DNA of 64,000 bases from Candidatus Poribacteria bacterium (GTDB taxonomy: Bacteria; Poribacteria; WGA-4E; UBA9662): the NCBI GenBank assembly GCA_036339735.1, contig JAYZAL010000088.1:32001-96000 (forward strand), written 5' to 3'. Positions 1 to 64,000 of the stretch are shown here, piece after piece. The notes beneath the pieces were generated by a model. The model was not told where the DNA came from and made no database searches. It was given only the letters and a program-made list of their open reading frames with translations. The stretch's first letter is position 1. Each line of letters opens with the position of its first letter. A program made the position numbers and the translations under genes.

Positions 1-1356
1 GGACTTTGTTTTTGGAAAAATCGATGGCATCTTTTTTACCAAGCTTATCCTCCAGAGGATCCTCGTCAACATTGGGGGCATGCAGTTAGTCATGATCTGA
101 TTCATTGGCAAGATTTGCCTTACGCAATCTACCCTAACCCAGAGAATTGCTGTTTTTCCGGTACGACATTTGTGGAAGATGAGCGCGTGATTGCTATGTA
201 TCACGGCACAGAGGTTGGAAATATGGTAGCAACATCAAGTGATCCTCTTTTATTGAACTGGAAGAAATTGACTAACCAAGCCGTAATTCCTATCCGTTCA
301 GAGGATGGTTCTCCTTTGCCATATCGTGTCTTTGATCCTTGTATTTGGAAAAAGGAAGGGTTTTACTATTCTTTATCCGGAGGCACTTTGCCCAATGGTC
401 CTGGCGGAAAACCAACACGTGCTAACTTTCTATTTCGATCCGAAAATCTCACAAAGTGGGAGTATTTGCATCCATTTGTCGAAGACGATCAGTACACTCT
501 AGTTGGAGATGATGGTGCTTGTCCCTACTTCTGGCCAATCGGCGATCGGCACATGTTGCTATTTTTTAGCCATATGAGTGGAGGACAATACCTAATCGGC
601 GACTACGATAAGAAGAGAGATAAATTTATAGTTACCGAACATGGGAAAAACAACTTCGGACCAGTCAGCCCTTCCGGTGTGCATGCTCCATCCGCCACGC
701 CAGACGGAAAAGGTGGGGTGATCGTTTTGTACAATATGAACCCTGGTTTGCCAACCAAGGGTTGGAATCAGGTTATGACACTACCACGCCAGCTAAACTT
801 GATTGATAAAGATGAATTGAGTGTTCATCCTGCTGGGAATATAGAGTCACTTCGGTATGGTCATCAACACATTGGACAAACGACTTTGTCTGCTAACCAA
901 GAAATTGTCCTAGACCAAATTCACGGAAACGCCATGGAAATAGTGGCAGAAATCGATGTTGGCAATGCACCAATGGTTGAAATGAACATCTTGCGTTCGC
1001 CTAACAAAGAAGAATACACTCGAATTTCCTTCTATGGTAATCGAGGTTATCGAGATCGGATTCGAGGACATGGGAGTTGGTTAACGATTGATTCGTCCTA
1101 TTCTTCGATCCTACCATCTGCTCGCTCTCGAGCACCGGAGAGCGGACAAGTTTTCCTTGCCGACAAAGAAACTCTTCAATTACGTGTCTTTATCGATCGA
1201 AGCATAGTTGAAGTCTTCGTTAATAATAAGCAATGCGTCGCCATGCGAGTATACCCGGGTCGAGTTGACAGTTTAGGTGTTTCACTTCGCTCACAAGGCC
1301 AAGACAGCTTGCTTAAATCAATGGATGCTTGGCAAATGCGAAATATCTACCGCTAA
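1..1356 (+). CDS. Glycoside hydrolase family 32 (beta-fructosidase-like), 5'-truncated by the window edge
   Basis: Frame is open from base 1 (GLCFWKNRWHLFYQAYPPEDPRQHWGHAVSHDLIHW). WHLFYQ and WGHAVSxDLxHW motifs, FSG, FDP at the RDP position, C-terminal LRVFIDRSIVEVF sandwich motif. The usual EC motif reads AC, so activity is uncertain. Confidence 0.85.
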   Translation, partial: GLCFWKNRWHLFYQAYPPEDPRQHWGHAVSHDLIHWQDLPYAIYPNPENCCFSGTTFVEDERVIAMYHGTEVGNMVATSSDPLLLNWKKLTNQAVIPIRSEDGSPLPYRVFDPCIWKKEGFYYSLSGGTLPNGPGGKPTRANFLFRSENLTKWEYLHPFVEDDQYTLVGDDGACPYFWPIGDRHMLLFFSHMSGGQYLIGDYDKKRDKFIVTEHGKNNFGPVSPSGVHAPSATPDGKGGVIVLYNMNPGLPTKGWNQVMTLPRQLNLIDKDELSVHPAGNIESLRYGHQHIGQTTLSANQEIVLDQIHGNAMEIVAEIDVGNAPMVEMNILRSPNKEEYTRISFYGNRGYRDRIRGHGSWLTIDSSYSSILPSARSRAPESGQVFLADKETLQLRVFIDRSIVEVFVNNKQCVAMRVYPGRVDSLGVSLRSQGQDSLLKSMDAWQMRNIYR

Positions 1357-1383
1357 GTGGTTCATAGTAAAATTAATTCCCGA

Positions 1384-4300
1384 TCACTGACCTAGCCGGG
1401 TCAGGGCTTGTCGGTAGATGCTCACAAGGTCGTCATCCGGGTTCCTAGTCAAAACGGATTGTAGCTTGGCAATCAATTTTTCGTTAGGAGCCGGTTGGCC
1501 CTGCATGTTTGGCACCAAGAGTTGTTCCGGAAAAACTAGGAGTCGTAGTGCGTGCCTTCTTTGCCTGAGATCATCATCCTTTTGTATAGATTCTCCTTTG
1601 TTTGGTGCCAAGCGATTTACTAGAAACTCAGACGTATAGTCCTTGAAATCTTTGAGTAGCTCAATACTATTTTTATATTGATCAAGTAAGGTTGCAATGT
1701 TCTTTCTTTGCAGCAAATCTGTCACTACTTTGTATGTTCTGTCATTATGCTGTCGATTGATTTCCGGTGAAGATAGAATCAAATTCTCCAGTTCTGTTCG
1801 TTGCTCTTCGGTCAAGATGAACAAACTCTCAATTGTCATTTTAGGTTTAATAGCGATAACGTTTCCCCATACTCTGACAGCCATCAAGTTTATGTCAATC
1901 TGACCGGACAGTTTGGTAATCTGTTTTTGGATTTCGAATCGATCAGGATTATCCTTCCCTGCTTCTATGAGCTTTTCGTTCAATTTTCGGATTTCCTGCT
2001 GATACCTACCGATTTGTTTCTCATCTAGCATTCTTCCGATGACAACAGGTACAACATCTTTCCAAGCATTAAGGCCCGTTTTATTATTGCGAAAATTGGT
2101 GATGATTTGCCCCATCAGATTCAATGCATGCTGACGATCGTCGGCATTAATGGGCCGACCTAAGCTTTCTTCATGTCCTTCTATTATTAACTTTAGAAAA
2201 TCAAATGTGTTTTTCCAATCGGTCGATTGAAAAATTTTGACCGTTTCACTTTGGGAATCTAGTTTTCTCGAGAGAGTAAATAAAGGTGGATATAAGTGTT
2301 GTCGCCAAGTATCTTGAGATGAGTTTCTAGCTGCTCGCGCTAATATTCTGGCAGCATTAATTAGTACACGGCTATCTATATTTGGGGGTAATCCGCTAAT
2401 TGTATCCAAATACTGAAGAACTCGTTCTTTAGTTGGGATTTGGGGTAATACCATAAAGTTAGGTTCTTTGTTTTTTTCGGAATGAGCGTTATATAATAAT
2501 CCTTTTAGAAGACCAAGCGCTAAATCATCCTTTGTCTCCAAGTCTTTTTTTACGACACTGGATAAGGTTTTTTTTGCAGCGGCATCTACTAAAGGCATTG
2601 CATTAGTAGTTAATTGCACCAGATCCACTACAATTCTCTGGCTCAAATCTCGATTTGTGTTCTGACCGGAAGTATTCAATCTCAGCGCAGAAATTGAATC
2701 AACTAATGCAGTAGCCGCAGCTATTCTCACACTTACGTCTTCTCTATCTCTCTGCAGATATTCTAGCAGTATTTCAACTGTACCAGCAGGATCTATATGA
2801 GGTAATGCAGCTAAAATTGCACACTGAATATTTTCGTTACTCATTTCTAATGCTTCAAGCAAAGCTGTTAGCGATTGTTTCGCGTTATTTCCTTGCTGAG
2901 CCAAAATTTGAATCGCCAATTCCTGGTTTGGTTTGTCTTGTAGAACAATTAAAGATATTTGGTTGATCGTAGTTGGATAAAATTCATCACCGTCCATCAT
3001 TTTATCCAAACATAAAAGGCTGTTTTTTCGGATAGAAGCACTTGTATGACTGAGTCGCCTAGTTATCTCTAATACTATGGATTCAAACTCAGTTTCGCTC
3101 ATAATGCTTCTGACATTAGGACCAATTTTAGCCATTGAGGATAATGAAGCACTTAGGCCAATAAAATTGTTTTTTTGGATCTGATGATGAAGTGTATCTA
3201 TAATCTTTCGAATTTCGGGCGATGAGGGTTGGTTAATCGAGACGACATCGTCATCTAGTTGATCATTCAACCTAAAATAGACACCTAACGAGGAGACTTT
3301 CGAACGATCTAATGGATGTATTTGACAAACAAGATTTCTATTTGCAGAATGATCAAAGATAGACCAAGACATGTTATTTTTTTGTACAGTTGGGTTCTTA
3401 GGTAATTGTAAACCCATCAACTTAAATTGACCATCCAGTTGTGAATCATCAAAACTTTTTTTGTCGCCACTTCTAATTCCATCTAATTCTTCACTAAAAT
3501 TGTTCTTTTTGAGCAGGATATAGGGTGCCAGATTATTTTGCTTATTTTGCTTTTGTATTTGGAAAAGATCTTTCCCTTGAGAGTCAGGTATCGACCATAC
3601 TTGACCACGTTGTCGAACTTGGACTTGAGCGTTTAATGGGATTTTGTCGCCAGAATTCTCTAGTTTTTTTCTAAATTGATCCGAAAGTTGAGTTGGGAAA
3701 TCTAACGATTCAAAATCTTTAGGTATATCTGTACTTCCAAGGTCCATCGAAACAATCATATCAGGTAAACAGAAAACTCTATACTCATTGTTCATTATCT
3801 GCCCAACGGCTGCGGTGACAATTGGTTGTAGTTTGTCACTTTCCTGTCCCAAGGAATGAAGTGTATCTAGGTAAACAGAAGATGGGTGCCCAATTTCCCC
3901 CAAAGCCATTATAGTGTAAAACCCCAATTGTTCTTCTACCTTCGTTAGTTGTGCAAAATTAGATATCAGGCTGAAACGCTGGCTGAGTGGAGTAACTGCT
4001 AAATTTTCAAAATCGTATGGCAGTGGCAGTGGCAGTGGCATACGATTTTCATCAGACAGATTTGGAATGAGATCTGTGTTGGGTTGAGTAAAAGATTTGA
4101 AAGATTTCGCTATGGTCTGGCAGACACGACTGTCAGGATCCACCATGTTACTAAGCAGAAATGATAAAATTAGTTTTTTGTCCCTGATGGGGGTTTCCCG
4201 TTGCTGGACCATTTTTGATAAAACAAGTACGATGTTACGCCTTATTTCCGCATCAGGACAAAGTTCAAAAACCCCAATTGATGCGTTTGGCGAAAAGTTC

Positions 4301-5523
4301 ACTGGTGTTGGGCGTCCCACTGGTCTTTGAAAGTCCCCAGATTGATAAAGTATAAAATACCTCCGCTTTTTTTTTGAGGAAGCGGAGGTGGTTTTAATAA
4401 CTTCAGAATTAGTCAGCATCCAAGAGGTTGATTGTATTTGATTGTCGTTAATAATAGGGATAGATGAAACGCTATCGTCACCAGACAACTGAATCCCTTC
4501 TTTTTTAAAAGCCAAAAATAATTGAGGATCAAGACTACTTCTGAAAACATCCAGCCCATCATCTCTACCTTCTGAAATTCTATATATTTGATTACTTTCA
4601 GGGTCAATAATTTTCCATTTTTTCCCTTGTTTGATGATGTGCACATCTGCTTCTGGTGATATCTTTAGACCACTAAGTTCTAAACGCTGTCTTAGGTTAT
4701 TTGCTTCACTCACCTTCCTATACCCATCTAAGTCAATGCTATATTTATCTGGTAAGCTTATCAATCTGACTCCATCGCTTCTTGTTAATTTGTCCTGAAG
4801 ATCTTTCGACAGATAAAACTTGAAGCCTTTGAACAATTTCATCAACTCGCTAATAATTTCTTGTTTTTGCTCAGCGGATAACTTTATTTTAGCTAAAGCC
4901 AATATCACTTCAAGTTGAACCAATCGATTTGTTGTTTTCATGGCTTCTTTCAGATCAGAAACGAACTTTTCGTCTTGTGTATGAAAGTTTAGCTCACCTA
5001 ATGCATAGGCTATGTTCTGTCGGACTACTGGTTCTGGGTGATTAAGAAGTTGGTAGGTAAAGGATAAATCATGATATTTAGATAATGCTGATAGTGCATG
5101 CATTCTGATACTAGCCTGACTGACAGATAATGCATAGATCAAAGACTCCTTAATAGGGGATAATTCGACAGTAGGACCCACGGTTACTTTCTGCTGGTCG
5201 ATGAGTTTTTGCTTCTCGATAAGTAAGTTCATGATTTGCTCGATCTGCACCTGAATTTCCCGAACCATTTGCTTTCTCAACATGTGATCTTGGTCAACTG
5301 TTAAGAATAATTTGCGAATGAATTCGTGGTCTTTCGTGTTTAATTCTATTTCCTGGAGTTTTTCCATAGCTAAAGCACGCGTGGACAAATCGGGTGAGGA
5401 TAATTTCTTTAATAGAAAAACTGAATCTTGAGCGGTAATTACAGTCGAAAATAGAATAAAAAAAAGAAAGTAGGTAAGAGGTCTACAGCCACCCGCCAGT
5501 TGATTTGATTTTAGTTGGCACAT
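1384..5523 (-). CDS. Large exported HEAT-repeat protein with interspersed non-HEAT repeat modules
   Basis: HEAT-like units (LNHPEPVVRQNIAYALGEL, DPDSRVCQTIAKSF, EDVSVRIAAATAL). Probable start ATG 5523, just after the ackA stop, followed by a hydrophobic signal (YFLFFILFSTVITAQD). The ORF-track start at 5670 overlaps ackA. Confidence 0.7.
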   Translation of the reverse strand: MCQLKSNQLAGGCRPLTYFLFFILFSTVITAQDSVFLLKKLSSPDLSTRALAMEKLQEIELNTKDHEFIRKLFLTVDQDHMLRKQMVREIQVQIEQIMNLLIEKQKLIDQQKVTVGPTVELSPIKESLIYALSVSQASIRMHALSALSKYHDLSFTYQLLNHPEPVVRQNIAYALGELNFHTQDEKFVSDLKEAMKTTNRLVQLEVILALAKIKLSAEQKQEIISELMKLFKGFKFYLSKDLQDKLTRSDGVRLISLPDKYSIDLDGYRKVSEANNLRQRLELSGLKISPEADVHIIKQGKKWKIIDPESNQIYRISEGRDDGLDVFRSSLDPQLFLAFKKEGIQLSGDDSVSSIPIINDNQIQSTSWMLTNSEVIKTTSASSKKKRRYFILYQSGDFQRPVGRPTPVNFSPNASIGVFELCPDAEIRRNIVLVLSKMVQQRETPIRDKKLILSFLLSNMVDPDSRVCQTIAKSFKSFTQPNTDLIPNLSDENRMPLPLPLPYDFENLAVTPLSQRFSLISNFAQLTKVEEQLGFYTIMALGEIGHPSSVYLDTLHSLGQESDKLQPIVTAAVGQIMNNEYRVFCLPDMIVSMDLGSTDIPKDFESLDFPTQLSDQFRKKLENSGDKIPLNAQVQVRQRGQVWSIPDSQGKDLFQIQKQNKQNNLAPYILLKKNNFSEELDGIRSGDKKSFDDSQLDGQFKLMGLQLPKNPTVQKNNMSWSIFDHSANRNLVCQIHPLDRSKVSSLGVYFRLNDQLDDDVVSINQPSSPEIRKIIDTLHHQIQKNNFIGLSASLSSMAKIGPNVRSIMSETEFESIVLEITRRLSHTSASIRKNSLLCLDKMMDGDEFYPTTINQISLIVLQDKPNQELAIQILAQQGNNAKQSLTALLEALEMSNENIQCAILAALPHIDPAGTVEILLEYLQRDREDVSVRIAAATALVDSISALRLNTSGQNTNRDLSQRIVVDLVQLTTNAMPLVDAAAKKTLSSVVKKDLETKDDLALGLLKGLLYNAHSEKNKEPNFMVLPQIPTKERVLQYLDTISGLPPNIDSRVLINAARILARAARNSSQDTWRQHLYPPLFTLSRKLDSQSETVKIFQSTDWKNTFDFLKLIIEGHEESLGRPINADDRQHALNLMGQIITNFRNNKTGLNAWKDVVPVVIGRMLDEKQIGRYQQEIRKLNEKLIEAGKDNPDRFEIQKQITKLSGQIDINLMAVRVWGNVIAIKPKMTIESLFILTEEQRTELENLILSSPEINRQHNDRTYKVVTDLLQRKNIATLLDQYKNSIELLKDFKDYTSEFLVNRLAPNKGESIQKDDDLRQRRHALRLLVFPEQLLVPNMQGQPAPNEKLIAKLQSVLTRNPDDDLVSIYRQALTRLGQ

Positions 5524-5530
5524 CGACAGG

Positions 5531-6964
5531 CTAAGATGAATCGGTATTTTTATTATCGTAAACGGACAGCCAAGCATGAGGTGCAACCAGTTTCTCCCCG
5601 TCCGCTTGTTTATTCTGAGGAGGTTTTTTATCCGTTTTGTCAGTTGCAACCAACTTTGATGGTTGGCCAATAGATTTCTTCACTTCTGTTTGTTCTTTTT
5701 CTTCGACCAGAGAAATTAACCGTTCAAACTCTGCCAAAGGATTGGGCGGGTCAGGTATAGTTTGCAATAATTGGAGCGTGCCGCGGGCTATCATTAATTC
5801 TTCATTGGTTGGAATTACCAGTATTTTAACATCTGATTCTTGAGAGTTAATTGATTGTTCTCGCCCTTTTATCCTATTTTGCTGCTCGTTGACTTTTATC
5901 CCTATAAACCCAAGTTTCTCGCAAATTTTGCTCCGAATTCGAGGCGAGTTTTCGCCGATACCACCGGTAAAAATTAAAACATTGACTCCACCTAATGTTG
6001 CTACATACTGACCGATATATTGGGTGACACGATGGCAAAACATATTAAGCGCTAGTAGCGTTCGTTCAGGTGTATCTTGTTCGCCAGATAGCTGGTTTAG
6101 GAGGTCTCGTACATCAGAACTTACTCCAGAAATGCCCAATAACCCACTTTTATCGTTCAGTAGTGTCATTACTTGTTCTATCGTCATATTATGTTGTGAA
6201 ACCAGTTGGAAAATCAGACTAGGATCTATATCACCACAACGCGTGCCCATCATCAATCCTGCTAAAGGAGTAATTCCCATACTTGTATCAACAGATAATC
6301 CACCATCAATGGCTGTGACACTTGCTCCACTACCTAAGTGACAAGAGATTATCTTGAGAGATTCAATTGAGCAGTCCAAGATCTCAGCGGCACGTGTCGA
6401 AACATAAGAATGTGAGGTGCCATGAAAACCATACTTTCTGATGTGGTGATGTTGATAAAAGTGATAGGGGATGGGGTAAAGGTGAGCATAAGGAGGAATC
6501 GTTTGGTGAAAAGCCGTGTCAAAAATAGCAACTTGTGGCATTTCATTCAAAAGACTGGCTATTGATCGGATTCCCTGCAGATTGAATGGGTTATGCAGTG
6601 GTGCTAAGTCCGACAACTTCTCTATGAGTGCTTCTACCGAAGGCACAACTAGGGCTGCTGAAGAAAAGTGGTGCCCCCCGTGGACTACTCGGTGCCCTAC
6701 GGCCGTAATTACTTCCAGATCATCGATAATTCCATGTCTCGTGTCGGTTAGTGTTGCACAAATGAGAGGGAAATATTTTTGGTAGCTCTGAGCCTCTAGC
6801 TCTAGCTCGTAACTAATACCATCGTGTCTTTGGTAGGTTAGCTTTGGATGGGAAGAATTGATCCGATCAATTTGTCCTTTCGCCAAACTAACCTCACCCA
6901 CCATTTCAAAACATTGATACTTAATTGAGGAACTGCCTGCATTAATCGTAAGAATGATCGGCAT
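5531..6964 (-). CDS. ackA: Acetate kinase with ~75-aa C-terminal extension
   Basis: INAGSSSIK, VGHRVVHGG, APLHNP, FDTAFH, YGFHGTSH, FTGGIGEN and IPTNEELMIA motifs. Confidence 0.95.
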   Translation of the reverse strand: MPIILTINAGSSSIKYQCFEMVGEVSLAKGQIDRINSSHPKLTYQRHDGISYELELEAQSYQKYFPLICATLTDTRHGIIDDLEVITAVGHRVVHGGHHFSSAALVVPSVEALIEKLSDLAPLHNPFNLQGIRSIASLLNEMPQVAIFDTAFHQTIPPYAHLYPIPYHFYQHHHIRKYGFHGTSHSYVSTRAAEILDCSIESLKIISCHLGSGASVTAIDGGLSVDTSMGITPLAGLMMGTRCGDIDPSLIFQLVSQHNMTIEQVMTLLNDKSGLLGISGVSSDVRDLLNQLSGEQDTPERTLLALNMFCHRVTQYIGQYVATLGGVNVLIFTGGIGENSPRIRSKICEKLGFIGIKVNEQQNRIKGREQSINSQESDVKILVIPTNEELMIARGTLQLLQTIPDPPNPLAEFERLISLVEEKEQTEVKKSIGQPSKLVATDKTDKKPPQNKQADGEKLVAPHAWLSVYDNKNTDSS

Positions 6965-7006
6965 CTAGATCCTAACCTGTTAAACAACATCTCGATTCTA
7001 CAAAAA

Positions 7007-8227
7007 TTAGAAACCCATCAGGCCACAACAACGACGACAAACGGGCATGACTCCCTCACGACTGATCGATTGACGGAATTTGACTGCAGCTTCGTTATTC
7101 CACATGTCTTCCACTTTATCCTTTTGAATATTTCCAATTATATAGTCGTGGTAATCGCGACAGAGACTGACGTCGCCATTGCTATCAATTTCTAATGTCA
7201 TATATATGCTAACACACTGATTGTAACCAAAGGTTTCAGTGTGGTCTTTATAATAGGTATTGATGTCTTTTTTTGTTGTTAACTCTGGCATCATCATAGG
7301 AGGACATCTACCCTCTTCCGCGGATAGATCAAGCATTTCTTGATACTTATCCAAGATGACACCGTGGTCAAAATTATTCCAATCCCCAATCCATCCGTAA
7401 TGGGTTTGTGGTTTTTTGCCAAATCGTCTTTCGTAATCTTTTGAGTGTTCGATGGCAGAAGCCTGATCAATCCACCAAGTGAGGTAAAGAATTTGAGCAT
7501 CTGCATATTCACTGGTGAATTTGTACAGATCAACCACATAATCTATATTATAGGAGGTAATGCAACTCAGAGGAACTATGTATGGGAATAATGTGCCTCG
7601 GTCTTCTTTTTCTGTTTTGACGTTACTCAGGGCTGCTTGAACGTCTTTGAAATTACTGTATTTACCTGAGACCGCAGGTCTTTGTGTGTCATGGATTTCG
7701 GCATTTGGTCCATCGACACTGAGATACAGAATTGTGCAAGTGTCGACAATTTCCTTGGCAAGACTGCCAATTTTAGTACCATTGCTGACCATCGAAATTG
7801 GCATTCCCTTTTCTTTGATGTAGTAGAGAAGATCAACCATACCCGGATACATCATCGGCTCTCCACCCCAAATATACCAAACGGGCTTCCATCCCTTATC
7901 GGCAATTTGATCTACCAAGTCTTTGTAAGTTTCGAGTGGTACTTCACGAGCTTTCAGTTCTTTTAGGCTAGTGCCATGCAAATAACCGTTATCACCCCAC
8001 TGACCACAAGTGTGACAGCGAAGATTACACATGTCCGTAATACGGATACTAACCAGCTCAATACCATCGCCTCTTCCATGCGTTGCCCCAAACGGGTGTC
8101 TCAAGTTGAATGACTCTTTTGCCATCTGATACTTGAAGAGGTTGAATGCATATTTCCAATTTTCTTTAGTGATAGCTGCGATCTGTTTTACAAAAAAACG
8201 AGGTGAAATTCGACTTCTAATTTGCAT
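7007..8227 (-). CDS. Radical SAM protein with SPASM/Twitch domain
   Basis: CNLRCHTC (CX3CX2C), GGEP, C-terminal C...GDVSLC...IGNI...WN...CRRCC. Confidence 0.9.
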   Translation of the reverse strand: MQIRSRISPRFFVKQIAAITKENWKYAFNLFKYQMAKESFNLRHPFGATHGRGDGIELVSIRITDMCNLRCHTCGQWGDNGYLHGTSLKELKAREVPLETYKDLVDQIADKGWKPVWYIWGGEPMMYPGMVDLLYYIKEKGMPISMVSNGTKIGSLAKEIVDTCTILYLSVDGPNAEIHDTQRPAVSGKYSNFKDVQAALSNVKTEKEDRGTLFPYIVPLSCITSYNIDYVVDLYKFTSEYADAQILYLTWWIDQASAIEHSKDYERRFGKKPQTHYGWIGDWNNFDHGVILDKYQEMLDLSAEEGRCPPMMMPELTTKKDINTYYKDHTETFGYNQCVSIYMTLEIDSNGDVSLCRDYHDYIIGNIQKDKVEDMWNNEAAVKFRQSISREGVMPVCRRCCGLMGF

Positions 8228-8331
8228 CTTCTTAAAATACCGGAAAAAGTTGGGGATATTACTTTTTTCACGGCCTCCTGCTAATATGGTAATCCAGTTT
8301 GTTTTTCAATCTACGTTTTGTTTTATTCGAG

Positions 8332-9540
8332 TCATTCATTATTTTTCACTCTTCCCACTATTTGTGATGTAGTGGCAGACAATATTTTATATCGGACTCC
8401 TCCCCAAACAATTTCTTTTCTGAACAAGGTAATTATAACATTAAAGGCGGCGACGATGGATGAAAGAGGAGCGAAAATAGATGATCGATGAATGTTTCTT
8501 TGAACTTCTGATTGTGACCTTAACCATTCAGGCAATATGCGCAGCGATATTCGATAACATTGAATTTCGAAGAATGGGACTAAAAAAACAAGAGATAATG
8601 GGACTGGGTCAAGCCAAAAAATGCTCGGCAAAGCAAAAAGCAAGATCACATTTTTGGGGACAGAGCCTAGAAATGTAGCTAACCAAGCCTTACGGTGCCC
8701 CATCCAAAATGTCATTATCATTTGACGGTTGGTGAACTCCAAGACTTGACTCCATGTACGCATTTCAGGTCGATTGATGGTAATACAATCAGGAACAAAA
8801 TGGATTTTTTGTTCCTGATCTTTGACAGCATGAGTGAGGTTGTGATCCTCAATAGTTGCGTTAGACCAGCGTTGAATAATTTTTCCAGTTTCAATTAACT
8901 TTCGCCGAATTGCGTTAGACCCTCCCCATACCATAGTCGCTGCAGGATTTGCTTGAAGAGGAATCTGGAAATTGACCCAAGCAGCTTCTGTATAGGATGC
9001 TAAACTAGCAGTTTGAGGCAAGTACAGCCTCGCTCCAACCGTTGCGCCAATTTTTTCATCCTGAAGAGGTTCAACCAAGCTTGTCAACCATGTTTCATGA
9101 ACAAACGCATCTGCATCTACAAAAGCAATAATCTCCGTTTCTGCCGGTAATTGATTGATTACTGTAATCAAATTTTGTATTTTTTGGGAGCATGAGAGCT
9201 GGTCATCTACGATATTGGGAGCAATTACGACATCAGCATTTTCAACACTTTCTGTCAATCGTTTTAAGTGGCAGTAAGAAACATCAGCATGTTTCGCTCC
9301 CATTGCATGAGTTACAAAGTGAAGTTGATAATGGCCTTGGTAATCCTGACTAAGCAATTGGAGCACATTCTTTTCTGTTTCCTGATCCCACCCGTAGTGG
9401 GGTGCTATAACGGCCACTCTTGGGTAGTAACTTCCTCGTTTTTGCTGTCGCTCTCTTGTCACATACAAAAACGAACGAAAAACCACGTAACATTCGCATA
9501 ATAGTACCAAATAACAAGTGCCAATTAAGTATAAACTCAT
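8332..9540 (-). CDS. Membrane glycosyltransferase, GT2/GT21 (ceramide glucosyltransferase/HpnI-like)
   Basis: N-terminal TM helix, KIQNL, FVDAD (DXD), WGGS, ED, RQxxxT at the QxxRW position, C-terminal TM helices and IVWGGVRY. Confidence 0.8.
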   Translation of the reverse strand: MSLYLIGTCYLVLLCECYVVFRSFLYVTRERQQKRGSYYPRVAVIAPHYGWDQETEKNVLQLLSQDYQGHYQLHFVTHAMGAKHADVSYCHLKRLTESVENADVVIAPNIVDDQLSCSQKIQNLITVINQLPAETEIIAFVDADAFVHETWLTSLVEPLQDEKIGATVGARLYLPQTASLASYTEAAWVNFQIPLQANPAATMVWGGSNAIRRKLIETGKIIQRWSNATIEDHNLTHAVKDQEQKIHFVPDCITINRPEMRTWSQVLEFTNRQMIMTFWMGHRKAWLATFLGSVPKNVILLFALPSIFWLDPVPLSLVFLVPFFEIQCYRISLRILPEWLRSQSEVQRNIHRSSIFAPLSSIVAAFNVIITLFRKEIVWGGVRYKILSATTSQIVGRVKNNE

Positions 9541-9690
9541 TGATAATTGCTCGTGATTTCACTCCACTTCATGGAAACAAAGAATCTATCATAGACTTCG
9601 ATTCCAGTCAACCTCTTTGTCAGATTTGATGCTTCATTTTTAGATATTCGGAGTCTGCTAAAATGAGACTCATATGTCGCCTTCCAATCC

Positions 9691-9720
9691 TTGACACCCC
9701 TTTATTAGCTGTGATAGAAT
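9691..9720 (+). promoter_or_regulatory. Sigma70-type promoter of the giant-permease operon
   Basis: TTGACA (9691-9696), 18-nt spacer, TAGAAT (9715-9720) preceded by an extended -10 TG. Confidence 0.6.
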
Positions 9721-9869
9721 GCCGAAGTATCGTCTTTTTTATACATATCTTTAACACTTGATTGAGATTTTATGACTATTGTACACATTCAAGTGTCAGG
9801 ATGTACGGCCTCACCGACTTTTTTCATATTCCTTTGCAATTTACAAGGCACAAGGTGGACCTGAGTTTT

Positions 9870-12800
9870 ATGATAAGAATTAGCAGTGATTGGTATTCAC
9901 CGGTTTTACGTAGATCAGTAGTGTTTTTTTACCTGCTTTTGATTGCGAGTTCAGTCCTATGGGCGCAGCAAGATTTATCTTTGAGCCTCTCGGAGGTTGC
10001 TGTCCAGATTCGAGAGCAGGTGAATATTGGAAATATCCGAAAAGATATTGCTAGACTTTCGAGTCTTTCGACACGGGTAACGGGCTACCCACAAGCGGCC
10101 AGTGCCAGTAAGTATGTATTTGACCGGTTTGTCGAAATCGGTTTGGAAGATGTTGAAGGGCGAGATTTCCCTATCACAGTCCCAATTGACAAAGGTAATA
10201 GTCAACTAGAGATAATCGGCAGTAATACGATTTTTAAGCTTTCACCTCTTTGGCCCAACCTTGTTCGAACTTCTCTGATTAGTGATGGTATTAAGCATCG
10301 TGTCACCATGGGTGAAACATTGGATCAGATTGCTGAATCTTATCAGATTGATCGACAAGAAATCATCAGCCATAATACATTTTTGCAAGGAGATGGAAAG
10401 GGGCAAACGCTTGTTGAGGGTAATGAAATTTTTATTCCAACAGGTGGATTAACGGCACCCATTATTGATGGTGGAACTTGTGATCTGAAACAATTTAACG
10501 GTACAGATGTTGGTGGTTTTTGGTATAAAGTCAAACCGACTGATACCATTGAGCTCGTGGCGCGACAGAATGGGGTTGGCGTCGCTAGCATAACAGACGA
10601 CATTCTAAATCGTCATCTGCAAAAAAACGAAGATTCAATAGACAATAATGTGAATGGGGAAGTCGATGAATACGGAGAAATCCCCCTCTTATCCGAAATA
10701 AGTGAGTGGGCGACTGATGGTATTGATAATAACGGCAATGGTTTGATCGACGAAAAAGTGGGGGCCGACAGGAATGGAGTAGATGACGATGGCGACGGTT
10801 TAGTGGACGAAGATGATGAGTTTGTGGCCGCTGATGAATCCCATATTTTTATACCTCGTGGTAGTATCGTTTTAGCAGATTTTAATTCTGGAACGAAATG
10901 GATTAATGGTTCCATGTTAGGCGCAAAGGCGGTCGTTTTTATTGAACCTGACGTAACTATGAGAGGGGAAGCCGAAAATAAGTTCCTCACAGTTCCAGCG
11001 AATATCCCCCGCTTTTGGATTGGTAAATCTGATGGGGAACAGCTGAAAAGATTAATTAGTTCTTCTAATCAAAGTGGAGATGATCTAGAGGTACGACTGA
11101 GCGGAAAAATCAAGTGGGAAAAGAAAGTTGGACAAAACATTCGTGGTTTCTTGTCAGGTTCCGATCCACAACTAAAAGATGAAATGATCGTTATTTCAGC
11201 TTATTACGACTCTATGTCAGTAGTTCCCTCGATGGCCCCCGGGGCTGAGCCAACAAGTGGGATTGCAACGTTAATGGAGTTAGCTAGAATTTTTCGATCT
11301 CAAGCATTTCGGCCTGGGCGTTCAGTTCTGTTCGTTGCCACAGATGCTCATTTTCAAGGCCTGTCGGGAATGCGAGCTTTCATGGATGGTCTCGGTCAAG
11401 ATGTGATCGGTGAAATAGAAGATTCTGCTGGGACACCTACCATGCACGGTCTCCGTCGAGGTATAGATACGGATCTGCATGAGCTAGAAGAATTAGGGCG
11501 TAAAATAGTATTGTCAATTGATCGTAATGTTTTAGTAGATCTCCCCTCTGATTTTTACGGTCATATACATCAAATCAATAGTGATCTGAATTCTCTAGTG
11601 ATTACCCTAGATGGACTCGTTGAAACCCAAAACAAAATTAGTCTGCTAACCAAAGCGCAACGAGATTACAAAGAAAAACGGAAAAAAAAGACTCAATCTA
11701 CCAAAAAGCGAGAAAAACAAGACTTTACAAAAGAGGAAGAGTCTTTACTTAAGGCCAATTCTGCTAAATTTAAGAAAGAAGCAGAGCAGACGGTTCAATT
11801 TCTTCGCGATATTATTTTTCGCTTAGACCGACTACAAGAGGTCGCCATCGATAAATGTCGTATCGCTCAACAAGAATTACTTTCCAATGTAGCTTTGCCC
11901 ATGGCTCACCTTGATTTGTGGGCATTAGATCAATTGACAGAAGATCTACAGACTAAGCGGATTGGAGGGAAATATGGCCAAACACCTGAAAGTTCCTACG
12001 TTAAACCTACAGAGATTAGCAAGGGTAAATTCGTCCTGAACGAACCCGCCAACTTCACTGGAAACCCTGATCATATTGAGACACTCAGTACCTATCTACA
12101 TGACTGGGAATTTGAAGATCCAAGAAAATTCACCCTACAATACAGTCAAGAGAAATTACTTGATCGACATCTGGCTTTCAGAGATTTGCAGAAGATGAAA
12201 TCCGCCCGATCTACTATTCACAGTGGTACAAAGTCTCGTGAAAACTATGTTGAGCAAGAAAAAGAAGTACTGAAACAGGTTGCAAATGAGATCGACAACT
12301 CCAATCAAGCATCTACAGCAGTGGGAAATTTTAAAAGTGTAATCAATCGATTACGGAGTGACCCTTTAGCCGAACCAAAAGTTGACGTCATTGAAAGTTA
12401 CCTAACTGTTGAAAGTAGAAAACGTTTGAGGGACCTCAAAACTGACATTCAGCGGAAACTAGATGAAAAATCTAGCGAAGCAGAAAAAGGGAATTCAACA
12501 GCATCTATAGAAGTCGCAATCACTGATTTAACAAAGGATAAGCAGGCGATCTTGGAAGTCGGAATGAGAAACGCTCGTGTGGAAAAACAGCGGGTAACTG
12601 ATTTGATAGATGGCCATCATCAGCTAGAGCGACTTTACCTGAAGGAAGAAGAATTAGTACTTCGTAATTACTTGGAAGATTCAGAAGTAGAGTCTGCTTT
12701 GGAAGCCCGCCTGCAGATAGGTGCTTACTTGACAGAAAGTCGTTTGCTCTCCTACATCAAAGAGCGAGCAGCGAATGATATTATTGAGTTGAAAGCTTTG

Positions 12801-15800
12801 CAAAATCAGATCAATAATCTTAATTCTGGTTTGCCAGAAGAAACTAAAGATTTGCTTCGAAATAACATGATGACTCTCAGGAATGCGCGCTTTCGTAATA
12901 TTCAAACAAAAGCTGAGCGATTGTTCCGAATTAGTAAAGTGGAGTACAGCCGAAAAATAAAGGCTATCGAACAAGCAATAGCATTACAAGACACATTTAA
13001 TCGTTTTTATACTTCATTATTCATCTCTGTTGACCTATCTAGCCAAAGTAGTAAATTCGGCGTTTTTAACAAAGGTTGGTTTTATGATCAACAGCCAGAA
13101 CATGTTCTTCGCCGTGAGTTTGCATCCATAGGTAACCGATTAACGGAGTATGCTAATCAGGCCGATTTTGGAGAGCGAATTGACAAACTGTGGCAGTTTA
13201 CTGATGACCAGATTCAAAGAGGGATAGCTACTAGTCAGTGGTCGGTAGCCTCAGGAATCAAACCGAAAGAGAAGCTTGAGGGTAAAACACTAGAGTCTTT
13301 GATTTCCAATCACTACGATACTTTGACTGGACTGGGTGGAGTCTCTCGCCTAATGCGAATGCAGTTTGAGCAAATGAAGGCTAGAGGTGAACCATCAGAG
13401 GATATGCTCAAAGACATGGACTATATCCGTAAAGAGGTTGAGCGATTTGTACGAAATGATATTCGGTCAGCCCGAAAAACACGTAAAAATCTAATACGTC
13501 GTACGAACAAGCTGAAAAGTCAACTCGCACTCAGAGGTGAAGATCCTGCTCAACTAACAACAGACGAGATTGATGACATTAAGACCTTGATAGGGATGGT
13601 TGGTTTGGGAGGGGATAGCAATTTTGTTAATGCTATTTCAGCCAGTGGTGGAAAAACTTGGCGGACCCACATTCCGGGTAAAATTGCGTTTGATAGTGAG
13701 GTTGCTACATTAACTGGTAAGACTGGAATCGCTTTTGCAACAGTGGATGATCGGCGGGTTTTGACCGATACGCCTTTAGATACTATTGATCGCATGGATC
13801 TGAAAAAAGATGGAAACCTACACGTTCAAATCAAATCTCTGGCATCTATTTTAGTCCAGGCTTTGCGGGACCCTTCGATGCCAACAGCTGCTCGTGTTGA
13901 CAATTTTTATTGTAGTTTAATCGGTAACGTTGTTGAATTCGATGCTAGAGAAAGCTCTGTCCCTGATAAGCCCGTTCCAGAACCAATTCTGACGATTCGT
14001 CGTAAACATAAGTCAATGATGGGAGTTCGTGGAGACTTATTCATTATGGGCGATAACCGAGGCGCTTATGAAGTTACGGGGTTAGCTATGGAGGGACGGG
14101 CGACTAATAGGATTGGTGGTGCTCAAGAAATCGAGGCTTATGTACTCGATAACGACTCAGGAGACATTACTTATGCGCCTGATTTAGGGAATTACGGAGC
14201 CAAGCTTTTGCCGAATAAAATACCAATTGATCGGCGGAGGCGTGGAGCTCCAATAGTAGTCTTCAAATGTGTGTCGACAACAATCTATGATTTAGTTGAC
14301 CAGCGTTATCTCAGAACTTTAAGAAACTTGGATGTGTATGATGCTGCCACTGATAGCGCGCCGGAAAAATTTGGTGTTTCAAAACCTTGGCAACAAGAAG
14401 GTGTTTCTGCAACTGAGCCGATTGCTCTGGTCTATTCTGAGCCTAATAGTCGTTTGAAGTTAGGAATGTCTTACGGCCAGATTGGCAAACGCTTACTGTT
14501 AATTAAAGCTGGACAAAGTGGAACTAAAAATCCAACCCTTTATACAGGAGAAGGTTTTGTAGTTCGAGAGAATGGTTCAATTCGAACTACGCCTTATGTC
14601 GTCGTTCGAGACATGTGGTGGCTGGACGAAAATCGATCTCGTTTGTATAAGCGTTTCGGTATCAGTAGTGAGCGTTTGGACCAACTTCATCACTACGCTA
14701 ATGAAAATCTTTCTCAAGCCGAAATAGCTCTTAAGAAAGGTGCTTATGACTCCGCTATGCAATTGGCACGTTCGGCTTGGGGGTATGAGTCGCTCGCTTA
14801 TCCAGATGTCAAGAAGACAGGGAACGATGTAGTCAATGGAGTTATGTTTTACTTGGCACTTCTACTTCCTTTTTCTTATTTCATGGAACGGTTAATATTT
14901 GGTTTCCCCAGTGTAAACAAGCAACTGATTGGTACATTCGCTATTTTTGTTGTGTCTTTCGTTTTTCTTGCAATGGTGCATCCAGCCTTCCAAATTACAA
15001 CTACCCCAGTTATTATCTTAATTGCTTTTATTGTTCTGGCTTTATCAGTTATCGTAATTGCTATTATCATCCGCAAATTTGAAGAACAGTTGGAAAAAAT
15101 CAAGCAAGAATCCTCCAAAGTTTATAAAGCTGATGTCGGGCGACTGTCAGCGTCAGCAGCAGCTTTTAGTTTAGGTATTTCTAACATGAGAAAGCGAAGT
15201 GGACGGACAATTTTGACCTCCGCCACTTTGGTCATTTTAACTTTCACTGTGATTTCTTTTACTTCAGTAAAAACGTTTGTCAGACCTAATAGAACAACTT
15301 TAGGGACCGTAACTCCCAAATACAATGGGATGCTGATACGAGATCAATATTGGAGAGCATTAGAAGAACCCGTATATACTTCGATAGCAAATGATTTAAC
15401 TTACAAGAACATTGAAGTATCTGATCTGATATCTAGGAAAGAACAGGAAATTCGACGTCTTAAGGGATTATCTGATCAGGGTAAAAATAAGTCTATACAA
15501 AGCGACTTACAAACTCGAATTAGTAAACTAACTCAACAGATAGGGAAATTGGCAAGCCTATCTGACGTCAATAGTGAGCCAAGTTCTGTCAATGATGAAA
15601 AACAAGAAATCCAAAAATCTCAGACGCAGATAATGGTTCGAAACGTTGTAGCACCGAGGGCTTGGTACCAAACATCAGGAACAGGAGACCAATCTTTTGT
15701 TCAATTGACTCGAATCGAAAATCCAATTGATCCTTTGCCACCTTTGAATTCCGGTAATAAACCCAAGCAGTATCAAGCTAACATGTTGGTTGGTATGAGT

Positions 15801-17288
15801 CATGAAGAGCCAGATATTACTAGTATAGATAGTCATTTAATTTACGGAAAGTGGTTCCTTCCTGAGAACGATAGCGAATGGCCAACTGATTGGCCTAACG
15901 CTTGTGTTTTGCCTAAAGGGATGGCGGATATTCTGGGTATTACCGAATCCGATATGGGAAAAGCTACTGTCCAAGTTGGTGGTGCTAAGTATACGGTCAC
16001 AGGGGTTCTTGGGCTAACTTTTAAAGACTTAAAAGATAATGACGGGGAAGAGCTAACCCCCGTCGACTACCAGCTGATGAATCAGCAGCAATCTCGTGGT
16101 GGACAAGGCGATGAGACATTAGAAGGTGAATTACAGAAGTATATTCATCTTACACCAGACAGTATAGCAATTCTGCCTTACGAAGTAATCATGAATATGG
16201 GCGGTAAACTTCAGTCAGTTGCCGTTAATATGGCCCGTAATGAGTACGATTTGGCCGAGCTAGACCCCATCGAAAAATTAGATCTAATTATGGTACCTTT
16301 GATGAATCGAGTGGCTTTAGACTTGTTCGTTGGCCGAGGGGATGAAGCTTACCTGTATAGTTCAATTGGGATGACTTCATTTTCAGGAATGACCAACTTG
16401 TTTGTTCCTATCTTGATCGCTTCATTAATTGTGTTGAACACTATGTTAGGAGCTGTTTACGAGCGGGTGCGCGAAATAGGTATTTATAGTTCAGTTGGTT
16501 TAGCTCCAGTTCACATTGCGTTCTTGTTCCTAGCTGAAGCATGCGTATACGCTGTTTTAGGAGCAGTAATTGGTTATCTATTTGGTCAAGCTGTGGCAAC
16601 CGTTTTGGTAAAATTCGGTTTGATGGGTGGATTGACTCTTAATTATTCATCAATGTCGACGGTTATTGCAACTATTGTGGTTATGATAGTGGTGATGGCT
16701 AGTACACTTTACCCCGCTATTAAAGCTGGTAGGATGGCTGTTCCAGATATTGAGCGAAAGTGGAAATTACCTGAACCGGATGGGGATTTGTGGCATTTCA
16801 ATCTGCCATTTACTGTTCTGGCTGAGGAAGCATTAGGCTTGAATATCTTCATGAAAGACTATTTTGATGCTCATGCTGATGAGTCGGCTAGTGATTTTTA
16901 TACTGACCAGGTATCTTTCAATCAGGTTGCCAGAGATGATGAAATAGAGTACAGCTGTAGTATGATGGTTTGGTTGGCACCCTATGATCTAGGAGTTAGC
17001 CAATCAATTAGACTAGTGACTTCGCCCGTTGGAGGCGAAGAGGAGGATTTGTACAATATCACCTTAGAGGTTGATAGAGAAAGTGGTGAAATTGCTTCGT
17101 GGAAACGGGTAAATCGCCGGTTCTTGAATTTGATTCGTAAACAACTTTTGATTTGGCGAACTTTTGGCGCTGATGTACGTGGTGAATTTCACGAGCGTGG
17201 AAGACAAGAAGGGATTGAAAATCAATCAATTACTTCAAATTCGGAAGATAGTAGCAGAACAACACTGACGCCGGCGACAGCTACCTAG
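9870..17288 (+). CDS. Giant fusion: signal peptide, PA domain with 2 LysM and acidic repeats, degenerate M28 peptidase fold with helical inserts, MacB/FtsX-type ABC permease
   Basis: Likely start ATG 9870 (AAGGTGG upstream, signal FFYLLLIASSVLWAQ). LysM HRVTMGETLDQIAESY. M28-like IVISAYYDS..GAEPTSGIATLMELAR..RSVLFVAT. MacB TM1 RKRSGRTILTSATLVI. FtsX motif VLNTMLGAVYERVREIGIYSSVGL..FLAEA. Confidence 0.85.
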   Translation: MIRISSDWYSPVLRRSVVFFYLLLIASSVLWAQQDLSLSLSEVAVQIREQVNIGNIRKDIARLSSLSTRVTGYPQAASASKYVFDRFVEIGLEDVEGRDFPITVPIDKGNSQLEIIGSNTIFKLSPLWPNLVRTSLISDGIKHRVTMGETLDQIAESYQIDRQEIISHNTFLQGDGKGQTLVEGNEIFIPTGGLTAPIIDGGTCDLKQFNGTDVGGFWYKVKPTDTIELVARQNGVGVASITDDILNRHLQKNEDSIDNNVNGEVDEYGEIPLLSEISEWATDGIDNNGNGLIDEKVGADRNGVDDDGDGLVDEDDEFVAADESHIFIPRGSIVLADFNSGTKWINGSMLGAKAVVFIEPDVTMRGEAENKFLTVPANIPRFWIGKSDGEQLKRLISSSNQSGDDLEVRLSGKIKWEKKVGQNIRGFLSGSDPQLKDEMIVISAYYDSMSVVPSMAPGAEPTSGIATLMELARIFRSQAFRPGRSVLFVATDAHFQGLSGMRAFMDGLGQDVIGEIEDSAGTPTMHGLRRGIDTDLHELEELGRKIVLSIDRNVLVDLPSDFYGHIHQINSDLNSLVITLDGLVETQNKISLLTKAQRDYKEKRKKKTQSTKKREKQDFTKEEESLLKANSAKFKKEAEQTVQFLRDIIFRLDRLQEVAIDKCRIAQQELLSNVALPMAHLDLWALDQLTEDLQTKRIGGKYGQTPESSYVKPTEISKGKFVLNEPANFTGNPDHIETLSTYLHDWEFEDPRKFTLQYSQEKLLDRHLAFRDLQKMKSARSTIHSGTKSRENYVEQEKEVLKQVANEIDNSNQASTAVGNFKSVINRLRSDPLAEPKVDVIESYLTVESRKRLRDLKTDIQRKLDEKSSEAEKGNSTASIEVAITDLTKDKQAILEVGMRNARVEKQRVTDLIDGHHQLERLYLKEEELVLRNYLEDSEVESALEARLQIGAYLTESRLLSYIKERAANDIIELKALQNQINNLNSGLPEETKDLLRNNMMTLRNARFRNIQTKAERLFRISKVEYSRKIKAIEQAIALQDTFNRFYTSLFISVDLSSQSSKFGVFNKGWFYDQQPEHVLRREFASIGNRLTEYANQADFGERIDKLWQFTDDQIQRGIATSQWSVASGIKPKEKLEGKTLESLISNHYDTLTGLGGVSRLMRMQFEQMKARGEPSEDMLKDMDYIRKEVERFVRNDIRSARKTRKNLIRRTNKLKSQLALRGEDPAQLTTDEIDDIKTLIGMVGLGGDSNFVNAISASGGKTWRTHIPGKIAFDSEVATLTGKTGIAFATVDDRRVLTDTPLDTIDRMDLKKDGNLHVQIKSLASILVQALRDPSMPTAARVDNFYCSLIGNVVEFDARESSVPDKPVPEPILTIRRKHKSMMGVRGDLFIMGDNRGAYEVTGLAMEGRATNRIGGAQEIEAYVLDNDSGDITYAPDLGNYGAKLLPNKIPIDRRRRGAPIVVFKCVSTTIYDLVDQRYLRTLRNLDVYDAATDSAPEKFGVSKPWQQEGVSATEPIALVYSEPNSRLKLGMSYGQIGKRLLLIKAGQSGTKNPTLYTGEGFVVRENGSIRTTPYVVVRDMWWLDENRSRLYKRFGISSERLDQLHHYANENLSQAEIALKKGAYDSAMQLARSAWGYESLAYPDVKKTGNDVVNGVMFYLALLLPFSYFMERLIFGFPSVNKQLIGTFAIFVVSFVFLAMVHPAFQITTTPVIILIAFIVLALSVIVIAIIIRKFEEQLEKIKQESSKVYKADVGRLSASAAAFSLGISNMRKRSGRTILTSATLVILTFTVISFTSVKTFVRPNRTTLGTVTPKYNGMLIRDQYWRALEEPVYTSIANDLTYKNIEVSDLISRKEQEIRRLKGLSDQGKNKSIQSDLQTRISKLTQQIGKLASLSDVNSEPSSVNDEKQEIQKSQTQIMVRNVVAPRAWYQTSGTGDQSFVQLTRIENPIDPLPPLNSGNKPKQYQANMLVGMSHEEPDITSIDSHLIYGKWFLPENDSEWPTDWPNACVLPKGMADILGITESDMGKATVQVGGAKYTVTGVLGLTFKDLKDNDGEELTPVDYQLMNQQQSRGGQGDETLEGELQKYIHLTPDSIAILPYEVIMNMGGKLQSVAVNMARNEYDLAELDPIEKLDLIMVPLMNRVALDLFVGRGDEAYLYSSIGMTSFSGMTNLFVPILIASLIVLNTMLGAVYERVREIGIYSSVGLAPVHIAFLFLAEACVYAVLGAVIGYLFGQAVATVLVKFGLMGGLTLNYSSMSTVIATIVVMIVVMASTLYPAIKAGRMAVPDIERKWKLPEPDGDLWHFNLPFTVLAEEALGLNIFMKDYFDAHADESASDFYTDQVSFNQVARDDEIEYSCSMMVWLAPYDLGVSQSIRLVTSPVGGEEEDLYNITLEVDRESGEIASWKRVNRRFLNLIRKQLLIWRTFGADVRGEFHERGRQEGIENQSITSNSEDSSRTTLTPATAT
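10632..10820 (+). repeat. Three coding acidic repeats DxxDxxGxGxxDE (putative Ca2+-binding)
   Basis: DSIDNNVNGEVDE, DGIDNNGNGLIDE, NGVDDDGDGLVDE. Confidence 0.75.
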
Positions 17289-17339
17289 GTTTGTTTGTGC
17301 TAAGGATCAAATTTTAGAACTAAAAATTGGGTATAGGAA

Positions 17340-17510
17340 ATGGAAAAAGCTGCAAGTCTTGTTATTATTATTGGTGTTTTGTTCTGGGTCGCTTCTATCC
17401 TAGTATTTAAAGGGCTATGGAGATTCCAGATGTTGTCGGCTGGAGTGATTATTTTCGGTATAATCCTAGCCCATACTTGGGAAGAGTTGTTCCGTAATGA
17501 AGATGACTGA
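17340..17510 (+). CDS. Small 56-aa two-TM membrane protein (below the ORF-track cutoff)
   Basis: Translated by hand: MEKAASLVIIIGVLFWVASILVFKGLWRFQMLSAGVIIFGIILAHTWEELFRNEDD*. It fills the gap in the operon, has AGGA just upstream and two hydrophobic helices. Confidence 0.75.
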   Translation: MEKAASLVIIIGVLFWVASILVFKGLWRFQMLSAGVIIFGIILAHTWEELFRNEDD

Positions 17511-17541
17511 CCCAGTTACTATTATCTAATGGAGGAAGAAT

Positions 17542-19533
17542 TTGGCAAGGAAACGGGTAACTCAGGCTGAAGAATGGCAGGCGTGGGCTAAACGATACGA
17601 TATTGACGGTGGCATCCGAAACTTTGAGTCAGGATTAACGCTCAAGGTTTTCTTAGGAGCTTTGTTTGTCGGTCTTCTGATGATGCCGGGTTCGCTTTAC
17701 TTAACCTTTGTTTCTGGTGAGGCGGGAGCTGCTGCGGCATCTTGGGTAGCAGTCATCTTGTTCACCGAGCTATCAAGGCGCTCATTTACCACTGCCACTC
17801 GTCAGGAACTATATATGCTTCTAGGACTGACTGGTGCTGCAGTTGGTTCAGGAACACAGTACCGTAACTTTATTTGGTATGCCTATTTTATTAATACTCC
17901 GCAGGCTGCCTCTTACGAAATTGCAGACAAAATTCCCTGGTGGGTTTGCCCACCTCCCGACTCTATAGCAATTGCTGAGCGTACACTTTTACACATGGAT
18001 TGGTTTTGGCCAATTCTGATCTATATTGTTTTCAAGTTATTAGGTACAGTTCGACATATTAGTGCTGGTTACCTCTTATTTCGTTTAACTGCGGATCTGG
18101 AACGCTTGCCTTACCCAATGGCACCAATTGCGGCGCAAGGTGCAACAGCTTTGGCTGAAACAACAGGTCGGGGTGAAACTTGGAAATGGCGAATTTTCTC
18201 AATTGGCTCCATGGCTGGTTTGATCTGGGGGTTCATTTACATTGGTGTTCCATCCTTAACCGGATTGATGATGTCAGAACCGATTCAAATTCTTAAGATT
18301 CCTTTCATTGACTTTACTCAAGCTATTGAAGGATTTGCTCCTTCGGGGCTCTTCGCACTCCGGACTGATTTCAGTCAAATTATCACCGGATTTGTTATGC
18401 CTTTTCCTGTTGTCATGTCGGAATTTATAACTGCGACATTTAGTCAGCTATTTTTGAATCCGTTTCTGTACAAACAAGGAGTGTTAGTGCAGTGGAAGTC
18501 TGGGATGGATGTACGGCAGGCTGGTTTAGTTAACGGACTAGATTTCTGGATTAGCTATGGGATGGGAAAAAGCTTCAGTATTGCCATAATAGGGTTAGCA
18601 ACCTCGATACCCATGGTTATTAAGCTAAGAGAAAAAAAGCAAGAACAATCAGGACAAAGAGGGACATTAGACCCCCCTCCGGGCCGAGGGGATTTCCCCC
18701 TCTGGCTGATGGCAATTCTTTGGGTTTTTGGTATGGGTATCTACGTTTATATCGTTCACAAATTCATGGTACCGAACTTTCCGTTACAGTTTTTGCTAGG
18801 ATTTGCTTTTCTATACACACCGCTGAATTCTTATGTAACAGCTCGTACGTTTGGTGTATTGGGCAAAGATTTGTTTGATATTCCTTACATTCATGAGATG
18901 ACTTTTATCTTGAGCCGTTATGAAGAAGTGGATATTTGGTTCGTTCATTTGCCAGATGAGGACTATGGCCGTGGGACTCAACACTGGCGTGTTCTTGAGT
19001 TAACAGGTACTACTTTTACTAGTAATATTGCTGGACAGCTTTTGATTATGCCAATCTTAATTGTGGCAGGTATTTTGGTGATGCACTTTATATGGCAGAT
19101 TGCCCCTATCCCATCAGCTCAATACCCTTTTGCTAATATGATGTGGCCAATCAATGCTACAATGGAGTGTATCAATAAAACCGCACTTAGGGATGGAAAT
19201 AGTCAAATGCTTCAAGCTATCCGTGGAGATTATGTCTCTACTGGATTTACTTCTTCTCTGGCAATCTATGGCGTGTTATGGATTGCAAAAATGCCGAGTA
19301 TGTGGTTTTACGGTATTATAGCGGGAATTGGAAATGATCCCGGTATTATCTTACCTCGCCTAATTGGTGCAGTTATAGGTCGTTTCTATATGATTAAACG
19401 GTTTGGTCTGAAACGATGGTTCATGTTCAACCCAGTCTTAGCTGCTGGATTCACTTGTGGAGTGGGTTTAACAGGTATGGCTGTTGTTGCTATATCCCTA
19501 GTGTCTAAAGCAGTTATTGTCAAGCCTTTTTAG
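17542..19533 (+). CDS. OPT-like / DUF6785-related multi-pass peptide transporter
   Basis: GGAGG RBS with TTG start, many TM helices, T..QE motif, ERLPYPMA (resembles the OPT E.L.FP motif), shared motifs with 31023..32975. Confidence 0.7.
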   Translation: MARKRVTQAEEWQAWAKRYDIDGGIRNFESGLTLKVFLGALFVGLLMMPGSLYLTFVSGEAGAAAASWVAVILFTELSRRSFTTATRQELYMLLGLTGAAVGSGTQYRNFIWYAYFINTPQAASYEIADKIPWWVCPPPDSIAIAERTLLHMDWFWPILIYIVFKLLGTVRHISAGYLLFRLTADLERLPYPMAPIAAQGATALAETTGRGETWKWRIFSIGSMAGLIWGFIYIGVPSLTGLMMSEPIQILKIPFIDFTQAIEGFAPSGLFALRTDFSQIITGFVMPFPVVMSEFITATFSQLFLNPFLYKQGVLVQWKSGMDVRQAGLVNGLDFWISYGMGKSFSIAIIGLATSIPMVIKLREKKQEQSGQRGTLDPPPGRGDFPLWLMAILWVFGMGIYVYIVHKFMVPNFPLQFLLGFAFLYTPLNSYVTARTFGVLGKDLFDIPYIHEMTFILSRYEEVDIWFVHLPDEDYGRGTQHWRVLELTGTTFTSNIAGQLLIMPILIVAGILVMHFIWQIAPIPSAQYPFANMMWPINATMECINKTALRDGNSQMLQAIRGDYVSTGFTSSLAIYGVLWIAKMPSMWFYGIIAGIGNDPGIILPRLIGAVIGRFYMIKRFGLKRWFMFNPVLAAGFTCGVGLTGMAVVAISLVSKAVIVKPF

Positions 19534-19588
19534 AGAGAATTTTTCGTATTAAACAAGAATTTAAATAACAAGATTGAAACAGGATTTA

Positions 19589-20329
19589 ATGAGATACTTA
19601 TCTTTATTTTTGGTGATTTTAGTCAACTGCACAGGTTGCCTAACTCAATTGACACAAAACTTGGCACCCAGTGGTGAGTTTGTTAATTACGCTTTAGCCG
19701 AAAATGGTGCAACTGCAGTTGCATCAGGAAGTAGTGGTGACCGAAACGCTAGTACAGTTATCAATGGAATAACCGATTCCAAGGGTTGGGATAAAGGAGA
19801 AGGGTGGGCGATGACTTTCAACCGCGAACATATGCGTTCTGGTATGATGCGCTATGAAAGTCGTATGACTCGAAAAGAACAACGTGGTGGAGCTTGGGTT
19901 GAAGTTAGACTACCGGAGCCCAAGCGAGTCAACCGTATGGTAGTTTATACTGTTGACAGTAATAAATATCCTGCATCCAAATTTGGTATTTACGAAGGTA
20001 ATTTTCAGGTCTGGGACAAGGATAATTGGAAAACAATTGCCAAAGTAAAGAATGGAAAAATCGAATACTTGACAACTACAGCAGGTAGAACGGAAGCCAA
20101 GGGACGGATTTTATTACGATTCCAACCTATTCTCACTAACATGGCGCGTGTAATGGTTTTTCGTAGTAACGATCGTAAGGTCGTTGATAAGACCTACAGT
20201 TCAACTATAGAAGAAAATACTGCTCGGATTGTTGAAATTGAAATAACAGGCTATGAGACCTTTGATCCAAACACCCAAGCGAGTAAAAATCAGGAAGAAG
20301 ATGAACTAGATAGTCTATTGAAACAATAG
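19589..20329 (+). CDS. Probable lipoprotein with discoidin/F5-8C-like (galactose-binding fold) domain
   Basis: AGGA RBS, ATG 19589, hydrophobic leader ending TGC (imperfect lipobox). NYALAENGATAVAS, INGITD, AWVEVRLPEP..V, ARIVEIEITG are typical of the fold. Confidence 0.65.
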   Translation: MRYLSLFLVILVNCTGCLTQLTQNLAPSGEFVNYALAENGATAVASGSSGDRNASTVINGITDSKGWDKGEGWAMTFNREHMRSGMMRYESRMTRKEQRGGAWVEVRLPEPKRVNRMVVYTVDSNKYPASKFGIYEGNFQVWDKDNWKTIAKVKNGKIEYLTTTAGRTEAKGRILLRFQPILTNMARVMVFRSNDRKVVDKTYSSTIEENTARIVEIEITGYETFDPNTQASKNQEEDELDSLLKQ

Positions 20330-20336
20330 ACAAAAC

Positions 20337-21407
20337 ATGATTTTGACAACATTTGGTTGGGCTGGAATTACCCTTTCGGTTCCTGATGATTGGGAAATCG
20401 CAGGCATTAGTGGGGATCAAAAATCTGGTTACTTGCGACTAGATGATGCAGAAATGCCAAGATTGGAACTCAAGTGGTCAGAGAGCAAGAAGCGTCGAGG
20501 AGTCAATCAGGAGGATCTTCATTCCGTCTTGGACGAATATTTCAAGTTAGTACGAAAAAGCTATCGACGGAAGAGAGATAAAAAGACACAATCGAATGAT
20601 CTGAATATAACAAGAGATATAGACCTTCTCAAAAATGATCAGGGAATCGACCTCCATGCCCCTATCTTTTTTCAGTGGAGAGGTGATGTGTTCGCTCATG
20701 GAGTTATATATCATTGTCCTGATAGTAAACGGATTACTATCGCTCAGGTAATGGGCCAGACTCGACAAAGTCTTCGTTCTGTCTCGATCCCGATTTTTCT
20801 CTCTTTAAAGAACTTGCCAAGCGGAGAAATTGGTAGTGAGTTCTTATGGAGTGCCTACCAGATGAGTTTCCGTACACCAGAGCGATATCGGTTAGAAAAG
20901 CACCAACTATTATCCGGTTATTTACTATTCTCCTTTGTTGACCCCGGACCATTTCTTGATCGAAAGCGTCGTTTGAGTGTTGAGCGGTATGGTTTAGCTG
21001 ATGTATTACTGAAAAATTGTGAATTAGAAGATTGGTTCCGAAATCAATACCGAAAATCTCTGCAAGGGTTCGGCTACCAAATAGAAATAGTAGATGATGG
21101 TGTAGACCAGAAATTTACCCTAGTGGGACAAGAAAATCGATTATCTGATAATATTCCTATACAGCCTTTGCAAAATCTGGATCGACTACAGCGTAGAAAA
21201 AGTATAGCGACGCATGTACGCCACTGTCGTCAATCTAATCGAATTTTCGTAGTGCAGTCGGTCTCTAAGCATGAATCCCTTCAAGTAGTTAATGGAGTCG
21301 CAAGTAGTATTGTTTGTCACTCTGATATGGACGACCTTTCTGTAAACACCACACAAAAAGATCATGCTGGATCAAATACTATACAAGCTCAGATTAAAAA
21401 AGCCTGA
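20337..21407 (+). CDS. Hypothetical protein, apparent internal duplication
   Basis: 356-aa ORF tightly packed in the operon, no signal peptide. WAGITLSVPDDWEI resembles WSAYQMSFRTPERYRL. Confidence 0.7.
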   Translation: MILTTFGWAGITLSVPDDWEIAGISGDQKSGYLRLDDAEMPRLELKWSESKKRRGVNQEDLHSVLDEYFKLVRKSYRRKRDKKTQSNDLNITRDIDLLKNDQGIDLHAPIFFQWRGDVFAHGVIYHCPDSKRITIAQVMGQTRQSLRSVSIPIFLSLKNLPSGEIGSEFLWSAYQMSFRTPERYRLEKHQLLSGYLLFSFVDPGPFLDRKRRLSVERYGLADVLLKNCELEDWFRNQYRKSLQGFGYQIEIVDDGVDQKFTLVGQENRLSDNIPIQPLQNLDRLQRRKSIATHVRHCRQSNRIFVVQSVSKHESLQVVNGVASSIVCHSDMDDLSVNTTQKDHAGSNTIQAQIKKA

Positions 21408-21789
21408 TTTGCCAGACCGCAGTGAGCTGATGAAAGCACTTCCGTTGCGGAATCAACTAGTAGAATGGAAATCAGATGATAAGGGTGAAGTCGCTTTAAC
21501 TATCCCACAAAACCATAAAGCATGGCTACGCATTCTGGCTCGTGTATTTAGCCTCCCAGATAAACGAGTAATTGTACTGGATGATGTTGGGTCTTATGTT
21601 TGGCAGCTATGTGATGGGAAGAAATCGTTAAGTCAAATATCCAAGCAAGTTAGCGATAAATATAATTTGACTGTCAAAGAGGCTGAAATGTCTCTCATCG
21701 AATACCTAAGAACGCTAGGAAAACGAGGAATCATCGGTTTCGCTATCCCCAAGAGTATGGAAAAGTCAATTAAGAAAAGGAAAAAATAG
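21364..21789 (+). CDS. PqqD-family / RiPP recognition element protein
   Basis: LDDVGSYVWQLCDGKKSLSQISKQVSDKY...EYLRTLGKRGII matches the PqqD pattern. Confidence 0.8.
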   Translation: MLDQILYKLRLKKPDLPDRSELMKALPLRNQLVEWKSDDKGEVALTIPQNHKAWLRILARVFSLPDKRVIVLDDVGSYVWQLCDGKKSLSQISKQVSDKYNLTVKEAEMSLIEYLRTLGKRGIIGFAIPKSMEKSIKKRKK

Positions 21790-22593
21790 ATGGAAGAAAC
21801 CAGAAATGTTGTTCCAGTAACACAAGACTCTCCAGCTAAATTTCAGCGGGTTCTACCTAAAGAAAATACTGTTCGAGTTCGAAATTTGATTAAGAAATAC
21901 GAAATGGGAGATACCGTAGTCGAAGCACTACGAGGGGTTAATTTCGAAATCAAGCGCGGTGAATATATCTCTATCATGGGAGCTTCAGGATCGGGAAAGT
22001 CAACGTTGTTTAATATGGTCGGTGGGCTCGATAAGCCAACAGAAGGTCGAGTGTATATTGATGAGGTCGATATCGCCCAGTTGGATGCAGCCGAACTGGC
22101 CTGGTTACGTTGTCGAAAAATTGGCTATATTTTTCAATCGTTTAACTTGATTCCGGTCATGACTGCCTTGGAAAATGTTTCTTTACCAATGATTTTTGCC
22201 GGTGAAACTGCGGATGATAGCCGCGATAAAGCTGTAGATCTACTTGATCAAGTTGGCCTCACAGGACGAGTGCACCATAAGCCTTTAGAATTGTCGGGTG
22301 GACAACAACAGCGAGTTGCTATAGCTAGAGCTTTGGCCAACGATCCCACTATCCTCCTAGCAGATGAACCAACTGGCAATCTAGACACTAAAACAGGTTT
22401 AGAAATTATAGATTTAGTCAAACGACTGAATGCTGAGCGGGGTACGACTATCATTACGGCTACTCATGACACAAAGATGTTAGATGTTTCAGACCGGATT
22501 TTTGAGATGGAAGATGGTCGGGTCATGAAAATTGAAACTCGAGATGAAATTGATCTACAGGTCGGAAAACTAGATGGGGAAGAAGTCGGGTAG
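21790..22593 (+). CDS. ABC ATPase, LolD/MacB subfamily
   Basis: GASGSGKST, IGYIFQSFNL, LSGGQQQRVAIARAL, LADEPTGNLD, THD. Confidence 0.95.
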   Translation: MEETRNVVPVTQDSPAKFQRVLPKENTVRVRNLIKKYEMGDTVVEALRGVNFEIKRGEYISIMGASGSGKSTLFNMVGGLDKPTEGRVYIDEVDIAQLDAAELAWLRCRKIGYIFQSFNLIPVMTALENVSLPMIFAGETADDSRDKAVDLLDQVGLTGRVHHKPLELSGGQQQRVAIARALANDPTILLADEPTGNLDTKTGLEIIDLVKRLNAERGTTIITATHDTKMLDVSDRIFEMEDGRVMKIETRDEIDLQVGKLDGEEVG

Positions 22594-22638
22594 AAACTGG
22601 TTCAGATTTTCATATATAACTCGTCGATCTGTTTTACT

Positions 22639-24321
22639 TCAGATCTTCTGACCTTCGATCAAGGTATATACCTGATTTGCTGACAAATTTTTGTGATGGT
22701 CAGTTTGCCCACTTGGCCATTGGATTTCCACGTGCTTAATTACTGTATCTGTCCCTAGTCCAAAATGTACTCGTAGGTCGCTGGCGGATAGATAGCTACC
22801 ATCGGATCGTACTTCCCGATACTGTGTTAAGTTCTCAGTAGTAACCATAATTTTGGAACCAATTCCTGACTTGTTACTTTTGACACCTATTGTCTTGAAC
22901 ATCACCCAATGGTTTCGGTTACCAACTTCGTTCCTTAATAGATCCGGAGACTGGTTCCAATTCGTTACGATAATATCAATATCACCGTCGTTATCGTAAT
23001 CACCAAAAGCCGCTGATCTACTAACCTTCTTTATATTCAGACCACCTGTTCCATTCACTAGTTCAAAAGTACCGTTGTGCTGATTTCGAAATAAGAGGTT
23101 TTTTTGAGGGAAAGTAACGTTAGGTTCTAATTGATTAATGTTATCCATCACATGACCGTTCACTACAAACACATCCTGCCACCCATCATTATCATAATCA
23201 AAAAATTTGATTCCCCAACCTAAATAATTATAAGTTTGCTCAGCCATTCCTGTAGTAATAGTTAAATCCATAAAGAAATCGTTACCTTCATTATGGTAAA
23301 TAGTATTGGTCTCAGTCTGAAAGTTACTGACTGTTAAGTCGAGGTAACCGTCATTGTCATAATCTCCAAAAGCAGTTCCCATTCCAGCTTCTTCCTTCCC
23401 CATACCATTATAAGCCACTCCTGCAAGTAATGCGATTTCGTCAAAGTTTCCATCACCTCGATTCTGAAATAAAAAATTTGGGTCTTGATCATTTGCCAGA
23501 TAGAAATCAGAGTCGCCATCATTATCGTAGTCTCCCACTACCACTCCTAACCCATGACAAGGTAGTGGCTGATTAATTCCTCTTTGTTCAGCCTGGTCAA
23601 TAAAGGTACCATCGCCGTTATTGACGAATAACCTATCAGGAGTTGGTGAATAGGCATGTGGTCCACAATAAACATGGATCTGGCGAATAATACATTGATA
23701 GTCAAGAGTTACATCATAGTTAGCGTAGTTGGTAACATAGAGATCAAGATGACCATCATTGTTAATGTCGGTCAATGCACAACTAGTTCCCCAACTTAGG
23801 TTATTGATTTCAGCCGATTGTGTTACATTTTTAAAACTTCCATCCCCTTGGTTTCGATACAAGACATCAGCACCAAAGTTCGTCAAATACAAATCGATAA
23901 AACCATCGTTGTCATAGTCACCGGTTGTACAACCTACACCGTATCCAGCATGACCTAAATTAGTGTCTGATGTGACATTAACAAATGACCCATCTCCCTG
24001 GTTTTGGTACATTTGGTTCGGCGCAGTCATATCAGATGAGGGTAATTGCTTAGCTCCATTCAACAGATAAATATCTAAATCACCATCATTATCATAGTCA
24101 AAAAGAGCAACTCCGGATCCAAGAAATTCATTAAACAATCGTTTTCGGCTGTGACCATCCGAGTGTACAAAATTGATTCGAGCAGTTTCGGTTACTGAAC
24201 GAAAAATTACCTCGGCAGGGATTGTAATAATGCCAGTAAAAAACGAAACCAAACACAAATAGGTATAAGACCTGATTTGCCTATTTAGTCTTGTTCTTTT
24301 GAGCTTGTAAAATTTCATCAA
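22639..24321 (-). CDS. CRTAC1-family protein (FG-GAP repeats plus ASPIC/UnbV)
   Basis: Repeated DYDNDGDLD, C-terminal SYLSASDLRVHFGLG..IQWPSG. Confidence 0.9.
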   Translation of the reverse strand: MMKFYKLKRTRLNRQIRSYTYLCLVSFFTGIITIPAEVIFRSVTETARINFVHSDGHSRKRLFNEFLGSGVALFDYDNDGDLDIYLLNGAKQLPSSDMTAPNQMYQNQGDGSFVNVTSDTNLGHAGYGVGCTTGDYDNDGFIDLYLTNFGADVLYRNQGDGSFKNVTQSAEINNLSWGTSCALTDINNDGHLDLYVTNYANYDVTLDYQCIIRQIHVYCGPHAYSPTPDRLFVNNGDGTFIDQAEQRGINQPLPCHGLGVVVGDYDNDGDSDFYLANDQDPNFLFQNRGDGNFDEIALLAGVAYNGMGKEEAGMGTAFGDYDNDGYLDLTVSNFQTETNTIYHNEGNDFFMDLTITTGMAEQTYNYLGWGIKFFDYDNDGWQDVFVVNGHVMDNINQLEPNVTFPQKNLLFRNQHNGTFELVNGTGGLNIKKVSRSAAFGDYDNDGDIDIIVTNWNQSPDLLRNEVGNRNHWVMFKTIGVKSNKSGIGSKIMVTTENLTQYREVRSDGSYLSASDLRVHFGLGTDTVIKHVEIQWPSGQTDHHKNLSANQVYTLIEGQKI

Positions 24322-25816
24322 GTCGTTTTTGATAATGTATATTATCAGGAGATTTTGATAATGCTTGTCGAATGGTGGCTTCAGCCAGGTGCAACTTGTC
24401 TTGACGCAAGTAAACCAGAGCTAGAGTTGCTAATTCTGGTGATGATGGGTTGAGTTTGACTGCTTTTTGTGCAAATTTTTCAGCATTAACCAAATAAGTT
24501 CCAGTTTCAGCGTAGATTTGGGCAATATATAGATAAGGGCGAGAATCGTTTCTCCCACCTTTTATGGCTGTTTGAAAAGCCACTAAAGCTTCATTGGTTT
24601 GTCCATTTTCGATACGCAATTGACCAAGCGTTATCATGACATCAGGCCCACAATCACCAAGCTTTACAATCTGTTCATAAACGGAGAGTGCTAAATCAGA
24701 ATTGCCTTCAGCCAAATGAACTTCGGCCAATCCATGATAAGCTAAAGTTAAACTAGGAGACAATCGAATAGCTTTTTGTAGTAACTGCTTAGCTTCTTCA
24801 AAACGTTGTTGTTTTGTGTAAATCCAACCCAATCTCAGATGTGTTTCCAAAGATTCTGGGCGTAATTGGATGAGACGATCAAAAGCTGAAATAGCAGTCT
24901 CAAAATCTCCCATCTGCATATAAATACGACCTAATTGATCCCAAGCCTCACCTATTTCGGGTTGTTCTAATGTAATCATTCTATAGTCGTTCAGGCTAGC
25001 TGTCAAATTTTGGTTACGATAATGTAGTTCGGCTATTTCTAGGCGAATTTGGACGTTAGTCGGCTCATCAACTAACATCATTTGTAAATCATGGATTTGG
25101 TCAAAGTATTTTTTCAGCGTTTTAAATTGTTTCTGATGATGATTGGCTAACTCACGATTATCTATTTGCTGATAGACTTTTATTAAACCAAAGTGTGGTC
25201 GATGATCAAAGGGGTCTAGATCGATCATTTTTTTGAAGTGCTCAATAGCTTTCTGCGTCCGATTTTGTATAAGGGCAATATGACCCAGTTCTTGATAAGC
25301 ATCGGAGAAAGTAGAATTTTGTTGGATAGATTGAATGAAAGCGGAGCGAGCATCATCCAATTGTCTCCAAAAGAGATAGACTTTCCCTATATAGTAATGC
25401 GATTCAGCTAAATTAGGCAGAGTTTTTGTGGCTGATTTAGCCTGTTGAAACGCTAAGTCGAGCTGACCTAACTGAAGATAAATTTCAGCTAACATTACGT
25501 GTGTCTGATTAGAAATTAACTCAGTTGGACTAAGATCGAATATTGGGCTTAAAATCTCTGACGCCTTGTGGTAACGGCGCTGCCGACGATAACAATCACC
25601 CAAATAATAGCGGATCAGAAAGGAAGACGGATTTTTTCTAAGAAGAGGGGACAAGACTCCGATTGCTAAAGGATATGACTCTTGCTCTATATAGCCAATT
25701 GCCAGCTCTAGCTGATGCTTATCGGATGTTGCTGCTGAAAAAAGGAGATTGGAGATTAAGCAGAGTCCAAAAGTCAGACTAAATAACTTAGCCGGTGTAG
25801 AACCTATACGTTCCAT
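24281..25816 (-). CDS. Exported tetratricopeptide-repeat protein
   Basis: Many TPR units (AESHYYIGKVY, EAWDQLGRIY, LAYHGLAEVH) and a hydrophobic N-terminus. Start uncertain (25816 or 25861). Confidence 0.85.
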   Translation of the reverse strand: MERIGSTPAKLFSLTFGLCLISNLLFSAATSDKHQLELAIGYIEQESYPLAIGVLSPLLRKNPSSFLIRYYLGDCYRRQRRYHKASEILSPIFDLSPTELISNQTHVMLAEIYLQLGQLDLAFQQAKSATKTLPNLAESHYYIGKVYLFWRQLDDARSAFIQSIQQNSTFSDAYQELGHIALIQNRTQKAIEHFKKMIDLDPFDHRPHFGLIKVYQQIDNRELANHHQKQFKTLKKYFDQIHDLQMMLVDEPTNVQIRLEIAELHYRNQNLTASLNDYRMITLEQPEIGEAWDQLGRIYMQMGDFETAISAFDRLIQLRPESLETHLRLGWIYTKQQRFEEAKQLLQKAIRLSPSLTLAYHGLAEVHLAEGNSDLALSVYEQIVKLGDCGPDVMITLGQLRIENGQTNEALVAFQTAIKGGRNDSRPYLYIAQIYAETGTYLVNAEKFAQKAVKLNPSSPELATLALVYLRQDKLHLAEATIRQALSKSPDNIHYQKRLDEILQAQKNKTK

Positions 25817-26688
25817 TTTTGACGAGCTTGGTGCATAGGGACAGTTTCGCCTTTTTGCCAAGCATAATGACCAATTGGTTCCGATCCAACCCAGCGTTCG
25901 TCAACCGGTTCATTAGCTGGTTGATAACGTGTATCAGCCGTTAGACGGAAGCGATTAGTTGTATTATCTAATGAGGCATGCATAGTAAACATACCAAATA
26001 TTAGAACATCACCAACTTGAAAATTAGTTGTCTGCCACTGTCCACCATATTTATCAATCAATTCGAAAGGGTCGTTTGAAAATGAACCAGTAACATGATC
26101 TCGGTCCACGTCCATTTGTCCGTATGTTTCTTTGATTATATCAAAACGATGTGAACCCACCAAGATTGCCAGTGGACCTAGCTCTATTGGAATATCACCT
26201 ATGGGCGTCCAACAAGTCAAAACATTATCTGTTCCACGACCCATATAGACAATATCATAATGTGCTCCAGTGAACCCTTTTGGTGGAACAACCCTTAACC
26301 ATTTATAATCATAAGTCAAAGCAGTTGTTCCGAAAAATTGGTCAAAAAAATTCATAATCTGTGGGGATTCGACTAAATCTAAAAAATTATCATCTCTTGT
26401 CATCTCTTTATGACCACCGAAGAAACCACCCCGATGACTGGTTTTTGCCACACCATTCAATAAGGGGAAATCAGTATCAATTTGTCCTTGAATTGAAAGT
26501 TGATTTATCAGGTGCTGTCGAGCGGTCTCCACCAAATTGGCTGGTTGCAGTTTGCGAATCAGTAAATATCCATCTTCTTTGAATCTCTGATGCAAAGCAC
26601 TCACTGAATCTAAGATGTCGTTTGATTCTCTTAACCAGCCTAGATATTTCCCACCTAACGTCATTTGGAATTGGTTCATGGTAACCAT
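25804..26688 (-). CDS. Phytanoyl-CoA dioxygenase (PhyH) family Fe(II)/2OG enzyme
   Basis: F.EDGYL, HYD, GDVLIF..FTMHAS, R...D.RY. Confidence 0.85.
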   Translation of the reverse strand: MVTMNQFQMTLGGKYLGWLRESNDILDSVSALHQRFKEDGYLLIRKLQPANLVETARQHLINQLSIQGQIDTDFPLLNGVAKTSHRGGFFGGHKEMTRDDNFLDLVESPQIMNFFDQFFGTTALTYDYKWLRVVPPKGFTGAHYDIVYMGRGTDNVLTCWTPIGDIPIELGPLAILVGSHRFDIIKETYGQMDVDRDHVTGSFSNDPFELIDKYGGQWQTTNFQVGDVLIFGMFTMHASLDNTTNRFRLTADTRYQPANEPVDERWVGSEPIGHYAWQKGETVPMHQARQKWNV

Positions 26689-26772
26689 TTATGACTTCTC
26701 CTAGATAACAACGTTCTATACAAAAAATTGATGTCGGTTGAAAACAATCATACACTGAATATACTACGGTCT

Positions 26773-27621
26773 TCAACTCACAATGTTAGTTGTCTCTATT
26801 GAGGGCCAAGACCAAATCCTTAGCGCAGTACGCCCTAAAACCCAGGTGAGTTCATCAGCAGTGAAAAATGGCATTTCATTTCTTACCACTGACAACGTCT
26901 CCGTATAGCTTGCTTTATCAAGACAAACTGGCCAATCCGTTCCCCACATGATTCGATTCGCCCCAAACGATTGATGAACAGATTCTACAAGGTCGTAAGT
27001 ATCAACCCACGGGTATTGCTTATGTGAAATAGACCAAGTATGGCTAATTTTGATAAAAACGCGTGGGTAACGGGCTAAATCAATTAGAAGTTGGCGCTGA
27101 TTTCTATCATTAATTGGACAGTCTGCCATGTGATCGACAACCACATCCACATCATTATATTGATCTAAAATGTTAGTCAAATCAGGAAGTCGTTTCGGTT
27201 TAGTCAAGACCAGAATAGGAATATTGTGTTTCTCAGCTCTATTAAAAATCGGTCCCATCAAATCTGGTCGAGAAAACCAATCACCCGAGGAGTCTATTGA
27301 TGGGCTTAACCGCATTCCTTGCAAACCATGTTCTTCGACCCAGTAACTTAGATGGTCAGCAGCAGATGGGTCTTCAGGGTTAATTCTTCCTACTCCCACA
27401 AATTTGTGAGGGTATTTCCTAACGGTATGAGATACGAAACTGTTATCCCAACGGTAGTGAATAACTTGGACCAAAACTGTTTTTTCCACGCCGTTTTTAT
27501 TCATTAGGTCGAGCAACATTTCTGGTGTTGCGTCATCTTTGGGTGGGTTAATCGTCTCTTTAGCCCATGGAAATTTAGGATCATTTTTCCAAACGTGAAC
27601 ATGAGGGTCAATTATTCTCAC
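26773..27621 (-). CDS. Amidohydrolase_2 family (sugar-lactonase-like)
   Basis: IIDPHVHVW, VVVDHM, FGANRIMWGTDWP. Confidence 0.85.
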   Translation of the reverse strand: MRIIDPHVHVWKNDPKFPWAKETINPPKDDATPEMLLDLMNKNGVEKTVLVQVIHYRWDNSFVSHTVRKYPHKFVGVGRINPEDPSAADHLSYWVEEHGLQGMRLSPSIDSSGDWFSRPDLMGPIFNRAEKHNIPILVLTKPKRLPDLTNILDQYNDVDVVVDHMADCPINDRNQRQLLIDLARYPRVFIKISHTWSISHKQYPWVDTYDLVESVHQSFGANRIMWGTDWPVCLDKASYTETLSVVRNEMPFFTADELTWVLGRTALRIWSWPSIETTNIVS

Positions 27622-28000
27622 AGGAAGTTTCCTCTTTTTAAATTTTGGACGATTTCTATAAATAGATTTTCAGCAAGAGAAAACAAATATCCAGCAACCA
27701 CAGGGTACCTCTTCACAACTATCTTAGTAATCGTCCGATCAGTTGGTTTACTTCATAAGTACTTTAATCTATCTTGTATCGAGAATAAAACCGTAAACGC
27801 ATGACTGAGTGTTTACTCTTACCTAAGGCTTTCTGGTTTCACGAAGAAGGATAAAAAGACAATCTATCATTCGTTTTCATTTGGACTAACGTCGACTGAA
27901 TCGATTTGATTATCGAGGAATTGCGATTTTGTAATTCTTCACTTTTACGACCGAACGAAAATAACTTAACTGATTATAAATCAATATATTCAGGTGGTGT

Positions 28001-30403
28001 CTATCCTAGAAGCGATTGTTCTAAGACCTGATCAATATGCTTAACAAAAACAAACTTAAGACCACGCTGTGCTTCTTTTGGAATCTCTGATAAATCTTTT
28101 CGATTCTTTTCTGGGGCAATAACTGTTTTGATACCAGCTTGTTTGGCCGCTAACACTTTCTCCTTGAGGCCACCAATCGGTAAGACTCGGCCTCGTAACG
28201 AAATCTCTCCAGTCATCGCAACCTCATTGGAAACAACCTGATTGGTAGCTAGGGAAGCCAAAGCTGTTGCAATGGTTATACCCGCAGAAGGACCATCTTT
28301 AGGTGTAGCTCCAGCTGGTACATGCAAATGAAAATCGTTTTTTTTGAAAAAATCAGTGTCAATCAACAAGTCTTCAGCCTGTGATTTGACATAACTCAGT
28401 GCGGCTTGCGCTGACTCTTGCATTACACTTCCAAGCTGACCCGTAACAGTCATTTTACCTTCTCCTTTCATTCGTGTACACTCTACAAAGAGAACTTCAC
28501 CTCCATATGGAGTTACAGATAGACCTGTAACTACACCAATATCACCTTCGCGTTCAGCTACTTCCGATTGAAATTTAATTGGACCTAAATACGTCTCGAT
28601 TTTAGAAGCGGAAACATCAATCCGTCGTTTTCGTCCTTGAGCAAACTGGCGGGCTACTTTGCGACAGACAGTCCCCAATTCTCGCTCCAGGTTTCGTAAC
28701 CCAGCTTCTCGAGTATAACTACTGATCACTTCTTCTATGGCAGGGTCTTCAAACTGAAGATTTTTGGCCGAAATCCCATTGGCGTCCAGTTGGCGCGGTA
28801 CTAGATACTGTTTGGCTATCATCAGTTTTTCTTTTTGAGTATATCCAAGTAATTGCAGAATCTCCATCCGATCCTTTAAAGGCGGTGGAATAGTATCGAG
28901 CTGGTTAGCTGTAGCAATGAACATTACTTTAGAAAGATCAAATGGAACATCAAGGTAATTATCAGCAAAATTATGATTCTGTTCAGGATCCAATACTTCC
29001 AAGAGTGCAGATGCTGGATCTCCCCGAAAATCAGAACTCATTTTATCAAGTTCGTCCAGCATGAAAATCGGATTCTTTGATTCTGCTTGCCTTAGGCTTT
29101 TGATAATTCGACCCGGCATTGAACCAATATAAGTTCTTCGATGTCCACGGATTTCAGCTTCATCATGAACACCACCCAGAGATATACGAACGAACTCTCG
29201 TCCCATTGAACGAGCAATCGACCGACCTAAGGACGTCTTACCAACTCCTGGTGGGCCAACAAAACATAGAATTGGGCCTTTCATATCTGACTTCAAAGAC
29301 CGAACAGCTAGATATTCCAGAATTCGGTCTTTGACCTTAGTCAAATTGTAATGATCTTCGTCTAAAATCTGTTGAGCTCGGTCGAGGTCCAAGTTATCTT
29401 TTGTTTCGTGTTCCCAAGGTAAATTAACCATCCAGTCTAGATAGTTTCGACAAACAGTGGCTTCTGGAGAGAATGACTGCATCTGAGATAAACGTTTTAG
29501 CTCTCGCTCAGCTGATTTTAGCGCTTTTTCCGGCATTTCCATTTGCTGTAGTTTATCTCGATATTCTTCAATTTCAGCAGATAAATCTTCGGTATCACCT
29601 AATTCTTTTTGAATGGCTCGTATTTGCTCTCGCAAGAAATATTCCTTCTGAGACTGATTGATTTCAGCTTCAGCGTCGGACTGGATTTTACTCTCTAATT
29701 CAACTAAATTCAGTTCCTTGGTTAACATTTTAACCAAGTTTTCCAGTCTTTCCTCGACAGTAACATTTTCGAGCAGTTGCTGCTTATCTTCTGTTTTTAA
29801 GCTTATGATAGAAGCAATGTAGTCAGCAAGCCGCCCAGGATGATCAATATTATCGGCAATAATGGCAAATTCTTCTTGATAACGAGAAGAAATAGTTACT
29901 ATTTGGCTAAATAGATCATTTGCGCTTCTTACCAAGGCTTCAGACTCCATATCACCAAATTTTTCCGAAATCTCATCTTCTAACAGGGAGACTTCGGCCT
30001 TCATGAAGGGGGCTGTATGTAATACTTCATTAATTTCGACCCGAGCTTTGCCTTGAGCCAAAAAGAGAACACTATCGCCATCCTTTTTATAACGTACAAT
30101 ATGAACCAGTGTTCCGACAGGGCTTAGATCATCAGCAGTTAATTGTTTTGGGTCTTTTTCAATGCTTTGGCGAAACAAACAAAGAAACCTTTGTTCATTT
30201 ACCATCGCATATTCAACTGCAGACGACACATTTTCACCTGACAACGCTACATGGTGAGGTGAAAATGGTGGGACTGGGGGCATGAAGGGGTAAACAACTA
30301 AATCTCCTAATACTGGAATAATAGGCAGCTCGTTGCTGATATCAAAGCGAGCTATACCTTCTGATTCTTCGTTTTCCAATGGATTTTGGTCACTCATCTT
30401 CAT
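28001..30403 (-). CDS. lon: ATP-dependent Lon protease
   Basis: GPPGVGKTS, RGHRRTYIGSMPG, PKDGPSAG, IGGLKEK. Confidence 0.97.
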   Translation of the reverse strand: MKMSDQNPLENEESEGIARFDISNELPIIPVLGDLVVYPFMPPVPPFSPHHVALSGENVSSAVEYAMVNEQRFLCLFRQSIEKDPKQLTADDLSPVGTLVHIVRYKKDGDSVLFLAQGKARVEINEVLHTAPFMKAEVSLLEDEISEKFGDMESEALVRSANDLFSQIVTISSRYQEEFAIIADNIDHPGRLADYIASIISLKTEDKQQLLENVTVEERLENLVKMLTKELNLVELESKIQSDAEAEINQSQKEYFLREQIRAIQKELGDTEDLSAEIEEYRDKLQQMEMPEKALKSAERELKRLSQMQSFSPEATVCRNYLDWMVNLPWEHETKDNLDLDRAQQILDEDHYNLTKVKDRILEYLAVRSLKSDMKGPILCFVGPPGVGKTSLGRSIARSMGREFVRISLGGVHDEAEIRGHRRTYIGSMPGRIIKSLRQAESKNPIFMLDELDKMSSDFRGDPASALLEVLDPEQNHNFADNYLDVPFDLSKVMFIATANQLDTIPPPLKDRMEILQLLGYTQKEKLMIAKQYLVPRQLDANGISAKNLQFEDPAIEEVISSYTREAGLRNLERELGTVCRKVARQFAQGRKRRIDVSASKIETYLGPIKFQSEVAEREGDIGVVTGLSVTPYGGEVLFVECTRMKGEGKMTVTGQLGSVMQESAQAALSYVKSQAEDLLIDTDFFKKNDFHLHVPAGATPKDGPSAGITIATALASLATNQVVSNEVAMTGEISLRGRVLPIGGLKEKVLAAKQAGIKTVIAPEKNRKDLSEIPKEAQRGLKFVFVKHIDQVLEQSLLG

Positions 30404-30980
30404 CCTCCTGACGGTTCACTTGAATACCAATCGGTTGTCGTCCAGTTATCATATTTGCTTCAGCCTCGCTATCTAGATTTTGATTAGTCTTAACTTCAAC
30501 TACAATCTCCTTAGATTTTCGTTCTTTTTTGGGTATTTTAATTTCCAGAAATCCATTGTCATAACTAGCGGTTGGTGTAACTTCTTCTACATGAACATTA
30601 GGTAAAACTACTCTCCGTTCAAAATGGCCATAGCTTAATCCAGCTTGGTGATAGTGTTGTTTCTTTAGCTCAGTTTTATCTTGACGAAAACCACGTATGA
30701 CCAAGTTATTTTCCTCTAGGCGAATTTTGACGTCATTCTCAGGATCAATTCCAGCGACTTCTAGCTTAACGATAAAACTATCTACGGTCTCGTAAATATC
30801 CATTGGTGGTCGCCACAAGTCGGTCTCGACATTGGAAGAGGAGAAAGCATCAAATAGTCGCTCAGCCTCACCTTGCATTTCAATTTTCATTTCAAAAAAT
30901 TGGTCAATCAGTTCTTTGGAAAACTTCATGCTAATTTTACTCCTGTCGCTGTTGATTTCTCGATTAATGTCTATTTTCAT
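30390..30980 (-). CDS. Hsp20/alpha-crystallin small heat-shock protein
   Basis: WRPPMDIYET, YGHFERRVVLP, ASYDNGFLEIKIPK. Confidence 0.9.
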   Translation of the reverse strand: MKIDINREINSDRSKISMKFSKELIDQFFEMKIEMQGEAERLFDAFSSSNVETDLWRPPMDIYETVDSFIVKLEVAGIDPENDVKIRLEENNLVIRGFRQDKTELKKQHYHQAGLSYGHFERRVVLPNVHVEEVTPTASYDNGFLEIKIPKKERKSKEIVVEVKTNQNLDSEAEANMITGRQPIGIQVNRQEDEDE

Positions 30981-31022
30981 GTAGTTAAGTTACTTTTATT
31001 GGTTCATATTGTATCGACATCA

Positions 31023-32975
31023 TTAAGGCCAAAATTGATAGAGTGGGGTATTAGTAATGATACTAGCAATGCTCCAAATGCTCCCGAGGATGTAATCGCC
31101 TAGTGCTAAGCCTAGAAAAAACGGAATGGCACGGCGGTAAGACTGTAGACCGCCTTGTTTTAATATCACAGCTTTTAAAAACCAAGCAACAAATAAACAA
31201 CACCATAAATTTGCCATCCCCCAGCTATTTGCCATAGCGTAACCAAGAGGGTGGAGAGGCCACCACAAAAACTTAGTTCGAATCAACATCATCAAGGTCG
31301 TTATTATTACGCCTACTCCCATAAATGCTAAGCCAGGAATATCAACCTCGCGAGGAAATGTTAACCAGCCTTCTAGTTGTCGATAAACACCTCTTCCGAA
31401 CCCGAGTGCCCAAGTTTCATAATAACCTGATTCTGCCCCATGGCGATAGTAGCTGTCAAGTAATAGCCAGAATACTACTATTGCACCAACTAAAGTAGCC
31501 ATCAAAATGGAAATCACTATTTGCTTTGAAGGAATCGACCGAGTTTGTGAAATCTTAAATGCTTCCAACATTTGCGGCATTGGATGGGCTCGGTAGGCTC
31601 GATTAAAAAACATATATAAGGAAAATCCAATGAGGCTACCTGTTCCTATCCGCTGAGTACCGAAAGCCGTCACTAAAATACTATGTGGATCTATCCTGTG
31701 CAAGTCATGTACCAAGAAACCGAGTTCAGCTCTCACACGTGCTATCATAATAGCCAACAAAAAGTAAATCGTAAAAAATAGTAAAATTACCCAAGGAGAC
31801 ATACCAATCTGGTAGGAAAAAACACTTAAAAAAGAACAGCCAAAGACAATACCTAGAAAGGCAAATCGGTAGTAAGTGAATTCTCTAACATCTTCGATTA
31901 TAGGTTTTAAACCATACTTTATTCCTAAAAGAGACAATAGGTAACGCATGAGAGATTTAAAATGTCCTCTACCGGCCCATAAAGCAAAGCATAATAAGCC
32001 TATGTAAGCACCAAAAGCCTGCTCATTATCGTAAGGGAAACGAGGTATACCACGAAACCCAACTATTTTGCCTACCATCAATTCGATCTTGAAAAGAGCA
32101 TAAAAAAACCAACAAGAAAAAAGTAAATCAAGCGGTATTAAGAAGGCGATACCAATAGCAAATGGGTAAAAGGCAATCTTTACTCCACCCATCGCATTCC
32201 AAGGTCGGGCAGTGAAATAGTGTTGAATAGACTGACGTTTGACCGGTAAATATGGGACTTCAGGGTAAATCGAATTCATCAAATTCAGAATGCTAATTCC
32301 TGCTGCTAAACCGAAACCGAACCAAACTATCCTTCGATGAAAAAATCTGGAATCTGGATTTACCATTTCGAGCGGTAACTGAATGATCGGATAAGTTAAC
32401 CGCTCTCGTTCAGTCCATTGTAATCTCAACAAAATGTTTAGGCAGAGCATGACAATCATTAACACAAGGATAAAAGCAATCCACCAAACCGCGGGTTTCA
32501 GCCATGCATAAATATGATCTTGGGTATAGAGAGTAGAACCTCCTTCGTAATAATGGCGAAGTGCTTTTTCGTCACTGACAGTAAGCCATTCTGGCAGTTG
32601 ACGAAGGAATATCTCTCGCCACTCATTTTCTGGTGTGGCGAAACGAAATGGGTGTCCCAAAATCGTGATTAAAATCTCCATCATATCGTGGGAACAGAGA
32701 GATGAAACCACACATAGCATCACGTAAATAGTTAAAACTTCGGCTTGTGTTAGAACTAGTAAGGAGGAAAGTTGATTCAAAAACAGACCAATCAAAAGCA
32801 ACCAGAAAATTATAAAAATAACATTTGATAATGGGTGAATAAGAGTTGGGTGAGTGTATCGAACGACCTCCAACTGTATCAGCCAAAATACATTAATTGG
32901 AATTAAACAGAGAACAATTAGAAAGGATTTGACTGTTAGACCATTCTCGGAAGGTGGATTCACTGATGAATCCAT
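31023..32975 (-). CDS. DUF6785/DUF6784 multi-pass membrane protein (OPT-related)
   Basis: FATPENEW, QWTERERLTYP, RVRAELG, WWPLHPLGY, PFFLGLALGD. Confidence 0.8.
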   Translation of the reverse strand: MDSSVNPPSENGLTVKSFLIVLCLIPINVFWLIQLEVVRYTHPTLIHPLSNVIFIIFWLLLIGLFLNQLSSLLVLTQAEVLTIYVMLCVVSSLCSHDMMEILITILGHPFRFATPENEWREIFLRQLPEWLTVSDEKALRHYYEGGSTLYTQDHIYAWLKPAVWWIAFILVLMIVMLCLNILLRLQWTERERLTYPIIQLPLEMVNPDSRFFHRRIVWFGFGLAAGISILNLMNSIYPEVPYLPVKRQSIQHYFTARPWNAMGGVKIAFYPFAIGIAFLIPLDLLFSCWFFYALFKIELMVGKIVGFRGIPRFPYDNEQAFGAYIGLLCFALWAGRGHFKSLMRYLLSLLGIKYGLKPIIEDVREFTYYRFAFLGIVFGCSFLSVFSYQIGMSPWVILLFFTIYFLLAIMIARVRAELGFLVHDLHRIDPHSILVTAFGTQRIGTGSLIGFSLYMFFNRAYRAHPMPQMLEAFKISQTRSIPSKQIVISILMATLVGAIVVFWLLLDSYYRHGAESGYYETWALGFGRGVYRQLEGWLTFPREVDIPGLAFMGVGVIITTLMMLIRTKFLWWPLHPLGYAMANSWGMANLWCCLFVAWFLKAVILKQGGLQSYRRAIPFFLGLALGDYILGSIWSIASIITNTPLYQFWP

Positions 32976-34096
32976 CCCCGTCCAGATTCGATCTGGACGT
33001 CTGTGTTTAAACCTTCACACAATTTCTGATATTTTTGGAGTGTAGATGTAGCCTGTTGTCCTTCTGAAATCTGAGGTTGGTATTTCACCTTTGGGTTTCC
33101 GACCCAGACAGGAACTAACTCTATATGCTTAAATTGTCGTTTTTGAAAAACAACTTTTGGTATAACAATTTGGCTGTGTTGCTTGTCGTATGTTTCGTAT
33201 ATGAGGTCAGCCAAGCTATAAATTATCGGCTTGCCTTCAAATATTTGGATTCCTTGTAGAGTATGTAGGCGTTGAGATAGAACCAAATCAGCACCTGCAG
33301 AGATTAGTGATTGCGCAAAAAACTGCTGCCTTTGGCTGACGATCTCACTTTTTGATTCTTTTCCCCAATGCATCATCACCACCAACAAGTCAGCTTGATT
33401 CGCCATTTCTTCAGTTCGTTTTATCATGTGAGTATAGAGTGCGCGTGCCACCTTAATCTGTCCATCTTGGCTGAAAGCACCCGCGTGATAGTAAGTAACA
33501 AAGGCAACTTGGACTACTTGACCATTTTTTTGTAGGTTGAACCTGGCAGGTTGTTGTGCTGCATAATCGGAAAGCCCAACACCAATTGTCTTAACTCCCA
33601 TGCGAGTTAAGTGCTGGATAGTATCTTCAACGGCTACTGGACCAAAATCATGCAGGTTGGGGGTTGACAGCGATATCAGGTCCCATCCAGCTTGGGCGAT
33701 AGACGTTGATAGACCAGGTATCGCACGAAAAGACTGTTTTCCTTTCACTTTAGAAAGAGATTGATACTGTGGCTCACCATTTTCAGAGATACTGGTATTA
33801 AGTGTAGCTAACGCAATATCAGCTCCTTGAACCTCGCCCTTAATTAGTTTAAATAGAACATCTAAACCTTGTCGGCGTAGGATAGGAGTTAATCGACTAC
33901 CAACTGTAATATCACCACCAACGAGTATTGAAACTTGATCGTTATTCGGATCAGCTTCAGCTAATCCAGTCAGATTGAACCCAACAATAAGAAAAGTTAT
34001 AGGAAGAATAAATCGACGGAGGCTGACCAATAATGAGGGGATTCGACGACATAGAGACATCGTCGCTTCCAGATTCTGGTGAAAAATTCTTTTCAT
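32960..34096 (-). CDS. CapA/PgsA-family protein, degenerate metal site
   Basis: GGDI, VMMHWG, AGADLV, PIIYSL and a signal/TM segment. Confidence 0.8.
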   Translation of the reverse strand: MKRIFHQNLEATMSLCRRIPSLLVSLRRFILPITFLIVGFNLTGLAEADPNNDQVSILVGGDITVGSRLTPILRRQGLDVLFKLIKGEVQGADIALATLNTSISENGEPQYQSLSKVKGKQSFRAIPGLSTSIAQAGWDLISLSTPNLHDFGPVAVEDTIQHLTRMGVKTIGVGLSDYAAQQPARFNLQKNGQVVQVAFVTYYHAGAFSQDGQIKVARALYTHMIKRTEEMANQADLLVVMMHWGKESKSEIVSQRQQFFAQSLISAGADLVLSQRLHTLQGIQIFEGKPIIYSLADLIYETYDKQHSQIVIPKVVFQKRQFKHIELVPVWVGNPKVKYQPQISEGQQATSTLQKYQKLCEGLNTDVQIESGRGWIHQ

Positions 34097-34101
34097 CCAG
34101 T

Positions 34102-35175
34102 CTAGGGATAGTTATATAGATTACCGGTTTCTGATGAAGATTCCGTAGAGCTAGGATCGGTCGTACTTGTCTGATCTAGCTCTGGTAACTGGTTAGCCGC
34201 AAATTCATCCAAAATGCAAGAGACAGTTTCTTCTGAGTACGCTTGTGAGTCGATGCTAGTTTGGTTTGCTTCCCAGGCCATCCGAGCAGCAGCTTCGAAA
34301 TACTCAGCATGACGATAGCTATCGAGGATATCAACACCACGGGAGAAAGTACCGTGACCAGTCCAATACACGACATGACGAAATTGATCAGAATTCTTAT
34401 CTGGAAGATCCTTCCCTTGGAATAGTCGTAGACTCTGAAACGACAATTCAGGTATACCTGGAGCTTTCTCCATCACCAATCCAATTCCACCAACGCTATC
34501 GTATATTATCGGTGTCTCTGGTTCATAACCCTTCAAGAAATCATAAAACTTCTCAGGAACACCATGTTCTGATCGAGAAATCAAATTTAGAAACTTAGGT
34601 TGTAGGTGTACCAAAGCATTAAATTCGTAATCCCCGAGCTGATCAAAAACTAACATATAGTGAAAAAACTCACTGGTGGGTTTAGGTAGTTTGTTCCCTG
34701 TTCTTTCGAGTTCTGAAATGGTTGGAGTACCATACCTCATCCGGTAGTGAACACCATCTGATTCCATTTCTAATATTGTTACGTTCAGGGAAGGATGTTC
34801 TAATCCAACCAAGTCTAATCTGCATCCAGACTTAGTCAACAAGACATGACGACCAACTAGGTTATTGACAGTAATCGCAGCAGGTAATCTACCACGTGGA
34901 GATTCTTCGATAGGTAGCAGGTAATCCGACCCGACTATTTCTGTCATTAGAGCCCCCATGTTACCAGCTGACCCCCATAAATATCCATTACGATGGGCAT
35001 GGCTGCCAGCCCAGCCCATCTGCCCGATCAATGTTCCGATCTCGCTATCAACTCCAATGGGAGCCAAAGTCGGTTGGTATCCTCGCTCTAGCCACTTTCG
35101 ATAGCGATAGCTTTGGGCAACAGGAGGGAACTTCTCTTGTGTCAAATAAGGATTGGTTAAACCCGCTGTACTCAT
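34102..35175 (-). CDS. Class II aldolase/adducin family (RhaD-like)
   Basis: AGN, TKSG, PTSE, VHLQP and W.GHG motifs. Confidence 0.7.
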   Translation of the reverse strand: MSTAGLTNPYLTQEKFPPVAQSYRYRKWLERGYQPTLAPIGVDSEIGTLIGQMGWAGSHAHRNGYLWGSAGNMGALMTEIVGSDYLLPIEESPRGRLPAAITVNNLVGRHVLLTKSGCRLDLVGLEHPSLNVTILEMESDGVHYRMRYGTPTISELERTGNKLPKPTSEFFHYMLVFDQLGDYEFNALVHLQPKFLNLISRSEHGVPEKFYDFLKGYEPETPIIYDSVGGIGLVMEKAPGIPELSFQSLRLFQGKDLPDKNSDQFRHVVYWTGHGTFSRGVDILDSYRHAEYFEAAARMAWEANQTSIDSQAYSEETVSCILDEFAANQLPELDQTSTTDPSSTESSSETGNLYNYP

Positions 35176-35188
35176 CCTACTTTTTTCT

Positions 35189-35476
35189 CTACTTCTTATA
35201 AATGATTTGGCCCTCTATTTCGACCATATCCACGATTGCCATAACTACCGAATCTATCGGTTTCCCACTCGTTGAATCGGTATATCGAGCGGAACTACCC
35301 GCTGCAGTCAAAACCATTTCGCCAATACCAGCTCCCACAGCATCCATTGCAACTGTGTATTGACGTACTAAATGACCGTCTATATCAACTGACTGAACAA
35401 TCATCAATTTGCTACCGATTAGTTTCTCATCTTTCCGAGTGGCAACTAGCGTGCCAACCACCTTTCCCAACGTCAT
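35189..35476 (-). CDS. eutN: EutN/CcmL bacterial microcompartment vertex (BMC-P) protein
   Basis: LGKVVGTLVATRK..L.G.KL, VAMDAVGAGIGEMVL..GSSAR, PID..VMAIVD. Confidence 0.92.
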   Translation of the reverse strand: MTLGKVVGTLVATRKDEKLIGSKLMIVQSVDIDGHLVRQYTVAMDAVGAGIGEMVLTAAGSSARYTDSTSGKPIDSVVMAIVDMVEIEGQIIYKK

Positions 35477-35508
35477 CTAAATGCTCTTTTTTCATTGAAT
35501 AGGCTGTT

Positions 35509-35538
35509 ATGGTAAACTGAAATACAGATCAAAGTCAA
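35509..35538 (-). promoter_or_regulatory. Putative sigma70 promoter of the eutN operon
   Basis: Minus strand TTGACT, 18-nt spacer, TACCAT, about 30 nt upstream of the eutN ATG. Confidence 0.45.
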
Positions 35539-36208
35539 GCTTACAATTTGGGTATTCTTCCTCTACATCTTGTTAATCAACATAATTTGATCAGTGGATC
35601 ATAAGAAATCAGAGAAGTAAGAAATTTCTCATCTTATGAAGTAAATATTCCACTGTACATCTCGGGTCAAAAACAATCGAGAATCGCTTCACACAACGTT
35701 ACTTACAAAGTAAATGACGTAAAAATTTTATACTGAAGATATTCAGTTTTTCTTCGCTGACACACAGATTACCTGTATGATTGATACAATTTCGTTATGA
35801 ATTTTTTATCTAACAAAACCAGTATAGCTCTAGCGTCTCTCGTATAATTTAATATCATTGCGTGAGTTTTCAAAAGAGATTAAAAATCTCGGAGCCAATA
35901 GCTCAAATACATTTTGTCAGCTTTTATATTCTGAGAAGAATACGTTCAGGTGTGTAATAAGATAGACAAATTAGGTATTGACAACTATGAATTACACGGT
36001 TCATCGTACTATGCGCAGTTGATCAAATTTTTAGACCTATTTTTCTTAAAGTAGACTGACTTATTGGAATGATTTGAAAACGAACACACCAAAAGAGAAT
36101 AATAATACACAACTAGATAATACTATTTTATTCGTCCGTTGAACCTTGCTAATCCTGTTCGATTTCATATGATTCGATTATATAGAGTTGTCAAAAACTG
36201 ATTCGGTT

Positions 36209-37369
36209 CTAGAAATTAAGCATTATCTGTCGATAAATGTCGACGGCTTGAATTACCTGTTGACATTCCACCCATTCTACTGCCGAATGGGCTTGGTCTA
36301 TACTGCCAGGGCCAAGCACAATCGATGGAATACCACGAATGGTAAATTTGCTTGCATCAGTACCATAAGGCACACCAGTAATAGTTGACTGTCCCAAGAT
36401 ATTTTGACAGGCCCGATGACTAATCTGAACAATTTCCTCATGTTCTTCAGTTTCCATCGCATTATCTAATATGATAGCCTCGACTGTAGCTTCAAATTCT
36501 CTATCTTCATTGGTCATCTGTTCAATTAACTGTTGGAATGGGAATATTGCATCAGATGGTTTCTCTCCGGGTATGGTACGACGGTCGATCTCAATTACAC
36601 ACTGGTCGGGAACAAAGTTGATTTGCGTTCCTCCTGAAATGAGTCCAATGTTCAATGTTGGGCTCCCAACTAGTGGGTGGTCCTGGTCATGATATGTAGG
36701 AAGAATTTGTTCTTCAATTGCCTTAATTATCTTTGTCATTTGAAGAATAGCATTGACTCCTAAATAAGGCTTAGAACTATGGGCAGCGACACCTTGTGCT
36801 CGGATACGGAATCTGGCTAATCCCTTGTGGCTACGAACCACGGATAAATCAGTTGGTTCAGCTACCACCACTGCGGTAACTGATGATTCGTTGGCCAATG
36901 CTAAGGCCCCACCAAACCCATTCTCTTCATCGACAACTCCGGCATATTGTATGGTAGAATTTGGCTTAATTCCCGCAATTTTCAGATCCTTCATGGCCAT
37001 CATCATGGCTGCGCCACCCGCCTTAGTATCACAAGATCCTCTACCATACAAGTTTCCTTTTCGGATATGTGGATCAAAAGGTGGTATATTCATCATTTCA
37101 GCAGATGCTGTATCCATATGACATTCAAAGAGCAAAGTCCGGTCTGAGCGTTTTCCTGGTAAAGTAGCAATCACATTATCTCGGCCAGGGTAAACAGGTT
37201 GTCTTTGGCATGTAATATCTAAATCTGTGAAGAATTTTTCAATGTAGTTAGCTACTTCTACCTCTCCTCTTTGACCACCAGGTAAACCAGGATTGACACT
37301 CTCAATAGATACTAAATCCTGTAATCTAGCCAAAACTTCGTTACTATGTCTGGACCAAGAGTTATTCAT
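36209..37369 (-). CDS. M20 metallopeptidase/deacylase (ArgE/DapE-like)
   Basis: ECHMDT, GRGSCDTK, DEE, EPT, GTDA, GPGSIDQAH. Confidence 0.9.
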   Translation of the reverse strand: MNNSWSRHSNEVLARLQDLVSIESVNPGLPGGQRGEVEVANYIEKFFTDLDITCQRQPVYPGRDNVIATLPGKRSDRTLLFECHMDTASAEMMNIPPFDPHIRKGNLYGRGSCDTKAGGAAMMMAMKDLKIAGIKPNSTIQYAGVVDEENGFGGALALANESSVTAVVVAEPTDLSVVRSHKGLARFRIRAQGVAAHSSKPYLGVNAILQMTKIIKAIEEQILPTYHDQDHPLVGSPTLNIGLISGGTQINFVPDQCVIEIDRRTIPGEKPSDAIFPFQQLIEQMTNEDREFEATVEAIILDNAMETEEHEEIVQISHRACQNILGQSTITGVPYGTDASKFTIRGIPSIVLGPGSIDQAHSAVEWVECQQVIQAVDIYRQIMLNF

Positions 37370-37751
37370 AAAATTGACCGATTTTTGTTCTTCATCCTTG
37401 TTAGTATTTCAATGAAGGTTAATTCTAGATCTAGATATGTCTGATTTTGGTCTTATTGGTAGCGTCTGTAGTCTAAAGATATTGATAACCAATTCTACGA
37501 AAGAAAAACTGAAAGAGCCACTACCAAGAATCTTATCAAACTATTCATACGAATTTCATTACTGTAAAAAGGTCTACTACAGTCCCCACACTCTGATTAG
37601 GCAAAACCTGTTTCGAAAACCTTATCTCTCTGGCTAGACTTAGATTTGGTTCACCATGTTTCCAAATGTATCTTTTGTTTTTCAATTTCTTCCGGTTGAT
37701 CATTTTATTGTAAACGGAATCGTCAAACAGCCTGAGTTTTTTACAATAATT

Positions 37752-38933
37752 TCACTTGTTAATCATATTTATGATCAAGGTAGTCACGGATATAAAGCTC
37801 AAAACTTGAGACCAATTGACTTGGAACTTTTCTGGTATTTCGACTGTATCTCCAGGAGCAAGCCAAATTTGTCCTGACGACTGATTCCTTAGATCGTACA
37901 CTTCTGATTTACCTTCTTTTCTATAAACTAGGACTTTTCGTCGATTCGCGTATTGATCGATCCCACCAGCTAGAGAAATAGCCTGACGAACCGAAACCTG
38001 CGTTCGATTGCCTTCAGATGTTACCCGTACTAATTGTGGGCCAGGTTGATTAACACGACCTAAAACGTAGATTGGCTCAATTTTGAAGGCATTAGGAATA
38101 TACAGAACATCGTTGGGTAATAAATATACGGAGCCCGATCCATCGTCTGAAAGTGGTAAATCTTGCCAAAATTTTTCGGTAGCAGAGATCGTTTCAATTT
38201 TTCCATTTTGGCGCATAATAATACAATTATGTAGGTCAGCCTTATCATGAATAGGGCCACCGGATTTAGCTAACGCTTGATCAATCCGAATCTGTTGTCT
38301 AAAAAAAACCGGCCCAGGTTTTTGTACTTCCCCTTGAACCTCGGCTCTTTGTAATAAAGGCACATAAACTAGATCACCTGAATGAACTAGGATTTGTTCT
38401 CTATCGTTTTCTGTGAAGTCATGAGAGCTGAGTTTTCCTTTATAGATCAAAATTACCGATTCCAAATCAGAGTTAATTAAAGTACCTCCACCCAAAGCTA
38501 TTGCTCTATACAAGTCAGTTTTTTCTTCTAGTCCGATACTATAACGACCTGGATTTTTTACATTTCCTCCTACGTATATTTCATTCTCTTTTAGAATCGG
38601 AGCAACCATGACTACCGGGTTTGTGAGTAGCCCTAGCTGTATCAGGTGATCTCGAATCAGCAAATCTGCCTTTCCTTGGCCTACGATCATTATATCGCCA
38701 CCGAAATAGCTGACTTTTCCATCTGGCTGTACAGTAACAGTTTGATTGAAATCTGGTGAGTCAACAACCACAATTTGCAATTGGTCATTTGGCTTAATTT
38801 GGTAAGTCAGAGAGTCCGAAAAGCAGTAAATCGGTAGAAGAAAAATGAGAAAGTGAAAAACTGGTAAATTCAACGGTAGAATAGTCGGATTTGAATAGGC
38901 AAGTATTAGTCGATCAAAAAATCTCTGGTACAT
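37752..38933 (-). CDS. Polysaccharide export/SLBB-domain protein (Wza-like)
   Basis: YQIKPNDQL..VQPDG followed by three SLBB repeats (V.G.V..PG...A...GG). Confidence 0.8.
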   Translation of the reverse strand: MYQRFFDRLILAYSNPTILPLNLPVFHFLIFLLPIYCFSDSLTYQIKPNDQLQIVVVDSPDFNQTVTVQPDGKVSYFGGDIMIVGQGKADLLIRDHLIQLGLLTNPVVMVAPILKENEIYVGGNVKNPGRYSIGLEEKTDLYRAIALGGGTLINSDLESVILIYKGKLSSHDFTENDREQILVHSGDLVYVPLLQRAEVQGEVQKPGPVFFRQQIRIDQALAKSGGPIHDKADLHNCIIMRQNGKIETISATEKFWQDLPLSDDGSGSVYLLPNDVLYIPNAFKIEPIYVLGRVNQPGPQLVRVTSEGNRTQVSVRQAISLAGGIDQYANRRKVLVYRKEGKSEVYDLRNQSSGQIWLAPGDTVEIPEKFQVNWSQVLSFISVTTLIINMINK

Positions 38934-39176
38934 ATGTCGCTAAAACACAGAAAGTCCACAAACGATCTCAGCCAAAATTTTATATTTTTTCCAGCCTAAT
39001 CGAGAGACGATCAATGGTTAATTATCCTCTCATAATCTTTACTATTTTTTTTCAGAAAATTATCTGATTTGAAGTAATTTTTCTAGCGGTTACCAACTCA
39101 TTTAATCCAATCTGATCTTAAGCCTTAGCCCTTTAACTAGCCCTCAATTATAACTGAGATTGACTGTTTGGGCAAT

Positions 39177-40157
39177 TCACTTGGGCCAATTATGACTAAC
39201 CCAACCAATCAATCCGACCAATGTAGCATAAGTTAGAATAATAAGGTGTAAGCTCAAACCGATCGTTAAGGCCGTTTCAAAAGGAATGTGACAAGTAATT
39301 AACGCCCATGTGAAGGGAACTTCTATTGTTCCTAAATTCCCTACCGATTGGATTGGTAATAAGTTACAAAGATTTGTAAATGAAAGTGCAAAAATAATTT
39401 CTGAAATAGAAAGATCACTTGCCATAAGATGAATCAAGTAGACTTGGAAACTGAACCTTACGAATAAGCTAAGTATTGATAATACCCAAATACCTAATTG
39501 TCGCTTCCTGATTTGTGGATTAGTTAATGACGCCCACAGATTATCTAAAACGGGTAAGAACCATCGTGAAACGAGAAAATCCAGTTTGGTATTGATCAGG
39601 AAATTCTCAAGAAAAGATCGTAGAGGAAACATAGGTTTCGAGGCCAAGTTACCTACTATAATTATTATTAAGATGAATACAAAACTGCAAAAAATCGGCA
39701 AATAAAATAAAAAGACATAAGATAAATTCGCAATACCTGCGAAGAAACTGGTGATTGCTAAAATTACTAAAATTAATGATAGATCAATTACACTAGCTAA
39801 AATCAGAGAAATTACACCACTTGAGCTACCAACTGATTCTTCCTTTTTCATCATGTAAAGATAAGAGAGGTCAGCACTTCTGAAGGGTAATATATTAGAA
39901 AGAAAGGTATGAATGGAAAATATAGGAAAGAGAGCCAAAATTGATCTATCTAACCCCAAAATGGCACTAAATCGACCAGCCTTAGTTGCAACAAAAAATA
40001 GGTAGCAGACAAATCCAATAAATAATGAATAAATAGGCAAATTGTTAAGCTGTTTAATTACCTGATCTAGTTCAATTTTAGTTACCAACCAGGCAACAGC
40101 TATCAGCGCAATTCCAATTGCTAAAATGACTTTTAGGTAATGTTGTAGCAATTTCAT
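39177..40157 (-). CDS. Lysylphosphatidylglycerol synthase TM / flippase-like membrane protein
   Basis: Multi-TM, FLSNILPFR, LPIQSVGNLGTIE. Confidence 0.75.
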   Translation of the reverse strand: MKLLQHYLKVILAIGIALIAVAWLVTKIELDQVIKQLNNLPIYSLFIGFVCYLFFVATKAGRFSAILGLDRSILALFPIFSIHTFLSNILPFRSADLSYLYMMKKEESVGSSSGVISLILASVIDLSLILVILAITSFFAGIANLSYVFLFYLPIFCSFVFILIIIIVGNLASKPMFPLRSFLENFLINTKLDFLVSRWFLPVLDNLWASLTNPQIRKRQLGIWVLSILSLFVRFSFQVYLIHLMASDLSISEIIFALSFTNLCNLLPIQSVGNLGTIEVPFTWALITCHIPFETALTIGLSLHLIILTYATLVGLIGWVSHNWPK

Positions 40158-40325
40158 TTTTATTTCTTAGGAAACCAATTTTCTAATTTTAGATCTTTCT
40201 TCCTGAAAATTATAGTTAGGAAACAGCTAAATCGATAATCAATGATACCAAATTAGATTTTTCATCGTTGTATCTGTCGGAGTTGATATCAAAATTAGAT
40301 AAACAACCTAGATGGAGATGATCAA

Positions 40326-40898
40326 ATGCTTTATCTTAACTCACTAGAGAATTCAGCCCTGAGTAATCCAGAGAATCGTTTTGCTATTTGCCGTAAAACG
40401 ACGGAGGACATGCCAACGATTCCAGAACTGGCACCAACAGAACCACTATATACTTTGTGGCAAGATAAATCGATTGCGTGGACAGAGTTCAAGAATCGAT
40501 ACTTGCATGAAATGCGGCAGGAGTTTACAAATAAACTAAGTCAGTTGAAAAGGATTGCTGAATACAGTTTAAAAAACGATCTTACTCTCCACTCTCCGGA
40601 ACCTAATGGCCAAAACACCTATCGATCCTTGTTAGGTGGGATTATCGATGGTATTTGGCAAAAAAACCAACAAACTGGACAAATTATTGATTTGGCGTTA
40701 GCTCCAGCTGTCAAATCTCAACACAGCCCAGAAAACCAGAAAATGATGCGGACCATAGCGGAAAAATGCGACTATTTTTCCGCTATTAAACATTGGTCTG
40801 GTGGTCCTGTTAGCTGCGAAGGATGTTATTATTTGGATCGACAAGTATTGGTTTGCCCGCCAACTAATCAAGTTGTGGTCAACTATCATTGGGTTTAG
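40326..40898 (+). CDS. DUF488-like protein with C-terminal Cys-rich domain
   Basis: GGAG RBS, ELAPT..L...W..F..RY..EM, C-terminal C-x15-CxxC-x9-C. Confidence 0.55.
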   Translation: MLYLNSLENSALSNPENRFAICRKTTEDMPTIPELAPTEPLYTLWQDKSIAWTEFKNRYLHEMRQEFTNKLSQLKRIAEYSLKNDLTLHSPEPNGQNTYRSLLGGIIDGIWQKNQQTGQIIDLALAPAVKSQHSPENQKMMRTIAEKCDYFSAIKHWSGGPVSCEGCYYLDRQVLVCPPTNQVVVNYHWV

Positions 40899-41688
40899 TC
40901 GGTCTTTTTGATTTTATCCGATTATTCAAAAAAAATTCAATAATTGATGGAACGAGATGGTCAACGGAATGACCAGATTCTAATCTTTGTCGAATTTCTG
41001 TCGATGAGATCTCAGTATAACAATCCTCGAGTTCCACTAAGTCTACAAAAGGCACAAAATCTGGCCAATTCAACAAAAAACTACTAATGTCTTCTTTGTT
41101 GAAAGTTGATCGATTTGCGACGACTAAACGGCATTGGCCGAACAATTGTTTCAGTGCCTTATTCGGGTCCTTATAATATTTGGAATCAAAAATTCGTACC
41201 AAGGTATCGTAACCAATAATAAAATTATATTCGGTAAACTGAGTTAATTCTTGTTTCAGAGCCTTGATCTTATCAATAAAACGACCATGACTAGACAGCG
41301 CTACAGAATAATTGCTCAAAGGGTCGACATACGCAGCCATCATCCTTAATCGTTCAGACAAAGAGAAACCAAAAACACTTTTGTCAACATTATTCCTAGC
41401 TAATAGGAGAATGATTTCGTCTAGCTGGAATTTTTTATGTGCTAACTTCATCATTTGTTCGTGCGCAATTGTTAGAGGGTTGAAAGATGCGGAAAAGATT
41501 CCTACCTTTTTTAGCTTTATGGTATGATCTCCACTAGCTCTTTTAACCCAACGAATAGTCGGCTCGTCATTTTTGTTGAGAGAATTAACCAAATCCTGTA
41601 AATGTTCCTCTGTGGGTATGGATAAAGACTCGAAAAATGTATTCATGTTTTCACTATCATTAAAATTTAGAATTGTATTGTTTTTCAT
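40879..41688 (-). CDS. Nicotinamide/nicotinate-nucleotide adenylyltransferase-like (NadD/Pof1-type)
   Basis: SFNPLTIAH, IIGYDT, ISSTEIR. Confidence 0.8.
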   Translation of the reverse strand: MKNNTILNFNDSENMNTFFESLSIPTEEHLQDLVNSLNKNDEPTIRWVKRASGDHTIKLKKVGIFSASFNPLTIAHEQMMKLAHKKFQLDEIILLLARNNVDKSVFGFSLSERLRMMAAYVDPLSNYSVALSSHGRFIDKIKALKQELTQFTEYNFIIGYDTLVRIFDSKYYKDPNKALKQLFGQCRLVVANRSTFNKEDISSFLLNWPDFVPFVDLVELEDCYTEISSTEIRQRLESGHSVDHLVPSIIEFFLNNRIKSKRPTKPNDS

Positions 41689-41692
41689 TATT

Positions 41693-42292
41693 ATGGTACC
41701 AGCATTACTAATTCTAATGCTGTCCTCAGTAGGATGCCAAGCGAAACCAACTCCTAACTCACCAATTACTGTCTCAGGAACTGATCAACTAAATCAGAGA
41801 ATAACTGCTATTGAAACCTGGGTGAATGCACGAAACGAGTCCAATAAAAAAGAGTCGAAGGACCTTGAAATACAACCTGATCAAGTAACAACAGGCCTAG
41901 AAATTCAACTTCAATTAATACAAAAGCAGCTAACGGACCTCAAAAATCAATCGCGATTACTAACGACCTTAGATCAAAATATCACCCAAATAGAAAAAAG
42001 AACGCAAGCCTTAGAGGAACGGGTGAACTTTATTTTATCAAAAACTGACGCAGGCCAGAAAGTTAGACCACCAGATTGGTTGTACAAAACGGTTTGGGAA
42101 AAAGAGAATATCGTCTATGCAGTCGGAACCGCTAATAATAAAAAATTAGCAATATTGAATGCCAAGAATAAATTGCGTAATTATTTTAACCACCAGATTA
42201 TTGACCAAGTACAGGTGCTAGAAGTTTTTAATCAAGGGCAAGAATTGTATATTTTAGTTGCTAAAAACAAAACAGCTGTCAAAGAACCGTGA
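41693..42292 (+). CDS. Hypothetical coiled-coil lipoprotein
   Basis: MVPALLILMLSSVGC lipobox-like leader and a heptad-rich middle. Start uncertain. Confidence 0.55.
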   Translation: MVPALLILMLSSVGCQAKPTPNSPITVSGTDQLNQRITAIETWVNARNESNKKESKDLEIQPDQVTTGLEIQLQLIQKQLTDLKNQSRLLTTLDQNITQIEKRTQALEERVNFILSKTDAGQKVRPPDWLYKTVWEKENIVYAVGTANNKKLAILNAKNKLRNYFNHQIIDQVQVLEVFNQGQELYILVAKNKTAVKEP

Positions 42293-42330
42293 AACTTCTA
42301 ATTTAGACTGATTTTAGTAAACCCTAGAGT

Positions 42331-43422
42331 CTAAACGTTAAATCGAATTGTTAGAACATCACCATCTTGTACCACGTATTCCTTACCTTCCAAACGAAGT
42401 TTCCCAGTTGATTTGGCTTCGCTGAAACCACCCAACTGAACTAGGTCTTTCCAAAATATAGTTTCAGCCCGAATGAATCCACGTGCTAGGTCGCTATGAA
42501 TAGCACCAGCAGCTTCTATTGCTGTTGATCCTTTTGGCAAAGTCCATGCTCTAACTTCATTTGGTCCACCAGCGGTCAAAAATGTAATTAGGCCTAACAA
42601 TCGGTAAGAAACTTGAATGAATCGACTAAGAGCTGGTTCAGGTAGCCCCATTTCTTCCTGAAATATAACAGCCTCATCTGATTCCAGTTGAGCAATTTCC
42701 ATCTCAAGTCGAGCTGACAATGCAAAAATTTCGGTTTCCGACCTTTCAGCATAAGATGAAAAAACACCTTCAATTTTTTCTACTCGTTCGATTTCATCCT
42801 CTGCGATATTTAGAATGATCAGTAATGGCTTTTGAGACAAAAACTGATAACCACGGATCATTTTTTCCTCAACCTCAGAGAAATTTAACTCCCGAATAGC
42901 TGTACCACCTTGTAAGGATTCTTCGCACCTACGTAGCACCTCAAGTTGATTTTGCAGATCGGCGTTGTTTTGAACCCTTAAGTCTCTTTCTATCCGTTCA
43001 ATTCGTTTTTCAATAATCTGTAAATCTGCAACAGCAAATTCTAACTCGATTGTTTCGATATCTCTAATTGGATCGATTGAACCGTCGATGTGTGGCACAG
43101 ACTCGTCCGCAAATACACGCACAACTTGAGCCAGAGCATCAACTTCTCTTAGGTCCGCGAGAAAACTGGCTTCGAACCCGATTCTTTCAGAGTCGCCCTT
43201 AGAAAGACCCGCCACGTCAATATAGTCAATGGTAGTTGGTGTTACTTTTTTAGGCTTAAAAAGTTCTGCTAACTTTGTCAAACGAGGATCTGGTACTTGT
43301 ACGGAATTTACGTTCGAGGATTGGCTAGCAGCGTAATTACCGGTTTCTGCATCCGATCGGGTCAAAGCATTAAAAATGGTAGTCTTCCCTACGAAAGGTA
43401 AACCGACGATACCTACTTTCAT
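42331..43422 (-). CDS. ychF: Redox-regulated ATPase YchF
   Basis: GIVGLP.VGKTT.FNALT, D.AGL, IHSD..RGFIRAE, LEGKEYVVQDGD. Confidence 0.95.
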   Translation of the reverse strand: MKVGIVGLPFVGKTTIFNALTRSDAETGNYAASQSSNVNSVQVPDPRLTKLAELFKPKKVTPTTIDYIDVAGLSKGDSERIGFEASFLADLREVDALAQVVRVFADESVPHIDGSIDPIRDIETIELEFAVADLQIIEKRIERIERDLRVQNNADLQNQLEVLRRCEESLQGGTAIRELNFSEVEEKMIRGYQFLSQKPLLIILNIAEDEIERVEKIEGVFSSYAERSETEIFALSARLEMEIAQLESDEAVIFQEEMGLPEPALSRFIQVSYRLLGLITFLTAGGPNEVRAWTLPKGSTAIEAAGAIHSDLARGFIRAETIFWKDLVQLGGFSEAKSTGKLRLEGKEYVVQDGDVLTIRFNV

Positions 43423-43446
43423 ATTTATCTTTTCCTGTGTCCTGAA

Positions 43447-44526
43447 TTAACATAATCCGAGTTCGCGTCTGACAACATCTACACCAGCTACCATATTAGT
43501 TAACTTTTTCCTCGCAGCCCAACGTGCTGTTTGGCTTAATCCACAATCAGGAGCAAAAGACAATTTTTCCGCTGGTGCATAAGCCAAGCATCTACGTACT
43601 CGGTCAGCAATGTCTGATACGGTTTCTATATAGTAGCTTTTTACATCGATAATACCGACAGCTACATCTTTTACCTTGGCTATTGAACTAATAATATCCA
43701 GCTCAGAAAATTCACGGCTAGCCATTTCCAAGTGTATTTCATTTACATCCATTTCTAGAAAATGAGGGAACATTGGCTTATATTGGCGCAATCCAACAGC
43801 CCTTCCCTTATAGTTTCCAAAACAAAGATGAATCGAGAGTCTAACCTTCCCAGAAACAGGTGCTACTGTTCGGTTGAAAATATCAACCAACCGAATTGGA
43901 TCCTCTCGGTGTGCGTAACAACTCATAGATGGCTCGTCAACGGTAAGTTCTTGACAGCCGGCATTCACTAAATTTACTATCTCTTGTTGGACAATAGGTA
44001 TGAGTGCTTCAGTGATGGCGTACCGATCGATATAGTCTGAGTTTGGTAATAATCGACCACTCAGCGTATATGGACCTGGTACGGAGGCCTTAAGAATGGG
44101 TGTAGTATCTAGATGTGCAACTGACTGTTTCAGTTTTTTGAAATCAGATAAGGTTCCAAGACCTTTGGGTGCTGATAGCTGACCGACAATTTGATGTTTA
44201 CCTCTTTGGTCGTGAGCAGGAGGTCCAAAAAGGCGGGATGTAGTCGACTCCATTTTAATGCCTTGTAGAAAACCATAAAATGAGAGATTAAAATCTAGTC
44301 GACTCTGCTCACCATCTGTGATCATATCTAAACCGGCTCTCAATTGATCTTGAACTACGGTTGTAACCGCATCACTTTGCAATTCAGCTAAATCTTCTGA
44401 GCCAAACTGATCTAGGTTTTGTGCTGAAAACTCTAACCATCCTGGCAATGGGTAGCTACCAATAACGGTAGTTTGCAAGGGTTTTCGTGGAAATTGATTA
44501 ATGTCATATTTTTTCATTTTGCTCAA
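43447..44526 (-). CDS. Cobalamin-independent methionine synthase II family (single-barrel MetE core)
   Basis: IGSYP, TDGEQ, DEP, HLC, PDCG; 359 aa. Confidence 0.85.
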   Translation of the reverse strand: MSKMKKYDINQFPRKPLQTTVIGSYPLPGWLEFSAQNLDQFGSEDLAELQSDAVTTVVQDQLRAGLDMITDGEQSRLDFNLSFYGFLQGIKMESTTSRLFGPPAHDQRGKHQIVGQLSAPKGLGTLSDFKKLKQSVAHLDTTPILKASVPGPYTLSGRLLPNSDYIDRYAITEALIPIVQQEIVNLVNAGCQELTVDEPSMSCYAHREDPIRLVDIFNRTVAPVSGKVRLSIHLCFGNYKGRAVGLRQYKPMFPHFLEMDVNEIHLEMASREFSELDIISSIAKVKDVAVGIIDVKSYYIETVSDIADRVRRCLAYAPAEKLSFAPDCGLSQTARWAARKKLTNMVAGVDVVRRELGLC

Positions 44527-44539
44527 TCAAGACTAATTT

Positions 44540-45097
44540 TTAGGTGTTTTCCCAAGGTGATGGCAAGGCCGCGGTTAACGTAAAAGTTGATTTTGCTAGT
44601 TCATCTAATCTTTCGTTGATCTTCTCTGACTGTACAAACATTTGTGGCGTCCGGTCATTACCAAAATCATCCCCAGTAGCGTAAACAAATCGAGGATTAA
44701 TTAAGCAACGAAAATCAAGCATCAGACTATTAGCAATACTCATTACCGACATATAACTAGAATGACCACCTGCAGCACAGGCGAACCCAACAACTTTTTG
44801 ACTCCACCTGCGGCCAGTTAATTCGATCATATTCTTGGCAGCAGAGTTAATGTCGTAGTTATAAATTGGTACAGTTAAGATAATTGCCCGAGCTTGTTCG
44901 ATACTTTCTTGCAGAAACTGCACATGTGGATTTTCAGATGCACCGCTTGTGCCGCATAGTGGGGCTGGGTGTTTCCGTAGATCAACCAAAGGTGACTCTG
45001 CTCCCAAATGGGATAGTTTTTCACTTAATTCTTTAGCTAGCACATAAGACCGACTTTGCGGATGAAGCGAACAACTAATAATAGTAATATTCATCAC
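44540..45097 (-). CDS. NADPH-dependent FMN reductase
   Basis: SCSL...SRS, P.YN......KN flavodoxin-like motifs. Confidence 0.85.
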   Translation of the reverse strand: MMNITIISCSLHPQSRSYVLAKELSEKLSHLGAESPLVDLRKHPAPLCGTSGASENPHVQFLQESIEQARAIILTVPIYNYDINSAAKNMIELTGRRWSQKVVGFACAAGGHSSYMSVMSIANSLMLDFRCLINPRFVYATGDDFGNDRTPQMFVQSEKINERLDELAKSTFTLTAALPSPWENT

Positions 45098-45120
45098 TCT
45101 ATGATACTCTTAATTTTTTT

Positions 45121-46956
45121 CTAATTGAATATTTGGTTAAGTTCTGGATGATTCTCCACTATTTGATCAACTCTTTGGTTAACTGATTTTGATTCTATAA
45201 GTGGAGGTGCATTGTGGGGCTTGAAACGAGCATCAATCACTAATGGCCCTTTCGTTCCCCAGTGCTTATCTATTATGAATGAACTGGCGCCATAAATATC
45301 GGTAGCAGGATTAGAACGTGTGAATGTCAGCCACAGAAAATTTGACCAATCATCTACACAAAATTCTATATCATCTACAAGTACGACTAATGGAAGACTA
45401 GACCATCGACGTGGTTCAATAGCAGAACATAGACTCTCAACTTGACCTTTTGCTATTTCATAATTTTCAGTAAATCTTGGTGCTCCCACAGCACATATGC
45501 CAGGTATAACGATCTTTGAATGATTAAAAGGTGAAGCTAACTGTTGTGGGATTTCAGTTGCTAAGTCCCTAATTTTTGAGCCGGCCGCAGCAATCACGAC
45601 CTTAGAGCCGAGATTTAGCTCAGGGGTAGAGTAATCTAAGGTATCTATAGTCGTTTGGGTTTGAAAGTGAAGATCTCGACTCAAATCAACTCGCTCTAAT
45701 AAATGAACAAAAAAAGATTGGGTACATTGCGTTGACAGGTCAGAATTATCTTCTTGGGCTACGATAAACAAATACTTAGCTAGGCTACATTGATTGAATC
45801 CTAAAATTGCGTTAGCTTGGGTCAATAGTTCCATTGGTAATCGTTGTTGATAAGGCACATACCGCTCACTACCAATGGCGAGTAGCAATGGATGTACCCC
45901 TGCTTCATCAACAGCGTTTAGTTCTTTTACACCGGGTATTTCAACTGGTACCATAGGTTTGGTAATTTCGTGTATTAAATGACCAAAAGTGCTGTCTTCT
46001 TGTGGTGGACGACCAACGACGGTAAACGGCCAAATAGCATTTGGCCGATGGAAAACCTTTTCGACCTTCATATAAGGAAATTCGTGAGTTAGGCTATAAT
46101 AACCCAGATGATCTCCAAAGGGGCCTTCTGGTTTGGTTTTTTGGGGATCAATCGTTCCAACCAGACAGAAGTCAGCGTCAGCTAAAATCGGGTACTCGTT
46201 CCAACGAGTATAACGTACATTACGATCAGCCATCATACCAGCAAAGACAATTTCAGATAAGCCTTCTGGTAAGGGCATTACGGCAGCCAAAGTGTGGGCA
46301 GGGGGGCCACCAACAAAAATACATACTTTCAAAGGTTGCTTTTTCTTGATGGCTTTGGCGTGATGTATACCAATACCTCTATGAATCTGGTAGTGAAGCC
46401 CAACTTCTTCATTGTATCGGTAGTCATTACCCGACAGCTGTACCCGATACATACCTAGATTTGTATTAAATAAACCTCCCTTTTCTGGATCTTCGGTCAA
46501 AACCTGAGGCAAGGTGATGAAAGCACCGCCATCCATTGGCCAACTAATAATTTGTGGGAGTTGGGATACCGTTGTCTGGCTGGCCAATACTGGGGCTAAA
46601 CGAGTCGGTATCGGTAAGGATCGTAAACCTGCGGTAGATAACGGAAACAGATTCTTCAGATCGGAAAAAACACTCGCCGGTCTGGCTTTGAATCGGACCG
46701 CAGTTTTTACTGGAGAAAGGCTCTTTCTAAAAATGTATCGGCTGCGTTCGATCGTACCAAACAAGTTGGATGTAGCACGGAACGGTGTACCAATCACTTT
46801 CTCAAAAAAGAGCGCAGGTCCACCAACTTTGTAAACTCGACGGGTGAGTTCAGCCATCTCTAGATTGGGGGAGATTGGTTCTGTTACCCGAATCAATTGG
46901 TTTGTTTTATCTAAATCTCGGATGCAGTCTTCGGTACATCGATAGGCTTTGGTCAC
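45121..46956 (-). CDS. UbiD-family prFMN-dependent decarboxylase
   Basis: NLGMYR, EGPFGDHLGYY, GRPPQED, IDAR.K. Confidence 0.9.
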   Translation of the reverse strand: MTKAYRCTEDCIRDLDKTNQLIRVTEPISPNLEMAELTRRVYKVGGPALFFEKVIGTPFRATSNLFGTIERSRYIFRKSLSPVKTAVRFKARPASVFSDLKNLFPLSTAGLRSLPIPTRLAPVLASQTTVSQLPQIISWPMDGGAFITLPQVLTEDPEKGGLFNTNLGMYRVQLSGNDYRYNEEVGLHYQIHRGIGIHHAKAIKKKQPLKVCIFVGGPPAHTLAAVMPLPEGLSEIVFAGMMADRNVRYTRWNEYPILADADFCLVGTIDPQKTKPEGPFGDHLGYYSLTHEFPYMKVEKVFHRPNAIWPFTVVGRPPQEDSTFGHLIHEITKPMVPVEIPGVKELNAVDEAGVHPLLLAIGSERYVPYQQRLPMELLTQANAILGFNQCSLAKYLFIVAQEDNSDLSTQCTQSFFVHLLERVDLSRDLHFQTQTTIDTLDYSTPELNLGSKVVIAAAGSKIRDLATEIPQQLASPFNHSKIVIPGICAVGAPRFTENYEIAKGQVESLCSAIEPRRWSSLPLVVLVDDIEFCVDDWSNFLWLTFTRSNPATDIYGASSFIIDKHWGTKGPLVIDARFKPHNAPPLIESKSVNQRVDQIVENHPELNQIFN

Positions 46957-46980
46957 TCTTCTGGGTCGTTCAACTTGTTG

Positions 46981-47259
46981 CTAACAACCCCCTCCCATAG
47001 CCGGCAAAAAATGTACTTCTGAGTTAGGTCCGATAGTTGATCGCATACCTCTGTCGATCAACACACCATCAACATAGACACCAATATAAGGGCTAATACG
47101 TTCAATACCATCATCGTGGTGGCATAGCCGATCTTTCACACCAGGGAACTCCGCTTCCATATTGTCCAATAATTCTCGTATCGTTGTTCCCGTAATTTCA
47201 ACTTGACTTTTTTCGTTAGTCAAATCACGCATCAAGGAAGGAATAGAAACAATGGCCAA
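46981..47259 (-). CDS. MoaD/ThiS-family ubiquitin-like sulfur carrier
   Basis: V.IP..MR, G.TI.ELL......PG, PAMGGGC C-terminus. Confidence 0.85.
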   Translation of the reverse strand: MAIVSIPSLMRDLTNEKSQVEITGTTIRELLDNMEAEFPGVKDRLCHHDDGIERISPYIGVYVDGVLIDRGMRSTIGPNSEVHFLPAMGGGC

Positions 47260-47343
47260 AACTTAACCCATAGTTGAAGTGTTCGGATAATTTTCCCAAT
47301 CTATAAACCAAAGGTAATCAATAATCGCAATAGAGAGGGGTCT

Positions 47344-49584
47344 CTAAATTTTATCTAGAGCTTTAAGAACTACACCCGGGTTCATCGGCAAATCAGTCAT
47401 TCGAACACCAATGGCGCGCGAAACTGCATTGGCAATAGCTGCTAAGGGGGGTACCAATGGTACTTCACCAACGCCACGCACTCCAAATGGATGACCAGGG
47501 TTCGGTACTTCGACCAAAACAGTATCAATCATCGGAGTATCGTAGCAAGTCGGCATCCGATAGTCAAGAAAGCTAGAGTTTTTCATTTCTCCATTTTCAC
47601 CAAAAACGTACTCTTCACTCAAAGCCCAACCAATTCCTTGTACCACTCCACCCTGCATCTGTCCTTCGACGTAACTAGGGTGGATAGCAGTCCCAACGTC
47701 TTGCACGGCCGTATAGCGTAAAATTTCAACTTTTCCTGTTTCTTCATCAACTTCTACGTCCACAATATGTGTACCGAAACCACCACCAGCTCCACCAGTA
47801 GATTCAGTAACAGAACCAACAACCGGAGCACATATTTTTGCCGCTTCCTTGAAATCACAGCTCTTATTACTGCTCGAGAAGACCCCATCTGCGAATTCTA
47901 CTTGATCCGCTTCCCAATGATCTGCCATTTGATCTATCATCTGGGCAATAACATCTTCTGCTGCTCGGATTGCGACTAAACCTGTAGCATGAGTAGTTCG
48001 ACTGCCTCCAGTCACACCAGTCTCTCCGATAGTATTAGTATCAACTACTGCTGGTCGCACATCTTCCGACGCAATTCCTAAAACCTCCGCGGCTTGCATC
48101 GCAATTGAGGCACGAGAACCACCGATATCCGTCGACCCCTCGAGTAGCATAATGGTCCCATCTCCATTAACGGTTAGATTAACGCTTGACCGACCTGCCC
48201 CATTTCCCCAATACCCAGACGCAATACCGCGACCTTGTCGCTTAAGAATATCAATCTCACTTTGGTAGTGTTTGTGTTTTTGTGCTGCTGAAACAGTTTC
48301 TAGGTAACCTATTTTTCCGTGAATGGGTCCAGTCGGTCGACGGTCACCTTCTTTAGCTCCATTGAATAGACGAAATTCTAGAGGGTCAATCTCTAATTTT
48401 TGACAAATTTCGTCTATTACACACTCTGCAGCAAATGATCCATTTGGGGCACCAGGAGCTCGATAAGCCGATGAACGTGGTTTGTTAACGACAACATCAA
48501 ATCCATCTATCCTTAAGTTGGGTATCTTATAAGCTGTAAACATACAGTTAGCACCAGCTCCAACAGCAGATCCTGGGTAGGCACCAGCTTCGTAGAATAG
48601 GTCAGCCTCAGCTGCGGTAATACGTCCATCTTTTGTTGCTCCGATCTTGACTCGAATCAAAGTCGCAGGAGCTGGCCCAGTCCCTTCAAATACTTCTTCC
48701 CGACTCATGGTGATTTTGACCGGAAATCCAGTTCTAATAGAGATCAGCGCTGCTAGTGGGCTAACATAAACACGTATTTTACCACCGAATCCTCCACCAA
48801 TCTCTAGTGGAACTACCTTGATTTTACTAGCAGGATGTCGCAGAATTTCAGCCACTTGATCACGGACAGCAAATGCCCCCTGCGTACTAGTCCAAACTGT
48901 CAATTCTCCATCAGGATTATATTTTGCCGTTGCCGTATGGGGTTCAATATATCCTTGATGTACGGTTTGAGTTGTAAATGTTCTTTCAACAATTACCCCA
49001 TTAGTCTCGGCCTGTGAGAAACCTAGACTCAAGTCGCCATTTTCGTGTCGAAAATGAGAGGCAATGTTGGTAGGTGTTTCTGTTTTCTCACCAAGTGTGT
49101 TTGTTGTCAAAGACTGGTGAAGTACTACTGCATCTGGGGCAATTGCTTCTTCTACGGAAGTTACCGATGCAAGTATTTCATATTCAACGTCAATTAGATC
49201 AACCGCTTCTTGGGCTGTGTGAATATCAGTAGCTGCAACGACTGCAATCGGCTGTCCCTTATAAAAAACTTTTTCACTAGCCAACACATTGTCGCTCAGG
49301 AAACGCATATTTTCTGGTATCTCACCAAATTCTGCGATTCTTTCTTCCACAATAGGTAAGTCACTACCAGTGATAATATCCTTAACTCCTGGATATTCCA
49401 GAGCCTGACTAACATCTAGAGAAATTATCTTGGCATGTGCGTGAGGGCTACGTAGGACTTTTCCATATAACATATCCGGAAAATTCAGATCGGCTCCATA
49501 CTTTGCCCTACCAGTTACTTTGTCTACCCCATCATGACGAATAGGTCGACTACCAATAACTTTGTAACCATTTCCATTTTTCAT
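47344..49584 (-). CDS. Xanthine dehydrogenase-family molybdopterin subunit
   Basis: KVTGRAKY, GGGFGGK, AYRAPG, EGQMQGG, GVGE. Confidence 0.92.
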   Translation of the reverse strand: MKNGNGYKVIGSRPIRHDGVDKVTGRAKYGADLNFPDMLYGKVLRSPHAHAKIISLDVSQALEYPGVKDIITGSDLPIVEERIAEFGEIPENMRFLSDNVLASEKVFYKGQPIAVVAATDIHTAQEAVDLIDVEYEILASVTSVEEAIAPDAVVLHQSLTTNTLGEKTETPTNIASHFRHENGDLSLGFSQAETNGVIVERTFTTQTVHQGYIEPHTATAKYNPDGELTVWTSTQGAFAVRDQVAEILRHPASKIKVVPLEIGGGFGGKIRVYVSPLAALISIRTGFPVKITMSREEVFEGTGPAPATLIRVKIGATKDGRITAAEADLFYEAGAYPGSAVGAGANCMFTAYKIPNLRIDGFDVVVNKPRSSAYRAPGAPNGSFAAECVIDEICQKLEIDPLEFRLFNGAKEGDRRPTGPIHGKIGYLETVSAAQKHKHYQSEIDILKRQGRGIASGYWGNGAGRSSVNLTVNGDGTIMLLEGSTDIGGSRASIAMQAAEVLGIASEDVRPAVVDTNTIGETGVTGGSRTTHATGLVAIRAAEDVIAQMIDQMADHWEADQVEFADGVFSSSNKSCDFKEAAKICAPVVGSVTESTGGAGGGFGTHIVDVEVDEETGKVEILRYTAVQDVGTAIHPSYVEGQMQGGVVQGIGWALSEEYVFGENGEMKNSSFLDYRMPTCYDTPMIDTVLVEVPNPGHPFGVRGVGEVPLVPPLAAIANAVSRAIGVRMTDLPMNPGVVLKALDKI

Positions 49585-50066
49585 TATAGGTCGTCCTCTC
49601 CGTTATCTGCAGCATCCAAGACAGCACGCACAATCTTGTCATATCCGGTGCAACGACAGAGGTTTCCAGCCAACCAGAACCGAACTTCCTTCTCAGTTGG
49701 ATTGGGGTTACTCTCAAGTAAAGCTTTTGCATTCATAATGAACCCTGGTGTACAAATACCGCATTGCAAGGCGGCATGCTCCAAGAATTTTTGCTGCAGT
49801 GGGTGTAACCCTTCAGGTGAAGCAACACCTTCGATAGTTTCGATTTTATTTCCCTCGGCCTCTACACCTAACATACAACATGAGTTAACAGGTCGACCTT
49901 CGACCATTATGGTGCACGCACCACAGTTCCCATTGTTACATCCTTCTTTAGCACCTGTTAAATCAAGATCGTCTCGAAGAACTTCGAGCATACTCTGTCG
50001 GGGCTCGCATAAAAACTCAACACTGTCACCGTTAATTTGCGTCTGTACATGAACTTTTCTTGACAT
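49584..50066 (-). CDS. XDH-family 2Fe-2S subunit
   Basis: GCNNGNCGACT, QCGICTPG, NLCRCTGY. Confidence 0.93.
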   Translation of the reverse strand: MSRKVHVQTQINGDSVEFLCEPRQSMLEVLRDDLDLTGAKEGCNNGNCGACTIMVEGRPVNSCCMLGVEAEGNKIETIEGVASPEGLHPLQQKFLEHAALQCGICTPGFIMNAKALLESNPNPTEKEVRFWLAGNLCRCTGYDKIVRAVLDAADNGEDDL

Positions 50067-50938
50067 TAAGCAGTCTCCTTAATTCGGCTGATGGCACCAT
50101 TCAACGCCCGCTTAGTCAATACACCAACCAAATGTTTCCTCTGTTCTGCACTACCTCTCATATCGCTAATTGGACGAGCGACGTCTTGTGCTGCAGAACA
50201 TGCTGTTTGAATCGATTCCTCGCTAACCGGTTGTCCAGCTAATATGCTACCAGCTTCCTCCGCAAAGAGTGGCGTCGCAGCAACTGCTCCGAGAGCAATA
50301 CGTGCTGAAACGAAGGTTCTGTGATCGGAGGTCAACTCTACCGAGGCTCCTACACCAACTACAGCAATATCCATTTCATTACGAGGAATAAAGCGAAGGT
50401 AGAAACTACTAGAGTTGTCAGCTGGTTTAGGTAAAACTAACTTGACCAATAGTTCATTACTAGATAGTGCCGTCTGTCCAGGCCCAGTACAGAATTCTTC
50501 CACTGCGACTTTTCGATCTCCGTTTGGTCCTTGAATAACACAGCTCGCTCCAAGTGCAATCAGTGCTGGGATAGAATCTGCAGCCGGCGACGCATTACAC
50601 AAGTTGCCTCCAATGCTGGCCCGACTTTGAATTTGCACTCCACCGATGATACTCGTGGAATCAACTAGAGCTGGAAATAATCTTTGCACATCCTCATTGC
50701 CATAAACTTGATAGCAAGGAACGGAAGCCCCGATCTGCAAATCCCCATTGTAAGAAATCTCGTTGAATTCGGGAATTTTTTTGATATCGACTAATAAGTC
50801 AACTTGGCGACGGTTTTCTCGAACCTGAACAATCAGGTCTGTTCCACCACTCAAAATTCGAGCTTGATCTCCGTGCTTATCTAAGAGGCCTATGGCTTCC
50901 CCCAAACTTTCGGCTGCCACATATTCGAATGCTTGCAA
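50066..50938 (-). CDS. XDH-family FAD-binding subunit
   Basis: SGGTDL, ASIGGNLCNASPAAD, D.RGS; GGAG RBS with TTG start. Confidence 0.92.
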   Translation of the reverse strand: MQAFEYVAAESLGEAIGLLDKHGDQARILSGGTDLIVQVRENRRQVDLLVDIKKIPEFNEISYNGDLQIGASVPCYQVYGNEDVQRLFPALVDSTSIIGGVQIQSRASIGGNLCNASPAADSIPALIALGASCVIQGPNGDRKVAVEEFCTGPGQTALSSNELLVKLVLPKPADNSSSFYLRFIPRNEMDIAVVGVGASVELTSDHRTFVSARIALGAVAATPLFAEEAGSILAGQPVSEESIQTACSAAQDVARPISDMRGSAEQRKHLVGVLTKRALNGAISRIKETA

Positions 50939-51119
50939 ATCGAACTCCTTTAATCTGTTTCAGTTATGTACCCAAATCTATAACACACTAAACTAATTAA
51001 GGTCGTTTAAGACCCAGAGAGACTATCATCATTCTCTCACATCAAGGTTTATCAAATCGAAAAGAGCGTGCAAGACACACACCTCTGATTTTCGATTGTA
51101 TCTGATACCCAAATAAATG

Positions 51120-51632
51120 TCAACGGCTAAAGCCACCAAGCAATAGGTCAATATAGGACTCGCCGACGGGGATTATAGAACAAATTTTTAATCGTTGTTT
51201 TATCTGATTATGCTCATTTGTAGCTGTTTGGATTGAATGATGTTGTATCACTGTTTCAAGCTCGATGAACTGCCCCAAATCTTTAACAAAGTCAAGATGA
51301 ATGCGAGTATTGTCAAGAAGCCAGAGATATCGTTTCTTTACTACTACTCCTCTTACGCCTAGGGTTTTCTTCAAGATTTGTTTAAGAATTGAGGGGTTCG
51401 AGACAGGCATTACTTGATAATTACTAAGCCGGGAAGATTGGTCGTTAGCTCTATGGTAACCTATCAATTCCGAGCAATCATCCATTTGCCGTAACTTCAA
51501 ACGGCCAGAAGAAACTCGGAAATATGTGTCAATTTGGTGTAACTCGGATTCGAATCGAGCTGACATCTTCTCTAATTCGTTAATGCAACCTTCATAGTCG
51601 TTAAGGGGGACTTTCAGCTCCAGGTTTTTCAC
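51120..51632 (-). CDS. CYTH / class IV adenylate cyclase family
   Basis: ELK, QIDTYF, RLKLR, K.R, IHLD.V..LG.FIELE, SY. Confidence 0.85.
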   Translation of the reverse strand: MKNLELKVPLNDYEGCINELEKMSARFESELHQIDTYFRVSSGRLKLRQMDDCSELIGYHRANDQSSRLSNYQVMPVSNPSILKQILKKTLGVRGVVVKKRYLWLLDNTRIHLDFVKDLGQFIELETVIQHHSIQTATNEHNQIKQRLKICSIIPVGESYIDLLLGGFSR

Positions 51633-51645
51633 AGCTCGTTCCCTC

Positions 51646-52509
51646 TTACTTCACTCTCAATTTCCCTTCAAGGTCATCGATAAACTGGCGAGCAATTCGC
51701 CCAGAACGATCACTAGAACTCGCTTCCCACTGTAACGCTAATCGCTGCACATCTGATTCCTCTATATCCAGATTCCGTTTTTTAGCGTAGTAATTGACAA
51801 TTTTAAGGTACATTGGACGGGAAATACGCGTGAAGGCTAAACGCAAACCGAAACGATCACTCAACGACACTTTCTCTTCAGTTGATTCTCGTGGGTAAAG
51901 CTCATCTTCTTGACTAATTGGATACTTGTTATCATTGACTTGGCGAGGCATCAAATGTCTCCGATTCGATGTTGCATATACCAACACATTTTCAGGTAGA
52001 GCTGAAACACCACCTTCCAACATAGCTTTTAATTCACGGTAGGTAGAATCCTCATTACTGAAGGACAAGTCATCACAAAACAGGATATACTTTTCTGGTC
52101 GACTCCAAACTGCTTCAACAATCTCTGGCAGGAATAGTAACCCTTGTTTACTTACCTCAATCATACGCAGTGCGTCTTTCGAGTAACGCGTCAATAACCC
52201 TTTCACTAAGGATGATTTTCCTGTCCCACGATCACCCCATAGCAAAACATGATTAGCTGGTAGATTCTGTAAAAACTGTCGTGTATTTCGATCTAATTGC
52301 TGAATTTGTCGATCAATTCCAATTAAATCTGAAATATCAGTTAAGTCTGGGTGTAAAACTGCTGTCAGTTGTTTGTGCTGATGATGCCATCGAAAGGCTA
52401 AATGTTGATCAAAGTCAGGTAATTGATCAATAGAAGTAGATTGTTGAATGAATTCATCTAGGTGATGTATCAGTCGCTCAAGTTGATTGATAAGAATGTT
52501 TAGGCTCAT
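51646..52509 (-). CDS. DUF815 AAA+ ATPase
   Basis: PANHVLLWGDRGTGKSS, FCDDLSF, YATSNRRHL, SLSDRFGL. Confidence 0.9.
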   Translation of the reverse strand: MSLNILINQLERLIHHLDEFIQQSTSIDQLPDFDQHLAFRWHHQHKQLTAVLHPDLTDISDLIGIDRQIQQLDRNTRQFLQNLPANHVLLWGDRGTGKSSLVKGLLTRYSKDALRMIEVSKQGLLFLPEIVEAVWSRPEKYILFCDDLSFSNEDSTYRELKAMLEGGVSALPENVLVYATSNRRHLMPRQVNDNKYPISQEDELYPRESTEEKVSLSDRFGLRLAFTRISRPMYLKIVNYYAKKRNLDIEESDVQRLALQWEASSSDRSGRIARQFIDDLEGKLRVK

Positions 52510-52675
52510 TGATAACTGAAGTATTAGATTGATTAATTATATTTTATTGGATTAGTGCTACATACCCAAAGTGGGCTCAACAAAGTGAAGACACGGTCTC
52601 CTACAATCATGAAAGCGTGTAGTTAATTTTCTTCGTACTACATTCTTTTTATTGAATTAGTTTGGAAACTGGTTA

Positions 52676-53662
52676 TCACTCACCCACTGTTTCAGCGTGC
52701 GTGATGATAGCTTCAGCAACGTTAATTTTTGTAACAGCTTCTATTTCTTCTAATCCTGGAGAAGGATTGACTTCCAACACAACATATTCTGCGTCAGCTA
52801 TCATGTTATGTGCTTCGAGTAGATCTACACCAGCTACATCCAGCCCCAGAGCCTTCGTAGAACGAACAGCGAGATCAGATAATTGGTTTGAAATGTTAAT
52901 CGGTCGACCTTGACCACCTCTGTGGACATTGGCCCTATACTCCCCGCTAGCAGCAGTTCGTTTCATCGCGGCTACAACACGACCACCGGCCACGATAATC
53001 CGAATATCTTGACCGGAAGCTTTACCAATGAACGGTTGCATCATGTAGTCTTGGTGAAACTCGCACATGGCTTCCACAGATGAATGTAGAGATAAAGGGG
53101 TATCCATCAGCATGAAACCTCGACCATGTGTACCTTGGAATGGCTTCATTAAAATTGGATAATCTCCTATCTCGTTTACTGATGCGTCTAAAAAATCCGG
53201 AGAACCTATTGTAAAGCTTGGAACCACTGGTATGTCGTTTTCGGCTAATCGGCGTAAACTACGAAACTTATGTCGTGCCACTAAAATTTCTTGTGACCGA
53301 TTTAACAGAGGTACACCTATGCTTTCAAAATGCGAGAGCACTTCAGTAGCAAACGTTACGGTCGTGCTACTGAGACGAGGTATAATCAAGTCGAGATCAA
53401 AAATAGGTTTTCCATCGTACAGTATATGTAAGCAGTCAATGTTACCGTGTTCACTTGTTCTACCCACTCCAGCACTTTTTGGTTGTTTAGTCTGATCTGG
53501 TCTAAAACGAAGCTGTCTTTGGTAACAAGTGGGCAAATCGATATGAAGTGAAAATCGAAAAGGATCCAAGACAATAACCTGATGCTGTGCTGACTTAGCC
53601 GCTTCGACTAACCTTCTGGTCGAATAACTATGACTAGCCCGAGACAAAATGCCAATTCTCAT
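52676..53662 (-). CDS. rimK: RimK-family ATP-grasp alpha-L-glutamate ligase
   Basis: MRIGILSR..YSTRRL, DIR..V, RANVHRGG, GVDLL, EVNPSPG. Confidence 0.8.
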   Translation of the reverse strand: MRIGILSRASHSYSTRRLVEAAKSAQHQVIVLDPFRFSLHIDLPTCYQRQLRFRPDQTKQPKSAGVGRTSEHGNIDCLHILYDGKPIFDLDLIIPRLSSTTVTFATEVLSHFESIGVPLLNRSQEILVARHKFRSLRRLAENDIPVVPSFTIGSPDFLDASVNEIGDYPILMKPFQGTHGRGFMLMDTPLSLHSSVEAMCEFHQDYMMQPFIGKASGQDIRIIVAGGRVVAAMKRTAASGEYRANVHRGGQGRPINISNQLSDLAVRSTKALGLDVAGVDLLEAHNMIADAEYVVLEVNPSPGLEEIEAVTKINVAEAIITHAETVGE

Positions 53663-53682
53663 TCGAATCAGTGATAGGGCAG

Positions 53683-54750
53683 CTAGATGGTAACTATCTT
53701 TCCTGTTATGACTGATTCGGCTTCCTTATAGCATAAAGCCAGAGCATCCCTAGCTTTTGTACCTGACAAGAAACCAGAATCGGCCGATTGTCCACTATTG
53801 AGGTGTGAAATCGCATAATCGATTTCGTTAGTGAAAGCATCTACCGGATCAACCTCTCCCAAATCTGGATAGTATACATCACCCGTATTTTGTATCAGCG
53901 TCAATGGTTGCGAAACACCTTGGCCACCTAAAGTAGACGATGAAAAAGTCAACGTTGCTTTCTCGAAGAAAATTTCAAAACCGTGACTGAATGAACGCCC
54001 TTTTGCTGAAATCCCGCCCGACCAAGTAGAAACTGCTAACTGTGGTCTTTCGGGATAAATATATTGGGTTGAAAGGTAGTCCACAAACTGAGTATTCTTT
54101 CCATCTTCAGTTGTGGCAATTTTACCCTGAGAAAAAACTGCTGAAGGCATTCCACACAACAGCTGAATAAAGTGAGTATCGTGGATATGTAAATCTATAC
54201 CGGGTGCCCCACTTTTGGTGATCTCTTGCAGCGTTCGCTCCGACGGTTGGCTGATTAATCGACGTAAATGAAGTCCCAACAAATCTCCGTGTTCGCCACT
54301 TTGAACTGCTTTTAGAGCATAGTTGAATTCGGGGAAAAACGGCAAAACATGGGCAACCATAAAGTGTTTTTCACTCTGTTCGCTAACTGCTACCATTTCG
54401 TTTGCAGACTGGATATCAACTTCAATGGGTTTCTCACATAGAACATGCTTACCAGCTTTTAGGGCTGCGATAGTTACTTCTTTGTGATATTGAGTGGGCA
54501 AACAGATGTCCACCAAATCTACGTTGGGATCGGCCAGTAAGTCATCAATCTGGTCGTATGTTGATAACCCTGACAAGTCTTCTATTCCACCACGAGGTCC
54601 AAAGTTACCTTGAATACTACTCCAGTCCCCAGATAATTTTTTGGGATCCCGTGTACAGATAGCGGTTACTTGACATCCCTCAACTTTTTTGGCCCCATAA
54701 TAGTGAATCATACCCATAAAACCAAGTCCAATAATGCCAATTCGAGTCAT
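53683..54750 (-). CDS. Gfo/Idh/MocA oxidoreductase
   Basis: GIIGLGFMG, KHVLCEKP, DLHIHD; GGAG RBS before ATG 54750. Confidence 0.9.
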   Translation of the reverse strand: MTRIGIIGLGFMGMIHYYGAKKVEGCQVTAICTRDPKKLSGDWSSIQGNFGPRGGIEDLSGLSTYDQIDDLLADPNVDLVDICLPTQYHKEVTIAALKAGKHVLCEKPIEVDIQSANEMVAVSEQSEKHFMVAHVLPFFPEFNYALKAVQSGEHGDLLGLHLRRLISQPSERTLQEITKSGAPGIDLHIHDTHFIQLLCGMPSAVFSQGKIATTEDGKNTQFVDYLSTQYIYPERPQLAVSTWSGGISAKGRSFSHGFEIFFEKATLTFSSSTLGGQGVSQPLTLIQNTGDVYYPDLGEVDPVDAFTNEIDYAISHLNSGQSADSGFLSGTKARDALALCYKEAESVITGKIVTI

Positions 54751-54787
54751 ATTTTTATCTCCAAATCTGATATTTTTTTTCAGGCAA

Positions 54788-55594
54788 TTAAAAAGGGAAT
54801 GTACCAGCATAGCCTAGCTGATCCAGAGTAAATTGTGGATTACTAACGAATCTTATGCCTGGAAACATCGGATTTTGCTGATAGTGTAGAACAATATTGG
54901 CACGAGGTTGATTCGGCTCGTCGCTCCCAATTTTAGCTCCTTGATGTGGAATGTGGCTATAGAAAATGACAGCATCTCCAGCCATAGGGTGCAGATCAAC
55001 ATATGATTGGTTGTCACACCAGGCCTGAAAAGGATTTTTTCGATCGTCTGTATAGTGGGCATGTGGACGTACGTCAGGTGGAATCGATTTAGAAAAAAAA
55101 TCGCTCAAAAAACGCAATCGGCCCTTTTGTGGAGGGTTGTCTGTTAGATAAAAAGTCGTATTCATACACAACCCGATAACTGGTTGCTTAGATTCTGCTC
55201 GTTCTTCTTGGTACCAATAATCATAAAAATCCATATGCCACTCCTGTAGATAAGACCGTGGGTTCACATGAGCCCGTAGACTGCGGAGTTGACACTGTTT
55301 ACCCAGAATAGATTTCAGGTACGGCGAGACACTCTCGTGAGCAATCAGTTCTTTTGACTTTTCAGGTTCTATCTCCAGTAATTTTTCAAAAGCTACATTA
55401 CCAACACTATTGTCGATTTCATACCTTTCTTCTTGATATAAAGAATAGAGAATTTTTTGCCATTTGGTGACCAGACCAGTACTTAGAGCATTTCTAATCA
55501 ACAGAAAACCGTGCCGGTTTAAATAATCTAATTTTTCTTCAAATATACTGTTCCCGTCCACGCTAATCTCCCTTTTAATGTTTTCACTAATCAA
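54788..55594 (-). CDS. PhyH-family dioxygenase
   Basis: HGFLLI.NAL, WHMD, AGDAVIF....PHQG, R. Confidence 0.8.
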   Translation of the reverse strand: MISENIKREISVDGNSIFEEKLDYLNRHGFLLIRNALSTGLVTKWQKILYSLYQEERYEIDNSVGNVAFEKLLEIEPEKSKELIAHESVSPYLKSILGKQCQLRSLRAHVNPRSYLQEWHMDFYDYWYQEERAESKQPVIGLCMNTTFYLTDNPPQKGRLRFLSDFFSKSIPPDVRPHAHYTDDRKNPFQAWCDNQSYVDLHPMAGDAVIFYSHIPHQGAKIGSDEPNQPRANIVLHYQQNPMFPGIRFVSNPQFTLDQLGYAGTFPF

Positions 55595-55657
55595 GTTAGA
55601 GGCCAGTTTAAGTGGCCGAACCCTTGGTGTTAATTAGCTTAGTTCAGAATTAGTAAG

Positions 55658-56434
55658 TTATTCCGGTGTTACATACGCTGATGAGATTCCACCATCAACT
55701 ACAAAATCTGCTCCATTGACATAACTTGAGTCATCACTAGCAAGAAACAGAGCGGCTTTTGCCATTTCTTCGGCTAAACCAAATCGCCCCATGGGAACAT
55801 GAACCAGGCGCCGCTGTTTTTTTTCGTCGGTGTTTAAAAAGTCCATCAATAGTTTGGTATGAAGTGGTCCTGGACAGAGAGCATTACATCGGATATTTTC
55901 CTTAGCATGAACAATCGCTAATTCTCGAGTCATCGCTAGAACCCCGCCTTTACTGGCAGTGTAAGCTAGCTGAGGTGTAGCAGCCCCCATCAGTGCCACA
56001 AAAGATGCGGTGTTGATTACACATCCTCCACCACTTCGTTGAATAGCAGGTATTCCAAATTTACAGCCTAGGAAGACTCCCTTTAGGTTGACATCCATCG
56101 TCAGATCCCAAATTTCTTCTGGAGTCTGCATTGCATTGCCGTCGTCTGGGTGCATTATGCCAGCATTGTTGAATAAAATGTGAAGGCCACCAAATCTTTC
56201 TTCAGCAATACTAATCATGTCCTTACAGTCATCAGACTTCGACACATCCGCATGGCAATAAATCACCTCAGAACTGATCTGTTTTACTAAATCAATTGTC
56301 TCGTGTCCCTCTTCAGTATTTACATCTACTGCGACAATGCTTGCCCCTTCTTGCGCGAATAGCAATGCAGTCGCTCGACCAATACCTCCGGAGGCTCCTG
56401 TTATTAGTGCAACTCGACCGTCTAATTTTCCCAT
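55658..56434 (-). CDS. Short-chain dehydrogenase/reductase
   Basis: TGASGGIG, NNAG, YTASK. Confidence 0.92.
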   Translation of the reverse strand: MGKLDGRVALITGASGGIGRATALLFAQEGASIVAVDVNTEEGHETIDLVKQISSEVIYCHADVSKSDDCKDMISIAEERFGGLHILFNNAGIMHPDDGNAMQTPEEIWDLTMDVNLKGVFLGCKFGIPAIQRSGGGCVINTASFVALMGAATPQLAYTASKGGVLAMTRELAIVHAKENIRCNALCPGPLHTKLLMDFLNTDEKKQRRLVHVPMGRFGLAEEMAKAALFLASDDSSYVNGADFVVDGGISSAYVTPE

Positions 56435-56436
56435 TT

Positions 56437-57159
56437 TTATGATTTTTCTTTATTGTTTTGGGGGCGGCAGTGCTGGACAAAATCTTCGAACAGCCGCCTC
56501 TGAATCAAATCATTAGGTTTACTCATTTCTGGGTGCCATTGTACAGCGATTCGCCAAATTTTACCATCCATCTCCACAGCTTCGATCGTTCCATCTGGGG
56601 CCCAAGCAACAACGGATAATGAATCAGCTACAAAATCTAGCGCCTGATGGTGTAAAGACGGAGCTGAAAAATTCGTACTCTGAACTATATCCGCTAACCG
56701 AGAATTAGTATCAACGGCAATCGAATGATTAGTTGGTTTACGTGGTGGCAGTCGGTGCTTAACCGATTCACCAACAATATCAGGCAAATTCTGAATCAAT
56801 GTTCCTCCTAGAGCTACATTTAATATTTGGATGCCGCGACATATTCCGAACAATGGTTTTTCGGATTCAATCACTTTGTGTGTTAAAGAAAGTTCATGGC
56901 GGTCTCGCTCTAAATCCACACCGTAAACCAACTTGTGTGGTGGTTGATTGTAATGGCTTGGGCATATATCTCCGCCACCGATTAACAACACGCCATCTAC
57001 CGATTTTACTTGCTCTACTTCATCCCCTATTGGTGGTAACATGAGTGGTAGGCCACCAGCATCTGCAATAGATTTAATATAATCATGTGGTATTGAATAC
57101 CGCTGATCCTGATTGAGTCCGTACATGGTCAGCCCAATCACCGGCCTGTCAATTTTCAT
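56437..57159 (-). CDS. Gamma-glutamyl-amide hydrolase (peptidase C26, PuuD-like)
   Basis: RPVIG, GGGD, GICRG.Q, HHQ, QWHPE; start ATG 57159 abuts the upstream stop. Confidence 0.9.
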   Translation of the reverse strand: MKIDRPVIGLTMYGLNQDQRYSIPHDYIKSIADAGGLPLMLPPIGDEVEQVKSVDGVLLIGGGDICPSHYNQPPHKLVYGVDLERDRHELSLTHKVIESEKPLFGICRGIQILNVALGGTLIQNLPDIVGESVKHRLPPRKPTNHSIAVDTNSRLADIVQSTNFSAPSLHHQALDFVADSLSVVAWAPDGTIEAVEMDGKIWRIAVQWHPEMSKPNDLIQRRLFEDFVQHCRPQNNKEKS

Positions 57160-57160
57160 T

Positions 57161-58525
57161 TCAGATCCTTTCAAAATACCGTTTACGTTCCCAATCAGTG
57201 ACGGCATTCTCGTATTCACTCTGTTCATTTTGATAAAAATGGACGTAATGATCATGCACAGGTTCGCCTAAAGTACGCCGTACAAAGTCACTGTTGGAAA
57301 AAACTTCTATAGCCTCTCTAAACGTCGTGGGTACAGCTTTCGTTGTTTCCAGATCGTAGGCATTTCCGACGAACTCATCTGGCGGATTTAGTTGCCTTTG
57401 TATGCCGTCTAGGCCAGAAGCAAGCGAGGCTGCCAAGGCCAGATACGGGTTGCAGTCTGCCCCCGGTATACGACATTCAATCCGCAAGGAGTCACCACTA
57501 CCAACCACTCGGAATCCCGCAGTTCTGTTATCATGACTCCAAGCGAGTGTAGTTGGTGCCCAACTACCATGTTGGTATCTTTTGTAAGAGTTTACAGTCG
57601 GAGCATAAAAAGGCATAAATTCTGGTGCATGCTCGATCCATCCTGCAAGGAATTTCAGGAAAAGATCAGAACATTTGATCCGTCCAAATACTTGATTGCC
57701 AGCAAAGACATTTCGTCCATTTGACCACAAACTCAGATGAATATGGCAACTCGATCCTGCCTGATCCTGTTCTTGTTTTGCCATAAAAGTTACGCTAATG
57801 TCGTTCTGATCGGCTAGTTCTTTGGCACATTGCTTGATTAATAGGTGGCGGTCCGCCATTTCGCCAATTTCAGCATATGCCACATTAATTTCATGTTGTC
57901 CTAGCCCCCACTCACCTTTAGTAGATTCAACGGGAATGCCGGATCGTTTCAATTGTCGACGTAATTCCCCGTGATAACTCTCTCGGCGTGCACCTTGTAA
58001 GATGTGATAGTCCTCTAAGTACCATCCGCTTGGTGTTAAATTTACAAAATTTTGTTGATGTGCTTGTTCGAAGCTTTGCCGAAATAAATAGTATTCTAAT
58101 TCTGTTGCGGCTTTAGCCTGGTAACCTTGTTCAGAGGTCAATTGAATCTGATTCTTCAGGATGCTACGTGGTAGCTGAGGGACCAACTGATGTGATGACT
58201 CATCAACAATGTCGCAAATAACAACCGCTGTTCGATCTGCCCAAGACAGAACCCGTAAGGTAGAAATATCTGGTTGCATATGAAAATCACCGTAACCCTC
58301 GTCCCAGTTAGCGAAAGTATATCCTTCTACCGGTTCCATTTCCATGTCAACAGTTGCCAGATAATTACAACCATGTGTTCCTTTCTGAGCCACAGAATTC
58401 AGAAAAAAATCGGCGTCAAATCGTTTTCCCAAGAGTGTGCCATAAAGGCCCGGAAACGCGACAACAACTGTATCTACCGATCCAGTATCTACTTTCTCCC
58501 TAAGTTGCTCAATGGATATAATCAT
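57161..58525 (-). CDS. Glutamine synthetase-like gamma-glutamylation ligase (GlnA4/PuuA type)
   Basis: ELEYY, E.G.GQHE, GSSCHIHLSL, DNRT..FR, RIECRIPGADCNPYL; N-terminus resembles GlnA4 (GYGDF..PD..TLR). Confidence 0.88.
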   Translation of the reverse strand: MIISIEQLREKVDTGSVDTVVVAFPGLYGTLLGKRFDADFFLNSVAQKGTHGCNYLATVDMEMEPVEGYTFANWDEGYGDFHMQPDISTLRVLSWADRTAVVICDIVDESSHQLVPQLPRSILKNQIQLTSEQGYQAKAATELEYYLFRQSFEQAHQQNFVNLTPSGWYLEDYHILQGARRESYHGELRRQLKRSGIPVESTKGEWGLGQHEINVAYAEIGEMADRHLLIKQCAKELADQNDISVTFMAKQEQDQAGSSCHIHLSLWSNGRNVFAGNQVFGRIKCSDLFLKFLAGWIEHAPEFMPFYAPTVNSYKRYQHGSWAPTTLAWSHDNRTAGFRVVGSGDSLRIECRIPGADCNPYLALAASLASGLDGIQRQLNPPDEFVGNAYDLETTKAVPTTFREAIEVFSNSDFVRRTLGEPVHDHYVHFYQNEQSEYENAVTDWERKRYFERI

Positions 58526-58658
58526 TCTGGCCTCCCATTAGAAATGATTTCTCTAAAATTGCAGATTCATTTTCAAATTGTTTGTTCCTTAGCCTAACTT
58601 TTTTATTACTAAGTTAAGCTCTGAGAAAATAAACATATGATAATTGAAAAGTCCATTT

Positions 58659-59885
58659 TTAGCCTTCTAAAGAGAAACAAATCAGTTTATCAAGAGAACG
58701 AACATAAATCTTGTCTCGACTGACTGCCAGATGAGCCCAAGTTTCTGACTTGCTAATTTTCTGCTTATCAATAACTTCAAATTTTTCAGGTGAAGCGTTT
58801 ACCAGATACAAAACACCTCTCTGGTCAAGACCTAAGATTCGATCTCCATCTGTAACCATGCTCCAGTATTTACCAAATGGTTTACTAGTCCAAGCGATTT
58901 CTCCGGTCTGAAGATCCATACAGATCACACGTTGGTTACGCAAATGCATGTAAACGTGATCTTTGAGAATTAAAGGACTAGACATATAACCCTGGATGGT
59001 ATTAGACCATTTTGATTCTTTGGCTAGAACACCGGAATCTAATTCGTACAAAAAGGACCCACCACCGTATGAACTGGTAAAAAAACTATTTTCGTAGCGT
59101 GAAGGGGTTTGAATGTTCATACCACGAAATGCAGGAATTGTGACACCCCACAATTTTTCACCATTATGCCAATTGATGCTGGCTAACTCTGTACGAGTTT
59201 GAACTATCAATTGAAGATCATTATCAATTACTTCAATAATTGGAGATGAAAATGCGCCCCCATACATTCCCCCACTATCTTTTAGCGCTTGCCAAATAAC
59301 CTCACCTGTATCAACATTCAATTGAAAAACACCACCGGAGGCTTGAACTACGACCTTATCTTGATATACTAGAGGTGAACAAACAAAACCAAAAGAAGAC
59401 ATAGTTGTTTCGAATTGCTCGACGAAGTCTACTTGCCAAATCTTCTCACCATCCTCCACACTAAGACAAGTTAAAACGTCTCTCATGCCAGCTACAAAAA
59501 TCTTGTCCCCAGCCACTGTAGGTGTAGACTTGATCCAACTTCCGTTCGAGGCTGCAAAAAAAGGTACTTTCATGGCACCAAGCCACTTGGAAGTCCATAT
59601 TAATTCACCAGTTGCTGCATTATAGCAATAAACAACTTCGTATTTCTCATCAACTGTCGCCGTGGTAAAAACTTTTCCTTCGTAAGTTACAGGTCCTGAA
59701 TAACTAGGGCTAAGATCTATTTCCCACTTTTTCTGCAAACCAGATAGGTGTTCTGGCAATTCAGAAATAAGCATTCCATCTCGGCTTGGTCCTCTCCACT
59801 GACTCCAATCTAGTTTTTCAGCAGCAGGCAAGCTATTATAACTCAAAAACAGCAGAAGCATAAAAGCATTCAAAAAAAATATCAT
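58659..59885 (-). CDS. Exported PQQ-like beta-propeller (BamB-like) protein
   Basis: Signal peptide, DWSQWRGP.RDG, repeated TGE..W and SSP. Confidence 0.85.
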   Translation of the reverse strand: MIFFLNAFMLLLFLSYNSLPAAEKLDWSQWRGPSRDGMLISELPEHLSGLQKKWEIDLSPSYSGPVTYEGKVFTTATVDEKYEVVYCYNAATGELIWTSKWLGAMKVPFFAASNGSWIKSTPTVAGDKIFVAGMRDVLTCLSVEDGEKIWQVDFVEQFETTMSSFGFVCSPLVYQDKVVVQASGGVFQLNVDTGEVIWQALKDSGGMYGGAFSSPIIEVIDNDLQLIVQTRTELASINWHNGEKLWGVTIPAFRGMNIQTPSRYENSFFTSSYGGGSFLYELDSGVLAKESKWSNTIQGYMSSPLILKDHVYMHLRNQRVICMDLQTGEIAWTSKPFGKYWSMVTDGDRILGLDQRGVLYLVNASPEKFEVIDKQKISKSETWAHLAVSRDKIYVRSLDKLICFSLEG

Positions 59886-60027
59886 TATATTTCCCTTTTT
59901 AATAAATAATAAGGTCTTAAAAAAATAGCTATCAGCTCTCGTTTGTAACTCAGATTGTTTAAACTAAAAATAATTTGCAACACATTCATTTATTGTTCAT
60001 CAAATCATTTTGTACTGGAGGGAATAT

Positions 60028-60049
60028 TATTAGTCACATATTAGTCACA
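60028..60049. repeat. Perfect 11-bp tandem direct repeat TATTAGTCACA x2
   Basis: Read directly in the intergenic region. Confidence 0.8.
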
Positions 60050-60329
60050 GCTGAATGATTTTTCCCTTCTCTGAACCAAACTCAAATTGTAAGACGAGAT
60101 TAATCGATAGTCCAAAAAATTAGCACCATTAACCTAGGTTATTTATCGGCAAGAAAGCATCCAAGGATTTTTAGCCCCATGTAATGGAAAAAATATAATG
60201 GGAACTGTCCTATGTAGATTCTTTATAAAAAGTTATCTATACAGGACTACTAATCTACAGAAAAGACGAAAAGTAGCTAGTATGGGAAAGGAATATATTG
60301 ATAGGCAAATCTGGCTAAAACGCGAAATC

Positions 60330-61175
60330 TTATGGAATCGACCCGATATTCACCTCTGCAATAACAGGAAGATGATCAGATGGAAATCTTCCGGACCAAG
60401 AATCGCTTAAAGTTGCGTAACTCAAGACGGTAACGTTGTGTTTGACGAAAATATAGTCAATTCGACTTCCTGGTATACCGGGAAACTGAAACTTGCTTAC
60501 CGTGCCTTCTGGCCCATGTGGGGGTTGAAGCGACAGTGATCTCGCATCACTCACAACTCCTGACTCATCACCTTCTGTGAGAATTCGATAAGGGCTAGAC
60601 GTCGGCGATGTATTAAAATCACCAGTCAATAAAACAGGAAGATATTCTGAGTTCATCTGTTCGATCTTGGATCGAATGAGTTCAGCACTTTTTACTCTTG
60701 CTATTTCTCCCCGATGATCAAGATGTGTGTTAAAGTGAAAAAAGACCTGGTTTGTATGTGAATCATGAAATTTCACCCAAGTGACGATGCGGGGCAAACT
60801 AGCATCCCATCCAGTTGTTGGCATTTTAGGTGATTCAGATAACCAAAAGGTATCACTTTGCAAAACCTGAAAACGATTTCTCCGAAACCAGATGGCACTA
60901 TATTCGCCGTCGGTTAGACCATCGTTTCGACCAACTCCTACAAAATCATAGTCTGGTAATAACTTAACTAAGTCTTCCATTTGCTCATGTAATGCTTCTT
61001 GTACACCAATCAAATCAGCTCGGTGAAATAGGATGGTACTTTGTACCATCTGTTTTCGATGAGGCCAAGAATTGTACCCATCGCTGGAAGTGTTAAGTCG
61101 GATATTAAAGCTCATGACTCGTACAGGATGATGCTGGTCGTGTGAAACCGATGGCGATGAATTAGATGAAATCAT
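60330..61175 (-). CDS. Endonuclease/exonuclease/phosphatase family protein
   Basis: SFNIR, QE, NTHLD, GDFN, IDYI, SDHLPV. Confidence 0.9.
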   Translation of the reverse strand: MISSNSSPSVSHDQHHPVRVMSFNIRLNTSSDGYNSWPHRKQMVQSTILFHRADLIGVQEALHEQMEDLVKLLPDYDFVGVGRNDGLTDGEYSAIWFRRNRFQVLQSDTFWLSESPKMPTTGWDASLPRIVTWVKFHDSHTNQVFFHFNTHLDHRGEIARVKSAELIRSKIEQMNSEYLPVLLTGDFNTSPTSSPYRILTEGDESGVVSDARSLSLQPPHGPEGTVSKFQFPGIPGSRIDYIFVKHNVTVLSYATLSDSWSGRFPSDHLPVIAEVNIGSIP

Positions 61176-61438
61176 AAATAATTAAGATATGCATTAGAAA
61201 AGAGTTAATAAAACAGTTACCCCTTTCAGGATAACAAAATTTCGATTTTTTTTAAATAGTGAATAGGTACACATAAAAGTAATAGAAGCTTTTTCTATCT
61301 TCCACTTCTATACTCAAAGATTACCCACATATTTCACGAAAATATCATAACGAATTTCGATTGGCATCGAAATCATCAGAAGACAATCCGGCTACAGTAC
61401 ACAAAAAAGATACCTGAAACATTTAGGTGCTCACTGGC

Positions 61439-62536
61439 TCAAGTAATTGTATCGAAAGTAGTACATAGTTCTTGTGCTTGACCTGTTTTTGCTGACCTAT
61501 AACCCGCGTCGAAGATTTCAATCACGTGTCGAGCATGCTCAGCCGTTGCAAGCGTTGGTTTATCAGTTCGGATCCAATCCACTAACTGCATGATGTCTTC
61601 GTAAACATGGGCTTCTTCTATTTGGAGGTGTTCACCAACAACATGTGGCAGACTAGCCCTAGGCGTATTTATGTCGATCGGTTGACCGTTCAATTCGCCT
61701 CCAGATATAGTACCTTTTGTACCAAAAATAGCAAATCGACCTATATTTGGTAAACCGCCTGCTGCAGTACCATATACAAACCCAAACAAAGATTGCCCAA
61801 AGTCAATTGTTAACAAGGTATTATCATCCATATCACAGGGAAGCATTTCACCTCGAAACTCTCTCTCATTGATTCGTATGCCGGAAAATGCAGTCACACG
61901 TTTAGCTGGACCTAAAATACCAGTCAACGCATGCAGCCCATAAACAGTCATGTCGTACAGTGGTCCACCACCAGGCTTCCGATAATACCAAGCCGGATTT
62001 ATATTAGAAAGGATATCTTCACCATGTCTCACAGATTCCTTTTCATGATACTGACCAAAAGCTGATCCAGCTACGGCCCAAGTTAGTTGTCCTAGTGCAC
62101 CTTCCAGAATCAATTGCCGTATTCTCTGGTTAATAGGTCGTAACATTTCGCCGGGAGAAGAAACTAATTTCACGCCTTTTTTTTGTGCTAGTTCAATTAA
62201 GTTATTAGCTTCATCGACTGTTGTAGTCATCGACTTATTAAAATGCACGTGCACACCGGATTCAATTGCCATTTTTCCTTGCTGGTAGTGAAAGCTAATA
62301 GGGGACGCAATGGTGACAGCATCTACTTTTTTAGAATCTAGTAAATCTCGGTAATCTTCAAAGGCATAGGGAATATTAAATCGATTACTAGCAGCTACAG
62401 CTCGACCTGGAACAGGGTCGCAGACAGCAGTCATTATTACACGATCATGCACATCATCTAAAGATAAATGAGGCATAATACCACGCACAGAGATACTACC
62501 AGCCCCAACTATACCAAGCCTGACAACTTCACTCAT
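61439..62536 (-). CDS. Gfo/Idh/MocA oxidoreductase
   Basis: GIVGAG, GGGPLYDM; ATGA overlap with the upstream gene at 62533-62536. Confidence 0.85.
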   Translation of the reverse strand: MSEVVRLGIVGAGSISVRGIMPHLSLDDVHDRVIMTAVCDPVPGRAVAASNRFNIPYAFEDYRDLLDSKKVDAVTIASPISFHYQQGKMAIESGVHVHFNKSMTTTVDEANNLIELAQKKGVKLVSSPGEMLRPINQRIRQLILEGALGQLTWAVAGSAFGQYHEKESVRHGEDILSNINPAWYYRKPGGGPLYDMTVYGLHALTGILGPAKRVTAFSGIRINEREFRGEMLPCDMDDNTLLTIDFGQSLFGFVYGTAAGGLPNIGRFAIFGTKGTISGGELNGQPIDINTPRASLPHVVGEHLQIEEAHVYEDIMQLVDWIRTDKPTLATAEHARHVIEIFDAGYRSAKTGQAQELCTTFDTIT

Positions 62537-63441
62537 GATAGGTGGCCTCTCCAGCTGGTTTGGTGTTTCCAACCAACTGCTTGTTCTAGTTTTTGACAAT
62601 TCAAAAAGGATTGGTATCCTACCAAATCCTGAGTGATTTCCAACAAATCAGGTCTGAAACGCTCGACTAACTCAGCGGACGATTCTAAAGCTGTTGTATC
62701 CTCTGAGTTCAGGAAATATACATCATGATCAGGGATAGAGTTGCCGCGTTGGCCCGTTGAGGATTCCATAATTAGGCGATGAGCGGAAGCCACATCCTCA
62801 CTACCTACCCAACACCAAAGCCACGGGTTCCAGCTTCTGGCTGGTTGAACGTCTTCCGCCATAGTTACACGTCGTTCGGGTGGCGTAATACCTGCCGGTC
62901 GGGTCATATAAGTTCGAATACCATAAGCTCTAGTGTAGGTGGCTAATAGTTCTTCACCGGCACGTTTTGAATAGCTATAGGAGTCTTCAGGAAAGCAGGG
63001 ATGAGTTTCGTCAATTGGTAATTGTTGGATTGGGAATGGTGTATTACTAATTCTAAAACCATGTCCTAAGGCACAGTTGCTACCTGACATGATAACACTT
63101 TTTACACCAGCCTCGACTGCTGCTTGTAGTAGATAATATGTACCAAGCATATTAGTCTTAAAAGTCGTATCGAATGGTACACCTTTTTCTTCCGCTGCAG
63201 TCCTGAGGTCCGGATGATCGACTGGATTAGGTTGGGCTCCCAAATGTTGGATGGCATCTATTCCTTGGACAGCTTTTTGACAGTCAGAAAAATTATTAAG
63301 ATCGCCTTGAATCCATTGCAAATCAGCAAATTCCGCGCTAGGTGGACGACGAGAAGTCAATACTAGTTCGTAACGACTTTTTAACTCACTAATGACATAG
63401 CCCGATAGTCGACCACTAGCTCCTGTAACCAAAACTTTCAT
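62533..63441 (-). CDS. NAD-dependent epimerase/dehydratase (extended SDR)
   Basis: VTGASG, N..GT, YSYSK. Confidence 0.85.
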   Translation of the reverse strand: MKVLVTGASGRLSGYVISELKSRYELVLTSRRPPSAEFADLQWIQGDLNNFSDCQKAVQGIDAIQHLGAQPNPVDHPDLRTAAEEKGVPFDTTFKTNMLGTYYLLQAAVEAGVKSVIMSGSNCALGHGFRISNTPFPIQQLPIDETHPCFPEDSYSYSKRAGEELLATYTRAYGIRTYMTRPAGITPPERRVTMAEDVQPARSWNPWLWCWVGSEDVASAHRLIMESSTGQRGNSIPDHDVYFLNSEDTTALESSAELVERFRPDLLEITQDLVGYQSFLNCQKLEQAVGWKHQTSWRGHLS

Positions 63442-63533
63442 AAACACCTTTTAGATCTGAATTTTGTCGAATCAATAATGAGAGAAAAAACTGTTAACAT
63501 TGAATAGAGACTGACACCTAATTTTATATACGG

Positions 63534-63566
63534 TTGACACGGATCGATAAGTGTCTGTATTATAAT
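63534..63566 (+). promoter_or_regulatory. Putative sigma70 promoter
   Basis: TTGACA (63534-63539), 18-nt spacer, TATTAT, overlapping TATAAT at 63561-63566. Confidence 0.45.
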
Positions 63567-63651
63567 CATCAGATTTACCAACGACAAGTCTCTCCTCAAA
63601 AAGTAGGCTTTCCTTTCGACCAAATCTATCAAGGAAAATCCCATACGATCA

Positions 63652-64000
63652 TTGAGTCAGCAACCAGAACTTGGTTCAAGTACCCGTTTCATTTCACGCG
63701 TTTTAATTTTTGGATCTCTCCTTATTGCATTAAATTGCTATTGGATTATTTCAGCGGAGAACCGAGTCGTATGGGAACTAACCGATTTTTCGGTGTTTCC
63801 TACTGTTCTTTTTACTTTATTTGCTGTTTCTGGCGTAAATTTATTACTTAAGCGAACGTTCACCAGTCTGGCTTTACAAAACTCAGAGATCGCTACTATT
63901 TACATTATGGTCTCGGTATCGACCGCCTTGGCTGGACACGATATCATTCGACAGTTAGTGCCACTGATGGCAAATCCATTTTGGTTTGCCACTCCAGAAA
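63652..64000 (+). CDS. DUF6785-family membrane protein, 3'-truncated (not in the ORF track)
   Basis: Translated by hand from TTG 63652: ..LLIALNCYWII..FPTVLF..SEIATIYIM..AGHDIIRQL..NPFWFATPE. This aligns with the N-terminus of 31023..32975 (..AEVLTIYVM..SHDMME..HPFRFATPE). Confidence 0.8.
   Translation, partial: MSQQPELGSSTRFISRVLIFGSLLIALNCYWIISAENRVVWELTDFSVFPTVLFTLFAVSGVNLLLKRTFTSLALQNSEIATIYIMVSVSTALAGHDIIRQLVPLMANPFWFATPE

Follow-up and report, generated by a model that had tools for sequence, protein, structure and literature searches.

A conserved poribacterial operon encoding a giant M28-fold/FtsX protein, an OPT-fold permease and an ABC ATPase: parts of a possible envelope capture system

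Organisation of the locus

The window analysed here, a stretch of 64,000 nucleotides from a marine Poribacterium, contains seven co-directional, tightly packed plus-strand ORFs at positions 9870-22593, which are flanked by minus-strand genes. All coordinates refer to the window.

8332-9540, minus strand: GT2 gene, 5' flank of the operon
9691-9720, plus strand: match to a sigma-70-like promoter (TTGACA-18-TAGAAT, -10 element preceded by TG), 11/12 consensus positions
9870-17288, plus strand: G1, 2472 aa from its ATG, defined by ORF and domain calls
17340-17510, plus strand: ORF of 56 aa with two hydrophobic helices, a Poribacteria-specific accessory
17542-19533, plus strand: G2, 663-aa polytopic permease with an OPT fold according to predicted model and Foldseek
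19574-20329, plus strand: G3, 251 aa, secreted or lipoprotein-like, weak discoidin-like match
20337-21407, plus strand: G4, 356-aa cytoplasmic protein, tandem PsbP/Mog1/DcrB-like domains in the predicted model
21364-21789, plus strand: G5, 141-aa PqqD/RRE-like protein (PF05402)
21790-22593, plus strand: G6, 267-aa ABC ATPase of the LolD/MacB/FtsE type (ABC_tran, E 7.8e-36)
22639-24321, minus strand: FG-GAP/ASPIC gene, 3' flank of the operon

The intergenic gaps measure 51 nt (G1/56-aa ORF), 31 nt (56-aa ORF/G2), 40 nt (G2/G3) and 7 nt (G3/G4), G4 and G5 overlap by 44 nt, and the gap between G5 and G6 is 0 nt. The ATG of G1 is preceded, 10 nt upstream, by the SD-like sequence AAGGTGGA. The promoter-like site is the top-scoring one in the region 9400-23000. 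Since the 34 sigma-70-like sites of this region are not in excess of shuffled sequences (30.1 +/- 5.5), we regard it as a consensus match and not as a proven functional promoter. ORFs, gaps and this site confirm the gene arrangement of the original prediction, i.e. seven tight plus-strand genes behind a near-consensus promoter and between minus-strand flanks. RNA-library contigs from four studies covered the operon and bridged every gene junction; such contigs may hold DNA and do not demonstrate one single transcript. A radical-SAM/SPASM gene lies divergently upstream of the operon.

Domains and folds of the encoded proteins

G1 comprises, in this order, a signal peptide or anchor, an inactive M28/PA ectodomain, three TM helices, a MacB/FtsX-type four-TM module and a cytoplasmic C-terminal domain.

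10290-10856, plus strand: Poribacteria-type insertion in the PA-domain region (residues 141-329) with LysM and acidic DxDxDG-like repeats
11136-11384, plus strand: first half of the M28-like domain (residues 423-505; PF04389, 34.6 bits, first 77 of 193 profile positions only)
11388-13304, plus strand: charged, Pro/Gly-poor helical insertion of ~640 aa (residues 507-1145), splitting the M28-like domain; Poribacteria only
13305-14828, plus strand: second M28-like half-domain with its motif at residue 1273, then a conserved periplasmic beta-rich region, from profile and BLAST map
14829-15086, plus strand: three extra TM helices (residues 1654-1739) before the FtsX module, from a hydropathy scan
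15204-16736, plus strand: MacB/FtsX-type module (TM1 at 1779-1804, periplasmic loop of ~365 aa, TM2-4 at 2170-2287)
16737-17288, plus strand: cytoplasmic C-terminal domain (residues 2290-2472), no Pfam match, aligned to the Armatimonadota G1 up to residue 2440

In searches against the PDB, the N-terminal profile of G1 matched the M28 + PA aminopeptidases 2ek8 (E 6e-23) and YwaD (6hc6, 2.8e-17) strongly at the fold level, followed by nicalin (4.8e-8) and the transferrin receptor (about 1e-6). These aminopeptidases are active, whereas their catalytic residues are replaced in G1: the alignment with the Aeromonas aminopeptidase revealed changes of His97 to Tyr, Glu151 to His and Glu152 to Phe, and the family profile has the same substitutions (SYYDS for SHHDS, E for the bridging D, H-F for E-E and 'vdTPfD' for 'YHTPnD'). 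The set of co-catalytic zinc ligands of active M28 enzymes (His, Asp, Glu, Asp, His) plus the catalytic Glu is thus not kept, as is also the case in the transferrin receptor and nicalin. Because these residues are replaced, the ectodomain is, as judged from its sequence, most likely a ligand-binding head like those of the latter two proteins rather than a peptidase. The replacement residues are themselves invariant (E280, H312 and E446 in A5), and therefore a new metal site or activity is possible. G1 differs from all these proteins in being fused to an ABC permease, and the poribacterial form differs from known M28-fold modules also in being split by the helical insertion and in carrying LysM.

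Both insertions are features of the poribacterial proteins. LysM occupies residues 143-190 (29 bits, Pfam) and the acidic repeat gave a weak profile match; this insertion has no counterpart in the 1529-aa Armatimonadota G1 and was absent from all six non-Poribacteria G1 proteins scanned, so that the attribute 'wall-anchored' of the original prediction does not hold in general. The helical insertion contains 6.2 Pro+Gly per 100 residues, compared to 12.1 in the rest of G1, and lacks a counterpart in the G1 of locus L055 (BLAST map). A query covering this part (G1b) matched 46/49 Poribacteria loci, the other three being cut by a contig end, and outside Poribacteria only L076, weakly. Best conserved within G1 is the stretch 13305-14828, with 72-80% identity in Poribacteria loci whose G2 is >=68% identical to that of the window and 62-67% in more divergent ones.

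The FtsX domain of G1 (PF02687, residues 2178-2289) scored 48.2 bits against a cut-off of 25.5, and Pfam MacB_PCD gave no match on G1. Among structure chains, the module matched MacB (5gko, E 7.3e-6), YtrF and LolC by sequence; the PDB chains of type VII systems matched by G1 also include 5lil, 7arh and 9o9x. The topology predicted by hydropathy only is four TM helices, N-in/C-in, with a big extracytoplasmic domain between TM1 and TM2. In G6, the Walker A, signature, Walker B and switch-His motifs all read as intact. Its best NCBIfam model was LolD (240.8 bits, under the cut-off of 307.75; E 1.2e-71), followed by YbbA and then MacB (E 1.1e-66), with FtsE at E 3.2e-63; as G6 remained under all equivalog cut-offs, it is assigned at the subfamily level only. 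With PF02687 above threshold, a four-TM topology and a cognate ATPase with intact motifs, G1 and G6 are predicted to constitute a type VII ABC module.

The predicted model of G2 (pLDDT 76.8) matched only the two structures of barley Yellow Stripe 1 (HvYS1), 7wst and 7wsr, in a Foldseek search of the PDB (E 1.3e-10 and 9e-10, TM 0.54-0.64); the next match had an E of 5e-3 and a TM of 0.11. Identity to HvYS1 is 14%, no Pfam profile including PF03169 matched G2 even at E<=10, and the family profile found no PDB chain by sequence. PF03169 was detected on 2 of 16 G2 relatives (E<=0.01) and, as a precomputed match, on 3 of the best 120 homologues, and the L055 orthologue scored 24.3 bits, under the cut-off of 25.8. 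We therefore assign to G2 a predicted OPT/Yellow-Stripe fold: the OPT-like permease of the original prediction is retained on the basis of fold and relatives, and not of a profile match of its own sequence. In 44/49 Poribacteria loci, and in none of the other loci, the 56-aa ORF lies just 5' of G2 or of a tandem duplicate of G2; its retention argues that it is a real gene. A DUF6785/DUF6784 membrane protein encoded in the window at 31023-32975 is not part of the operon in this genome. In other phyla, genes of this type are neighbours of G1 paralogues, and a DUF6785-G1-G2 triplet is often seen; sequence comparison with G2 did not indicate homology (BLAST E 0.25; profile-profile E 0.041, probability 1.3%).

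Of the remaining proteins, G3 scored 23.4 bits with F5_F8_type_C_2, under the cut-off of 27.8, and was found only in L002 among the 79 loci described below; it is a lineage-specific accessory. The protein encoded at 20337, G4, could be identified from its predicted model (pLDDT 89.3) as a tandem of the PsbP/Mog1/DcrB/DUF1795 (Eag) alpha-beta-alpha sandwich fold. Residues 1-160 matched CyanoP (2xb3, Z 13.7, rmsd 2.9, 141 aligned) and residues 165-332 matched Mog1 (1jhs, Z 11.9), with further fold matches to TplEi (5h7y, Z 10.2), DcrB (Z 9.3) and SciW (Z 8.9) and an E of 1.6e-4 against PsbP chains. Profile searches found no sequence family for G4; the family assembled here has 522 representatives, and Cys127, Cys297, Cys327 and His328 are near-invariant. 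G4 is possibly zinc-binding. G5 passes the Pfam PqqD threshold (PF05402, 45.5 bits, cut-off 23.4), which relates it to the PqqD/RRE peptide-binding proteins of RiPP pathways, and scored under the cut-off of every NCBIfam PqqD-type model. Unlike those proteins, it has G4 and the ABC module as fixed partners: it always lies directly 3' of G4, in Poribacteria and other phyla, and no precursor or maturase gene was conserved near the cluster in the related loci examined. Domain and fold calls thus agree with the parts originally listed, i.e. a pseudo-peptidase/FtsX giant, an OPT-like permease, PqqD and an ABC ATPase.

Conservation and copy numbers across phyla

Synteny was compared over 79 loci, 49 from Poribacteria and 30 from other phyla. 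G1 lies directly 5' of G2 in 48/49 Poribacteria loci (in L018, the contig ends just before G2), with G4 and PqqD downstream in 48/49 and the ATPase in 47/49, the misses being contig ends. Outside Poribacteria, a G1 of 1500-1730 aa (M28 + FtsX) directly precedes G2 in 21/30 loci, from Armatimonadota, Abditibacteria, Planctomycetota/Brocadiia, WS1, Zipacnadia, Nitrospiraceae and others; four of these loci have G4-PqqD-small FtsX-ATPase downstream and four small FtsX-ATPase upstream. The similar neighbourhoods originally suggested for PVC-like bacteria were indeed found (L058, L059, L063, L068 and L078, Planctomycetota/Brocadiia, G1 directly 5' of G2); of those suggested for some archaea, none turned up in the 80 best matches out of at least 594 relatives.

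The small FtsX permease encoded beside the ATPase in these loci appears to be a new, sixth core part of the system that the original prediction had missed, together with the layout in other phyla described below. In the genome studied here it has 216 aa and is encoded on another contig with a second, 63%-identical ATPase; among Poribacteria it is present in 60/61 genomes, single-copy and unlinked. G1 was detected in all 61 Poribacteria genomes searched. Of 101 Armatimonadota genomes, 81 contain G1 and the identical 81 contain G2; 80 of these have G4 and 79 the small FtsX. The other 20 lack all four, and none of the 101 has G4 or small FtsX without G1. Genomes within a phylum are related, so these counts overstate independent support. 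The co-occurrence that had been proposed as a test of the original prediction was strongly borne out by the pattern in 48/49 and 21/30 loci and in the Armatimonadota genomes.

Copy numbers were informative in the phylum of L053, L060 and L066. All of its 33 genomes contain G1, usually with three matches, and 32 have a single G4 match. Five complete genomes of this phylum each encode three G2 paralogues and one G6 orthologue (70-71% identity; next ATPase 46-48%), and G4-PqqD-small FtsX-ATPase forms a separate operon. Of nine G1 paralogues from three genomes, seven adjoin OPT-type genes (DUF6785/6784 and/or G2); the other two (L103 and L105) have none within about 8 kb. In this phylum, one PsbP-like/PqqD/small-FtsX/ATPase module would thus serve about three G1 and about three G2 paralogues, a layout that appears to be new; we infer the sharing from copy numbers only.

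These data bear on whether the genes belong together. G1 and G6 could form an ABC transporter that lies next to an independently acting secondary transporter, G2, by chance: G2 lies apart from any G1 in eight informative loci, and no fused form of G2 was found, which is weak evidence. Given these eight loci and L103/L105, adjacency is frequent and not obligatory. It nevertheless extends over at least seven phylum-level labels. In addition, G1 and G2 are either both present or both absent in each of the 101 Armatimonadota genomes, and their copy numbers agree in another phylum, at three each; we consider chance neighbourhood highly improbable. Alternatively, the ABC module could be a sensor like BceAB that reports ligand binding by the ectodomain to the cytoplasm through G4 and PqqD, with G2 as a separately acting permease under the same control. 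The protein-interaction fold of G4 (PsbP/Mog1/Eag-like), the peptide-binding fold of PqqD and the pairing of a big-loop with a loop-less FtsX, which would resemble BceB, are consistent with a relay. Next to the cluster, however, there is no conserved gene for a kinase, a response regulator or a sigma/anti-sigma factor, and the agreement of G1 and G2 in 101/101 Armatimonadota favours joint action over mere co-regulation, which makes a sensor very unlikely. Overall, the gene products very probably function as a single system around a type VII ABC motor.

With regard to its occurrence in 61/61 Poribacteria and 33/33 genomes of a second phylum, the system could equally well have a housekeeping function in the envelope or serve nutrient uptake. 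As in FtsEX, the motor could drive the peptidase-like head of G1, possibly active with an altered metal site, on stem peptides of peptidoglycan; G2 would re-import the released peptides, and G4 and PqqD would connect the motor with factors of growth or division in the cytoplasm. Among type VII ABC systems that regulate wall hydrolases, those of the FtsEX type are the best known. Such a role in wall remodelling or recycling would suit this ubiquity, the invariance of the substituted M28 positions, the LysM acquired by poribacterial G1 and wall-related neighbours, i.e. FtsW/RodA in L062, a SPOR protein in L076 and YceG/MltG in L079. Yet LysM is a Poribacteria-only insertion, the wall-related neighbours vary by locus and are absent from the other seven loci scanned, 20/101 Armatimonadota do without the whole system, and the cluster contains no conserved gene for an amidase, an EnvC/PcsB-like activator or a division protein. 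As three G1 paralogues with their own OPT-type genes also resemble specificity variants more, we regard wall remodelling as unlikely.

Proposed mechanism and comparison with known systems

As the best explanation of the whole, we tentatively propose, at somewhat less than an even chance, that most parts of a single conserved envelope system, consisting of a motor, a receptor and an OPT-fold permease, are encoded in the operon. The proposal is based on the observed parts, folds, family matches, conservation, co-occurrence, copy numbers and presence in RNA libraries. The motor would be a type VII (MacB/FtsX-type) ABC mechanotransducer, in which ATP hydrolysis by G6 drives the C-terminal four-TM FtsX module of G1; this module and the loop-less small FtsX probably form an asymmetric permease dimer. 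ATP-driven motion of the periplasmic parts of G1 would lead to the capture of a presumably peptide-like ligand, which G1 may hand over, by direct contact, to G2 for passage across the inner membrane, most likely inwards. G4 and the PqqD/RRE-like G5 would be cytoplasmic accessory proteins of the motor module. The original reading of capture, hand-off, conduit and cytoplasmic chaperone is one that we, too, infer rather than observe, and the original interpretation as a whole is partly supported.

The motor resembles MacAB-TolC, LolCDE, FtsEX-EnvC and YbbAP-TesA in its FtsX-family four-TM module with a large TM1-TM2 loop and in its LolD/MacB/FtsE-type ATPase; by analogy, ATP hydrolysis is expected to move periplasmic domains and no substrate would pass through the permease. 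Unlike these systems, the G1 permease is fused behind an ectodomain of 1600 aa and three extra helices, and the second permease subunit would be a loop-less FtsX of about 210 aa. The conserved partners here, i.e. the OPT-fold permease, the tandem PsbP-like protein and PqqD, occur in no described type VII system, and a LolA-like carrier and an EnvC-like or amidase partner are missing. An efflux pump of the MacAB-TolC type is not indicated, as no gene for a periplasmic adaptor (MacA/HlyD type) or an outer-membrane duct was found in the operon, its flanks or the related loci examined. In agreement with the original prediction, we found no description of a system with this combination in the literature.

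The import direction runs against precedent, since characterised type VII ABC systems export or extract substrates or regulate hydrolases. We know of no type VII ABC system that feeds an importer. The motor could instead act outwards like MacB, LolCDE or YbbAP and expel or extract a peptide or lipid-linked product from the inner membrane or periplasm, with PqqD binding a ribosomal peptide precursor and G2 as export path or flippase. Besides the outward precedent, the NCBIfam names of PqqD/RRE domains, typical of peptide-maturation pathways, and the divergent upstream radical-SAM/SPASM gene speak for an exporter. The radical-SAM and GT2 genes, however, are common only to the window and its nearest relative, L002, among the 79 loci, and genes for a precursor, a maturase, an adaptor or a duct are not conserved with the cluster. 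Moreover, the only structures matching the G2 model are those of barley Yellow Stripe 1, including a complex with Fe(III)-DMA; like the characterised members of the OPT family, this transporter works as an importer. A layout with several paralogues and a shared motor is, finally, typical of uptake systems such as ECF and TonB. We thus judge export to be quite unlikely, and consider capture and import a possible, if uncertain, function of the system.

Known OPT proteins act alone as secondary carriers, without an ABC motor. Group II ECF transporters and TonB-ExbBD are shared-energiser uptake systems, and the system described here would be analogous to them in having one motor module per genome for several specificity modules, albeit built from unrelated protein families. 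A more speculative and rather doubtful extension is a hybrid machine, in which a type VII ABC mechanotransducer loads or gates OPT-type permeases without moving the substrate itself, and in which one ATPase/small FtsX/PqqD/tandem PsbP-like module is shared among several giant-receptor/permease pairs of differing specificity. If true, this would be a transport machine of a kind not yet described, corresponding at the inner membrane to modular uptake of the TonB-dependent or ECF type.

Layout, expression and conservation of the operon

The stretch belongs to contig C88; the genome has a size of 4.3 Mb and a completeness of 92%. The original prediction of a seven-gene plus-strand operon was borne out, gene count included. 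The genes and their immediate neighbours are as follows:

7007-8227, minus strand, radical-SAM/SPASM gene, divergently upstream of the operon
8332-9540, minus strand, GT2 glycosyltransferase gene, divergent, upstream border of the operon
9870-17288, plus strand, G1, giant M28-like/FtsX protein, 2472 aa
17340-17510, plus strand, small ORF, 56 aa
17542-19533, plus strand, G2, predicted OPT-fold permease, 663 aa
19574-20329, plus strand, G3, secreted accessory protein, 251 aa
20337-21407, plus strand, G4, protein with two predicted PsbP/Mog1-like domains, 356 aa
21364-21789, plus strand, G5, PqqD protein, 141 aa
21790-22593, plus strand, G6, ABC ATPase, 267 aa
22639-24321, minus strand, FG-GAP/ASPIC (UnbV) gene, downstream border of the operon

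From G1 to G6, the genes are separated by 51, 31, 40 and 7 nt, then overlap by 44 nt (G4/G5) and finally abut with 0 nt between them. The top consensus match of the region (11/12), TTGACA-18-TAGAAT with an extended -10 TG, lies at 9691-9720 and is a plausible promoter only, since promoter-like sites in our scan were no more numerous than in shuffles; the same was true of terminator-like sites. On the plus strand after G6, no terminator-like site was found.

The stretch occurs in six RNA-library runs. With the operon divided into 30 bins, contigs of four metatranscriptome runs, all of separate studies, cover 26-30 of them. Such contigs bridge every gene junction of the operon, as listed below, but may contain DNA and thus do not prove a single transcript.

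Gene junctions of the operon bridged by metatranscriptome contigs.
G1/56-aa ORF/G2: 16599-18094, run X16, record 13
G2/G3: 18685-20088, run X16, record 14
G3/G4: 20219-20943, run X17, record 23
G4/G5: 21201-21466, run X19, record 32
G5/G6: 21607-22283, run X16, record 16

In order to compare gene neighbourhoods, we took, from at least 594 relatives of G2 (one genome per species), the best 79 loci with 10-kb flanks, 49 of them from Poribacteria and 30 from elsewhere; the nearest of these 79 are Poribacteria MAGs. Among the Poribacteria loci, G1 lies upstream of G2 in 48 of 49; in the last one, the contig ends too early. Downstream, 48 loci have G4 and PqqD, and 47 have the ATPase. Of these 49 loci, 44 encode the 56-aa protein, which occurs in no other locus of the 79, and G3 is present only in the window and in its nearest relative, L002. 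Outside Poribacteria, a G1 of 1500-1730 aa with M28 and FtsX parts stands directly upstream of G2 in 21 of 30 loci, while eight have G2 alone and one is uninformative. A permease gene without the large loop (small FtsX, about 210-280 aa) is found there as well: in L055, L072, L074 and L076 it is located downstream together with G4, PqqD and the ATPase, and in L062, L071, L073 and L075 the small FtsX and the ATPase precede G1.

The radical-SAM/SPASM and GT2 pair beside a PqqD gene gives the operon the look of a RiPP cluster. This reading (radical SAM/SPASM, PqqD and ABC) was rejected because L002 is the only one of the 79 loci to have the radical-SAM and GT2 genes as well. On the other side, an FG-GAP/ASPIC (UnbV) protein and a long TPR protein are encoded directly downstream on the opposite strand (22639-25861); the former was matched only in L002, and the latter is 68% identical in L002 with weak matches (21-24%) in four other loci.

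The giant protein and its permease partner

In G1, Pfam recognizes LysM (143-190), the first 77 positions of Peptidase_M28 (423-505) and FtsX (2178-2289). According to hydropathy, a signal-like segment is followed by an ectodomain of about 1620 residues, three helices at 1654-1739 and a four-TM MacB-type module, in which TM1 (1779-1804) and TM2-4 (2170-2287) are separated by a loop of about 365 residues. The FtsX part could be aligned to MacB, YtrF and LolC chains; the 180-residue cytoplasmic tail has no Pfam family, and a search of the ESM Atlas with the conserved periplasmic part gave no usable match. Relative to the 1529-aa orthologue from Armatimonadota (L055:5131-9720), the window's G1 carries three insertions, at 141-329, 507-1145 and 1844-1926. 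The first contains LysM and acidic repeats, and the second is helical, charged and poor in Pro and Gly, and divides the M28-like domain. LysM was absent from all six non-Poribacteria G1 proteins scanned.

We built a profile of the head from nine shorter orthologues (N-terminal 620-720 residues of each). It matches PA-domain M28 aminopeptidases (2ek8, E 6e-23; YwaD 6hc6, 2.8e-17) and also the inactive M28 relatives nicalin (4.8e-8) and transferrin receptor (about 1e-6). Other residues occupy the zinc and catalytic positions: SHHDS reads SYYDS, the bridging Asp is an invariant Glu, Glu-Glu is His-Phe, and the last His of the site is Asp. The term 'pseudo-peptidase' proposed for G1 is therefore justified for the canonical site. 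Since the substitutes are themselves invariant, the head may carry a different site.

No Pfam or NCBIfam family matched G2 even at E<=10. Its homologues number more than 1000, a few of which are named 'peptide transporter' or have a precomputed PF03169 assignment; PF03169 was found on 2 of the 16 relatives in the alignment, and with 24.3 bits the L055 orthologue narrowly misses the threshold of 25.8. The AlphaFold model of G2 (pLDDT 76.8) matches only structures of barley Yellow Stripe 1 (E 1.3e-10 and 9e-10, TM 0.54-0.64), the next matches having an E of 5e-3 and a TM of 0.11. By this model, G2 is an OPT-fold protein, yet one that stands outside the family by the Pfam threshold. Many charged residues are invariant in the alignment, including E76, R80, E89, R181, D185, E187, E206, R382, D384, R435, D464 and R483, and suggest a working carrier rather than a scaffold. 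The family profile found nothing among PDB sequences at E<=1, and fused or longer forms were not found at E<=1e-10, which is weak evidence. Tandem G2 pairs occur in some Poribacteria. L008 (7268-13512), for example, has a DUF805 gene between two paralogues with 74% and 77% identity to G2 of the window, and its G4 and PqqD genes are separated by one for a '23S rRNA intervening-sequence protein'.

The window encodes a further membrane protein, of the putatively OPT-type family DUF6785/DUF6784, at 31023-32975 on the minus strand, in a separate gene string at a distance of 8 kb from the operon. Members of the family directly adjoin G1 paralogues in other phyla (L079, L059, L069, L098-L106). Sequence homology between G2 and this family was not established by BLAST against the window's paralogue (E 0.25) or by profile-profile comparison (E 0.041, probability 1.3%, alignment co-linear over 503 columns).

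Accessory proteins, small FtsX and copy numbers

For G4, we found no sequence family, and its matches in the ESM Atlas are unnamed clusters only. Its 522 family representatives at E<=1e-3 are all stand-alone proteins of about 300-340 aa. The model (pLDDT 89.3) consists of two PsbP/Mog1/DcrB-like domains in tandem, of which residues 1-160 match CyanoP (Z 13.7) and residues 165-332 match Mog1 (Z 11.9), with further fold matches to TplEi, DcrB and the Eag-type chaperone SciW. As modelled, this is an interaction fold and not an enzyme fold. The near-invariance of Cys127, Cys297, Cys327 and His328 suggests a zinc site. A complex prediction for G4 and PqqD, run without controls, scored 0.00 and speaks neither for nor against a contact. 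The G4 orthologue of L002 (12795-13844) has an in-frame stop at codon 157, i.e. either a pseudogene or an assembly error of this MAG, whose G2 is 96% identical to that of the window. G5 passes the Pfam PqqD threshold, and the motifs of G6, an ATPase of the LolD/MacB/FtsE type, are intact.

Apparent fusions were followed up in three loci. A PqqD-ATPase fusion in L003 and L005 was ruled out by an in-frame stop between the two genes. In L072 (13367-14503), PqqD and small FtsX form a single 378-aa ORF without a stop between them, the sole such case; a 211-aa protein on record is identical to its C-terminal half. The best 120 homologues of this ORF are all small FtsX proteins that stand alone, with lengths of 208-226 aa and, in one case, 501 aa.

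The window's own genome encodes a small FtsX of 216 aa without the large loop on another contig, C2 (L081:8365-9015), which is 43% identical to that of the L076 cassette. It adjoins a second ATPase with 63% identity to G6; two paralogues of this ATPase subfamily are thus retained in Poribacteria. The pair (L081:8365-9785) is located between phosphofructokinase and ATP-sulfurylase genes, far from the operon. On contig C47 of this genome (31788-33464), an open frame of 1093 aa has two FtsX domains and is probably a duplicated permease of a different type. Of 61 Poribacteria genomes, all have G1, and 60 have one unlinked copy of the small FtsX. In the sample of 101 Armatimonadota genomes, which are related and do not count as independent events, G1 is present in 81 and G2 in exactly the same 81, accompanied by G4 in 80 and small FtsX in 79; the other 20 lack all four, and none has G4 or small FtsX without G1. 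The agreement persists where the genes are on different contigs.

Five genomes in which G2 is not beside a G1 have one G4 each, in four of them within a G4-PqqD-small FtsX(-ATPase) string, and one to four full-length G1 paralogues elsewhere. We inspected the neighbours of nine such paralogues from three of these genomes: seven have OPT-type neighbours, arranged in DUF6785-G1-G2 triplets or consisting of a divergent DUF6785/6784 gene, and two have no OPT-type gene within about 8 kb. In the phylum that holds L053, L060 and L066, all 33 genomes have G1 matches, usually three, and 32 have a single G4 match. Five complete chromosomes of this phylum encode three G2 paralogues and a single G6 orthologue (70-71% identity; next ATPase 46-48%). 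From one G4 and G6 against several G1 and G2 per genome, we infer that several G1/permease pairs share a single module of motor and accessory proteins.

Proposed function and significance

Taken together, the data point to one system with six core parts, namely G1, G2, G4, PqqD, small FtsX and the ATPase. By analogy to MacB-type systems, the ATPase should drive motion of the periplasmic parts of G1 and not the opening of a pore. The G1 module probably has the loop-less small FtsX as its partner, in an arrangement that may resemble the two unequal halves of BceB.

Peptide-like ligands might then be captured and imported through G2, a tentative reading to which we give somewhat less than an even chance. 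It is based on the dead M28/PA head, the OPT-fold partner, the lack of an adaptor or duct gene and the several receptor/permease pairs per motor. Rivals to import through G2 are an exporter or extractor, and a sensor. A third rival, an FtsEX-like role in wall remodelling or recycling, is suggested by LysM, by the universal presence of the system in two phyla and by occasional wall-related neighbours. The latter were seen near the cassette in three loci of different phyla, i.e. FtsW/RodA (L062:14102-15256), a SPOR-domain protein (L076:14975-15724) and YceG/MltG (L079:11211-12317), and may be due to chance, yet are consistent with this role.

Type VII ABC systems are a small, well-studied set with roles in lipoprotein sorting, control of division hydrolases, efflux and lipid extraction. 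A widespread member with entirely different partners would widen the known uses of this motor. To our knowledge, bacterial OPT-fold proteins are almost uncharacterised, and a fixed link to an ATP motor is a concrete handle on their function. The portion of the literature available to us on PqqD/FtsX/oligopeptide transporter, on type VII ABC/OPT/M28 and on Poribacteria FtsX holds no description of this combination, and a search on DUF6785 found nothing. The copy-number pattern suggests a modular design, with one motor for several receptor/permease pairs, that is directly testable. Since the system is found in 61/61 Poribacteria genomes, 33/33 genomes of the phylum holding L053 and four fifths of Armatimonadota, and its sequences occur in marine metatranscriptome RNA libraries, it probably matters to the envelope or nutrition of a number of little-known, largely uncultured phyla.
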